A stretch of DNA of 64,000 nt from Macrostomum lignano (Eukaryota). A program made the position numbers and the translations under genes. Positions 1 to 64,000 of the stretch are shown here, piece after piece. Every line of letters begins with the position of its first letter. The stretch's first letter is position 1. The notes under the pieces were generated by a model, which worked only from the letters and a program-made list of their open reading frames with translations, did no database searches and had not been told where the DNA came from. The stretch covers positions 1 through 64,000 of the forward strand of contig NIVC01000538.1 of NCBI GenBank assembly GCA_002269645.1. Direction: 5' to 3'.

Positions 1-199
1 CCAAACGTTGGCTGCACCATTTTTCATTCATCATCAGTGTAAAAAACTGTCGTCTCCTTCTTCAAACTCGGATCTCTATCGGATTCGGGATCAAATACTC
101 CACTTGAGACATAATGACGATGAATATAGTTCACAAAAACTAAAAATGATGCTAAGTACAGTAGAAGCTGGCTAACTTAGAGCCAGAGAAGCTATACAA

Positions 200-460
200 A
201 TATGCTCGTACAATCCAAAAGTCTGAAAGACTGACAGATGAAATTGTTGATGGCCTGCAGAGCGTGAACTTATCATCGACGGGTTCGATCAATCCATCAA
301 TCAATCTGCTGTACTGCACTGACCTGGACATACTCAGTGAGGACCCAGAAGAGCTGCAGAAATACCATGACAATTTTGTGCCATACCTGAATTCTGTCAG
401 AATCCCAAGCTGGAGATTAACATTAAGAAAGCAGAGGTGACCAGTTGTGACGCAAAAACC
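200..460 (+). pseudogene. Degenerate non-LTR reverse transcriptase fragment
   Basis: Reads INLLYCTDLDILSEDPEELQK then (shifted frame) KLEINIKKAEV, resembling the LLYADD..LSE..EELQ / GLEIN.KKT.V region of LINE RT; catalytic YADD is degraded. Confidence 0.35.
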
Positions 461-870
461 CCAAGAAGAAAGCAGGCTCTTCATTCAACGCCAGCTAGTG
501 GATTCGTGCCTAAGATTTCATCTAATCATGAACTCCATCATCTCGGAGACTACTCAGACTAGTTGTGGACACAGTTTACTGTGAGGCTAACAATCACAGA
601 AAAATGAATGCAAAGCTGTAAGCATGGACGTGTATAGCGAAATCAATCAGAACCTACAAAGACACTGAAGACAAAGAGTAGAGAACCTCAAAGCCAAGTG
701 TCACTTTTACCACAGCTCCAAATACTCGTAGTACTATTCAACCGAAATTATGTCCAAAGTGCCATGGGGGTAGAAGTTGAAGTTCAGTTCCTGTTTAAAT
801 GTGTGTAGTTGGAACTTTTATAGTGCTTCCGTGATCAATTTGAGCAGAAACTAGAAACAAGAAAGAAACA

Positions 871-986
871 CAATGGGGGGTATCTGTAAGCGAGAATTCA
901 TGGTATTGGCCATAGACACGAGCGGACATCGCGGCTATCGTGTCTATGCCATTACCATGAATTCTCACTTCCAGATACCTTCATTG
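871..986. repeat. ~115-bp imperfect hairpin (MITE-like), ~50-bp arms
   Basis: Left arm tatctgtaagcgagaattcatggtattggccatagacacga pairs with right arm tcgtgtctatgccattaccatgaattctcacttccagata; short central loop. Confidence 0.8.
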
Positions 987-1524
987 GTCAATTGGTCCAT
1001 CAGGATCCGAGTGGGAAGGGGGGAATGGGGGTGTGGGGGCGAAGCCCCCCACTTACAACCATAGACTATTTTATTTTACGCTCATAGACTCGTTCGTTTT
1101 CTAAAACGATATCCTGGTAAATGCTTTATTGTCAATTTCAAACAATGACCGGTCATTGCTTGAATGTCATTGCCCTAACGTAAATTACCATAGACATTTT
1201 GAACGATGGGAATTCTAGCAAAACTAATCAAATTTTTCGCAGAAATTCTTGGTACACTTTAAAAAATTACCTGCTTCCTGTGGTGAAAATGCAGATTTTA
1301 TTCCGAATCTTCTGTTTTAAAAATTCAATTCAATTTTTTATTTCAATTCGATTGTCTCTGAGAATTGTTTTTTTTCAAATAAAATTTAAAGCAGTAGCTC
1401 ACTCAAAATTATTATGAGAGGTATAAACCAACTAGAGCTGGATTTTAAGTTATTAGCACTGGATGCTCGCGTTTCTCTATTGTAAAACCACTGCCTGCGC
1501 GTGGGCGGAGGGGTTTTAGATGTG

Positions 1525-2295
1525 GGTACGGTCTGGGACGGATAGATTCTGGGATTGGGTCTGGGGCGGATAGATGCTGGGGGATCGGGGTCTGGGACGG
1601 ATAGATTCTGTGAGCAGATGGGTTGGGGTGGATGGGGTCGAGGGCGGATGGGTCGGGGGCGGATGGGGTCGAGGGCGGATGGGGTTGGGGCGGATGGGGT
1701 CGGGGGTGGATGGGGTTGGGGCGGATGGGGTCTGGGGTGGATGGGGTTGGGGGCGGATGGGGTCTGGGACGGATAGATTCTCTGAGATCGGGATCTGGGG
1801 CGGATAGATTCTGGGAGATCGGGGTCTGGGGCGGATAGATGCTGGGGGATCGGGTCTGGGGCGGATAGATTCTGGGAGATCGGATCTGGGGCGGGATAGA
1901 TTCTGGGAGATCGGGGTCTGGGGCGGATAGATTCTGGGATATCGGGGTCTGGGGCGGATAGATTCTGGGAGATCGGGATCTGGGGCGGATAGAGTCTGGG
2001 GGGGGTCGGTGTCTGTGAGCAGATGGTTGGGGGCGGATGGGGTCGGGGACGGATGGGGTCGAGGGCGGATGGGGTCGAGGGCGGATGGGGTTGCGGGCGG
2101 ATGGGGTCGGCGGCGGATGGGGTCGAGGGCGGATGGGGTCGAGGGCGGATGGGGTCGAGTGCGGATGGGGTCGAGGGCAGATGGGGTCGAGGGCAGATGG
2201 GGTCGAGGGCAGATGGGGTTGCGGGCGGATGGGGTCGGCGGCGGATGGGGTCGTGGGCGGATGGGGTCGGGGCCGGATGGGTGCGGGGGCGGTTT
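1525..2295. repeat. G-rich minisatellite (units such as ggggcggatggggtcgag and ~31-bp ggggcggatagattctgggagatcggggtct)
   Basis: Dozens of tandem GGGG-containing units; explains the Pro/Gly-rich ORFs in all frames. Confidence 0.9.
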
Positions 2296-3927
2296 AAAAG
2301 AGCGGATAAACCAAGGCCATTGTTGACTCGCGGGGCAGACTGGGCCAACTAAGGACCTTATGTTGTCTTCTCTTGAGCTTCTCTGCCTAATTAGTTTGTT
2401 GTTGAATGGCAAGCAAGCAATTCAATTTCCCTGAAAGTTCCAAGCAGTCTGTCTGCGCATGCCAACTGCACGCCAGTCTACAATTATTTTTTATTCTCAT
2501 CTGACTAAAAGCAGTAGCCATTTCATTCAAGATTTCGAGTCTTAATTAGACCCAGCGATTAAAAAAATGAGACTTGGCTTTTTGAAAAAGCCGAAAAGCG
2601 TGGGTAGACTGAGGCATGAGGAATTCATGCTGCAGCCAATAGCCATGCATGCCACATACATGAAGCCTCCGACTCCACACTCAGACACTATATCTCACAA
2701 ACATAATAAGCTTTATATCCTTACTGGCCTACTTTAAGTACCTCTGTAGGCCAGAGCCTCCATCGCTCCATTTTCAGAAATGCAGCAACTACTGATTTGC
2801 GTTTTCGTGCAAAGACTGCAAGACAGTTAGTTAATCTTGAGCTTGTTTGACGTTTTATGCTGGAGTAGAATCAGTGGCCAAAGGTCAATCAAAGGCTTGT
2901 TAACCAAATTTCAAGAAGCATTCGTCTCATTAAGCTTCTGCTGTTGATCAGCTTATCAGCTGGGCCCTGTCATGTAGAAGTTTCTGCTTATACAAGGAAT
3001 GCGGCAAAAAATGTTTTTAGACAAGTTTTTGTAAAAGATATGCTTTTGTAAACTTCTTCGCTTTGCCATTTTGTTTAGTAGGGCTCGGAATTCGGTAGCC
3101 AACTGCTCGTGATGTCTGAGGATAATTCATATTTAGCTCCGCGACTTCGCGTAGAGTCAGGAGGATTCAAGAGTCAAAGTACATTCCGTTCTCTAACTTC
3201 GATTTGGGACAAGCTACAACTACTATAGTAAAATCTGCATTGAAGTCTGCACGGCGCTGCTCTCTTGCCCAACCGTCTGATATGATATCAAATAGCAATA
3301 ATCGGCGCTATTTGAGGACTCATTGCCAACGTCAGCATATCAAAATACTATCAAACATGTACATGTATAAGCACATACGGAGAATTTTTCATGTTTGTTT
3401 CTTCCGTAACCAAAGGATATTGCAAGGAAAAATATGGGTGCACGTGACGTTTCTGATATGTTTGCTGCACCGAAGCCAGAGAAGGAGAGAGACACCAAGA
3501 TGGCCTGAGAATGTCACTTAGTGGTGTCAGGTCTGAGATAAGTCCAACTTCTCACCCAGATTTTCTCAGCTCAAATAATCACAGATTGTGTGGCTAAGTA
3601 AATGTAAAATAGACTCCAGCTCACCTGTACCCCGCAATGTACAATGCGCAAACTCTGCGCATTCTTGTCCATATTTAGGCCAATCAGCCCACGGTCCCCC
3701 TTGCCAATTTCCCTGTTCACAACCTCCCATGCACTCCCATATATAAGTGGCGCTTCTTGTCAAATGTAATGTTGAGTCATCGGAATTCCTCAAATATAAA
3801 ACAGTCGCTTCGGATTCTACTGGGACAGGCAAGGATTTCTCTTATAGCGATATAGCGACTAACAACAGGTAACAATTCAAGCCCATGAGGCACAGATAGT
3901 GTTACATGCGTGACGATTCAAGAAAGT

Positions 3928-3990
3928 CAGGGCCGCTGTACACCCTGTGTGAGCGTGTGTATGAGTGCTGTGCCTGAGTACAGTATTGGC
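3928..3990 (+). mobile_element. SINE body fragment
   Basis: agggccgctgtacaccctgtgtgagcgtgtg matches the middle of the SINE copies at 5524 and 29952. Confidence 0.5.
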
Positions 3991-4224
3991 TCTCTTGTGT
4001 GCTCAGGAGCCCGCTGAATGGGCAGAATAGCCGTCAGCGCTGCATGTGGACCATGTGGCCGAAGGCGTTGCGCCAGGGTGCCCACAGCCTTCTGCAGTTA
4101 TTGATTTATTTACCATCTCCGTACCAACCGACTGCCATCAGCAAGACGCCGGAACAGTCGGCCAGAAACCAGATTTTAGGGAGCACTGCGAAGGTTTCTA
4201 GTGGACTGGTCCGACTGGGTATCC

Positions 4225-4566
4225 ATGGCAGTCGGTTTTGGTCCATTCCCGGCGCTAAGGCTGACAGTCCCTGTTCTCATTCGCCAGACTCCACAGCCGC
4301 ATGTCGCTGCAGCGAGCCTCGCGGTCGGACCCGCCCGGCTGTCAGCCGCGCAGGGCCGCGTTGCCAAGGTGGTGCTACTGGGCGACTTCGGCTCGGGCAA
4401 GTCCAGCTTGTATCAGCGGCTGACGCTCGGCGAATCAGGCGGCGTGCGCGTTGGCGAGGCGGATACGAGGACTCAGAGGCTCCAGCTGCCAGCCGCGGCA
4501 GCTGCTTCGAGAATCTCCAGACGCACTGAGGAGGCCAGTTTGATCCGGCTGCCAGACAACAGCAAG
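4225..4566 (+). CDS. Rab-like small GTPase, exon 1
   Basis: KVVLLGDFGSGKSS P-loop; ends AAG|gtcagt donor, in frame with the next exon. Start ATG is tentative. Confidence 0.7.
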
Positions 4567-4722
4567 GTCAGTAGAGTCCTTCCTCCCTTTCCAATCCGGG
4601 ACCATATAATGCCAGCCATTTGCTGGCCATTTGCGAGATTGCAAATTTGCAATGTGTTTCAGGTGCTTATTAGTACAAGAGGCGACCTTGTTTCTTACCT
4701 AACGATTTTATCGTAAGTTTCT

Positions 4723-4890
4723 ATTGGTGGTAGTCTAGCGCGGCGCTTTGATGTGCCAGCAGCCCGGGCTCGATTCCAAGTGCAGTCACACTAATTTGGG
4801 ACTAAATTGAATTTCGGCTTGGCTCTGCTCGTGCAATTAATGCTCTTGAGGGCCAACCCCCAAGGCACAGTGAAGTGTACAACCCCCTGC
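4723..4890 (+). mobile_element. tRNA-derived SINE, internally deleted copy in Rab intron 1
   Basis: tagtctagcg...cccgggctcgattccaagtgcagtcac head, body to aagtgtac, then jumps to the 3' end (aaccccctgc). Confidence 0.75.
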
Positions 4891-5001
4891 ACACAACCCT
4901 CAAATGAATGCAATGAATGAATATAAAAGTCAGACGCGCTTAGCTTTGAGCTGCTTTGTTACCCCACCAGACACAATTTTGCCTGTTTGTCCACCTTGCA
5001 G

Positions 5002-5167
5002 GCCCTTCTGTACGACACCTGCAGTATGGAGCAGTTCAACCGGTCGCTAACGCACGGCTACTACCGGGGAGCCGCCTGCGTCATTCTGGTAGCTGACGCG
5101 TCCAACTTGCACTCTGTGCGCAGCCTGGACCACTGGAATGTGGACGCTGGCTGCTATGCCCCACATG
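5002..5167 (+). CDS. Rab-like small GTPase, exon 2
   Basis: ttgcag| ALLYDTCSMEQFNRSLTHGYYRGAACVILVADAS...SLDHW |gtgagc; G3/switch II and YYRGA Rab motif. Confidence 0.75.
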
Positions 5168-5523
5168 GTGAGCTGGAGACTTGAAGACGGGACAGTTCAG
5201 TATTCAGAAAAACTGCATCGCCGGCTGAAGCCAGCAGGGCCTTGTGGACGCGAATTTGAATCACGCACAGCTGAGACGAGAACGCGGGTTTGGTGCGAAT
5301 CGCGTCACTTGGGGCGGCAGATTCTAAAAAAATAACCAGATGGGCCACTCAGGCATATATACTCAGTAAAAGAGCTTTCTATTTTCAGTTCAGTAGTAAA
5401 GAAGAATACATAAGCTATTTTATAAAAAGGCAGCTAAAATGACTTTGATAAGTTTAGAAGCCCAATGCTTGCAGGCGTAAACAACTTGCTAATTGGTTCG
5501 ACAATGGTACATTAGCCGACTCC

Positions 5524-5814
5524 TATTCCGCCGACTCCCCTGAGCAGGCACACAAGCGTGTGGATACGTACGCAGTCATACGCACAGGCACACACTCACA
5601 CAGGAGTGTACAGCGGCCCTAACTTTATTTATCGTTAGGCATGTACACTTCACTGCGCCTTGGGGGTTGGCCTTCAATGGCGTTTATGACACGAGCAGCG
5701 CCAAGCCGAGATTCCAATTCAGCCCCAAATCAATGTGACTGCACTTGGAATCGAGCCCGGGCCTCTGGCACACCAGAGCGCCGCGCTTACGCTAGACTAC
5801 TGGGCCACGGCCCC
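5524..5814 (-). mobile_element. tRNA-derived SINE in Rab intron 2
   Basis: Minus strand A-box-like TGGCCCAGTAG and B-box-like GGCTCGATTCC; clearly similar to copies at 29952 and 30430. Confidence 0.85.
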
Positions 5815-6345
5815 TGAACCAATCGGTAGTATATAGGGCGATTATAAACTAACGAAAGTGGAGCAAAGTACGTGAGGCCGCAACCAAACTAGATTGAATT
5901 TCGTTTGACGACACAAATTTTTTAATTTTATACATCAGTCGTGGGAATTGCTGGCTCATTGATAGGTGCAAAATGCCCCCCGGCTGATCAGAAGCAATCA
6001 CAAAGATATTTTTATTGTTTTTAAATGTTTTAAAAGCACTCGTGCATCCTATATACTAAAAAATTTCACTGAAATTGAGTCTTATAAGCTTGCAGAATCG
6101 TCTTCTACGAGACTTCTTCACCTGAATTCCAGCTTCAAAGATTCTCGTCTTCACGAAAAGCGACTCGGAAGTGGCTGACAAGAATTTGATCAGCTGGGAA
6201 TTTGAGTCTTATCAGGCAAGGCTTGGCTGCTACCGAAGCGCAGTGGTGTCCTCAAAGACAGGTGAAAATTCCCGCATGCAAACAGATTTGTTCAGTTGTG
6301 CATGGTCACTAGTGCTGGTTTCATAGAGATTAAGATAGAAGTTTT

Positions 6346-10758
<4,413 letters not shown>

Positions 10759-10759
10759 T

Positions 10760-11012
10760 TGTTTTCCCGAGAAAAAGCGCATTTCGCCCTGAACCTCGAA
10801 CAGGCCGCGGCATCGACCAGCTGCTGGAGAAAATCGCGGAGTCCTGTCAGCACCGGCGGGCTCTCGATCTGCAGCAGCAGCACCAGTCGCTTGTGAATGG
10901 CGGCTTGATGCCGATTTCTCTTGGTGTTGAAGAAGCGGGGGCTCAGTCGAATGAGAAGTTTTTCGAGCTGCCGGATTTCGACACCTTGAAGTCCAGCTGC
11001 TGCCAGGGCTAG
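10760..11012 (+). CDS. Rab-like small GTPase, last exon (5' boundary uncertain)
   Basis: [16 protein letters not shown] resembles the post-G5 helix; ends SSCCQG*, a Rab-type di-cysteine prenylation motif. NKxD exon not located. Confidence 0.55.
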
Positions 11013-12870
11013 CTCCCTGCCAAGTTCTGGGCTTGAACTGACACTGATTCTCGATTGCTTGTCTTCACCAGCCCTGAATGTCCTAAACTCAAAATTGATA
11101 TTGCTTGTGTTAGTTAAGTCGGGAATTTCAAGTCTGTGGTCCCTTCTCTGACGGGTGATTCCGATTGAAATGGTCTGGTTTAGCGACCCGCTATTTTCTT
11201 CAGCCGAGCCATAAGCTATAGGAGACACTCAAAAAAGTTACCAAAAAGCCAATAATGGCCATAGAAACTCTCAGGTAAAAGCTCTTCTCTTTTGGTAAGC
11301 CAAAAGTTTACAGTCTCAATAAAACAATGCCCTGTGGTTGTTGATTCTGACGCAGAAATGCTAGCAGCAGCCTCTCTCTCGTATTAGTGGCCAATTATAA
11401 ACTTAACCAGTTGGTCCATACCATTGCAACACAGATTTTTATGCTTTCTTTTGATCGCTCGAATCCGTTTTTGTCGAATAATTAATTACACATTTATTTT
11501 TAGTTTATTCTGTTAGAGTGTTGCTCAAGTAAAGCTATGCTATTTTTTTCATTTTTTTGTAAATACGTCCGATTGTATTCGAAACTTCCTAACAGGCTAA
11601 ATTAATAATGGAATTAGTTTTTATGTTCCCACATTACTGGGTCGTTACGTGTGTTAGCAACCATGCGCCATCGGTAACTCCAGCTGGCAGGCAACATCAA
11701 CTACCCTCAGCCGGTACAGAAGGCGCTGACGCTGCAGGCACCCAACCATGTGACGCTGCTGTCTTTAAGAACTCTCTATGACAGCGTATTTTTGTTACTA
11801 TTGTTACTGTTGTTACATGCTGAAGAGAACAGTTTGCATTTGCTTAAATACATACATGTTTAAGAAACTAATGTGATTGCCGAAATTAACTTAATGACAT
11901 GTCATGAAGGGGAAACCTGCGTCAAATTTCATGATTCCATGCAGTGCTGCTAAACTTCCCAGCGAAGGCCGTATTGAGGAATGAGTGGTACGAATGAGCC
12001 GTAACAGGTCCCCGAATCGAGAACGACCTACGCACGAGTGCTTATATGTAGGTACTTGTTGGTCCGCCTCTCACCAAAGTCCCAATTACAAATTGAGAGA
12101 GCATGTTGAAGCTGTCATTGGGCCTGCGCACCTCTTTCGTTTACTTTTTCCTGAAATACTAAATAGTCCAATTGTCCAATGGTCCACGCAATCATGAAGA
12201 GACAAAATTATACAACAGTAAGAATCTATGTATAGGTTTTTATTTTTTCAGTATTATTAATATTAGCGTGAGCGAGTTTTACAGGTACTTCTCTATACAA
12301 TGCATACAACAGTAAATAACGCAGGGTCAACTGAAGTCACATGGAATACCGCACCGTGCCCACCTGTACTTCTATAGTCAGAAGTTTACAGCAGATCGCA
12401 CGCCAGACTGAATATCTCAGAGACAAGCTAGCTGCACCTCATGTGGCAATTCAGGCAACTGAAAATTGCAGCAGTCATCGACGGTATCTCGATAGTCTAG
12501 GATGTCGTCTGCAGCACCTGCTCTGACATCGGCGGTTTCGGCAGCGGCTGTCAGCGAATTCGCCTTGTCCTGCATCTCCGCCAACTGGCATCCCGTGATC
12601 AATGACAGAATTGTCGATTGCAGATAGCGATTGTTAAAATTTCTGCCAACCTACCGCCAGGTCCGAGGCAATCAACTCAGCTGCATCAGTCAACAGGTTG
12701 TTGGTAGTGTGCCCGAACCAAGTGAGCTGAGTGATGTAGCCACAGATTCGAGCACAGTTTCCTGCACGATTGGCCACCAATTTTCAAGCTTGAATTTCTC
12801 GTCGCTGATAAATAGCTGATAGATAGAAACTGTTGGGCAGAGGGCTGCTGATTTGAAAGCGAGTAGCTTA

Positions 12871-13100
12871 ATGGGTAGCGGCTGTCCATGCTGATAGATT
12901 TGTGTTGTCTTTGGTGTTGATGAGCTCGCGCGAATGCATTGGTGAGTGGGACATGGGTAGCGGCTGTCCATGCTGATAGATTTGTGTTGTCTTTGGTGTT
13001 GCTGAGCTCGCGCGAATGGATTGGTGAGTGGGACATGGGTAGCGGCTGTCCATGCTGATAGATTTGTGTTGTCTTTGGTGTTGATGAGCTCGCGCGAATG
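12871..13100. repeat. 82-bp tandem repeat, ~2.8 copies
   Basis: atgggtagcggctgtccatgctg starts at 12871, 12953 and 13035. Confidence 0.9.
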
Positions 13101-13274
13101 AACTTCTTTCAACTTCTGTTCCAAGGAGTCCCGAAAGAGAGCGCAGGTCAAAACCAAATTGCGAAAAATCAATAAATAGAGCCATGTATATTTTATAGAA
13201 TAATCGACAGTTCTTGTTTTTCCATACGTTCTATTGCATATTTCTAGTGTTATTTCGTGGGGGTAGGTGATGTA

Positions 13275-16200
13275 CAGCGGTGTCGGAACATATTTCAAAG
13301 TGGGGGGGGGGGCTATTGGTGGGAGCTGGGCACATTGCATATACATTTTTGTAATATAAGGGCACCCTAAACTCCTGATGTTATGTCAGTTTGTGACATT
13401 GTGACAACCAGGCCAATATTTCAATTTCAATAATGTGTTGTAAGTGGTCAAAAGTCTGAAAACGCTCGAATTTTCAACTGACTCAAACATTGCGCGACTC
13501 GATTAGGCCTAAAGCCCCAAATCCCAGGATCACAATTGTCTGGGATTCAATAATCCCGGCATTGACCATCGGGATCCCGATCCCGCTTCGCAATAATTCA
13601 ATCATTCATTCTCGAATCTCGAGCAGTAGTATCTGCAGCTGAGCTACTGTCAGGTGAAAACCCAGTTGTCCTGCTTTGGTTTATTAATCTTTTAAGCGTA
13701 CAGGCTAGTGAGAAGGCTGAGGCTGCAGGGATACAAAACTAAAGCTGTTGGCAGATCGTAAGGAGATTTCAGGTGTAATTATGTGCGTGCAGCTGTATGC
13801 ATATGGTACTTGCAGACAAATGTAATTATTATTCTAAAACCTGTGCACAGAGCCTAAAGCAACAGAAGCCAAGTCCTCATTGTTTCCGATCAATGTTCAT
13901 TTGAACTCTCCCTCGACGAGCTATCTCAAACTCAGCTAAAATCAGGGGTCTCGACCTTGCACAGATCAGATCAGAAGCCTCCTATGCGGAAGCCTCATTC
14001 TCAGCACTGTCAGGACACCCTTTCGATGCCCAGCATAGGGGTGGTGGCGGAACTACTTTAAGCAGTCCCTACCTTCAAAACTCCTTGGCCGTAGTTGGGT
14101 TTAGAACAGTGGGACCTTGCTATCGGACCCCCCACAACCCAAGCTACCAATTCTCCCTCTAGGGCGGGTGACCCTGGGAGGGTGAGGTCTGATCGATCTT
14201 CTACCCTCGTACAGTACCTCGGGCCATAGCTCTGTAACTATCGATCCCCAGGTCACAATCAAGTGTGATTTTCCTGAGCTGATGCTCTGGCATGTAAAAA
14301 AGCACGTTTTTTACTTTATAGCCCGTACAATACACTCGAATTTGCAAGTTTCTTACTTACAAAATATTTTATTCTGTTCTATTTTATTATTGAAAGCCCT
14401 TTAAAATCAGGTTAGATGGCTTTCGTAAACCAAAATTGCACCAACAAAGATTATAAACTTTTTCAATCCCGGGATCCCAAGATCCCAGCGCCCTGCTGTG
14501 CTGATGCGGACGCGAGGACCAACGTCCCGATTGGCACTGCGCAGACTGACCGTCCCGCCTCGCCCGCGGCTCCCCGGCCGACAGCTCAGGAAGCCTACCC
14601 GGCGAGCTGCCGCCCCCCGACAGCACGCGGCGGCGTGCTCATTCTCCTTTGTGAAGACATCGCCTCCAGCAACCCCCGCGGCTCCACTCACGGTGCCCTT
14701 GACCTCGCCACGTGCACGGCCCGTGGGTACGTGGGTAACGTCGGGCTGGCCAGTGTGCATGCCCCACCCACCAGCAGCCAGCGGCCCGGGGAGACGTGGG
14801 CCCCGGACTTCAACGAAATCCCGGTTTTAAGTTTGTATAATTGGCGGGGACTTCAACGCGCATGGCAGTTGGGATGCGGACGCGCCCAGCGACGATCGCG
14901 GCGCCACCCTGGAGGAATGGGCCGCCGGCTGGCAACTGTCCCTCGCCAACAAACCGGCCGTCGCCACCCGCATTAACCCTAGCACCGGCGGCAAGTCCGC
15001 CCCGGACTCGACCAGGATCCGCGGCCCTCCTACCGTGTCCGTGCGCTCCTCCTAGCACGTCGACGAGGACCTCGGCTCCGACCACCTGCCGATCTGCTTT
15101 ACCGTCAGGAAGCGTCGGAGGACCCCCAGCCCGGCGCCCTCGCTGGTCTTTCAAGAGAGCCGAATGGGGGAGTTTCAAATATATCGCTCCAGAGGACCTG
15201 CGAGCAGCACCCACACTGTCGCCGCAGTAGCGACCGCGCCTATAACCTCCTGTGCGCGGACATCCTGCGCGCCGCTGACGCCTCCATCCCCAGGGGGTGC
15301 AGACCTGGCGCGCAGAAATCCTTCTGGAATGAAGAGTGCGACACCGCTTAAAAGAACTGCCGCGAAGCCCGCAAGAACGTCGCTAACACCCCTTCGGATA
15401 GCAACCTTGAGCTCTTCGGACAAGCACGCGGTACGTTTCGCAAGACAATATACGAAGCTAAGCGCAGCTTCTGGGATCAGACCTGCAATGACCTCGACCT
15501 CAACTCCGACATTTTCCGCATATTGCGCAACATCCGTGACGACGGCCCCGCGGCCCGATCGAGCGCCGCCATCACGTACATCACCGGCTCTGGACGCACC
15601 CGCATCGCCGTCACCGATCGCGAAAAATCCAACCTCTTCGCGGGCATCTATGCTTCGGAATCCAGACTCGAGCACGGCGAGAACGATGGGCGAGTCCGCG
15701 CGGAAGCCAACTGCTACCTCAAAATTTACCCCAGGGCGGCCCAGGACTCCCCGGTCGAACGTGACTTCTGCACCGGCGAACTTAGGACCGCCCTCCGCCG
15801 TCTCAAATCCGGGAAAGCCGCCGATGGCGTCGCAAATGAAATGCTTAAGCACCTCCCCGCCGCCGCAGAGCTACGTCTCCTAGATCTCTTGAACGATGTC
15901 TGGAGAGGCAGCGCGATCCAGGCCGGGTGTCGGCGCGCCACCATCGTCCCTATCCCTAAGAAGGGCAAGGACCATTCGCTACCCACCTCCTTACGTCCGA
16001 TTGCTTTAAACAGCTGCATCGCTAAAACCGCGAAACGCCTGGTCCAGCAACGTCTTAGCGCCTGGCTCGAACAGAACAGCATTCTCACGCCCGAACAGGC
16101 GGGCTTCAGAGCCGGGCGCAGCACCGAGGAGGTCCTTGCTCATGTCTGCCAGAGCATCTTCGACGGCCTGGAGAGCCTCTGATCCGCTATGACTCTTCTC

Positions 16201-18715
16201 GACTTTAAGAGGGCCTATAACAGGGTCTGGATTCGCGCTCTCTGTCTTAAGATCCGCAATGCGGGGTCCCCCCGCGGTTCTACCGTTTTCTTCGCAACCG
16301 TCGCGCCTCCGTCAGATGGGTCGGCAGCCTCAGCAGGGAGCGGGTCGTCCAAGACGGCCTTCGCCAAGTCAGCGTCCTGCCCCCCCCCCTCTGGTGGCTT
16401 CTCTACATTAATGACCTCCCGGCGGCAGTTGGCCTCGCCAGTCCTCTGTGCGAAATCAACCTTCACGCCGACGATAACAGCCTCATTGCCACGCATCGAA
16501 AACTGTCTGAATGTGCCAACATCCTCCAGCATGCCATCGACGCCGTCGTCGACTGGTGCAAGCGGTGGAAGGTCCTGCTGAGACACGAGAAGTACAAATA
16601 CGCCACTTTCACCCTGTGCCCGTCGGAAACCAACGGGAAAGCCCGACTTAACCTCAACATTAAAGGCCGGGACCTCAGTTTAAACCCGAACCCGCGGCTA
16701 CTTGGCGTTACCCTGGACGGTCAGCTGAATTTCGCGCAGTGCGGTGCCGAAGTCAGACGCCGCATGGCGGTCCGTCGCGCCGCCTTGGTAGCCATTGCCC
16801 ACCGCAGCTCCGGGGCCGACCAGAGGGTCCTCCGCACCGCCTACATCGCCACGGTCCGCGCCTGCGCCGACTACGGCAGTGCCATCTGGCTCAACGGCGC
16901 CGCACCGTCTACCAAACGTTCTATCAAGCAACAGCAATCCATTTGCGCCCGCCTCATCACGGGCTGCTGCAACACCACGCCGAATCACATCTCCGTCCGC
17001 CTTGCGGGACTGCCGCCCATCAGCACCGTCACTATCGAGCGCGCGGCTAACCTCGCAGAGCGGATCGCCAGGCTCCGCCCCACTGCCCAGCTTTCAAGAC
17101 CCTGTCACAAACCTGCTGACCCAGGCTAAAAAACCGCATCCACGACGAGCCCCCATTTCCGTCCTGCCGAGGCTGCTGCTTATGCCGAGGACGCCGACCT
17201 TGTCAGACTGGACCTCGACCGCTCGCGCCAGTTCAGGGGCTACTGGAGAAGAGATGCCTCCGAGCTCTCCATTGCAGTTGACCTCCAACACCGTCGCCGC
17301 GAGCGCGAACCGCGCCCAGCCCTTGGGACGTGTACGGCAACCCGGACGTCGCCTTTGATCTGACTGCCCGCACCGTGCGTCGCGACGCCCCCACCACTGA
17401 TCGGGCCTCTGCCGCGACCGACGCCATCGCCAGGGCTCTCACCTGCACTGCGGTCGCCTGGACTGACGGCTCGGCGGCTGGAGGGACTCGCAACGGCGGG
17501 GGCGCGGCTGTCATCGACCAGGACGGCATCCGTACCGTCATACGCCGTCCGGCCGGAGCACACTGCTGCAGCTTCACCGCCGAGCTGGTTGCCATCTCCG
17601 CCGCCCTCGAGCACTGCCGCAACGCGGCCCATCGGCCCAGCAGCCTCGCCATCCTCACCGACAGCCTCAGCTAGCACCCTCACCGCGCTCGAACGGGGGC
17701 CCATTGAGCAGCGCACTACGCTGGGCTCCGCCTGTTGGCATGCCATCGCTGACCTCGCCAGGAGCTTTAAGATCCAGTTCGTTTGGGTTCCTGACCGCGC
17801 GGGCCTGGGGAGGAACGAGGCCGCCGATACCGCCGCTGCCGAGGCCGCCTCGCTCCCGCAGCACGACGCCCCGATTAACCTCGCCCCGCCCGCACTGCTA
17901 TCCGTCGCGACCGCCGTGACCTCGATGCCCACGTTCTGGGCCCGGCGCTGAAGCCGCCCCCTTGCGGTAACCGCGCCGAAGTCGTGGCGCTTAACCAACT
18001 CCGTGCTGGGGTCAGCCTGCTCTGCGGCGCCACCGGTGCCGTCTCGGGCTGACACTGTCGAGCATCTACTCCGGCTCTGTCCACGGGGGGACGGTACGCC
18101 GACCTGCTGGACCCTCCGTCGCCCAAAGTCTTCGCACTTCTCCGTGCCATGGGGCGTTGGCCCCCATCTTTATTCGCGCCGTCGCGCTAGCCCAGACGTG
18201 CTGGGAATTGCAAGGAAGAAGAAGTTTAAATCTTGGGATTGCGGGAGACTCAGAATGTCGATCAGAGAAGCTATAAAGTAAAAGGGCAAACACTAAGAAC
18301 TAGGCTTAGGCACATTAGATAAAAACTGTAGTGGAATGAGAATGATATATTATATTCCACACCTCATTGATGGTGACAGCGGGGCCTATAAAACCATGCA
18401 AGCGTGCGGTGATGGGGGGGGGGTAGAAAAAGAAAGGAAGGAAGGCTTGCCGCTTGAGGAAGGGAGCACAGTCTATGTGCATACCCCTACCCATTGGCCA
18501 CTTGGAAATTATTTATTCTTATACATGTATACTACATTGATCTCTAGGGTGTGGATAGCAACTGTGCCCTCTCGTCGCTCCAGCTTGCAGCATTAGCTCC
18601 CAAGACTCAGAAAAGCCAAAGTCCAAAACTCCAACACTTGTTTAAAATTCTAAAAGGGCACATGCTAAAAGGTGGGGGCTCCAGCTCCCAATGCCCTCCG
18701 GTTCCGACACCCCTG
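13275..18715. mobile_element. Possible TA-flanked TIR element enclosing the LINE
   Basis: TA|cagcggtgtcggaac at 13275 and gttccgacacccctg|TA at 18701-18715 (14/15 inverted match); could be ends of two separate MITEs. Confidence 0.35.
14500..18222 (+). mobile_element. Degenerate I-group (Ingi/Nimb-like) non-LTR retrotransposon: APE-RT-RNase H-Cys/His tail
   Basis: APE GDFNAH and EDLGSDHLPI; RT PIPKKGKD..RPIAL, EQAGFRAGRST, LDFKRAY, HADD, LLGVTLD; RNase H WTDGS, AELVAI, LTDS, FVWVP..G..RNEAAD; TVEHLLRLCP; (AAG)n end. Multiple stops and frameshifts. Confidence 0.9.
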
Positions 18716-19410
18716 TACATATTTATATGACAATTGCGTCTGTTACATCTAGCAGAAGGCAGAAAGGGCAGAGGCAGAAACATGAAGGAAGAAAAAGCCC
18801 ACCAGGGGACTGACTGATTCTTTGGCTATGCTGTTGTCCATATACAAGAGTTCTGGAAAATATTGTAGTTTGTTTTTTAAAAACTTGACTTTCCTACGGG
18901 TGGTCTGTGGTTAAAACAAAAGTACTGTTCTAAAATTAAAGCGGATATTCAGAGAATATATAAATTAATTTCATTAGTTATAAATATAGTATTTCAAAAT
19001 AATTACTAGGCTATTTTTAAAAAGATTAACGCTCTGCAAAAAAATTGAATGATAGAAAGCTAACAAATTCCGCGGAGCCGACCGACCGGACCAAAGTCTA
19101 ATTAGTAAATCTGGCTCCTTCTCGATCGAGCTGTTAGTGTTAATGGTGTTAAGTGTGGCTGATCACAAATCTTGTGCATCAGAGTTGATTCCTTTGTACA
19201 TTGTTCGTGTGATTTGGTGGCTCATTTGATGGCAGTGTAAATAAGCCTTAAATGGCTGACTGTGTTGTGTTAATTAATGTGTTTGTTCTCTTAATTTTTT
19301 ATCTATATATACTTTATAGGGCCACCTAGGCCCAGGCCTAGCTAGCCTTTGGACAGCTGTCATGACTGTTAACTGACTATAAAGAATTTATTACTTATAT
19401 CACTAATCAG

Positions 19411-19900
19411 CAGTGATGGGCAGCGCTAAATTTATTATTTTTAGCGCTGCTAGGGCCTAATTAGCGCTGTCGCCAACTGTTGGAAGAAAAAATTAGCAAC
19501 CGCTAATAGCGGGCACTATTTCTACTTTCAATTTAGCGCAATTAGTGCCGCTAATTTTGAAATGCACTAATTAATAAATACATTTGATAAACTGCTATTT
19601 CACATATATTTATGCGTTTTTGCACATTTTTAACTGGCATTCCTTCAGTTTAGGCCTACAATCATTGAAATTAGTGACGATCCCCATTGGAGAGATAGGG
19701 AAGATACACAATTGTTGTTTATTTCATCAAAATGCAAAAAAACAGTAGATAAGCACTCCAATCCTTTTTATTTATCCATCATAACAGGAACACTAGCTGC
19801 ATGTTCAAATGAAAAAAGAAGGTAAAGGGGTTTATAGTGATCCATTTCACAGTTCCAAGAATCCAAAGATGATCCTATATATCCAGTTCGGTTTACGATC
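19411..19900 (-). mobile_element. Probable decayed hAT end with TAGCG subterminal repeats
   Basis: cagtgatggg TIR-like start, repeated tagcg/cgcta motifs, faint dimerisation-domain-like translation; partner TIR not found. Confidence 0.3.
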
Positions 19901-20679
19901 ATTTAAATGGAAGAGATACATGTAAATTATTGACATTGTGAACCAAAGCTAGCATATGTGTGTAACAGCCAACAGGGTTTTGGTGTTTTACAAGCTCTAT
20001 CAGAAATCGGTTCTATCTCTATACAACTATAGAACAAGCTCTATCAGACCCTACATTTATATATATGCCCATATATGCACAACAGTTGGCCAAGTTGGCC
20101 AACTGACCAATTTGGCAGCCAACCAAGGAAGTCGCAAAAATACCCACCCAAAAAATTACCCAAGTAGTAGTACTAAGTAGCTGATGAGGCATTTTGGCTT
20201 AATAAGACAGTAATAGTTACTCCTACCATTTACCCAAAGTTGCGTCAATTTTGCTTTAGGGTTTTTTACATGTGATGAACTAAGGACAGGTGGCAGCTTA
20301 CAAAGGGTGTCATTCACTTGTACATTTGCTCCTTGCACTATTTTAGAAGCAAGTGAGGCACCAAATAGCCAGATAAGCATACTTAAAATCAAACATTAAA
20401 ATAAAAAACATGTTTTTAGAATTTCATCACAGTAATTTTAAAAACACTGGCAATAGATTATATGTTGTCAATAGTTCTTAAAATATGTATGACATTCATG
20501 TTTTACTTTGCTTTGATTGATTGTAAAATTCTGAAAAGGCACGTGGTCCTTCAATGTATATTTTTATGCTAATGACTGTATAACCCAAGCCACTTGGTCA
20601 ACTCCTCTGCTTTATTGGCTTTGGAAAAGACAGTTTTGCCATTGGATCAAATGACTCAGTGTGAGGTTCAGCTTCTAGG

Positions 20680-20870
20680 CAATCAGCCTCAGCTTGGTGC
20701 TTAGCCTCAGCTTGATGCTTAGCTTCAGCTTGATGCTCAGCTTCAGCTCAAGGCTCAAGGCTCAAGGCAAATACTTTCACATGCTCAGCTTCAGCTCAAG
20801 ACTCTGCCTCTAGCCAATCAGCCTCAGCTCGACACTCTGCCTCCAGGCAATCAGCCTCAGCTTAATGTTT
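20680..20870. repeat. Short tandem repeat (tcagcctcagcttgatgc-like, 6/18-bp periodicity)
   Basis: Repeated tcagc(c/t)tcagct units. Confidence 0.6.
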
Positions 20871-22063
20871 AGTTGCTTCTAGATTTAGGTAAGGAACATC
20901 AGCTAATAGCTGACCCAAGAAGCTATCAGATTTGATTGAATGCTATGCATTCGCCATTAATATATTTTAGTCCTTGTCGCTGGTGGCCATCAACTCTAAA
21001 TCAAGATATGAGTCAAAGTCACTACTTATACTTCATAAGTCTAACAATGTGAACTAGTACATCAAATAAAGCTAAGCCATTGTTTCCCCAAACTTAAAGA
21101 TATGGTAGCAGGGAAAACTAAGATAATGGAATGTCAAGCACTTGTATGAGTTCTTGCTTATAGACAACAGTCCTTCATAAGAAAATGCAATGTTGTCTTG
21201 CAGATAAACTGATAAAAAGAATGAGTGTTGCTTCTGAATGTAAGCAAATACATTAGGTGTAACTTAACTTGCATAGGAGGAAAGAGCCTTTAGTAGATTT
21301 ATAATGGAGCAATTGAAACTATCAAATAAAGTATGCCTGTTCTCTTTGGTCATTGAATCTAAAAGTAAAAATCAATTAGCAATGAACTTTCTTATCTCAG
21401 AATTTAAAAATGTTTTTATTTAGGCCTAGCACAGAGATCCTGAACCTGCAGCCCGCGGGGCCTTTTTTGTGCAGCCCGTGGCAATTTCTAGTAGTTTGCA
21501 TTACATGTGGCTAGCCAAGTCTATTACTAGATTTTACTGCAGCCCTCAAAATGTTGCCTCCAACTCATTTGGATTGCTATTTTAGCACTCCTAGTGCACA
21601 AATGTATATGCAGTCAAGAGTTGAAGTGAAAAATAGGAAGGAATACTAGCTAATATCAATAAGGTTCAAGGCAAAGGAGGTGGGGGTTAGGGGGTTAAAA
21701 GGGTTGGGGGTAGGGAGAGATGGGAAGAGCATGTAGCCTATATATCCCAAGTTAGTTGTCAATGTGGCTTGCCGCCAGGGTCCAAGGCTGGGGACCCCTG
21801 GCCTAGCACTTAGGCAAATAGATTATATCAAATAGAATTAAAAAATCCTACCAAAGGGTTTAAAAGCCCTAGTCATAATCAAAACTTATAATATATATAC
21901 CTAAAAACAATGGATAATAACCTAGGCATAGTTTAAATCATATTGAATATATATTAGAATGCCCCAAACTAAATTTACAAATATATTTTGACACTAAGCA
22001 GATGTATACCAATGCTAAGCATGTCTATGAAATTTAATATACATTGTTTCCTAGGGGTGACAA

Positions 22064-25000
22064 CAGTGGTCCTAGCAAGTAGGTCACTGATTTTTTACAC
22101 CATTCTATTTTTTGCGCTTAGCTCAATGCGGTACACTGTGACAAAAATGTCAGCAAAAATACAAACTGTGTTGATGTTTGATGCAACTACAACTACCTGA
22201 TAGTCAATTTTAGTCTACCACTTATATTGTTTTTAGAAATGATTCCAGCAACCAAGGATTACAAACAAAATATCTGTAGCATTTTAGTTTTCTTATTTTA
22301 TTCCAGTTTATAAATAACAATAAAATTTAAAGGATTACAAAAAACAGCAGGAAGTTAGACAAGACCTACTACTAACTTAGCAATAAAACAGAATTAATTT
22401 CCAGCCAGTACATGAAATTCAACTTTAATAGCCTACGTAGCACAAGACTAAATAATGTAACATTTGAAGATTGAAAAGAATTAAGTACATAATATGAGTA
22501 TATTATTTGCATTTCATTTTAAGTAAGTGAAGTAAGTAACAAATAGAATTTAGTAATATAAACTCTAGATTGCATTCGGTCTAGATCTAGGCAAAGGCTA
22601 CTTAGCAACAAGTACTACCTTTGCTGAATATTTAAGAAAAAAAGATACAAGAAACTGTTTTCGTCTATAAACTAACAATACATGTAACTTTCAGTCATAG
22701 CTGATAACACATCATCAGTACCTTTCTGCTCCTGTTGAATTTATAGACTGTAGCCCATCTTCAGAATATGAGATCTAGGTTTGAACAGAGCAATGGGATT
22801 TAAGCCATGTTGCAGACAGTTGGCATCATTAAAGAACAGTTCTGCGTGATAATAGATTCATTATAAATATAGCCAAATAGGTTAAATGTACATGTCGGTG
22901 ATTCACTATCATTGAAGGCTAATTACTAATGCTTTGGGATTTTAGGCAGCAATTGTACTGGCACTGTGCCTGCAGCTTCTAAGCTGGCCAGTGCTAGTTC
23001 AGATGCCTTTCGCTTGATCACATTTTTGGTCACATGCTCCACTTCTTTCAATCTGAGCTACTGAATTTTGTGAAGCTCCTTTCTTACTATCTCAATTTCA
23101 TGCTGCCACTTCTCTTTGGCTCTCTGAACATTTAATAGCAATTGGTGGGTGATCTCCTTCTCCTTAAGCTTAGCCTCTAACTCCTTTTCTTTTTTGACAA
23201 TTTTCTCCTGAAAACTTGAAATGACCTTGCTGGCCTGCTTCTCGGCTTGAACTTTGAGAGTGAGCAATTTGGCTAGCTCCTTTGAATGCCATGCCTCCTT
23301 AGCAGCTGCCTTGTCATTGAGTCTTTGGCAGTATTATGCGTAGGTGCTATTGCATAAGTTTAGCAGACCAGTTATGACTGGTAGAGTAGCAGCAGTCCAT
23401 TGCTTGAGTTGAAGGCAGGAACATGTTACAATAAATGCCCTGATTGTTTTGGGTTTTAAAACTGAGCATTTCTTTGTGACTGTGTCATTCAATGTGCTAA
23501 ATATGCTTAACCTCCACATTTTTATGAGGAAGGATCAAAATTGCTCGGACAAGTCGGATTAGCAAAGGATGCTTCTTACCCAGTCAATTCAAAAGTGCCA
23601 ATAGGGCAAAGAAAAGCAAGCTTTTTGATTCCCTCAAAGTCAGAAATGAGCATTTCAAATTGCCTTGATCCACATCCCCCAAAAACTCAAAGAAACAGTA
23701 AACTTCTCTAACTAGGTTTTCAGTCTCAATACCAAGCTCAAGCAGCACAAGCATGCTTCAAAACGTTAGTGATGTGATGAAGGGAACAACTGCCAAGGTC
23801 AACAATGTTGGAGAAACCTGCATCTGTCTTAAGCCAGAATTCAACACCATTCTTCAATCTACGCATTGCATTGCAGTTATTGCTCATAGCAGACAGACAG
23901 TTTGCCTTCACCAGGTCTGTGGAATTAATTGCCTTTGAAATTGTCATCGTAATCTGCTCCACCATAGTTGATTGCAGCTGCAATAGGTCAAGGCAAACAA
24001 CCTTGACATTGAATGAATTCTTTTTGAAGATACCAAGCAATGATGCTAAGAAATTTCTTTCCTTTGTTTACCTCATCAACTTGCAGAGAAAAAAAACTGG
24101 CTTCACAAATCTCAGTGAGCACAAATTCTCTGATGTATGAAAATAGCGCATCGATCAAAAAGTAGGTAATTTTAGTGGTACCCAGTTGTATTTGACTTGG
24201 AATTTTCGAGTCAGGGCACATCACATGCAAATCATCCACAAAGTTGTCCTCAGAGAGAAAACTATACAACTTTAGCACAATTCTGTCAACATAGCAAATC
24301 TCCAAACTTCTGGCTGCACTTCCAAGAATAGCTCCAGCTCCTGAAGGTCCTTCAGAGTCACGTGGCAGAACCTGTATAGGAAAGGGCATGCAATTCATCT
24401 GAGCTACAGAAATTCGCTTGGCTTTTCAGAGTCATTATGCCACTATTGTAAAAAAAATCCATCTTGCACCATTTGCAGTTGACCTTTTTTATTTTGCATT
24501 TGCATCTCTTTCATATCAAATAGCCCATAGGAAGATTTTGTCCCCATTTTTGTTTGTCTCATTCAGCTAATCGTCACTCCATGTAACATTTTTGGCTTTT
24601 TCATAGATGTCATTGATGGGCTTCTTGATAGCTGAAAAAAGCAGTTAAAAAAGTAAAGCATATGCTATACTTAAACATTTCAGTGACTTTTCTAACATGC
24701 AGCTTTGAGCTCTGTAATATTGAAACTGGTATCTAAACTTTCACTACAAGTACTTACAGCACATATAATGGAAACTGCATGTCACTGTCAAATTGCAAAG
24801 TTAAAAAAATTCTTATCTCAATGCTATTTGACTATGTAAAATAGGCTTGAAATGCAACAGAACAAAAATAAGGCACAAAAGATTGCTTGTAACAGAAAAA
24901 GTAAAAGCTTGATCTAAAGACATCTGCAAGTGTATTTTTAGTTAGACACATAAACACAATTGATCTTGCATTGCCAAGAAAAGCTAGAAGCATGAGCTTT

Positions 25001-25110
25001 TGAAAATTTTGGGCCAATCAGTGGCAAAAAATTCGCGCCATTGCTATAAAATTTGCGCATTTGTGCCTCATTTGTGCCAGGCACAAATTTGTGGCCCACT
25101 AGGACCACTG
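22064..25110 (-). mobile_element. hAT DNA transposon, 3047 bp, with TIRs and 8-bp TSD
   Basis: Perfect 12-bp TIR cagtggtcctag (22064-22075) / ctaggaccactg (25099-25110); TSD ggtgacaa at 22056-22063 and 25111-25118. Confidence 0.92.
22950..24620 (-). pseudogene. hAT-family transposase, disrupted
   Basis: BED-like VNCKWCK, CPDSKI..LGTTKITY, FSLQVDE, SNNCNAMR..NGV, GSCSLHH, coiled-coil tail; broken into several ORFs. Confidence 0.8.
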
Positions 25111-26422
25111 GGTGACAACATCTATTTCAGCTTAAAATAGAGCTAGATAGTATGATTAGACTGCCTCCCTTGTTGTTGCTAAGAATTTATTATCTATAAA
25201 AGATTGGTTATTATTATTGTTACTGATTTTAAAGCAAAAAGATGCATCTTGATTAGAATTATCACAATTGAGCACAAAGTCTAGTGAGTGCATAAGCCCT
25301 TTTCAGCTTGTTTGTACATATAAGTATTGGCATAAAACAATAAACAAATGATAGGCTTGACAAGTGTGCTACAAAAGATCCTTTTTATCATATGTTCTTT
25401 TAAAAAAAGAACAAGGTGAACAAATAAATTCAAACTCAAACTGACATTGTTATAATCACATTTTTAGATAAACAAAAAAGAATAGAGTTGAAGAATATTA
25501 TATAAAGTACTAACACAAAAAGCAACAGATAAAGCATAGCTACTGAAAATAGATATATTAATAGATATAGACATATTTTAATATATTAATTAATTAAATA
25601 ATATTCGAATTGTCAAAGTTTAACTTTCTTTTGTAAAAGAACAATAATGAAGATATAAAAATCATTAGCAATCATGTGTGCCATGCAATACATTGGTATA
25701 CTGTGATATGCCTAGTATATAGCAATTGTGCATATTGACAATTATACATTTTTCATTTGCATGCCATGCATATTGAGGTTTTACAATATATGCTAGAAAA
25801 TTCAGGCATATAATACATTTTCCAGAGTATAGTTAATAGTTTTATATTGATTTATTCTAAGCTTCATTCATATTAGCCTAATCCATAGTCAAAAAGATGT
25901 CAAGGCTTATACCAAAATTTTCTATAGCATTTTTGTTTTCTTGGGCCATATGCCAAAAATGTTTTGGACTATCAGTTTTTGCTGTGTGTTTGATGATATA
26001 ATAAAAATGAAAATTGATTACACCTGCTTTAATGGGTAGATATATAACCAACAGCTCTGCTACAGCTATTTTGAAGGCTATTTTGTACTTTAATAGTGCT
26101 GTAGCTATTTTGTACTTATACTTTATTTAAGCCCAGAAATAAAGTATAATATAGTTTTTCTACTAGTTCTTATTTCAACCTAGTTCCTCAAATAAACTAA
26201 AGTAAGTATACTTTTTGCATACTAATGTATATGAACCAACACAAATACAAACCAAGCATATAGCCAGGGTGTCTATGGAGGTTTTATTTTTGAAGCAAGA
26301 AATGGTATGTAGTCTTATACTAACTACCACTTATACTAACTTCTTAAAAATAACTTAAAAGTTGCAATATTTAGAAATAGTAATTTTACGTATTGTTTAA
26401 AAAAACCTGCTTCACTCATGCA

Positions 26423-26701
26423 ATGGCCAAGCGCACAAAGAAGGTCGGCATTGTTGGCAAGTACGCCACCCGCTACGGCGCCTCCCTGCGTAAGACTGTG
26501 AAAAAGATTGAAATCCAGCAGCATAGCAAGTACACCTGCTCGTTCTGCGGCAAAGACGCCCTGCGCCGTCAGGCTGTTGGAATCTGGCACTGCCGCGGCT
26601 GCCGCAAGACCCTCGCCGGCGGGGCCTACGTCTGCTCCACCACCGCCGCTGTCACCACCAGGGCTGCAATCAGGCGTCTTCGCGAGCTCACCGAGGGTTG
26701 A
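26423..26701 (+). CDS. RPL37A: 60S ribosomal protein eL43 (L37a), intronless, 92 aa
   Basis: [24 protein letters not shown]...CSFCGK...GIWHCRGC; C4 zinc finger and expected length. Confidence 0.95.
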
Positions 26702-27902
26702 AGAATCTTCTGGCTGACTTCAAAGGAACAAGATTGAATGATTGTATCTGAAATGATTGATTGCAAGCTAGTTGGCTGAGTAAAAGTGGAACCCTCTGCG
26801 TTGCTAGTTGCGCTCAAGTTGCAACCAAGTTTGCCTGGAAACCGTGTGACTTTTTCTTTTTATTTCATCTTTTTTTCTACAGTCAAATTGAAGAATAAGC
26901 TGTTGCAATAAGGCTGTGTCTTTTCAAAAAAGTGTAGCGAATATTACGAGAATAAGCCGTAGCTTACGATTTAGTTTTTACAGAAAATACGTATTATTGA
27001 CATTTTCCATTATCTTTCAAAACTTTTTTGGAAAAATAAAAAAAACTTCTGTCGACACTCGAATTCACAAGTAACTTTAACTAGATGGCTCACACAGGAG
27101 CTTGCAAGCCTAATTCAGTTAAGTAGAAAGCTAAATAAGGTATTTTATTGTATTTTAGAAGACCCGTTAATATATCCGAACCCCCCCCCCCGCCGCGCGT
27201 TTCCGCACAAAATCTGCCCCGCCCCAATTTTTTATTGCCATTCTTTGCTCCAGCCTAAAGCTGCTATGTACATTATATAGACTAGTTTATTGGCTCTCTC
27301 ACCCCCCCCCCTCAGCTGCGCTTTCTGGCCGCGCATTTTTGCACAAAATCTCTACCCCCACCCCCATTTTTATTGCCTTCTTCGGTGCTCCAGTCTAAAG
27401 CTGCCTGTCGTGTACATGTCAGTAGCTCTGGCCATGTACATTATGACTGCACCAATAGTGAGTTGTTTACGCCTGCAAGTCACACCAGCCGCCTTTCTTT
27501 TTATGAAATAGCTTACGCATTCTTCCTTGCTACTGAACTAAAAGTAGAGAAACTGTTGCTTGAGTGGTCCTAGAGTTTATTGTAGCTTTGGGGTCGAAAC
27601 TAGATAGCAGTTTATAACAATTTTATTCAATTTAAACATGGGAGTGGGCTTTTTAGCTATATGTGTTAGTACATGGGCGTTAATTACTTCTGTAATACAG
27701 ATTAAGCTCAGGTACTGGGCTATCTGCTGTTTGTAGTTTAAAAAATAGCTGTGATTGTAGGACAATAAGAGTTTGGGGAAGAGTTGGTACTCCAGATTCT
27801 ACCTGTAATTGCCACAGAAGTCCCCTATTTTATAATCATTTGTTGCATAACGTTAACGTCATCTGACCTGGATTTCACTTGCTGTCTCAAAGCACTAACT
27901 AG

Positions 27903-29474
27903 ATGATGTCGCAGCCATGGTACGCTCAGTATCCCATGCCGCCCGGCTGGGAGATGAAGTACGATTTCACTAATAAGCGCTACTTCTACATTGACCACAC
28001 CAACAAGGTTACTAGTTGGGACGACCCGCGCCAGAAATACTACGCTGCCGGCGCGGCCTCTTCTTCTGGCGCCGCCGGTTCATCGACATCTGGAGCCCGA
28101 TTGTCGCCTCGACCGGTGTCGCCAAGGCCGGTGCAGCAGCAGCAACAGCAGCAACAGCAGCTGCTGTACCAACAGCAACAGCAGCAGCAGCGTCAGATGC
28201 AGCAACAACAGCATCAGCAGCAGCACAGACAGCAGCAGCGCAGTCGTCGCGAAAGCAGCAGCAGCGAAGATCGGAACAGTTTCACCGCCGAAGTGACCAG
28301 CGATGATTATGAGATTACTAGGCTGCAGCTCAGATTTCCCAATGAGGACGTGGCCAAACTGCGCCAGGCCTTGGCCGCCTGTCACAGCAGCGTGGACGCC
28401 GCCACCAAGTGGCTCAACGATGCCAAGGCCGCCGAGGAGGCCAAAAAGCACGAGGCGCAACTGCTAGTTAAGGCAAAAAATATACATTTTGAGTTTCCAA
28501 CTTGCAGTCTGGACGTTATTAAGGATCTGCTAAACCAGTCGAATAGCTCTGTACCCAAAGTGAAAGCTCAGCTGGCTAGTATGGGCTACAGCTCCGGGAC
28601 TGGAGCCTCGAGCTCGCGGCCGCAGCAGCCACCAGCCGCTTCGTCATCGAATTCGAGCCACCCACCGCCGAAGGCTGCGCAGCATCACCAGCCTAAGAAG
28701 TCCATGCAGATTCAGCACGGCAACGAAGAAGAGGAACTCGCCACCAAAATTGAATGCTTGTACGAAGCTTTCCCCAGCGTGAGCAAGGCTCAAATCAAGC
28801 GCACTTTGCTGTCCTGCCAGTCGCGAATGTACGAAACTCGGCAGGAACTAAAAAATCTCGTCTCCAACTCGGCCGCGACAGGTAGCGCCGAAGTTGGCGC
28901 CGGAAGCGGCTCCAGCGCTCCTGTTGGCGATGGCGCCCACGCCTCCAAAGCCTCGGCTGCTGCTTCCGCCGCCGTCGTGGCTAAAGATGCCGAGGAACGC
29001 CAGCGGAATTCTCGCCAATCCGCCGAGGCGAAGGCGGAGACCCGCCGAGAGACTTTGGTGGACCAGATGATGGCTGAGTTCCCCGGCGTTGCCAGCGTCA
29101 GCGGCGTCACTGAGCTGCTTCAACGGTACTCCGACGATGCCGACAAAGTGCGTGCCGCTCTTGCCGCCGAGGCCGCCACCCCGGCTGTCTCAGCCTCTGC
29201 TGCACCGGCGGCCTCCGCTGCTGAAGCTTCCACCAGCTCGTCTGCTTCAGCAGCTGCTTCTAAAAAGAACAAGAGGACATCAAAGCAGACGGCTAAGCCG
29301 GGAACGGTCACGGCTGTAGCCGGCAGCTGCAGCAGCAACCGGGCTGGCCCGGACCCGGCCATGCGCCAGGGCCCCGACCCGGAGCTGCTCAGCGGCCCGG
29401 ACCCGCAACTGCGACTAGGACCCGCTGCCAGTCTGGCTAGGGGACCTGACCCCACCCTGCTGCTGGCGCACTAA
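27903..29474 (+). CDS. WW-domain protein with polyQ, four CUE-like repeats and GPDP repeats, single exon
   Basis: PPGWEMKYD...FYIDHTNKVTSWDDPR WW; four L/M..EFP......I/L..LL-type repeats; C-terminal GPDP x4; 523-aa open frame. Confidence 0.8.
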   Translation: MMSQPWYAQYPMPPGWEMKYDFTNKRYFYIDHTNKVTSWDDPRQKYYAAGAASSSGAAGSSTSGARLSPRPVSPRPVQQQQQQQQQLLYQQQQQQQRQMQQQQHQQQHRQQQRSRRESSSSEDRNSFTAEVTSDDYEITRLQLRFPNEDVAKLRQALAACHSSVDAATKWLNDAKAAEEAKKHEAQLLVKAKNIHFEFPTCSLDVIKDLLNQSNSSVPKVKAQLASMGYSSGTGASSSRPQQPPAASSSNSSHPPPKAAQHHQPKKSMQIQHGNEEEELATKIECLYEAFPSVSKAQIKRTLLSCQSRMYETRQELKNLVSNSAATGSAEVGAGSGSSAPVGDGAHASKASAAASAAVVAKDAEERQRNSRQSAEAKAETRRETLVDQMMAEFPGVASVSGVTELLQRYSDDADKVRAALAAEAATPAVSASAAPAASAAEASTSSSASAAASKKNKRTSKQTAKPGTVTAVAGSCSSNRAGPDPAMRQGPDPELLSGPDPQLRLGPAASLARGPDPTLLLAH

Positions 29475-29951
29475 AGCTCCCGGACTGGTCGATCAGTTAA
29501 CAGTTGGATTGGATCTTGCGTTTCAACATTGTAGATGACAAGTTTTTTATAGGACCAAATAATTTAACCTCGCTGTTGTTTTAACTTTCTAGTCAATCTT
29601 AAAGCCCCCTTGCTCGCTTCGCCTCCTATTCATAGTAAGCGACACTGGCCTGTCTTTGTTAATTAGGAAATGGCAAAGACTTATACAAAAACTACTGTCT
29701 TAGTTGCTATGACGTTCAAGTTAGTTTTGGATAATTTATTTGGTTTTAGAAAGTTAAAGAAAGGAATCGTTCTAGAGTTAACCGAAAATATGCAACCGAA
29801 GTTATACTAAATTGAGAGAAGTGCTCTGCAACTCACCTATCTGCTGTGCGTAAATGAAAGAAATATTTAAGGTTAGACCAGCATGTATACTTTTAGGGTG
29901 GTGTAGCCCAGTCTCGCTTCCTGAGGAAAGCAAAGCGGACAAAAGGGCTTT

Positions 29952-30309
29952 TTTATTAGAGGCAGGGGGGTTGTGTACACCCTGGCGCACTTTAAGCGAC
30001 ATAGGCACACAACCGGCGAGAGGCATTACTATCCATTCTGCCGACTGAGCAGGCATACAAGCACGCGGATACGTACGCAGGCACACACTCACACAGGAGT
30101 GTACAGCGGCCCTAACTTTATTTTATCGTTAGGCATGTACACTTCACTGCGCCTTGGGGGTTGGCTCTCAAGGCCGTTAATTGCACGAGCAGAGCCAAGC
30201 CGAGATTCCAATTCAGCCCCAAATCAATGTGACTGCACTTGGAATCGAGCCTGGGTCGCTGGCACACCAGAGCCTGCGCTAGACTGCTGGGCCACGCCCC
30301 CCCCCCCTT
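29952..30309 (-). mobile_element. Full-length tRNA-derived SINE with 14-bp TSD
   Basis: gacaaaagggcttt at 29938-29951 and 30310-30323; minus-strand 3' end ctaataaaa. Confidence 0.9.
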
Positions 30310-30429
30310 GACAAAAGGGCTTTCTAAATAGATCAAGTTTTGACGCGGCCGCCAAGATTACTAAAATGTCAAGTCCAATTCAATATATTGTGTAGTGAAC
30401 CAAGATGTGTTTTATGATTAAAGTCAGGA

Positions 30430-30765
30430 GGGGGCTGTGTGCACCCTGGCACATTTTAAGCGACATTGTCAACACAACCGGCCAGAGGCATTGCTGCCCA
30501 TTCCGCCGACTCCCCTGAGCAGGCACACAAGCGCGTGGATACGTACGCAGTCATATGCACAGGCACACACTCACACAGGAGTGTACAGCGGCCCTGACTA
30601 TTTATCGTTAGGCATGTACACTTCACTGTGCCTTGGGGGGTTGGCCCTCAAGAACGTCAATTCCACGAGCAGAGCCAAGCCGTGATTCCAATTCAGCCCC
30701 AAATTAATGTGACTGTCCTTGGAATCGAGCCTGGGCCGCTGGCACATGACCAGTTGCTACGGCCA
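30430..30765 (-). mobile_element. tRNA-derived SINE, second adjacent copy
   Basis: Same body and B-box as the 29952 copy; head partly degraded. Confidence 0.85.
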
Positions 30766-31720
30766 TCCTGAACTAATCGGTAGTATAGGAAGATGATTAA
30801 ACTACTGAATTGAAATTGAATATGCGATAAGTGGCCACTCTGTCGACTGAGGTTTCTGCAAGTTGAGCGCTTATTTTTACTCTTGTCTGTTGTCATTTTA
30901 TCGATGTTATAGCAGTTAAAGCAAGCGACGCTGTGAAAATATTTACTGTCTTTACTACCACAGCTATTACAGCTTCAGTCTTTTTCGCTAGTCTAGATTA
31001 CCTATTTAAATCTATCTTCGTGTCTAATCCTTTTTGTTTCAGTTGTTGCAATAAGCGCTTTTTTAATTTTTATAAGCTTTATTATGACAAATGATTTGCA
31101 ATCTCAGTGGCAATTATGCCAATGCCGACACACGCAAACTTTATTAAGCAATACGTAAGGCTTTTCTCTGTAAGTTTTTATTTCGTGTATTTGTTAATAA
31201 ATAGTATGCTGTCTCTATATATTATATGCCGATTTATACTAGTCTCTGTCTCGGACCCACGTTTAGCCTATCCTGTTATTTTCTTTTACTGAGTGTATAA
31301 CCCTCTGCAAAACTGTGTTGAATAACAAGATGTTGCGCTTATAATTTTTTTAAAGTTTAAAATTATCTTTACTATTTGGCGAAATATAGATTATATTTTT
31401 AGTATATAGGATTAACATTAGGAGCTACGCTAAATTTGTCAAACATATGATAGGGTTAGCAGTTACCGAATATAAAGTTAATAGTTTTAGTTTAAAGGGT
31501 AAAATTTTGCGTCAAAAATTATTATTTAAATTCAAGATTTGCCATTCATGAATAAGTTCTGGTATTGTAGATGTTTAGATTTTTTAGCAAAGTTCGCTAA
31601 CAGTTTGTGCGTGGAAAGGTGAGTTCACATTACCGCCAGTAGCTCCGCTACCAACTACATTGATTTGAGTAATCTTTGATCGGCAGAGCTACTGCAGGAA
31701 ATGTGAACCAGCCTCCTTAA

Positions 31721-31790
31721 GTAGGATGAGTACCAGAGCGGTAACGTATCTGACTCTCTGGGTCCCTGGGTTCGATTTCGCGCACGGTGT
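31721..31790 (+). other. tRNA-like remnant (pseudo-tRNA or SINE head)
   Basis: A-box-like TACCAGAGCGG and B-box-like GGGTTCGATTTC at tRNA spacing; no convincing full cloverleaf. Confidence 0.35.
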
Positions 31791-31946
31791 TTGTGCGCGC
31801 CAATTTACTGAATGGGTAGATATGGCTCTTCGTCGGCTGCGGGTTTGTTGCAGGTGCCCAAAAGCCCCATCGCGACTTAGTAGCTGAAAGTTTTTTCATT
31901 GAAGAACCGTAAATTCCGGATTTCCACTTGGATGCATGCCGGCAAA

Positions 31947-32264
31947 ATGGTGAACGTCCCCAAGACCAGGCGTACTTTCTGCAAGTTCACCTGCAAGAAG
32001 CACACCCTGCACAAGGTGACGCAGTACAAATCCGGCAAGGCGTCTCTATACGCGCAAGGCAAACGGCGCTACGATCGAAAGCAGAGCGGCTACGGAGGCC
32101 AGACTAAGCCCATCTTCCGAAAGAAGGCCAAGACCACCAAGAAGATCGTGCTGCGCATGGAGTGCTCCGAGTGCAAGCACAGGAAGCAGCTGGCCATCAA
32201 GCGGTGCAAGCACTTCGAGCTTGGCGGCGACAAGAAAAAGAAGGGCCAGATGATCCAGTTTTAG
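31947..32264 (+). CDS. RPL36A: 60S ribosomal protein eL42 (L36a/L44), intronless, 105 aa
   Basis: [12 protein letters not shown]...[37 protein letters not shown]...[13 protein letters not shown]; AATAAA at ~32338. Confidence 0.97.
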
Positions 32265-32820
32265 GCTGGATGAGTGACGATGAATTTCCCTGCATTGTCT
32301 GGGGATCAGTGATGCGCTTGACTGGCATAACGGATGAATAAATAAAGTGAAATGCATGGATAGAAAGGCTCTTTCTTTTTCCAGCTTGGATAAGTCGCCT
32401 CGTTCTTGTTTGTGTTTTTTACTTAGGCAAGTAGTTTATTGTTATCCCAATGGATAAGAACTCATCCTCTACAGTCACAAGATGGATGTCACGACTAGCA
32501 CTATTTTAATTGCAATTTTGGAAGACTTGCTTTTAATTTTGACAGGCTGTGACAACGCCGGGCGAAATGCAACCTTTTTTGACAAACTCAAAGTTATAAA
32601 AATAAATAATTTTAAAAAAAAATAGCTTTACACTGGATAGCTAAATTCTATAACCGTTCTTCGGTGTCGTGTTGTACAATGGAATTTACACATTGAACTG
32701 ACCGTCAGAGTCTCCAGACATAAACCCTATCGAGCATGTCTGCAACTTTGTAAAGCTAAGAGTTCAACAGGGCGCTCCACAGAGTGCTGAATAGTTGTGA
32801 CTGGCGGTTTTGAATGCATG

Positions 32821-34016
32821 GGGCCGATTTCATGAAGCCAGTACAAGCGACAAGTTGACAATTTGCAAGTTACAAGTGTAAAATATCACAATTATTGCAT
32901 TTCAAGAAGAAGGATGACAATTTAACAGGTTAAAAGTGATAAGTGAATTTGTCAAGCCGTTTTTGCCGTTCTTTTGGCCATAGACAACACAGGTTTAGCT
33001 TGAGCACTATCAAAAGGTCCCACTTGTCAATGACAAGTCTACGGCATGGATGAAGGAATAGAAAGGATCGCTCATCTGAAATCGAGATATGGCCAAAACC
33101 TCCTCAAAATTGGGATATTCCCCCCCATTAGTTTTATTGGCTGCTGGAATTTAATAATAGTCCCCCCCCAAGTTCTTACTGGCTGAAGCTTGTACGCGGG
33201 GGAAATTCCAAGTCACGATTAACGTTAGAAATCTATATCTGATTTCTTCCTCTGGGCCACGACGGCTTAAGGGAAAGAAATTAGCATTTAAAACAAGAGA
33301 AAAGATCTATGTTAATACTACAGCCTAGCATGCGCGTTAATCGTGAATTTCCCTCGCGTACAAGCTTCAGCTATTAAGAACTTAGGGGCTACTATTATTA
33401 AATTCAAACAACCAATGAAATTCATGGGGGGAATATCCCAATTTTTAGAAAGTCTTAGCCATAGACGCTTTCAGATGAGCGATCCTTTCTATTCCTTCAT
33501 CCATGTCTACGAGTGGTGTAAGCTCTTGTCAACAGTCTACTTAGATAGAGAAACAAACATGATTGCTAACATACAGCGTTCCTCCGTCCTCAATTTTCGA
33601 ATCCACTTAAAATAAAGCATGTTTAGCGACAGTGAAGAAGAAAATGCTCTTCTAAATGAAGCTTATGCAGCGCGGATCTTTAAAGAACGAATCAACTTTT
33701 TCTAGAAGAAATAGTTTCTTCTCACAAGTAATCTTTCATTTTAGGCTTAGAGATACAGACTGAAAGAAACCAAATAAAATGCCACTTATCTTATCATTTA
33801 AATACTAATTATTTATAAGCAAAAGCTCAGAGTTCAAAATTTTATGGTTCTAAGCCAAAATTTATAGCCTTAGAAGAAGGATTGTAAGACCTAGGTTGAC
33901 CCATAGACTGCGCAACTATAGGGTCCTATTTTTAAACTTGACAAGTGGTAGCTAAATTCTCATGAAACTGAAATCGCTATCACTTGTCACTTGTACTTGC
34001 TTCATGAAATCGTCCC
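32821..34016. mobile_element. Non-autonomous TIR element (PIF/Harbinger-like ends)
   Basis: gggccgatttcatgaagccagtacaagcgacaag is inverted at cttgtcacttgtacttgcttcatgaaatcgtccc; no clear TSD. Confidence 0.6.
33045..33505. repeat. Long palindrome, ~175-bp arms and 110-bp loop
   Basis: 33045-33224 is the imperfect reverse complement of 33335-33505. Confidence 0.85.
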
Positions 34017-35309
34017 TGGCAGCAGCTGCACTAATAGTTCATCAACCGATCAGGATGCCATAATGAGTGACAACTTTTGCATGCTCGTGGTACTGTTAGC
34101 GAAAGAAAAAATTCAGCTCAAAAAATTCTTGTTCGATAAAATTTCAGAGCAGCATAAAAGCCTTTCTGTGAGCCATGCCATGAAAAACGAATTTGTACTT
34201 CTAGAGGTTTGCGGCCAAACTGTTCTGGTCTGCAAGTCCTGCAAGTTTTCTTGCTAATGTCATCAGTATAATAAGGATCAACAAACTATTGTTTAATTAG
34301 AAACTGGGAGCCGTGGCGCACTGTACGCGACATAAATCAACTATTTTATGTGCTGTTCCGCTTGTTAAGGTAAGATTTATGTGTTGTCTGATTTATTGTT
34401 GCTGCTTCGGCAGCGATAATTATATAACCTTTAATGTTTTCAGTTGTACATATTTTTGAAATAGGTGCGTTTGTACTCGCAAACTCATAAGAAACATTAG
34501 CGCTACATATTTTGACATCAGCAGCAAGCTTTAACGGGCTAAATAGAAAAAAAGTTAAATGGCAGAGTTGACATATTTTATAGAAAACGCATGACTATCT
34601 GAATTTTTTTTCGGAAAGAAAATACGTTAACAAAATGCGTACTGCATGGTCTATAAAGGGACAGTTTTAAAAGTCCCCAGTGTCTATCAGACCCTTTTAG
34701 AGGTCGTTTTGAAAGGTCCACATAGCAGGATACGGTTTTAAATGTCTGAAGAAAAAAATTATTAACCACCTGTGAGTCAGTCAATAAATTATGCAGTTAC
34801 GTTTATCTTCACCATTTTAAATGTATTGCCTTAGCTGCCAGGTATCCCGGTGGAAAACAGCTGGGGGCCACTGGCGACACTCGCGAGTGGGCCCCTGCAA
34901 ATCCCCTTGGCGAGTACTTTAGTCGGCCACCTGGGGGGGGGGGCAACAGGGGCCCCTGGGGGACAATCTCGGAAATGCCGCTTTTCAGTAGCCCAAATTA
35001 ACCCGCCGTCGTCATATATATCCAATACTGTATTGAGGCGATGATATTTACAAATGCATGTATTGCTGCTAGTTACTTGCACAGCACCGCAGACTGCATG
35101 TATTGAATTAGCTAGGGGAAAATTTAAGTGCCTCGCACAGGAACATGCAATCACATGAAAGATGGGGAGGAGAGGGGTGGGGAGTGCGAAGGAAAGAGAA
35201 CAGAAAGGAGAGAAAAGAGAAGAATGATGAAGTGAAGTGAAAGAGAGTTTAAAATCAACTATCGCAACACAATACTTACAACTACTGATCTAAATGTCCC
35301 AAAACCGAA

Positions 35310-35701
35310 ATTCAAACCTAAACCTAGAATTTTTTTCTTGTAGCTCTTTTGGGTTTTGACCATTGCATACAAAATAAGTCATACGCAGCTCACCGCAGAT
35401 ATCACTGCTAAGCTCTTGAAGGATAAATTATGAGTGATAAATTTTCTGCCCTTTCAATTTCTTAATTCTTTAGGTGGAGCTTTTTCATAGCTATCTAAAT
35501 AGTAGTATTTTTTACGGTCAGGATCAATCACCCAGCAAACCCAATGAAAACCCGGTTTAGCAACGCTATCAAAGTTAATAATACCGCATTCCTTTTTATG
35601 GTGTTGTCTGATTTAGGTAGTGTATCTCTCATGAAGACCCCTCGGAAGTTTGGAATCTCAAACTCATTGGCTAAATTTTGAAGAAAAGTGTTCGTCATCA
35701 T
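35310..35701 (-). pseudogene. Adenain-like cysteine protease of Polinton/adintovirus type
   Basis: FRGVFMRDTLP, ECGIINFDS...GFHWVCW, YYLDSY..PP, ICG; frameshifts present. Confidence 0.75.
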
Positions 35702-35744
35702 TTTTTAGAATTTTTAATTAAGAACCTATTTCTTGCAATATACA

Positions 35745-37030
35745 ATGACCAAATGGCAGACTTTTAATGTTGCCATTAAAGATGAATCTCTTATTATCCG
35801 CACCTGACAGGCCAATCTTCTGTTGTATAGTATAAATGTGGTTCTTAGACTGCAGTTTCGAGAATTTATAGATCTCTTATTGTGACACTGGTCATCTCTG
35901 TATGCGGCTTCATTTTACTCATTCCTAGCTACATGTTCAGGAACACCCTTCGATTTTTAATGTAATCTGATGTCTCACTTTTTACAAAATAAGACTACTC
36001 TCAACCCGATAAATTCAGTGATGTCCCGAGTTATCTCATCCTTCTTTTCCCAATTACTTTCTTGTTATTAGCGTAAAACATTTTATTACCATTCTGCGCT
36101 TTGATGATTCTGGGTATTCAGATAGGTCATACAAGTTCTGTATCAAAAGATCCTGATAAAAGTACTGTTTCAAGGTTCAGGATCTAACTGTCTGAGTCTG
36201 TATACAGAAGTTTTTTTGTCCTTGTATTACTGCTTCATGTCATAGAAGAACTTGTACATTAAACGTTTTGATTCTTCCAGAATAGTGACTCCAGTAAAGA
36301 TTGGCTTGCTTAATTTTTCTTGGTCTTATAGAATAGGATTGCACCCAAGTGATCATTTTAGTTGTGAAGTTCCTTGAAAGTAGGTTTTGATATATTCTTC
36401 AAAATGAAATCAGACTCTGATGATGTAACAACCTTCAAGTTTGTCTTTTTCCGCTCATTTTCTAGACTTTTACCATAGGCGAAATTATTGGCTAGCTTAA
36501 AGAGATCCTTGTCAAAGTTAGAAGTTGCTTCTGTTCTTAACTGGGTGTTCTTATCAATGTAATGTTTCATCCAGGCTTCTTCTGTAAAATTGAGAGCCCT
36601 GTGAACTTTGGTGACCCTACAACCCAGTGAAATAAAGTCCTGTAGTAGTTTGTAATTGATTTTATACCGTGTCTTGTTTAGATTCTGTGTGAGTTTCTTT
36701 GTATGTTCTTTTTCTTATTCCCTATTTCCCCCCTCAGGCACCATGTTCCATCGTGAGTTTCAATTATTTTTGGGCATTGAGTATTTCCTGGGAAAGGTGG
36801 AAATTCAGAAAAGTAGTCGTGCAGTTCAAAATTCAAATGGAATATCTACATCTACCTCATAAGTTGAAGGTGCTGAAAAGTCCTATTTTAGTCTTTCAAG
36901 CCACTGAAAATCTCTAGCAGGTAACTCCTGACTTATCGCCCTTCCATAGAGATTGTTTGCGTCTAGGTAGCTGATATAATTAGGGTTGCTTGCTGTTGTA
37001 TGATTCCATGTAGGGGTTGTTTTTGCACCG
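35745..37030 (-). pseudogene. Protein-primed DNA polymerase B (Polinton/adintovirus), C-terminal half, copy A
   Basis: YLDANNLYG, KLANNFAYGKSLEN, KPIFTG..IL, LYTDSDS, DNKRFI...LPFGH; many stops. Confidence 0.85.
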
Positions 37031-37123
37031 TTTTGTGTATTAATTTAGCCACTGAAGGATCAACTGTTCTTATTGTTTCAGGCTTTCAACTTTATCCGAT
37101 TTTAGACATAATTGCCACATAAA

Positions 37124-37640
37124 ATGAATGATGAAAATGAACACATCTATCCTGTGGTTGAGCTGCATGAAGCAGATTTGAGGGAGCGGGACTATTTCAA
37201 TCAAAGGGTGAAATGAAAGGCTTTATTGAATGCATTACTAAATATCTTACAATTTATAAAAAAAGGTAAAAAAAAGTACAAACGACAAAGTAGCAGGATA
37301 AATTGGATCAACATTGTGACAGGAAATGTAAGTCTCTTGGCTGCTACAGGAATTGGCATAGCAACATCGGTACTGACATTGAATCCCTTAGTCATTGGAG
37401 TAGTAATCGGGGCAATGAGTGGTTTTGAAGCTGTAAATCCATGTCATTGTTTGCAACTGTGAAAATGCATTGCCAAAAGCAGAAGGCAAAATACATTGTT
37501 CTCAGAGATCTGGCAAATCAATAAAGGGATTATATATTTACTCCCAAAAAGCAGTCGATGATTATAGAATAACTCTTGAAGAGGTTCAAGCAGCTACTGC
37601 AATTTATTCAGAATATAGAGAAAAAGAGACCAATTGTTAG
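37124..37640 (+). pseudogene. Small hydrophobic ORF resembling an adintovirus/Polinton accessory membrane protein
   Basis: Basic KKKYKR, Gly-rich TM segment (ATGIGIATSVLTLNPLVIGVVIG), KAVDDYRITLEEV tail; disrupted. Confidence 0.5.
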
Positions 37641-37769
37641 ATGCCTGTGTTGTGCCTGAAGAAGTTAACCATTCTGAAGTCGTTGATAAAATCCTCAAAG
37701 AGAGTAGTAGACTTGGTCATTCAGCGAAGTAAAAAGTTAAAAAGGAATTGCTGGAGAAAAACTGAGAGA

Positions 37770-39566
37770 AAAATTGGGTCTAGCTGATAAGCCAAAAGAG
37801 TACTCCGCAAACGCTCAATCTTTAATCAAATGCTTCAAGTGCGCCCCCATGCTTGAGTCAATTTATTTTTTCTTAAAAATGGAAAGGAAAATACCAGCGG
37901 CCTCTTATGAATTTGATTTCGACTCCGTTAAAGAAATTCGCGGTCTAATCTCCACAATTCTTTGCAAAAATTTGATGGCTAGAGATTCAATAAAATACAG
38001 ATTTTTGTTTGTTGCAGAATTTTATAAAGGAATCAAAGTATCGAACTTTGTTAAATCTGCTTCAAGTTGAAGCTAGTATTGAAAGTACAATCAGGGATGT
38101 TCTAGATGAACTTGATGAATGGAAGGATAGTTTTAATGAAAGAAGGATCGGGTTACTATTTTACGAAATTAGCAAAGATAGTGATGACGAAGTGACAAAT
38201 TAAAAAGCGGCAAAACATTGTTTTCTCTGCTCAAGGCCATTTGTAGATAGCAAAAAAATTCGAGAGCATAATCACTACAATAGTAAATACTCGTATCGTG
38301 GCGCAGCATGTCAATCATTTAATACCAAGGAGGGCAAGGCGAATCAAACCGTACCGTTGTTTCTCCTGAATGAACCTGGAAAAGACCCTAACTATTTGAT
38401 AGTTCCATTAACACGAATAAGGAATACAACATATAAATTGGATTTCATTTCTAAAACATCGGAAGACCATGTTGCAATTAAGTGGGGGAATTATACAAGT
38501 AGCGTTGTGTTTTTAGATGGATCTAGGTTTTTGGAACCATCATTTACACTCTCTGAAGAAGAAATAAAATATTTGCCCCCCCCCCCAGTGATACTGGTAC
38601 AACAGCAGTAATTAGAAAGGTTTACTCATTTGTCAATGCTTTTGAGAAGTTTAAGTCAACATTCTTGAGTTATTTCAAGATAGATCCTGCGTATTGCTTT
38701 TCCCTTTCTGGATTATCGTGGGCATGTAGGTTAAAATATACTAATGTGAAATTGGAATTACTCGGTGATAAAGAAATGATATCTATGATAGAAAGTGGCA
38801 TTCGTGGCGGTTTCTCTGGAATTCTTGGAGATCGATATAAAAAATGAATGACAAGTTTTAGAAAATTATGACAGCAATTCAGAATCGTCGTACATGCTAT
38901 ACCTAGACAAGAATAATTTATATGGTGAAGCACTGATGAAAAATCTTACTGTTGGAGATTTCAAGTTTGAAGATGATCTAGACTATCACAAGAATATTCC
39001 TGATGGCAGCGGTTGTTTTCTTGAAGTTGACCTTGAATATACAGAGGAGTGTAAGAAAGCTACAAGTAAATATCCACTTGCTCCTGAGAAACGAACTAGA
39101 TTTGAGGATTTATCTGACATACAGAAGCAATACCTTGAAGTCGAAAAGAAAAAGTTTGTTCAATCCAAGTTAATATTGACACTTTAAAATAAGGAGAAAT
39201 ATGTCTTACATCATACTACTTGAGTTTTATGAGAATAAGGGCATGCGAGTTACGAGAGTGCATGCAATTATTTTATTCAAAGAGTCAAATTGGTTGAGTA
39301 AATACATCGAATTTAATACTAGGCGGACAATGGAAGCAAAAACTAAATTTGAGAAATACTTGTAGAAGCAACTAAACAATTCATTCAGCGGTAAAGCAAT
39401 CGAAAATGTAAAGAATAGATCAAACTTTCACCTTGTAACTGAAGCAGAGGTTTCAAGGCGTCATTTCTCAAAACCAAATTTCAAAAATGTCATTGTGTTT
39501 AGTGAGGATGCAGTTTGTATCAAAATGTACAAAAGATAATTGCGTGACAAGCCAGTGTATCTCCCG
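37770..39566 (+). pseudogene. Protein-primed DNA polymerase B copy B, 5' part
   Basis: EndoVII-like YRGAAC, exonuclease-like FLDGSRF, IESGIRGG, YLDKNNLYG, FLEVDLEY, YPLAPE, QLNNSFSGKAIEN; stops at KPVYL. Confidence 0.85.
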
Positions 39567-39779
39567 TTTGCCCGCTTGGTTAGTCTATGTTTTAATGCAT
39601 AAATTTATCTTGCCCGGGTGATAAACGAGTTTATTTCCCGCTTGTCGGAGGGGCAAATAAACAAACTTTATATTTGGTCATAGACAAAATCGAAATATAC
39701 CGCAAATTACACAGATTGAACAAGGAAAAGTAACAAAACAATTACGTGAATTTGTCAATAATAAGTTAATGTTAAGTTA

Positions 39780-40815
39780 CTTTTGATTTGACGAATGATA
39801 GTAAATCCTAATTCTAGGATAATTACTCGAAACTAATAACGACACTGTTGGCCTCACCGTTGACATCAATCCGCATCTTCTTTTTAGTAGGAATATCCGC
39901 ATCTCGCTGCACCCTAGTTTCAGCCACTGACTCCGTCGTAACCTGCGAACAGATAAAGACCAGCTTTCCTTCGCCGCTGAGAATGGCACTCTGCATGTGG
40001 TGTCTGGCACTTTATACTGTTGGATATACTGCTCAAGCGCCTTAGTTGAGCTATACCCAGTAATTCCAGCTTGCAACTTGCTTGCATCGACTGCATGAAA
40101 ATGCCTTGACCACCTTGGGCGTCCGTTGAACCCTTTCAGTCCGCCTTGGTTGGTCTTGCTTTTTTTGCCTCCGTGTACACTAGACACTCGTCAACTCCTT
40201 AGCCATCCAGTGTTATTTCCCGTCCGAATTCAAGGTCGCGAAGCTCCGCCCCTCCACGAAGCCCAAAGTGTTTTCCGACAAGCCAGGCAACAGTGCGAAC
40301 TAATTGATCAGGGCGGTCAGCACCCAATGCGCCATTTACCCAGCAGTCAATCTCAATAGACGCAGGAATGGGCAGGGAAGCCTTTAGGCCTTTGCTCTTG
40401 CCATCAGCTGTTGATAATTTCATTGCTGAGTCTAAAGCCTTCCTGCTTTCGATGAACTCGACATCAGTCCATAAGCACCATTGTTGGCCGGACACGTTTC
40501 GCATGTGATATTGGAGCATTGAAAAAAGTCCTTTAGTTTGCCGGCCGAATATCTTTAATTCCGTTTTGTTCTCACCTCTAGAATAAACATCTTCAACAAG
40601 TAGTTAAAATCGTTCTTCGTGAATTCCTCCATCTCTTTCAATACCATTGATAATAGTCCGCCTGATGTAGCCCACTGGTTCTTCTTGAACTGATGCCATT
40701 CACGAAATGTAGCGATCATCCACTCACACTTTCTTATTGTGTTTGGCGGAAAAGTACTTTGAATCAAGGCGACTACTTCAACGTCCGTCAGACTTTCAAA
40801 CTGTTCGCTAGTCAT
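39780..40815 (-). pseudogene. Crypton-like (DUF3504/ZMYM-type) tyrosine recombinase, fragment 1
   Basis: NTIRKCEW..F..W, FILEVR, SRKALDSAMK, GALGADRPDQLVRTV..HFGLRGGAELRDL, SKTNQGGLK, AGITGYSSTKALEQY. Confidence 0.75.
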
Positions 40816-40945
40816 GTCGTGAAAATCTATATATTTATAATTATTCGCTTGCTCACTTGCAAAAATTTTATTTTCTTAGTCATTATATAAAATCCGATTA
40901 CTTATTTTATTGACATTTATTGGGCTCATTCTGAGCCAGGAAAGC

Positions 40946-41066
40946 CTAGTCTATGGTTTAAAGTGCTATAATTCCAGGCACATCAAATAATTTGATGGGC
41001 TCCAAAATGGAGACCATCAAATGATTTGATGGTCCCTAAATGAAAGCAGTTTGAACCATAGACTAA
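40946..41066. repeat. Palindromic mini-element with tagtctatggtt / aaccatagacta ends
   Basis: 16-bp inverted ends with 1 mismatch; two internal catcaaat.atttgatg palindromes. Confidence 0.75.
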
Positions 41067-41176
41067 ACAGAACTAGACAGTGTACTTGGATGCAACAAAA
41101 AAAACTTTTATTATATACTGTATAACGAAGCAACAAAAAAACAATTTTCCAGCCAAGCCATGGACAATTGGTAGGG

Positions 41177-41776
41177 TTATATAGGAAACATATTTAGTTT
41201 TTTCAATAATAGGCAATGCATTAAACGTTTCACCAACTCACTTAAACTGAATTTCGATTTTAGCTCCATCAATGATGATAGACTTGACACCGTGGTCAGT
41301 AATAGAAGCGCTGGAATCTCCAGAAGCGACAGGCTCACGTAAAAGTGTTGGATCATCGATAACAAGTTTTTCAGAGTTCCCGGCGGATATTTTTCGCCAT
41401 TCCCCTTCCTCACCTCAAAAACGAAGAAGTGCAACAGTTCGTTGATCTCATTCTTTGTAAGCTCTTCGACAGGCTTAATCACCGCGAGTCCTGACAGACG
41501 GCCTTGCATTTGCAGTTGGACACGATTCTCCTTCCACGTCTGGAACACATTCATCGCCCACTTTTCTCTTGCTAGTGTAGACTCAGGTGAGCTCTCTAGC
41601 ATTCTGCGCTCCAAAGCGGTCTCATCAAGCAACTCACCGAAACGAGAGCTAGGTTTGGTCGGCAGTGTTTTAGCGTTTCCGAGGGACGGCGGAACTACAT
41701 TTCCAGCAGGGGCTGGATCGAAAAAATTAAAAAAGTTGTCGCTATCAAATTCTTCTTCCATCGCGGTGTGGTTCAA
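41177..41776 (-). pseudogene. Crypton-like tyrosine recombinase, fragment 2 (N-terminal half only)
   Basis: STLAREKWAMNVFQTW...EINELLHFFVFEVRKGNGEKYPPGTLKNL. Confidence 0.75.
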
Positions 41777-41980
41777 GAGAAAGCTACGAAAGAAAGTAAT
41801 TCGGATTTCGTCTAGCTAGTACTGTCTTAAATTTATGGAAAAGTTGTCTATGGTTCCAATGTGGGGGCTTCGCCCCCACACCCCAATCGGGTCTTTGCCG
41901 ACTGGCTGCACCGCATTCGGCCCGGCTCAAGAGAAAGCTACAAAAATAAGCAATTCGGATTTCATATAAGATCACGGTAG

Positions 41981-42101
41981 TTTAATGCGCATTCTATGGT
42001 AGAAAGTCCTCGGCCACACTTAATGGTCCTCGGCTCGCTTCGCTCGCCTCGAGACCATCAAATGCAGCCTCGGACTTTCTAACCCTAGAATGCGCATTAA
42101 A
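41981..42101. repeat. Palindromic mini-element with central ctcgcttcgctcg
   Basis: tttaatgcgcattctatggtagaaagtcc inverted at ggactttctaaccctagaatgcgcattaaa. Confidence 0.75.
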
Positions 42102-42309
42102 CATCCATGATTATATACGTGATTTCAGCCTGTACCTTGTTTAAATGCTTAGCCATAGACTACAGCTTTGACTTGATTTAAGTTTAACAAATATTGAAGT
42201 ACTTTTTTAATTATCCTTTTACGTTCTTTAGCCATATAGTGAGAGATACATACCATACTCCCCATTTATTGTGTTGTCTAGGGTCAAAGGCTCGAGGTGT
42301 CTCGTTTGT

Positions 42310-42880
42310 TGACCGACGCGAAACCATTTATTTAGGAATGGCCATTCTGGATTATGCAAAAATACTCATTTACGATTGCTATTACAATGTTATTAAGAAG
42401 AATTGGAACAGCTGTCATCAATTGCACTATTCTGATTGTGATTCGCTGATATTCTCAGTGATTACTCAGGATTTTTATGAGGATCTGGAAAAAAATTAAA
42501 GAACACTTAGACATCTGATTATCCAACAGAGCATCCACTATACTCCGAGAAGAATAAGAAAGTCATTGGAAAGATGAAAGATGAAAGGAATGGCTCAATA
42601 ATTTCCGAAGCTGTATTTCTACGGTCAAAGGAGTATGCATTTACTACAGTTTCAGGTGAGCGTGTTAAGATTAAGGGTGTTGATAAAAGCAGCTGTAACA
42701 AATTTTAAAACGTTAAAAGGTATACTATTGACAGATTACAAAGAGATTCAAAGAAGTAAAGTATGACTATTTCAGAAAAAAAATATACACTCGCGATATC
42801 ATAAAACAAACAACGAGTCCGTTAGATGATAAAATATCTTATTCGGATGCTATAAGATCTATTCATCATCAGCCAATACA
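42310..42880 (+). pseudogene. Protein-primed DNA polymerase B copy B, 3' part
   Basis: IYLGMAILDYAK, LHYSDCDSLIF, NKKVIGKMKDE, LRSKEY: the motifs that follow KPVY in pPolB. Confidence 0.85.
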
Positions 42881-42926
42881 ATCTCATTGATACTCGTAAC
42901 ATCTTCGTTTATTTTTTCACACAGTA

Positions 42927-44261
42927 CGAGGGGTGCGCAAAAAGTTATGGCAACTGGGTTCCCAATTGCAGATGAATTGCTAGTAAATCTTAAAACTTTA
43001 TTAAAGTCCTTCAATGTAATCTCCGCCACGTTCTATGCATTTCTGGTGACGGCGGATCCATGCCTCGAAGGCAGCGCGGTACTCTGAAGCTGGCATGGTG
43101 TTCAGCTATGAATTGATGCGGCGAGCCAAGTCTTGGGGCCGCTGAGAATGGCATCCAGCCATGCGTTCGGTCAGCTTCGGGAAGGCCCAGAAGTCGCAGG
43201 GTGCCAAGTTAGGACTGTATGGAGGGTGCGGTATCACCTTGAGCTTGTTATCGGCCAAAAAGCTCGTCATGGCCGCAGTGTGGCTGAAGGCGTTGCCGTG
43301 GTGCAAGTGAATTCTGCCACTTTGAAGGCGGGTTGGCTGCTTTTCCATGACTGAAGCCACGACTTTCGACAAAACCTCGCCAGTATAGAATTTTGCATTG
43401 ACGTTCTGTCCATTTAGCACCATAACAACTGTCTCTGGCCCATTGATGTTGAAAAAGACGACGAACATCTGCTTCCGTGAGCGAAACCCAGGGCGAAGAA
43501 CAGTTGGACGGTCTTCATCAGAACCAATCCAAACCTTGTTTTGGTTCTTGTGAGGCACTTGGAAGTAGTAAAACCACTTCTTATCACCAGTCACGACATT
43601 AGTAAATCGTTTAGTGCCACCTTCGCCGAAGCATCGCAGAAATTCTTGGCTGCATCGAACCCTCTCCTGCTTCTGCTCTGCTGTGAGTGCATGAGGTACC
43701 CAACGGGCCGTGACCTTGCGGAGGCCAAGATGGTCATGCAGGATGGTTCGGACACTGCCATCAGAAATGCCGATTGTCTGGCTAAGTAGTGCAACGGTGA
43801 TATTGCGATCTTCGTCCACCAGCTGTCGCACAGCTACAATGTTCTGCTCGGTCACGGATGTCATTGGCCTCCCAGAACGAGGGCTGTCGGTCATGGATCG
43901 TCGACCAGCACTGACCAATTCAATCTAACGGGCGACGGTGCGGTACGAAGGGGCCTGATCTGCTACAACGTGGACTAGCTCTGCATGAATTTTGGTTGCG
44001 TTTTCACCGAGCTGCGATCGCATGAAAACATAAAATCTCCACTGATCAGCACTAATATTCTATTTCCCGTTTGAAGGCTGAAAACTAGACTGTACGTTAA
44101 TCAAAATGCTCTTGGAAGCGAAAAAATCAGTGCAATGACCTGAAAATTTATGAACAAACGCAAAATATACTCTTATTTATGAGATTAAAGAATGGTTACA
44201 TTTAAACGTTTATTTAAAAAAAGTTATCAGTCAGTTTTCAAGACTTTTTGCGCACCCCTCG
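42927..44261 (-). mobile_element. Mariner element, 1335 bp, catalytically dead transposase
   Basis: Perfect 19-bp TIR cgaggggtgcgcaaaaagt, TA on both sides; WVPHAL and YSPNLAPCDF; GDE changed to GDK, HDNA to HGNA, in-frame stop. Confidence 0.95.
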
Positions 44262-44343
44262 TAGAACAGAACATTTCTAGTTTCCTGCTGTTTGTTCTTT
44301 ATCCTTCGTCTATATCTTTTCTTATAGTAATTACAAAAACCAT

Positions 44344-45365
44344 TGTAATTCTTAAAGAAATCAGTTACGTTTTGTTGTCGGAATTCACGTTTTTCGCGTT
44401 GGGGTAGATTCCTCTTGGGGCAGTGTGAATTTCGCTAATAGGCACAAATGAAGAGTTTAAGAGTGGTGATCAGTCACTCAAAAACTCCCACTTCTAGACA
44501 CTGGGGAACAAGTGCCTAGGTATTTACCAGTTCAAACAACTTACTGCAACGGATCCTCTTGGGGTCGGCAGCCGGTGGAGTTCTGTGGCGCGTCGGGATA
44601 GCAAGCTTGCTGAGCGGTTACGGCGACCGGTTCCGGTGAACAACTGTTTTTCTTTGGTGTCCTTAACTTTATCTGTGGGTCGACCAGAACGAGAGCGAAT
44701 CAGAATTCTTGACGGTCCTCGAGCTCGGAATTCACAATAGAACGTGCGCCCTAATGAACAATTGAATTCTCTAATTTTCTGTGATAGGTCCTCCTGAAGG
44801 GCGGCTTCTTCGTTACGTCCGAAACGTAACGGATAACTCAATTAAATCAATAAATCCTCTAGGAATATCCTAGGAAACAAGGAGGCCTTTCTCGAATGTA
44901 TCGACAATGAACTGCTCTCGTATACTCAATTAACCAACTTATTAGCGCTAGTAACAAATAACTAAATCGGGTAAACGCTTACCAATTGGACAGGTGTGGT
45001 CCCTCAGAGATTGGTCTTCTTATTTCTTCAGAGTCTTCTTAGAGACCGCACCGAGTCTGAATTTTTGACTCGATTTTGACTTATATTTATAGAAAAATTT
45101 TGGAGAAAAACCGGTTTGGGATTGGGTATTTACTTAGGTCAAAAATGTTTGATTAAGCGGTCATGCATGTTTGAGCATTACCATATATGGAGTTAAACAA
45201 ATACAGCTGTTGAAATCCGGTTCCTTGATCAAACAATGTAGGGTTCTAAATCATTCTGTATGCGCGTGGTTCCTAAAATAGATATTACTCATTTTGAAAG
45301 AAATTGACTTCCTTAGAATATTACTTTAAGTAGAGCATTACGGTATGGTCTAATAACTCTCTACA
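44344..45365 (-). mobile_element. Putative 3' LTR (~1 kb) of a Gypsy-type element
   Basis: Minus strand PPT GAAAAGGGGAGA (45380-45369), TAT, then TGTAG at 45365; candidate far end TTACA at 44344. No second LTR copy in window, so the far boundary is a guess. Confidence 0.55.
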
Positions 45366-45596
45366 ATATCTCCCCTTTTCACGAAAAATTCGTCCCGAAT
45401 TTTAAAGTTAAAACGGTGAAGTGGGGTTTTATACTTCTAATAAACATGAAAATGTATTTAAGGATTAGAAATGTTGAACAAGTAGTAATATAGTAGATGG
45501 ATAGGTAGATAGGTAGGTATTAGTAGTTTTTGTGATGAAAGATTTTTTTAGGAAGCATATTGTTAATTTGTTGCTTGGCAGGATGCATTGTTATTG

Positions 45597-46196
45597 TTAA
45601 TAGGAAAGCATATCATTCAGTATATCGTTTACTTTGGTTGTCAATCTCGCGAGTGGCCACAGTAAGTGCTGTATCGGCGTAAATTGTGTTGATTCGGTGG
45701 CGTTGAGGAATTCCAGGTAGATCTCTTCAGTTGTACTCGTAGTATTTATTGGATGCGCCGCATATTGACGTACCAAGTCAAAAAGATATTCCAAATTGTC
45801 TCTCTTGTTGAATGGTATTGGCCAGGTTCTTATAGCTGTTGCTAGTTCCTTGGCCGTCATACTGTCCATGATCTCCTTTGTAAGTTAGATCTTTGGTAAT
45901 GTTGTTGTTCCGGCGTAAATTTCCTTGGATATTGGCGCTGCACAAGTTATGCAATGCTTATAGTCGCGGCACCGAATTTTTAGGGCACAATCTCGGCAGA
46001 CCCAGTGCCCGTAAGCGCACATCCGTTGTTGCGGTGTTGTATTACATACCTGGCACAGGGTAGGTTGTGCGCGGCATAGCGGGCATTTGTCTATTCTATC
46101 CGTTGTGCAGCAGTTATAGCAGAACTTATGCCCATGCTGACAGTAGACATACTGTTCAGCGTCTTCATAACAAACAATGCACTCGTCGCAATCCAT
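45597..46196 (-). CDS. Cargo unit 2: RING-RING plus WPIP domain, one in-frame TAA at 45885-45887
   Basis: CIVC-x9-CQHGH-x2-CYNC-x8-CPLC and CQVC-x8-CAYGH-x2-CRDC-x11-CITC; the downstream ORF 45597-45869 is in the same frame. Confidence 0.7.
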
Positions 46197-46269
46197 GTCT
46201 GAAAAATGGTCAATGTGATAAGTAATATCTGTGCAAGAATGGTTGCAATATCTGTGGGTGCATGGTATT

Positions 46270-46918
46270 TTAATCAATTTCTGAAGCGGAACTATTATAG
46301 TCATATGATTCTTGGGGTGGTAATATATAAGACAAGTCCTCATTACGCAGAATGAGTGCAGGTAGAGTTGTACAGAGGATGGGGCATGGGTGAAAATTCA
46401 TATCGTTAACAATTTTAAACAGCTTATGTTCAATTTCTTGTGGAGATAATTGCCGGAGTCTAGAACCGTAGGAAGAGGAATAGCGAACGAGGTATTTACG
46501 TGTTTTATGAGCAACACGTGGTATGGGCCATGATCTGAGGCGGATAATTATAGCATGTGATGGAAAAAGAGCATAAGTGAATGGGTGAAGCTGTAGGTTA
46601 TAGTCTGCTTGAATGCATGCAAGTTTGTTGTTAACTTTAGGTAAAGGGTCGGCTTCGCATATAGGACACTGACAAATGGAGCGATAAGCAAGCTTCTTAA
46701 TACATTGTGTGCACATAAAATGTTGATTTAAGCAATATTGTTCAGTGCGCCAGGAGTTGCATATCATGCATTGACGGAGATTACCTCGACACATAGGGCA
46801 ATTTTTAAAGGTTTTTGTAATGTGCAAGGCTTAAGCAAGAACCACACACCTGGTGTCTATTGACACATATACAAGGTAGTTTACATGAAAATTCTCCGAG
46901 ACAGATAGGACAATCCAT
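46270..46918 (-). CDS. Cargo unit 1: RING-RING plus WPIP domain, one frameshift near 46810
   Basis: MDCPIC...CVNRHQVCGSC...CPMC and CMIC-x8-CLNQH-x2-CTQC-x11-CPIC; tail RLRSWPIP. Confidence 0.7.
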
Positions 46919-47049
46919 TGTCGTGTTTGTCGAAGTTGTGTGAGTGTTTGTAGGAAAACAAGGATTTAGTCGCCTCTTACGACAAGCTTGAGGAAGCTGT
47001 AGTGCTATTCTTTATCCCGGTCACTACACGGGGACATGAATCGAATAAT

Positions 47050-48387
47050 TTAACGAGGTCTTAGGTTGTACGTATGACCGACAGGTGGTGCGTTTGTTGT
47101 TTGTGTTTCGGCGTGTGCAGTGGCAATGTGTTTATTTGTTGTTTTTGTGTGGTCTGGATTTTGTAGGTCTGGGAGGAATGTAGTGTCGTTAGTGATACGT
47201 TTTAGACGTTGAATGTGAACATAGAACTGAGGTTGATGTGGATCCTGGATATTAGCGAGGCGTGCCGTTGTTGCCGATACCAATGCCGTTACTCGGAATG
47301 GTCCTTTGTATTTAAGTGCGTGTTTATGCGTATGTCGCGCAGGGTAATGTAGGTAAACGATGTCTCCGACTTGTAGAGTAGATGTATGATTGCTGGTGGT
47401 GACTACTGCCTGTTGATTTTCTAAATTGTGTTTCGCGATTTGCCATGCCAGGTGTAGCTGCGAAGTAAACTTTTGTAGTGTTGTTGGCGTTTCCACGTAC
47501 TGAGAAGGTAATAGTTTTTGAACTAGTAGGCTTGGTGGCGGAAAGTCTCGAGAGAACATAAGGAAAAACGGTGTGTTCTCTGTTGAACGGTGTACTGCAC
47601 TGTTGTAGGCCATTGTCACTGACTGCAGGTATATGATCCAATCTTCAGGTTGTTTATAGACGAAGTGTGTCAACATTTCGTGTAGATTTCTATGGAATCG
47701 TTCTACTAGGTTAGCTTTTGGATTGTAGGTGGAGGTGAAAATTTGTTGGATATTTAGTAGTTTAGCAGCCTGTTGGAATAGTTGCGACGTAAATTGTGTA
47801 CCATTGTCGGAGGTTAGTGTCTTTGGAGTTCCGTATTTACAGATAATCTCATTGTAGAAGGCCATAGCAACTGTAGTGGCTGTAATGTCAGGCAGTGGAA
47901 TGGCAACAGCAAATTTAGAGAACACGTCTAATGCGGTAAGAATGTAAGTGTAATCGATAGCATGTTGTCGAGCTGACGGTAGTGGTCCGGTAATATCAAG
48001 TGATACAATGTCCCATGTGGTTGTCTTTGGTACGGATTGAAGTTCTGGTTTTTGTCTTCTTCCAGTCTTTGTTGAAGCACATGAGTGGCATTGTAGGCAG
48101 CACTTGCGGATGTCTGCATTCATTGTTGGCCAGAAATAGAACTGGGCTATTCCGTGGATTGTTTTCTTGGCAGATAAATGTCCGGCTAGGGGTGTGTCGT
48201 GTAGTTCATGTAGGATTGCGGCGCGATAGTTGTATGGTAGGTACAATCTTGGGGTATTATTGTGCAGCCAGTAAAGTGCTAGTTCTTTGAAGATGAGATT
48301 ATTGCCTTGTTTCCGTAAAAATTTCTTTTCGATCTTTAGTGATTTGTCGGCAAAGGAAGAATCGGTAGTCATACAGGTAGCCCTCAA
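47050..48387 (-). CDS. Gypsy-type integrase (H2C2 zinc finger, rve core, GPF motif), uninterrupted ORF
   Basis: LHD...GH...YFWP...CLQC; SLDITGP, SDNGTQF, NLVERFHR, KYKGPFRV. Confidence 0.92.
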   Translation of the reverse strand: MRATCMTTDSSFADKSLKIEKKFLRKQGNNLIFKELALYWLHNNTPRLYLPYNYRAAILHELHDTPLAGHLSAKKTIHGIAQFYFWPTMNADIRKCCLQCHSCASTKTGRRQKPELQSVPKTTTWDIVSLDITGPLPSARQHAIDYTYILTALDVFSKFAVAIPLPDITATTVAMAFYNEIICKYGTPKTLTSDNGTQFTSQLFQQAAKLLNIQQIFTSTYNPKANLVERFHRNLHEMLTHFVYKQPEDWIIYLQSVTMAYNSAVHRSTENTPFFLMFSRDFPPPSLLVQKLLPSQYVETPTTLQKFTSQLHLAWQIAKHNLENQQAVVTTSNHTSTLQVGDIVYLHYPARHTHKHALKYKGPFRVTALVSATTARLANIQDPHQPQFYVHIQRLKRITNDTTFLPDLQNPDHTKTTNKHIATAHAETQTTNAPPVGHTYNLRPR

Positions 48388-49483
48388 GCTCCTCGCATTC
48401 TTTGAGGGTCTGCTCGATCAAGTTATCTTGGGCCTTCCCTTGAAAGCCGTGTAAAAAGACGCCGTAGGGCCGGTTGGCTTCGTAAATAAGCTTGGCAGCG
48501 TTCGCCGTCAGCGAGTAGACTTTACTGCCAGTCGCCAAGCAGTGTCTTCCCGGGTTGGCCAATCGGAAGCATGGGCACAAATTTCGGGCGTCGCTCTTTA
48601 CGCCATTCAGCTCCACCCACTGGGCGAACAGGCCCGGCGGGCATTCCAGCGATGGCGGCTGTTCAAATGTGAGGCGGACTTTACGGAGCCCTGGCCCTTT
48701 CTTTACTATAGCCACTTTTGAGTCTTGTTTGCGCGGCTTATACTTTCTTGGGCGGGCTGCGCGGTCTTCAGCAGGCAGTTCTTCTTCTTCTTCCCTTTTG
48801 TCGCCGTGTGGCATGGGCATTCCATGTTGTGATTCGAGTCTCCTCTTCAAGTCTCTTCTGTCTGCGGTTCTTCTCGTTTTGCTTCCTTCTTGTCCTTCTT
48901 TCTTTCCGTCTTTCATTTCTCCTCTTCTTCCATTCACTTGTCTTTTTTTTTTGGTTTGCGCTCGTTTTTATTCGTTTTTGTTTGTTTTTTAGGTGCTTCC
49001 TGTGCTCTCGGTCCCGGATTCTTTTCAATAGTTCTTAGTCTTATTCTTATTATTTCTGCAAGGTGTCTCTTCTTCTTCTTGATGTTGGTCCTGCTTGTTC
49101 TCTTTCTCTTCTCATCCCCGTCTCGACTGTGGTTGGCCTGGTGTTGTGCGGCAGCTAGGTCGGCCATGGCTACCTGCCGTTGCTGAAAAGGGCCGGTTGC
49201 ACAGTTCCGACTTGCGTCGTGGGCTGGGCTCCGTGCCGGATTCCCTCTGTGTCTTCTTTGCCAGGATGCGTGACCGCATCCTGTCCGCTTGCCACCTCGG
49301 GAAGGTGAGACACAATCGGTAAGCTTCGTCGTCTTCGTCCTCATACTCCTCAGTGTCTTCACGGTCGGCCTGCTCTTGGAGGCGATCGGCCCTGGTAGGC
49401 CTGTAGAGCTCGTCGTCCTTCTCCGACATTGAATCAGTTTCCGCGTCTAGGTCGACCTTCGGCCGCGAGGCTTGACCGATCGG
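48299..49483 (-). CDS. Exon 2 of a spliced, charged/basic ORF of unknown function abutting the integrase
   Basis: Acceptor ttttatatcttgcag| at 49484; three partial frames link via indels at homopolymers (~49187, A10 at 48943-48952, T5 near 48320); contains TIEKNPGP. Confidence 0.5.
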
Positions 49484-49619
49484 CTGCAAGATATAAAAGG
49501 GTTCATTTTGTAAATTTAATACGCACAAAGTCTGGAAAATTTTTAGATAGCAAAACATGTAGCAATCAACTGGGAGTTGTAATAGGCCTATTATATTAAT
49601 AAATATATATTGTCACTTT

Positions 49620-49950
49620 ACTACGTATTGCAATTTTCATACCTCAAAAACGTACTTAAAGTAGAGGGTAACAAAATCCGAACGTAGCAAATTGTTAAAT
49701 TTTAGTACGTACTAAAAATTTCATACGTAAATGACGTACGCAAAATAGAGGGTATCTAAATCCGAACATAGCAAATTATTGAATTTTAGTATGTACTAAA
49801 AATTTCATATGTAAATGACGTACGCAAAATAAAGGGTAGCTAAATCCGAACGTAGCAAATTATTGAATTTTAGTACGTACTAAAAATTTCATACGTAAAT
49901 GACCTACGCAAAATAAAGGGTAGCTAAATCCGAACGTAGCAAAATATTGA
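49620..49950. repeat. 84-bp tandem repeat, ~4 copies (intronic)
   Basis: aaatccgaac recurs with tccg at 49677, 49761, 49845, 49929. Confidence 0.9.
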
Positions 49951-50049
49951 TTAATACAGCGGCCCTCCTAATCCCCTACCCTGGTGCTGTTGAATCCACG
50001 GAAACGCGTGGCATTGGAAACGATTAAAATCAATTATTCATAAATGGAA

Positions 50050-50630
50050 TTTTCATATTTGCACTCCTACATTTTAGCCACTGCAGAAAAGTGCCTAAAG
50101 GGCTATATTGTCATATAATATGACAAACTTAAAACCAATTGTAATTTCAATAGTCTTAGTGTGTATGGAAAATAAATTTTCATACACTCTCTTCATATTA
50201 ATACTTAATTGGCAAGTTTGCTAGAGCTTAACCTATTGTATGTTATATATAAGCATCTTTGCACTCCTAACTGTTAGCCATTGCAGACAGTTGGTTAAAG
50301 GGCTATATTGTCATATAATATGACAATGACAAACTTCAAACCAATTGTAATTTCAATAGTCATACTCATAGTGTGTATGAAAAAATTATTTTCATACACA
50401 GTAACCCATATATAAAACTGAGTGCCAGGTTTCTTACAGGTGAACCTGTTTTATATAGCATAAATATATAAATCTATAGATATATCTTTGCTGTCCTAAC
50501 TTTTAGCCACTGCAGAAAAGTGCCTAAAGGGCTATATTGTTATACAATATCACAAACTTGACACAATTGTAATTCTAATAGTTTTGTTCCATACAGTCTT
50601 AGTGTGTATGGAAAATAAAATTTCCTATGC
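50050..50630. repeat. Three diverged ~200-230-bp direct repeats (intronic)
   Basis: aaagggctatattgt...caattgtaat...gtgtgtatg recurs three times. Confidence 0.7.
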
Positions 50631-50924
50631 TGACAGTCCTTAATAAAAATATTCACAAAATTGTGAGACATGTAGCAAATTTGTCAACAGAGTACGGGCA
50701 CCAGCGAACAGCGCACATCAAAAGCGAAAAATAATGCAACTACGATTTAAACGCGAAATATTTCAACAAACAATGTCTATAATTTTAGCACCAAGTAAAA
50801 AATGGACACAAAACAATAAGGGCATCAAAAAATTAAAACTTTATAATATGCTCCAACATTTGTTACTTTTAAACCCATAATTTAGGTAACGACGGAATTC
50901 CTCTACGTTTATTATTACTTTTCA

Positions 50925-51190
50925 GTACGTATTAAAACTTTCATACGTAAATGACCTACGCAAAATAGAAGGTAGCTAAATCCGAACGTAGCAAATTATT
51001 GAATTTTAGTACGTACTAAAAATTTCATACGTAAATGACGTACGCAAAATAGAGGGTAGCTAAATCCGAACGTAGCAAATTATTGAATTTTAGTACGTAC
51101 TAACAAATTCATACGTAAATGACGTACGCAAAATAGAGGCTAGCTAAATCCGAACGTGGCAAATTATTCAATTTTAGTACGTACTAAAAA
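50925..51190. repeat. 84-bp tandem repeat, second array, ~3 copies
   Basis: Same unit; tccg at 50981, 51065, 51149. Confidence 0.9.
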
Positions 51191-51303
51191 ATAAAGGATA
51201 TTGAATTTTGGTACACTATAATTTACATACGTTGCAGACGTGTGGAAATTTCAATACGTAGTTAAATTTATTATCTTGCAAAATTCGAGTTTCAGTCTCT
51301 TAC

Positions 51304-51438
51304 ATCGATAGCACTCTTAGAAGGCACGGCCGGTGTCTCCGCAGTACGACCTCCCGGGGAAGACGGCGCACCAGAATCGGAAGCGGCGGCGCCCGTAGCA
51401 GCCGTCTTGCCGCGCCTTCTAGTAGCCCTCGTATTCAT
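51304..51438 (-). CDS. Exon 1 (45 aa) of the spliced ORF
   Basis: GC-rich MNTRATRRRGKTAATG...SKSAID ending GAT|GTAAGA, phase 0, in frame with exon 2. Confidence 0.55.
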
Positions 51439-51770
51439 TGAGCCTGCTGCTGCTTCTGCTAATATATCTCCTAACTAATTAACGTAATTTCAAAACCTTT
51501 CGGAATTACCTACACTGTTAACATAGCAAAATCAATAGGTATCAAAATTCTTGCTCTCGGTGTATAGCAAATTCTAAGACGTAGTTCAACATTTAAATAC
51601 ACTCTGGAACGTACTAAAATCTCTCAGCCAATGAAATTCATTCTAGCAAATTCTTACTTTAGCGCGTATAAAAGGAGCTCCCCGCCTCAAGTGACGACTT
51701 TTTACCTTCTTGCAGTCCCACTAGCAACATTAAGATTTGCGAAATATTCCCTCGGGCATATTTCCCAAAC

Positions 51771-52505
51771 ATGATGCGAATCGCAGAAGCATTGACTACA
51801 TTTGGCCACAAAGGCTTCAAATCTAAAGAACAAGAAAAAATCCTATTGTCAGCCGTCTGCACGGACTTCGACATCCTCGCCATCATGCCGACGGGTGGTG
51901 GGAAAAGTTTGTGTTATCAGCTACCGGCCGTTCTTGCTAACGGTGTAACAATTGTCTTCTCGCCGTTGGTCAGCCTAATGGAAGACCAACTGCGAAATCT
52001 TCCCGCTGAAGTGGAAGCATGCTCCCTCTCGGCCGGACAGAGCGACTTTGAAAAGGCCTGGAGGTGCAGCCTCGTGTACTGCACACCCGAGAAGGCTCAA
52101 CTGTCCAACGAAGTTGCCGATTTCCTTGTAAGGTTGTTCCGAGCCGGACGGCTGAAACGCATTGTCATCGACGAGGCCCATTGCGTTAAGGCATGGGGCG
52201 AAACGTTTCGACCCGCCTATCTAGCCCTCGGTGAACTTCGGCAGCGTTTCCCAACGGTTCCTTGCATGGCCCTGACGGCTACCCTTACGCCAGTTGGTGA
52301 GGATTACATCCAGAAAAAACTCCACCTGCAGACCGACCTGCTAGTGTTCAGGACGAGCGCTGCGCGCCCCAACATCAAGATCCGAGTGGAGCAGACGGAC
52401 TCCATTGTGATGTCTCTGCTCGGGCAGTTGCAACGTTGGGAGTTCGCGACAGCGAGCTGCATTGTCTACTGCGGGACTACAACTGCAGCCGAGAGGACCT
52501 GCAAT
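51771..52505 (+). CDS. RecQ-family helicase, first exon (helicase domain 1); remainder not found
   Basis: MPTGGGKSLCYQLPA, SPLVSLMEDQ, YCTPEK, VIDEAHCV..WG..FRPAY, ALTAT, SCIVYC; donor AAT|gtgagt. Confidence 0.9.
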
Positions 52506-52569
52506 GTGAGTTTAACAGTTCCATTACAAACTTCTCAGTAGAACAGAGAAGCCCAATTTTTGTACTGTT

Positions 52570-53267
52570 CAGAAATTGCTACACACTATGAGTAGTCAAT
52601 TCCAGAGAGTAGTAAAAAACATTTGACTACACTTTAGAATTTGCTACACACTGTGAGTAGTCAATTCGTGTGTATTAAATTCTATTTTTGTTTGCGATCC
52701 CAATCGGAAGCTGAAAACCTCTCCATTGGAATCTACGTACTCAATTTAGTGACTGTGTGGTGTCGTCAAGAAAAATAAATCTCCACGCGATCGGCACAAA
52801 ATGCAATCGGCGATAGTGACAAAGTGACTACGATTTCCAAACTCTAACTTAAAATTTTGTCAGTTCGACAAAGTCCAAAAAACTTTTCTAGGAGTTTAAG
52901 GCGTCTTTCGACTGGAAATAATTCCCGTATTCGCAAAATCGATATTTCAGCACCCAACTACGTTCTCCCTCCTAGTAGGACCGAAAAGTCCAACTTTACT
53001 ACGTTTCAGAAATTGCTACACACTATGAGTAGTCAATTACAGAGAGTACTAAAAACGTTTGACTACACTTTAGAATTTGCTACACACTGTGAGTAGTCAA
53101 TTCATGTGTATTAAATTCTATTTTTGTTTGCGATCCAAATCGCAAGCTGAAAACCTCTCCATTGCAATCTACGTACTCAATTTAGTGATTGTGGTGTCGT
53201 CAAGAAAAATAAATCTCCACGCGATCGGCACAAAATGCAATCGGCGATAGTGACAAAGTGACTACGA
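52570..53267. repeat. ~265-bp direct repeat, two copies (52570-52834, 53007-53267)
   Basis: Near-identical cagaaattgctacacactatgag...gtgacaaagtgactacga. Confidence 0.9.
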
Positions 53268-53469
53268 AAGGGGAACGAAACAGAGACAGCCCACAGCAGA
53301 GAGGCTGAGGGCTGAGAACAGAGGCGCAGGAAACGAGCAGAACAGGAAAAGGGGGCAACAAACGGACAGACAAGGGAGGCGGGAAGCTGACCAGCGGCAG
53401 ACAGAAACCCAGGGCGAGGACGAGGGCGAGGGAACTGCTGACAAAAGGGGGATGCCTAACATTTAACTA

Positions 53470-54552
53470 GCGGCTCACTACATAAATGATATTGTTCTTA
53501 TATGCATAAACAAGTTGGTTATGTTGACGTCAGTGAAATTATCATCAAGATACTCAATCCTACCATAGTTATCATATTTGCTTTTCCATTCCTTATATTT
53601 ACCATAGTTTTCTTTACTGCCCGTTTCTTTAGTATACCTATTGTAAGTATATTCTCCTGTGCATCAGCAGAGCTGGCACTGGTGCTATTCCACACCTTTT
53701 TACATTACTCGGAATCAAACACATCATAATTTGCTTTTGACCACTCAGTGAATAGTTTGTACATTTCATTGCTACTGTCTATGTTGCGGAGTATGAGTGC
53801 TACCTTGTACCTCGATTGATAATCTTGGGTTTTTGTGCTGCATTATACTTTGAAATATTTGAAAAAACAACTTTGAAATTCCGTCACAGTTGGGGGGTGG
53901 AACGGTGCTTTTTAGTCCCTGTTTATCGGATTCTTGGTTTTCTTTTTTATCCTGTGGCTTAATTAATCTATTTATCTCATCAAGAATTTCATCTGGCATG
54001 TCTATTAACCCTTGGGCTTTATATGTTTGTATTCCTTAATTTCACCATCGACAAAATAGAAACCTGGTGGAGCAAATACCAAAGCTGGTTAATCAAAACC
54101 CACGCTTTTTTGAAGTGTTACTTTCAGTCCATCTACCTTCTTAAAGTAAAAGTGTTGCCTCTTGTTTGTCTCTACAATCCAATCACAATGATTCATGCAT
54201 AATTTATTCAACTCAGGGCATAGGTCAGCTTTATCAATATCGATGACAGAAATATTAGAGTTTTTCGTATCTATCCAAATCATGTCTTCATCTGGTCGAA
54301 GTGGTGGGGAGGTTGAATTCCTTTGTGCTTTGGTTGGCATTCCTGACGGTATTTTTTCTTCGTCTTACTATTCCATGTTATACTGCAATTTCCGAATCTA
54401 AAATTAAGTTTTCCATAGAGGTTAGTTAGTGTATTATACAACTTTGTTTTTTCTAAATTTCTCAACCTTGGTGGTGGTGTATAATGGTTTTGACGCGGAT
54501 CCTGTACGATCGCAGAAGAGACACTTGAATCGTTTTGATTTTTTCCTTCCAT
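53470..54552 (-). pseudogene. Viral-type AEP primase (Prim-Pol + PriCT-2), truncated
   Basis: SNISVIDID (DxD), WIVETNKRQHFYFK (His), VFAPP, then DYQSRYKVALIL...KLFTEWSK...KVWNS; stops and frameshifts; helicase part absent. Confidence 0.65.
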
Positions 54553-54599
54553 TTTATTTAAAATAAATTTAACAATATAATCCATCAGTTTCAATGTAC

Positions 54600-56470
54600 T
54601 TCTCAAGGGTTATGGGGAGTTTGAAATTTTTCAATTTCAGCATGACGTGGAATTCATCATTTCTTGTGTGCTGTCTCGACATCTATGCCCATTTATCAAC
54701 ATGTGCAAGATATACTCTGAATGAATACAAATATGGGGGACATTTACATTCGGTGTGTTTTAATATTTCTGCTTTAAGCTTCATCAAATCGAAAGCTTTA
54801 TCAATTTTCTCAATTAGTCGAAACTTTCGAGTGGGTGTTTTTTTGAGATAAATTTATAATAGAATCATAGTACTTTTGTGGCAGTGCATTGCGACCATTC
54901 GAATTATTATTGCCTTCCATTTTTTCTAAAAAAATAGCCGTTACAATCTGGTTTTTGAAGTGAGTCCGTTACCAGCAAAAGCCCTATGAGAAAAAATTCC
55001 AGAGCCTTCTTTATCAGACTGCCTACAGACTTAAAAAGAGGGGTCTAACCCATCACCCCCGAAGGGTCGCATACGAAAACTCGTTCTCCATTGTATTCCT
55101 CTCCTCCCTGTTTCAACTCGTGGAGCTCGCGTGGCTTAACTTAAGCCGCACATTTTTTTTCTATTTTTAGTAAGTGAATGAGTATCTGTCCAAAGATAAC
55201 AATGCGCTCGTGGAACACAAGTGGCGCGCTTTTTATTCAATGAGATGGTATGAATCTTGGTGCTTTTTCCTGTGAGTAGTGAGAAAAAAGTGTTGCTTTT
55301 TTGTGCAATATTTTTTAGTTTTTTACGAAGTCTTCCTAAAAAACTTTGGCTTAAGATGATTTACTACTACTACTCACAGTAGAATAGCATTAATTCAATC
55401 ATCAAACAATCAATTAAAATGCGCAGTCTTTGTATAGCGGCGCATTCCTGAGAAGAATCAGTCCACACTATTTATGAGATCGTCTTCATCGTCTTCATCG
55501 TGACCTCCAGTTACTGTGCTCTAAAGAAAATGTATTACAGGTAAGTGGTAATGGCATGAAACTTTATTGTAAAAAGCTGAATCGCTTCTTACCAGAAGCC
55601 GCACAGTTGAAACCGAGAATACATTATCTTCTCCTGGTTGTTTCGTCCGTACGTCAACCGTCCAAACGGAAACACTCTTCTCCTTGGCTTTTCCATCACT
55701 ACAAATATACTCTACTGTCTCGTGTGAAACTTTCAAACACTCGCCAAACTCTTTATCTTCGTTACTGAATCTCTCTATCGCTTTCTTTTACTTCACAATT
55801 GTCGATAGACAATAGTCAGAAAAAAATAGAGCTGGGAATTTTAGACAAATGTCATAAAAAGTTGTGTGATCACGAACCTTCCGTTTTGTTAGTCCAAAGT
55901 CCTCTGCGATCTTTTCCTCGGTGAGAGTTCGTCTTTAAAATGATATCGTTCTGGCCTGTTCCTGCGTCTTTAAAGATCCTACTTCAGCAAGAGCTTCGGA
56001 AATGAAACGAAAGTGCTTCTTGACTTCGTCTATATCCTTTGACTCTAGATCGTTTGCCAATTCGTCAAAAAGTTTGTCAAACTGTCGACTGTCAATTCGT
56101 AAGCCTCTAACATCGAGTTTTACAAGCTTCTCTCTAAGATTTCGCAAAAATATGCGCTCTTCACGATCGTTACTGGTAGCTCTTTTAGGCTTCTTAGCTT
56201 TTGGCTTAACCCCTTCCTCTAAATTGGAGAGCTGGGTTTAGAACTTGCGTACCTTTTGCGCCTCCCACTTAGTAAGAGCTTTAGTTAGTTCAATTTCTGT
56301 TCTTGTTCGTAGTTGCTTTAATTTCTCTATAACTATTTCTATATCACTCATAGTAAAATACTTTCAACAGAGAGATTCAGAGATTCTTAAAACCCAGATG
56401 AATCGCTGTGCTGGTATTTATATGAAAAGTTTTTTTTAGTTTAGTTGTTCTGTGTTAGTCATCCATTGCG
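54600..56470 (-). other. Cluster of compact, intronless, decayed ORFs of unknown function (virus-like)
   Basis: Several co-oriented short frames (e.g. 55521-55736, 55935-56147) directly upstream of the primase; no family recognised. Confidence 0.3.
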
Positions 56471-57172
56471 TAGTGGGTCCTTGTGTCTTTTGTTAAAAGC
56501 AAATAGAGGCCAGTGAATAAAACCTCATGCAACATAATGGGGGTGAAAACGAATAATTGTAACGCACACAGATTTAGAAAAGAGTGACTCACTGCGGAAG
56601 CTTTAGATTGTGCATCTATACGCAGTTACTAGTTTTTGCTTGCTTCATTGAATGGTTTAGAAAAAAATAATGGTTTGCTGAAGGCTCATTTTTATAATGA
56701 AAAAAGTAACTAATCTCAAATTGAATGACACTTTCATATTGTTTATTCTTGAAATTATATTATATTTACCCCCAAACCACACATTTCTCATGGTGTTACT
56801 CACGAAATCTCGAAAATGGCAATTTTCCAAATGTTTAAAAATGGCAAAAAATCGCTGTTTTCAGACCATTTTCACCTGTTTTTAGTCATTTTTTACCTAT
56901 TTTTCAGTGATTTTCAAATGAGTAAGGGCATGAGGGCGAGGGCAATCCCTTTTTTAAAAGTGTAATAAATTCTGAAAATATGTGTTCTGCGAAATATACC
57001 CACATGCCGATGCCCTCACCCTCAGTGCCCCCACGCCATGTCTATACCCGACCCTTGTAACTCTGACCTCCTGGTAGTAGTAGTATAATAAAAGGGGATG
57101 AGTGATCTTGTGAGTGGCGCAAACTGCGCCCGAACGCTCAATGTGGCCCAGCCCCTTTTATTATACTACTAC

Positions 57173-57829
57173 TCATGTTGTACCGGAGGTCCTCGTTCGA
57201 TAACTATGAATGCATGCGTCATGAAACCATTTTGAACAGGTGTCGCAATACGTCTGAAAAAGTAAAAAACAGGTCAATATAAACTTTTTATTTGGTACAT
57301 GACAATCGCTATACGGCTAGTTGTATAGTCGCATTAAATACATACTATGATCAATACAAATAACACCACAAGTTTAGCGTCCCTTTAACAAACAACAAAA
57401 AAGTACCCTTTAAGCAAATTTCAAAATTGGGATGATTGCTGAAATAATAAACCAAGTAAGAATAATATATGCTTACTTAAAGTTTTGAAGGTTTTTTAGG
57501 AAAGTTTTTATATGAAAATTATCATAAGGCGATACAGATAGGAATTTTCTCGAGTCCCATTTTCAAGTTTAAATCAGGCTCTTGCTTTCCAAGCAACTCA
57601 CCCAATTATCTTCTGTCTGCTTTTCGTCTTGTGCGGAACCCTCCTCTTCCCCGCACATCCAGCATAGGTCGTCGGAATTAGGTGCCCTCTGCAGTAAGTC
57701 CCACCACATCTTCATTCGCTTCAGAGACATTACTCTAGGCGCTGAGTTGAATTTAAGTGGCTGGAGTGCGTGATGCAAAGTGGTCGGCTTCAATTCGCAC
57801 CAATGGAAGCAGCGCCTCAAAGAGCTAGT
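57173..57829 (-). CDS. PHD-finger exons (57602-~57829 and 57173-57253) of the MULE-like gene
   Basis: LCWMC...EDNW|gtgagt joined to tttttcag|TYCDTCSKWFHDAC; final CxxC not found. Confidence 0.65.
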
Positions 57830-58510
57830 AAAAGTAGGAAAGGAAAAATTAAACTTAATGTAGAATTTTATTATAAGCTGGTAAAAAAGCGAACAAGACT
57901 AGTAAAAATCTGTATTTATTGTTCAAAACTGTTAGGAAAATTTTAAACATCAGTGAGCTAATTTATACAGATTAGTGAAAACTTTATCATCCTGTCTAAA
58001 ACAGCTATACAGCAGCCAAATAAATTAAAAAAGCATGTAACTCAGTTTGTTTCTGCAGCTTGCAATTGATGATTTGAAGCTTTGAAGCTATCGAAGTGGG
58101 ATAGGTTATCTATATAGAATATTTAATTGACTTTGATCTAATTCAGCAGATTTGTGCACCTGTTTCATGGTCCTTCATAGCCATCCGTATGCATATTATT
58201 TCTTCTAACGTACACGACAGAGAGACTGATACACTATTAAACGTCTATTGAGGTGAAGCTATCCGATTTTAATTGAATTTTGGCCTTACTTAGCGATAAG
58301 ACGTATCTATATGCGACGCACAGTACAAAATCATCCTATTCAAGCTGCAAAAACACAACTAATGAAAAACGAGCAATCGCCTGCTCATGAAATTTGATTT
58401 ACATTAATATATTTTCAATCATATAAGTAAAACATGTCACATTATAAAAAAAGCTTGTGAAAAAATCTATGTCGTTCTCGAAAAGCATAAAAAAGACAAC
58501 AATCGCTTAC

Positions 58511-58654
58511 TTAAAATTAACGCAGAACGGTTCGTTCAAATTCTCCGATGACGCGAGAGGATCCATAAAAGTTACGATTCCCTTGATAAGGTCGACAAAA
58601 AAGGAGCATGAAATGGTCATGTCGATAGACCGTGCCGATAATGATGGTCCTTGC
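58511..58654 (-). CDS. Ulp1/C48-like protease exon of the MULE-like gene
   Basis: ttgcag|...HDHFMLLFVDLIKGIVTFMDPL...|gtaagc after removing one T from a T6 run; His and Asp positioned as in Ulp1. Confidence 0.5.
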
Positions 58655-59129
58655 CTGCAAAGAGAAGTTGGTAACTGAGAATTTCAGCAGTTAGAAAGTC
58701 TTGAGCACTTAGTTTTCCAAATAATTTCCACATTAACTTTAAAACAAGCCGGAGCAATAAAGTTTTATTGACCACAATTTTAGACCAGTAATATCAGCAG
58801 CAAAAGGACAAGACTTTATACCTAAAGCAGTTTTTGAATCAATTCTGGCTTATAATCATTTTGCTCTCCATGGAATATCGCATCCACTTCGTAATGCATA
58901 AGGGAAACACCCCTTACGCGCCCCTTAAGTTTAGAATCTAAATGAAAATTTTGAAGAAAAAACTCTCAGATTCACTCGTTGCTACTGTAAATAGCAATAA
59001 AAAATTACGGCAGCTTACATTAAGACTTATCCAGCTGTGCTCAGTAAGAAGTGACTGGCGATCGAAGCGTCTGATAGTAAACGTACCATACTTCTCTTCG
59101 GTAACGAAACAAGTGACAACTTCATCTTC

Positions 59130-59480
59130 TTCATTAGCGCCCTTCGGCTCTGGATCAGCGCTCTTCGGTTCTTCATCAGCGCGCTTCGGCTTGGACTTAG
59201 CGCTCTTCGGCTCTGCATCGGCGCTCTCCGGCTTGGCATCAGCGCGCTTCGGCTTGGACTTAGCGCTCTTCGGCTCTACATCAGCGCTCTTCGGCTTGGC
59301 ATCTGCGCGCTTCGGCTTGGACTTAGCGCTCTTCGGTTCTGCATCAGCGCTCTTCGGCTTGGACTTAGCGCTCTTCGGCTCTGCATCAGCGCTCTTCGGC
59401 TTGGACTTAGCGCTCTTCGGCTATGCATCAGCGCTCTTCGTCTCTGCATCAGCGCTCTTCGGCTCTGCATTAGCGCCCTT
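59130..59480 (-). repeat. 21-bp coding tandem repeat (KPKSADA / KPKSAKS linker)
   Basis: tcagcgctcttcggc(t) units; minus frame gives a Lys/Pro/Ser/Ala linker with one TAG. Confidence 0.8.
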
Positions 59481-59799
59481 CGGCTTGACATCAGCGGTCA
59501 TCGGCTTGGAGTTAACTTGCTTAATTTCTTCGCCGCTGCTGTCAGTCTTGATAAAACGTCTGACTTGCGACTGCCTTAAATCCTTCTGACTAGGCGTCTG
59601 AACAGCAGATATACGCAATCGCGCCTGGATAATTTTTTTGCGACGGAAGGTCGGACGCAGTTGGAAGGGAATAGTCTTCCGCAAATAAGATGACTTGCAA
59701 CCTCTTTTAGCCCAAGCATCACCATTTGGGCGTTGCGATCCACTTTTATCTGATTTCGGACGTCTTGATAATCTTGGGGGCAAAACTTGCTGCTGTTCG

Positions 59800-61050
59800 T
59801 GGTTTACTCTACTGATTCTTTGCTTTACACAATCTAACTCTTAGCGTAAAAGCCTGCCAATTTTCAGCTGCGAGCCTTTGCGCCGGCGTACTCGGGTTTT
59901 GACCCATCGAAACCACGTTTCAACTGAAGCGTTAGCGTTTTTCGCGGTACAACTGTTACTCAGCATTTGACAGACACTCCAGAGTGGTAAAAGTGGCAAA
60001 TAAAGTCTGAAGATCTTCAACATTGCTTCTGGTGCAAAATTGGGGTTTTCTTCGCAACCTTCTTGCGCTGCATCCTGATAGACCAGTTCTGGCACTTGAA
60101 AAGGCTTAGCGAATGGTGAGCTGCTACGAAGTGAAGGTCCTAATCCCTCAAGGCAAGGATCATCTGGAAATGGTTCTACAATCTTCTCTGGGTCTTCATC
60201 GGTAATTTCTGTGAAAAAAACCATCACAGCTGCCAGATAGACTTTCGGTGTGCCGGGAAAGAACTGAAAATGCTTGCTGAACTTCAGGAGTAAGATAGTT
60301 GCTAAGAAATACTTGAAGCATAGCCTTTCATATAGAATTCACAGAGCTGATGCTGTCTGCAGTGATGAGTTGCGCAAAGAAAGTCTGAAATGTCCGCCTC
60401 ACGATTTGTTCTTTATGTCAACAGCCAGTGCAACACAGTGCAGCAGATGTGAACTGCAGATGAAAACGATTGGATGCCTTGGAGGCCTGGCATCAGCAGC
60501 AGTTAGACGCTTGTATTGTTTTTTTTCAGGTAGGTCTCCAAGTCCATAATACACGCTGCTCGAACAAAACCATGCAGAAAAACCCAACTGAAATCAGTGA
60601 CGAAGACGCGGGGTCCCACTTTACCTGTTTCCCAAATTCCGCGATCACTAAAGCGAGCGAAATTGAGCAAAAAGGAATCAATCCAAGCAGTTACATCTTC
60701 AGTCGTTGTAGACTCTAAACAGCTTCCGTAATTGGCGTTAAAATAACAGATTCTGTTCTTACAACCATACTGTAAAGAAACACCTTTTCTGGAACGAACT
60801 CAGACCTTGCACAAGTTGCATCGACAAAAAAAAAGAGTGTAAGGATCTTTTCTAAGCAACTGACTAAGCGGGTGCTGCTGATCGGACGGAGCAGTAGAAG
60901 ACAACTCCAAAAGGGGCATTAATGATGCGCTGGATATAACCTGAGACATTCGCTGGGCTGCATAGAAGCTTTCGACTTTCGAAGCTTTCGAGACTCGAAA
61001 CTTTATACACGATTGTGTCAAAATAGTTGAAAATTGAATTGTGTCCAATT
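59800..61050 (-). pseudogene. Mutator-like (NOF/Foldback-type) transposase, disrupted
   Basis: FVDATC, VFLYSMVV..PITE, FVTDFSW..H...YL, ICSSH (CxxH), LPLLPLWS...NASVETWFRWVK. Confidence 0.65.
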
Positions 61051-61199
61051 TGAAGAGGATTTGTAAAGGTAAAAGTGGAGCGACGCTATAGAGGATTTAG
61101 TAAAATTCTTGCGAAACTGGACAAGCAAATTGTCTCTAGCTAATTACAACTTCCTGAGTTCGGCTAGCCAAATTGCTGCTTGCCGGTTTTGGTTGGATT

Positions 61200-61363
61200 C
61201 TCGCTAGCAGATTTCGGTAAGCAAAATCCTCGCTAGCAAAATTCCTGCTAGCAAGCTTCGGCTGGCAAACTTCGGCTAGCAGACCTCGGCTAGCAGATTT
61301 CGGCTAGCAAATTTCGGCTAGCAGATTTCGGCTAGCAAACTTCGGCTAGCAGATTTCCTGCTA
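61200..61363. repeat. 14-bp tandem repeat ttcggctagca(a/g)a(t/c)
   Basis: About ten units; the array continues as tagcaaatctcg after the mariner. Confidence 0.85.
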
Positions 61364-62668
61364 CGAGGGGCACTAGATAAGTTTTTAGCTGCGGTCAAAC
61401 CGTTTATTCAAATTAGGCCATATTTTCTGAGCATATTGAATTAGAAGTTTTATCATGGTCCCCAAAGTTTCATGCACCTAATTGTCACCATTCTCTCACT
61501 GTCGCATTTTATCTCAACAAGGTTTGTGACTCTTTCAGCACTGTAATGGAGCTAAATCGTGAACACTTTCGTGCCATGATTTTCTACGATTTTAAGAGCG
61601 GCTTGACATTTCACCAGTGCCACGAGCGGCTGTCTGCTGCCTTTCCTAACCTTGCGCCATCCATCGCCACCGTCACCGCCTGGTTCCGGGAGTTCAAGCG
61701 TGGCCGAGACAGCTTGGAAGACGAAGGTCGAACCGGCCGACCTGTTTCAGTGACGACACCTGAAACTATCGACCGCGTGCGGCGCATGATTGAGGCTGAT
61801 CGGCGAGTGACGTATCAAACGATTGAGGCATGTCTTGGAATCTCATCGCCGACAGTCGCTTCTATCCTTCGTGATCACCTCGCTGTCCGCAAGCTGACCA
61901 GTCGCTGGGTGCCGCATTTGCTCACCACCGAGCAGAAGCAGGCCCGCATGAGCTGGTGCCAGGAAATGCTGGACAGGTTTGGCGGAGGGACGTCGAAGTC
62001 TGTCACAGACATTGTCACATGTGACGAAACGTGGGTGTATTGCTACGAACCCGAGCGGAAATGCCAGTCGCGTGTGTGGGCTTTTGAAGATGAAGCCCCG
62101 CCGACCAAGGTTGTCAGGGGTCGGAGCACTGGCAAGCAAATGGTGGCAACTTTCTTCCGAAAGACTGGCCACATTGCGACTGTAGCACTCGAGAGCCAGC
62201 GCACAGTGACTGCAGATTGGTACTGCACCGTCTGCCTGCCACGTGTCATCAGCAGCCTTAAAGAGGCGCGGCCAAAGTGCGGCGTTCGAGGTCTCTGGCT
62301 GCACCAGGACAACGCCAGTGCGCACACGGCGAATCGAACTCGAGAGTTTCTACAGACGGTGGGCTTCCAGCAGCTCAGTCATCCACCATATTCACCTGAC
62401 CTGGCACCGTGTGACTTTTTTTATTTCCATTCATCAAGAATTCCATGCGAGGGTGCCGATTTTCCTCCGCCGAAGAGGCTGTTGATGCCTATAGATCGGC
62501 CGTTGAGGGGGTATCCCACTCAGAGTGGCGCCACTGCTTTGAAACTTGGTTTGAGCGGATGAGGCGGTGCATCCAAGCTGATGGAGAGTACTTTGAAAAG
62601 CTCTGAAAGTTTCATCTTTATAACTGTTACATGTCGACCGCAGCTAGAAACTTATCTAGTGCCCCTCG
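61364..62668 (+). mobile_element. Mariner element, 1305 bp, near-intact DD34D transposase (61546-62606)
   Basis: 33-bp TIR with 1 mismatch, TA TSD; WVPHLL, CDETW, HQDNA, YSPDLAPCDF; single frameshift in a T7 run restores FLFP...GEYFEKL*. Confidence 0.96.
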
Positions 62669-63096
62669 TAGCAAATCTCGTACTCCCAGCTTTTCAGTCC
62701 TTCATCTGGTTAATAATATCGACTAGGTCATTTGGGCCTTTATCTGAAGCACCTTGAGATCGACTGCAGGACTATCGAACAACTGCCAAGGAGCAGCTAT
62801 CAGACTTGAACTTTTGCACGCTTTTTTCGTAAAGTTCAGTAGGCCGCGCATCTTTATTTTTAGATTTTTCTGATACAAACTCGCGTGACTCGCTAGATTC
62901 CATGTTGCCACAGATGGCGCACACTTTTTCTGCAGTAATTAGTTCATGCCCAGAATGATGCACCAATGCACCAATTATCATAAATATGGTTTCAACCATA
63001 GACTAAATTCTTAGCAGAAGAATCAAACACAAGTGCATGCAAATATGTAACACTCCCACAAATGCCAAAAGAAGACTGTCATGCATTGTAGAGGTA

Positions 63097-64000
63097 TCAC
63101 TTGTAGACAAGCCGATCCGGTGGTCGACTAACCCGTGCGCTCCGACGGAGTTCCTGGGCGCCGGATGGCAACGGTCCTAACTGGATCTGACTGGTGGGAT
63201 TTGGTGGTGTAGTGACGGTCTCACTGAGGGCTGGATTGACGTCCGTAGATTTTGAATCCGAGGGCTTCGAATCAGCCACCGGAAGCTGGTCCGTACGAGC
63301 TTGAATGTCTGACCGATGAACGAGTCTGTTCGGTGCCTCCCTAAATGTATTAGAACCAACGGCAGACTTCAGCTTAGTAGGGAAACGCTCCTCCTTGTGC
63401 TCCACTCGAATGAACACGGGAGTTGGCTGCTGACTTGGCCTCGACCACTCAGTGCAAGCGGCGGACAAACGTGTCCTTGGCAACTGCTGAAAGATCAGTA
63501 GAGCTGGTATTGATCCGTTGCAATGAGGTGTAGTGTTCTGGAAGAGACAAAATCCCGCAATGTGCCGATCTAAGGCAGAGAAGTCCGCGTTGGCTTTCAT
63601 CTTACGCAGATAAAACTTCAGTTCTTCTATGACCCTCTCGACCTGGCCATTGGACTGATGGTGTCCTGGAGGTGTGCAGACGTGTTCGACACAATTGTCT
63701 TTCAGAAACATGGAGAACTCCTCAGCAACGAACGATCCACCGTTATCCATGACTATAGACTTCGGTAATCCAGTGTACTTGAATGTTTGTCTGCTTGCGG
63801 CAACAATTGATGAAGCTGTCAGTGAGTTCACATGTTAGACGTCGACCCATTTTGAAAAGGCGTCGACCATCACCAGAAGTCTGCGACCTTTAAATGTTGC
63901 AATATCAACGTGAACTCTTTCAAAGAAATTCTGCGCTTCCGACCACGAGGACAAGTTAGCATTGACTCTCTTTCTGGCGTGAAGCTGACATTGTACACAT
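63097..64000 (-). mobile_element. Gypsy (Mag/K02A2.6-like) integrase 3' part, running off the window
   Basis: ERVHVD, MVDAFSKW, VMDNG, HQSNGQVER, NTTPH, LRRSAR..RPPDRL; one stop; weak PPT/TG near 63052. Confidence 0.88.

What the first reader, a model, noticed from the sequence alone, without database searches (positions are those of the whole stretch)
45365..46918. Four C3HC4 RING fingers as tandem cargo between a Gypsy integrase and its polypurine tract
Seen: two paralogous units, each starting MDC, each with two complete C3HC4 patterns and a shared C-terminal domain (RxWPIP...YL...EI...FxP), lying where env or extra ORFs sit in LTR elements, co-oriented, 132 bp after the integrase stop and ~220 bp before the PPT. 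Each unit has only one lesion (a homopolymer frameshift; one TAA). Established: RING fingers are commonly E3 ubiquitin ligases and are used by viruses against host defence. Inference: a retroelement-encoded counter-defence or ubiquitin module that I do not know from described Gypsy families.
Basis: partly seen in the sequence, partly recalled or inferred. Interest (0 to 1): 0.8.

Follow-up and report, generated by a model that had tools for sequence, protein, structure and literature searches.

The report
Double-RING cargo genes in flatworm retrotransposon
A broken fragment of a Gypsy-type jumping gene, probably from a free-living flatworm, carries two extra genes of an apparently unnamed family that look like ubiquitin ligases (protein-tagging enzymes); whether the element normally carries them, and what they tag, is still open.

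Summary
Two co-oriented, paralogous ORFs (22% identical) lie 131 nt after a Gypsy-type integrase and 216 nt before a polypurine tract. Each has two C3HC4 fingers plus a helical "WP" domain, and each has one lesion.

The context is weaker than implied: the window has no gag, protease, RT, RNase H or second LTR for this element, so it is a decayed 3' fragment. The closest integrase is from Macrostomum lignano (65%).

New evidence: 5 of 6 profile hits among 1.84 billion proteins share the tandem-RING layout. One hit is closest to each paralogue (40%, 33%), so this is an old, divergent protein family. The first RING ends in the CPxCR "linchpin" motif in 8 of 8 units, the second in 0 of 8, suggesting an active plus a scaffold RING. 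A relative folds confidently; the helical domain matched no fold. Codon use is integrase-like, not host-like. A splice-acceptor motif precedes unit 2.

Not shown: presence in other element copies, the relatives' genomic context, transcription, ligase activity, any target. Best reading: a new kind of ORF3-position cargo, a putative E3 ligase pair. Counter-defence is plausible but untested.

The parts
47050..48318 (-). 3' remnant of a Ty3/Gypsy-type pol: integrase with H2C2 zinc domain, rve core and GPF-type C-terminal motif; open for 422 codons, 5' part of pol absent
   Evidence: Pfam Integrase_H2C2 E 4e-17, rve E 2e-16. Best hit M. lignano BOX15_Mlig000126g2, 65%; sister to it at 100/99. Homology to pol relative P0006 starts at 48318.
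46919..47049 (-). 131-nt spacer with a short upstream ORF and a YTNCAG acceptor-like motif at 47002-46997
   Evidence: chance of at least one such motif in this spacer is about 0.20, so weak.
46270..46918 (-). Unit 1: RING-a (46912 to about 46789, interrupted by a frameshift), RING-b (46770-46657), helical WP domain
   Evidence: 40% identical to intact relative P0052, E 5e-47 in a set of 8.
46199..46206 (-). TTTTTCAG splice-acceptor-like site ending 2 nt before the unit 2 ATG
   Evidence: Only TTTTCAG in 48350-45300 (0.17 expected); fits the YTNCAG motif enriched at M. lignano trans-splice sites (PMC8629364). Use not shown.
45597..46196 (-). Unit 2: RING-a (46181-46074), RING-b (46055-45942), in-frame stop at 45887-45885, helical WP domain (45884-45600)
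   Evidence: 33% identical to a unit of P0050, E 3e-32 in a set of 8; WP domain folds as five helices, pLDDT 84.
45369..45380 (-). Polypurine tract (putative plus-strand primer)
44263..45365 (-). Candidate 3' LTR starting TG at 45365, TATA-like TATAAAT at 45091; end undefined, a mariner begins at 44261
   Evidence: no second copy in the window, so LTR status is inferred from position only.

Best explanation
This is the decayed 3' end of a Ty3/Gypsy LTR retrotransposon, probably of a Macrostomum-like flatworm, carrying two accessory genes in the ORF3 position. Both belong to one old, fast-diverging family of about 200-215 aa (RING-a, RING-b, helical WP domain). SHOWN: the layout; the family; RING-type profile and fold; the asymmetry between the fingers; integrase-like codon bias; a lesion in each gene. 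INFERRED: each protein is a single-chain E3 ubiquitin ligase. RING-a binds E2~ubiquitin through its CPxCR linchpin. RING-b is a scaffold partner, like the inactive half of RING1B/BMI1 or MDM2/MDM4. The WP domain picks the substrate, and the two paralogues differ in target. INFERRED, weaker: the downstream cistrons are expressed from spliced or SL trans-spliced subgenomic RNAs. The most likely purpose is to degrade or modify a host factor that limits the element (silencing or cell-death machinery); no target is identified. Odds by step: E3 activity in the family about 0.75; part of this LTR element about 0.75; regular cargo of the lineage about 0.6; target is host defence about 0.35.
For: Family: 5 of 6 profile hits have the tandem-RING layout (P0050-P0054, E 5e-39 to 5e-8). 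Three are single units of 206-214 aa. All 16 ligand positions match in 8 of 8 units and the WP motif in 7 of 8. U1 is closer to P0052 (40%) and U2 to P0050 (32-33%) than they are to each other (22-23%), and U1/U2 share no DNA similarity, so the pair is not a recent local duplication. RING-a ends CPxCR in 8 of 8 units, RING-b has Arg there in 0 of 8 and Lys in 1. That Arg aligns with the Arg after the last Cys of TRIM21, the R55 linchpin (PMC6776665; PMC12326332). Top PDB profile hits are E3 RINGs (TRIM21 E 4e-7; RING2-BMI1 fusion E 8e-5 with both fingers aligned). AlphaFold of P0052: pLDDT 85.7, pTM 0.73. GC3: integrase 0.39, U1 0.32, U2 0.48, three host genes pooled 0.71 (U1 vs host p 2e-24, U2 vs host p 2e-9, U1 vs integrase p 0.12). 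Purine tract and TG follow directly.
Against: No other copy of the element was seen, and none of the five relatives has known genomic context; two are on short unnamed contigs of at most 2070 and 1167 nt, three have no source shown. No 5' LTR, gag, protease, RT or RNase H in the window. Both cargo ORFs are broken while the integrase is open (2 lesions in 414 codons vs 0 in 422; p 0.24). U2's GC3 differs from the integrase's (p 0.03). Three host genes in this window also appear intronless, so lack of introns does not mark cargo. RING-b and U1 are below Pfam cut-offs. The family tree has no well-supported branch. A linchpin Arg is neither sufficient nor required for activity. The acceptor motif was noticed post hoc; YTNCAG occurs 7 times in the 3-kb segment.
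Confidence: 0.5

Rival explanations
1. One-off capture or chance neighbourhood: two members of a lineage-specific host (or other mobile element) RING gene family ended up between the integrase and the purine tract of this one copy and are decaying as passengers.
For: Single copy seen; both ORFs broken. The locus is a nest of element fragments (mariner, Crypton-like, helicase fragment). P0050 holds two full units and a partial third in tandem with repeated linkers and no retroelement domain. Host genes here are intronless too.
Against: GC3 is far from host genes and near the integrase. Spacing is compact (131 and 73 nt) with no gap for separate promoters. Two very divergent paralogues sit side by side. 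No named host protein came back, though both searches are word-limited.
Confidence: 0.25
2. Regular cargo, but acting on the element's own life cycle rather than on host defence: ubiquitinating Gag or integrase to control particle assembly, release or turnover, or serving as a non-catalytic RING adaptor like the arenavirus Z matrix protein.
Against: The Z matches are no better than many cellular RINGs. Most Gypsy elements replicate without such genes (recalled). Rapid divergence with a kept architecture fits conflict with a host target better (inference).
Confidence: 0.15
3. The integrase fragment and RING genes belong to a non-LTR vehicle (Polinton-like, Ginger/GIN-type integrase transposon, or an endogenised large DNA virus), and the purine tract is incidental.
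For: No RT or LTR pair in the window; the best integrase hit is also annotated without RT (441 aa). Atlas feature hits for U1's second part are viral RING or hypothetical clusters at 0.90, with recognition 2070, below the tool's mark. BFVD best hit is RING-only, E 3e-3.
Against: The integrase has the H2C2 domain. P0006, second-nearest in the tree with support 82/62, carries an RNase H-end-like motif upstream (motif recalled). No terminal inverted repeats bound the segment and no capsid, polymerase or ATPase gene was found. The purine tract plus TG sits where an LTR element needs it.
Confidence: 0.1

Closest known systems
Burro/GYPSM1 giant Gypsy-like elements of planarians (PMC6431247; passages read)
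   Same: Flatworm Gypsy-like elements carrying ubiquitin- and apoptosis-related domains (AIR1 described as with RING Zn-finger, MATH, BIR, Ubi2/SUMO), proposed to meddle with host systems.
   Different: Burro's domains lie mostly in a roughly 4,900-aa polyprotein or upstream ORF. Here two small separate ORFs follow the integrase, with tandem C3HC4 fingers and an unmatched helical domain; Pfam found no MATH, BIR or ankyrin.
ORF3 cargo of bdelloid rotifer LTR retrotransposons, Juno/Vesta/TelKA (PMC5408684; passages read)
   Same: Non-env extra ORFs after pol, family-specific, typically expressed from spliced messages.
   Different: Their cargo is GDSL esterase, DEDDy exonuclease, coiled-coil, TM or env; the word 'ring' occurs 0 times in that paper's main text.
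Additional 3' ORFs of plant LTR retrotransposons (PMC7264820; passages read)
   Same: Extra ORFs between pol and the 3' LTR, of mostly unknown role.
   Different: 'ring', 'zinc' and 'ubiquitin' occur 0 times in that review; many of those ORFs are antisense.
RING heterodimer E3s RNF2(RING1B)/BMI1 and MDM2/MDM4 (PMC12326332; passages read)
   Same: One active and one scaffold RING; the profile aligns both fingers to an engineered RING2-BMI1 fusion.
   Different: Here the two fingers are in one chain only 5-6 residues apart, with no shared flanking domains. The resemblance is an analogy; finger-finger packing was not examined.
RING proteins of large DNA viruses (giant viruses, mollusc herpesviruses, nimaviruses) and arenavirus Z
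   Same: Small RING proteins encoded by genetic parasites; they dominate the BFVD list. Their use against hosts is recalled knowledge.
   Different: Matches are RING-only and weak (0 hits at E 0.001 or better); none shares the double-RING plus WP layout.

Membership tests
Ty3/Gypsy LTR retrotransposon (Metaviridae) | Integrase with H2C2, rve core and GPY/F-type C-terminus at the end of pol | tested here: met
   the GPF label is recalled.
Ty3/Gypsy LTR retrotransposon (Metaviridae) | RT and RNase H upstream of the integrase; gag | tested here: not met
   Absent in this copy: Pfam on 74 of 124 ORFs of 100 aa or more, tblastn with 11 pol-type proteins of which one has RT, blastx of 48300-51500. 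Read as 5' truncation.
Ty3/Gypsy LTR retrotransposon (Metaviridae) | Two LTRs and a target-site duplication | tested here: not met
   No second copy of the candidate LTR within the 64-kb window; the LTR end and a TSD cannot be defined.
Ty3/Gypsy LTR retrotransposon (Metaviridae) | Polypurine tract directly before a TG-starting 3' LTR | tested here: met
Named Gypsy clade (Gmr1/Osvaldo, CsRN1, Mag, Mdg3 in M. lignano) | RT phylogeny with reference elements | not testable with these tools
   No RT in the copy; the integrase tree had no clade references (33 of 45 hits kept).
C3HC4 RING finger | Eight ligands with C3HC4 spacing | tested here: met
   RING-b has an 8-residue first loop in 7 of 8 units, one shorter than the recalled canonical minimum.
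C3HC4 RING finger | RING fold | tested here: inconclusive
RING E3 ubiquitin ligase | Linchpin Arg after the last Cys and hydrophobic E2-contact residues | tested here: met
   RING-a 8 of 8; RING-b 0 of 8 Arg.
RING E3 ubiquitin ligase | E2 binding and ubiquitin transfer | not testable with these tools
   Needs biochemistry; no eukaryotic E2 was available for co-folding.
Env-type ORF3 (errantivirus) | Signal peptide, fusion peptide, transmembrane anchor | tested here: not met
   No env family in Pfam; zinc fingers plus a small helical bundle in the models; no dedicated TM predictor was run.
Polinton or Ginger/GIN integrase transposons | Terminal inverted repeats; polB, capsid, ATPase genes (Polinton) | tested here: inconclusive
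   None found around the segment, but the copy is truncated.

The most novel reading that the evidence does not exclude
A flatworm Gypsy lineage stably encodes its own family of single-chain 'active plus scaffold' double-RING E3 ligases with an unclassified substrate-binding domain. It keeps two anciently diverged paralogues as an operon, resolves them with the host's spliced-leader trans-splicing machinery, and uses them to destroy host silencing or cell-death factors: a retrotransposon counterpart of the Vif/ICP0-type viral degraders (comparison recalled).
Probability: 0.17. Interest if true: 0.85.

Novelty: new variant of a known kind. Interest (0 to 1): 0.55.

Why it matters
Extra ORFs after pol are a known feature, but their jobs are mostly unknown, and I found no paper describing stand-alone RING ligases there (searches; open-access library only, Repbase/Dfam/GyDB not seen). 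If these genes are regular cargo and active, they give a directly testable case of an animal LTR retrotransposon reprogramming host ubiquitination, in a genus with transgenic tools. Their substrates would show which host defences matter in flatworm stem cells. The double-RING plus WP family is itself unnamed in Pfam and unmatched in PDB/BFVD beyond the fingers.

Tried and rejected
Word-indexed search with U2 found nothing at E 0.01 (36 candidates); with the family alignment it returned only 2 of 1412 candidates, both already known.

The cluster-membership look-up could not be made, so names and sources of P0050, P0051 and P0054 are unknown. P0055 (RanBP-type zinc fingers, E 3e-5) was dropped as a non-member.

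A two-copy co-fold of P0052 gave no verdict (score 0.00, alignment not used).

No tblastn match in phages. No Rfam hit in 42000-54000, no tRNA gene, no canonical heat-shock element in the window. The Atlas gave no usable hit for the upstream ORF.

Five short window motifs and 'RING' had 0 occurrences in supplement 5 of PMC12801592 (six HSE families only, 76,578 characters held), and the gene id had 0 occurrences in its five supplements.

The RT/RNase H fragments at 15.3-17.7 kb were rejected as the missing pol: opposite strand, 30 kb away, not hit by Gypsy pol queries. The GC-rich ORF just upstream of the integrase was rejected as gag: GC3 0.66, no homology.

dN/dS could not be computed: no DNA for relatives, and U1/U2 are saturated. 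The RPL36a row was out of frame and was redone. Metagenome and viral contig collections and eukaryotic assemblies were not searched.

Full report
OBSERVATION. Minus-strand translation of 44300-52000 shows an integrase ORF ending at 47050, then two ORFs starting MDC at 46918 (U1) and 46196 (U2). A C3HC4 pattern scan of the whole window hit only this region (7 overlapping matches, three intact fingers); 0 of 2000 dinucleotide shuffles of the region gave a match. The fourth finger, U1's first, spans a frameshift near 46815-46820. U2 has one in-frame stop at 45887-45885. Read with X at the breaks, U1 and U2 align over 198 columns at 22% identity, E 8e-11. U2 passes Pfam zf-C3HC4_3; U1 scores below cut-off. 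Spacers are 131, 73 and 216 nt. The purine tract at 45380-45369 is the only run of 11 or more purines between 48779 and 43000, and TG follows after 3 nt; a tract of this form arose in 0.16% of 5000 shuffles, any 11-purine run in 8%.

THE ELEMENT. The integrase has H2C2 and rve domains. Its best relative among 45 hits is a Macrostomum lignano protein (65%, E 7e-206), its sister at 100/99 in a tree of the window integrase and 33 of the 45 hits. The host is therefore probably a Macrostomum-like flatworm; this rests on one hit. P0006, the next relative, has an RNase H-end-like motif before the integrase (motif recalled), which favours a Gypsy pol origin over a stand-alone integrase transposon. This copy is incomplete. 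Homology to pol stops at 48318. Pfam on 74 of the 124 ORFs of 100 aa or more (left out: those in the 6.3-11.2 kb microsatellite, several overlapping antisense frames, and the four scanned) and tblastn with 11 pol-type proteins found no RT, RNase H, protease or gag upstream. Self-BLAST finds no second LTR. Upstream lies a GC-rich, apparently two-exon gene of different codon bias. A mariner with TA ends starts 1.1 kb after the purine tract.

THE CARGO IS A FAMILY. A profile of unaltered window pieces, run against 1.84 billion representatives, gave 6 hits. Five share the tandem-RING layout: P0051, P0052 and P0053 (208, 206, 214 aa, one unit each), P0054 (130 aa, fingers only) and P0050 (660 aa, two full finger pairs and three WP motifs). 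P0055 is unrelated and was dropped. Pairwise identities are 22-40%, apart from 62% between the two P0050 units. U1 is closest to P0052 (40%) and U2 to P0050 (32-33%). The C-terminal domains match independently of the fingers (E 5e-10 and 1e-15). The tree groups them the same way but without a starred branch. So the two paralogues split before each split from its outside relative, and intact reading frames of near-constant length exist elsewhere, which implies selection on the family. Where those relatives sit is unknown: two are on short unnamed contigs and the membership look-up could not be made.

STRUCTURE AND MECHANISM. AlphaFold of P0052 with an 8-row alignment gave pLDDT 85.7, pTM 0.73: two zinc-finger modules and a helical C-terminal domain. 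U2's C-terminal piece alone folded as five helices, pLDDT 84.4. The family profile's best PDB hits are E3 RINGs: TRIM21 (E 4e-7), a RING2-BMI1 fusion with both fingers aligned, SIAH1, TRIM31. RING-a ends C-P-x-C-R in 8 of 8 units; RING-b has E, A, L, L, N, G, G or K there. The Arg aligns with TRIM21's R55 position, the linchpin that stabilises closed E2~ubiquitin (PMC6776665 and PMC12326332, passages read). The second paper also notes RING pairs with one active and one scaffold member, and that not all E3s have a cationic linchpin. I infer a single-chain ligase: RING-a catalytic, RING-b structural, WP domain as substrate adaptor. The adaptor role is inference from position only; the domain matched no family or fold.

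CARGO OR NEIGHBOUR. GC3 is 0.39 in the integrase, 0.32 in U1, 0.48 in U2 and 0.71 in three pooled host genes. Both units differ strongly from host genes; U1 does not differ from the integrase (p 0.12) and U2 differs mildly (p 0.03). With the tight spacing and the purine tract, this favours long residence in the element. Against: only one copy was seen, both units are broken while the integrase is open (not significant, p 0.24), and host genes in this window look intronless too.

EXPRESSION. Downstream cistrons need their own RNA. TTTTTCAG ends 2 nt before U2's ATG and is the only TTTTCAG in the 3-kb segment (0.17 expected). A CTACAG lies 78 nt before U1's ATG. Both fit YTNCAG, the top motif at SL trans-splice sites in M. 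lignano, where 30% of genes are trans-spliced and operon spacing peaks near 100 bp (PMC8629364, part 2 of 4 read). YTNCAG occurs 7 times in the segment, and the chance of one in each spacer is about 0.20 and 0.11, so this is a lead. Ordinary cis-splicing, as for rotifer ORF3s (PMC5408684), fits equally well.

WHAT IS KNOWN. Extra ORFs after pol are established. Rotifer ORF3s are esterase, exonuclease, coiled-coil, TM or env (PMC5408684, passages; 'ring' 0 times). The plant review has 'ring' 0 times (PMC7264820, passages), as do PMC6338049 (term search only), PMC13524379 (passages) and PMC5718144 (passages). Planarian Burro elements carry AIR1/RING-like, MATH, BIR and ubiquitin-like domains (PMC6431247, passages): the nearest precedent in theme, different in layout. 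The M. lignano LTR survey (PMC12801592; parts 1-2 of 6, passages, supplement 1 read, supplements searched) does not discuss accessory ORFs in what I read; its full consensus set and the earlier classification paper were not available and may bear on novelty. Seven searches (listings only, apart from the papers named) showed no description of tandem RING ORFs in a Gypsy element; Repbase, Dfam and subscription papers were not covered.

VERDICT. A real feature and a real, apparently unnamed protein family, most likely accessory E3 ligases of a flatworm Gypsy lineage, seen here in a decayed fragment. Membership of an intact LTR family is not shown, regular carriage is untested, and counter-defence is the leading but unproven purpose. 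New variant of a known kind; interest 0.55.

Noticed in passing
window 51438-51304 and 49483 to about 48350, minus strand: Apparent two-exon, GC-rich gene (GTAAGAG donor, TTGCAG acceptor, in frame) with highly charged stretches, running into the truncated integrase; no Pfam or Atlas match.
   Followed up: partly
window 49029-49009, minus strand: 2A-like ribosome-skip motif IEKNPGP in an A-rich stretch of that upstream region (the 2A label is recalled).
   Followed up: no
window 49617-49950 and 50911-51190: Two arrays of an 84-bp AT-rich repeat with a palindromic core, inside the inferred intron.
   Followed up: no
window 51672-52541, plus strand: Intronless DEAD/RecQ-like helicase fragment (Pfam DEAD E 3e-19), followed by a 297-bp direct repeat at 52537-52833 and 52974-53267; possibly an Academ-type transposon remnant (label recalled).
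   Followed up: no
window 42927-44261 and 61417-62562: Two mariner-type elements; the first has clear inverted ends and TA flanks and may interrupt the candidate LTR.
   Followed up: partly
window 40199-41815, minus strand: DUF3504 and QRICH1-like fragments, suggesting Crypton-related remnants (label recalled).
   Followed up: no
window 26423-26701, 27903-29474, 31947-32264, plus strand: Apparently intronless host-type genes: RPL37a, a WW/CUE-domain protein and RPL36a.
   Followed up: partly
window 6356-10758: 4.4-kb TGTC-type microsatellite array.
   Followed up: no
window 15352-17674 (plus) and 63097-64000 (minus): Fragmented RT/RNase H of probably a non-LTR element, and a second, unrelated integrase at the window edge.
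   Followed up: partly
window 38204-38611, plus strand: Weak endonuclease VII match (E 0.002).
   Followed up: no
P0005: The M. lignano integrase relative has an internal 35-residue duplication and is annotated without RT, so it may also be a degenerate copy.
   Followed up: no
P0050: Tandem units of the double-RING/WP module are joined by a thrice-repeated acidic linker in one 660-aa frame.
   Followed up: partly
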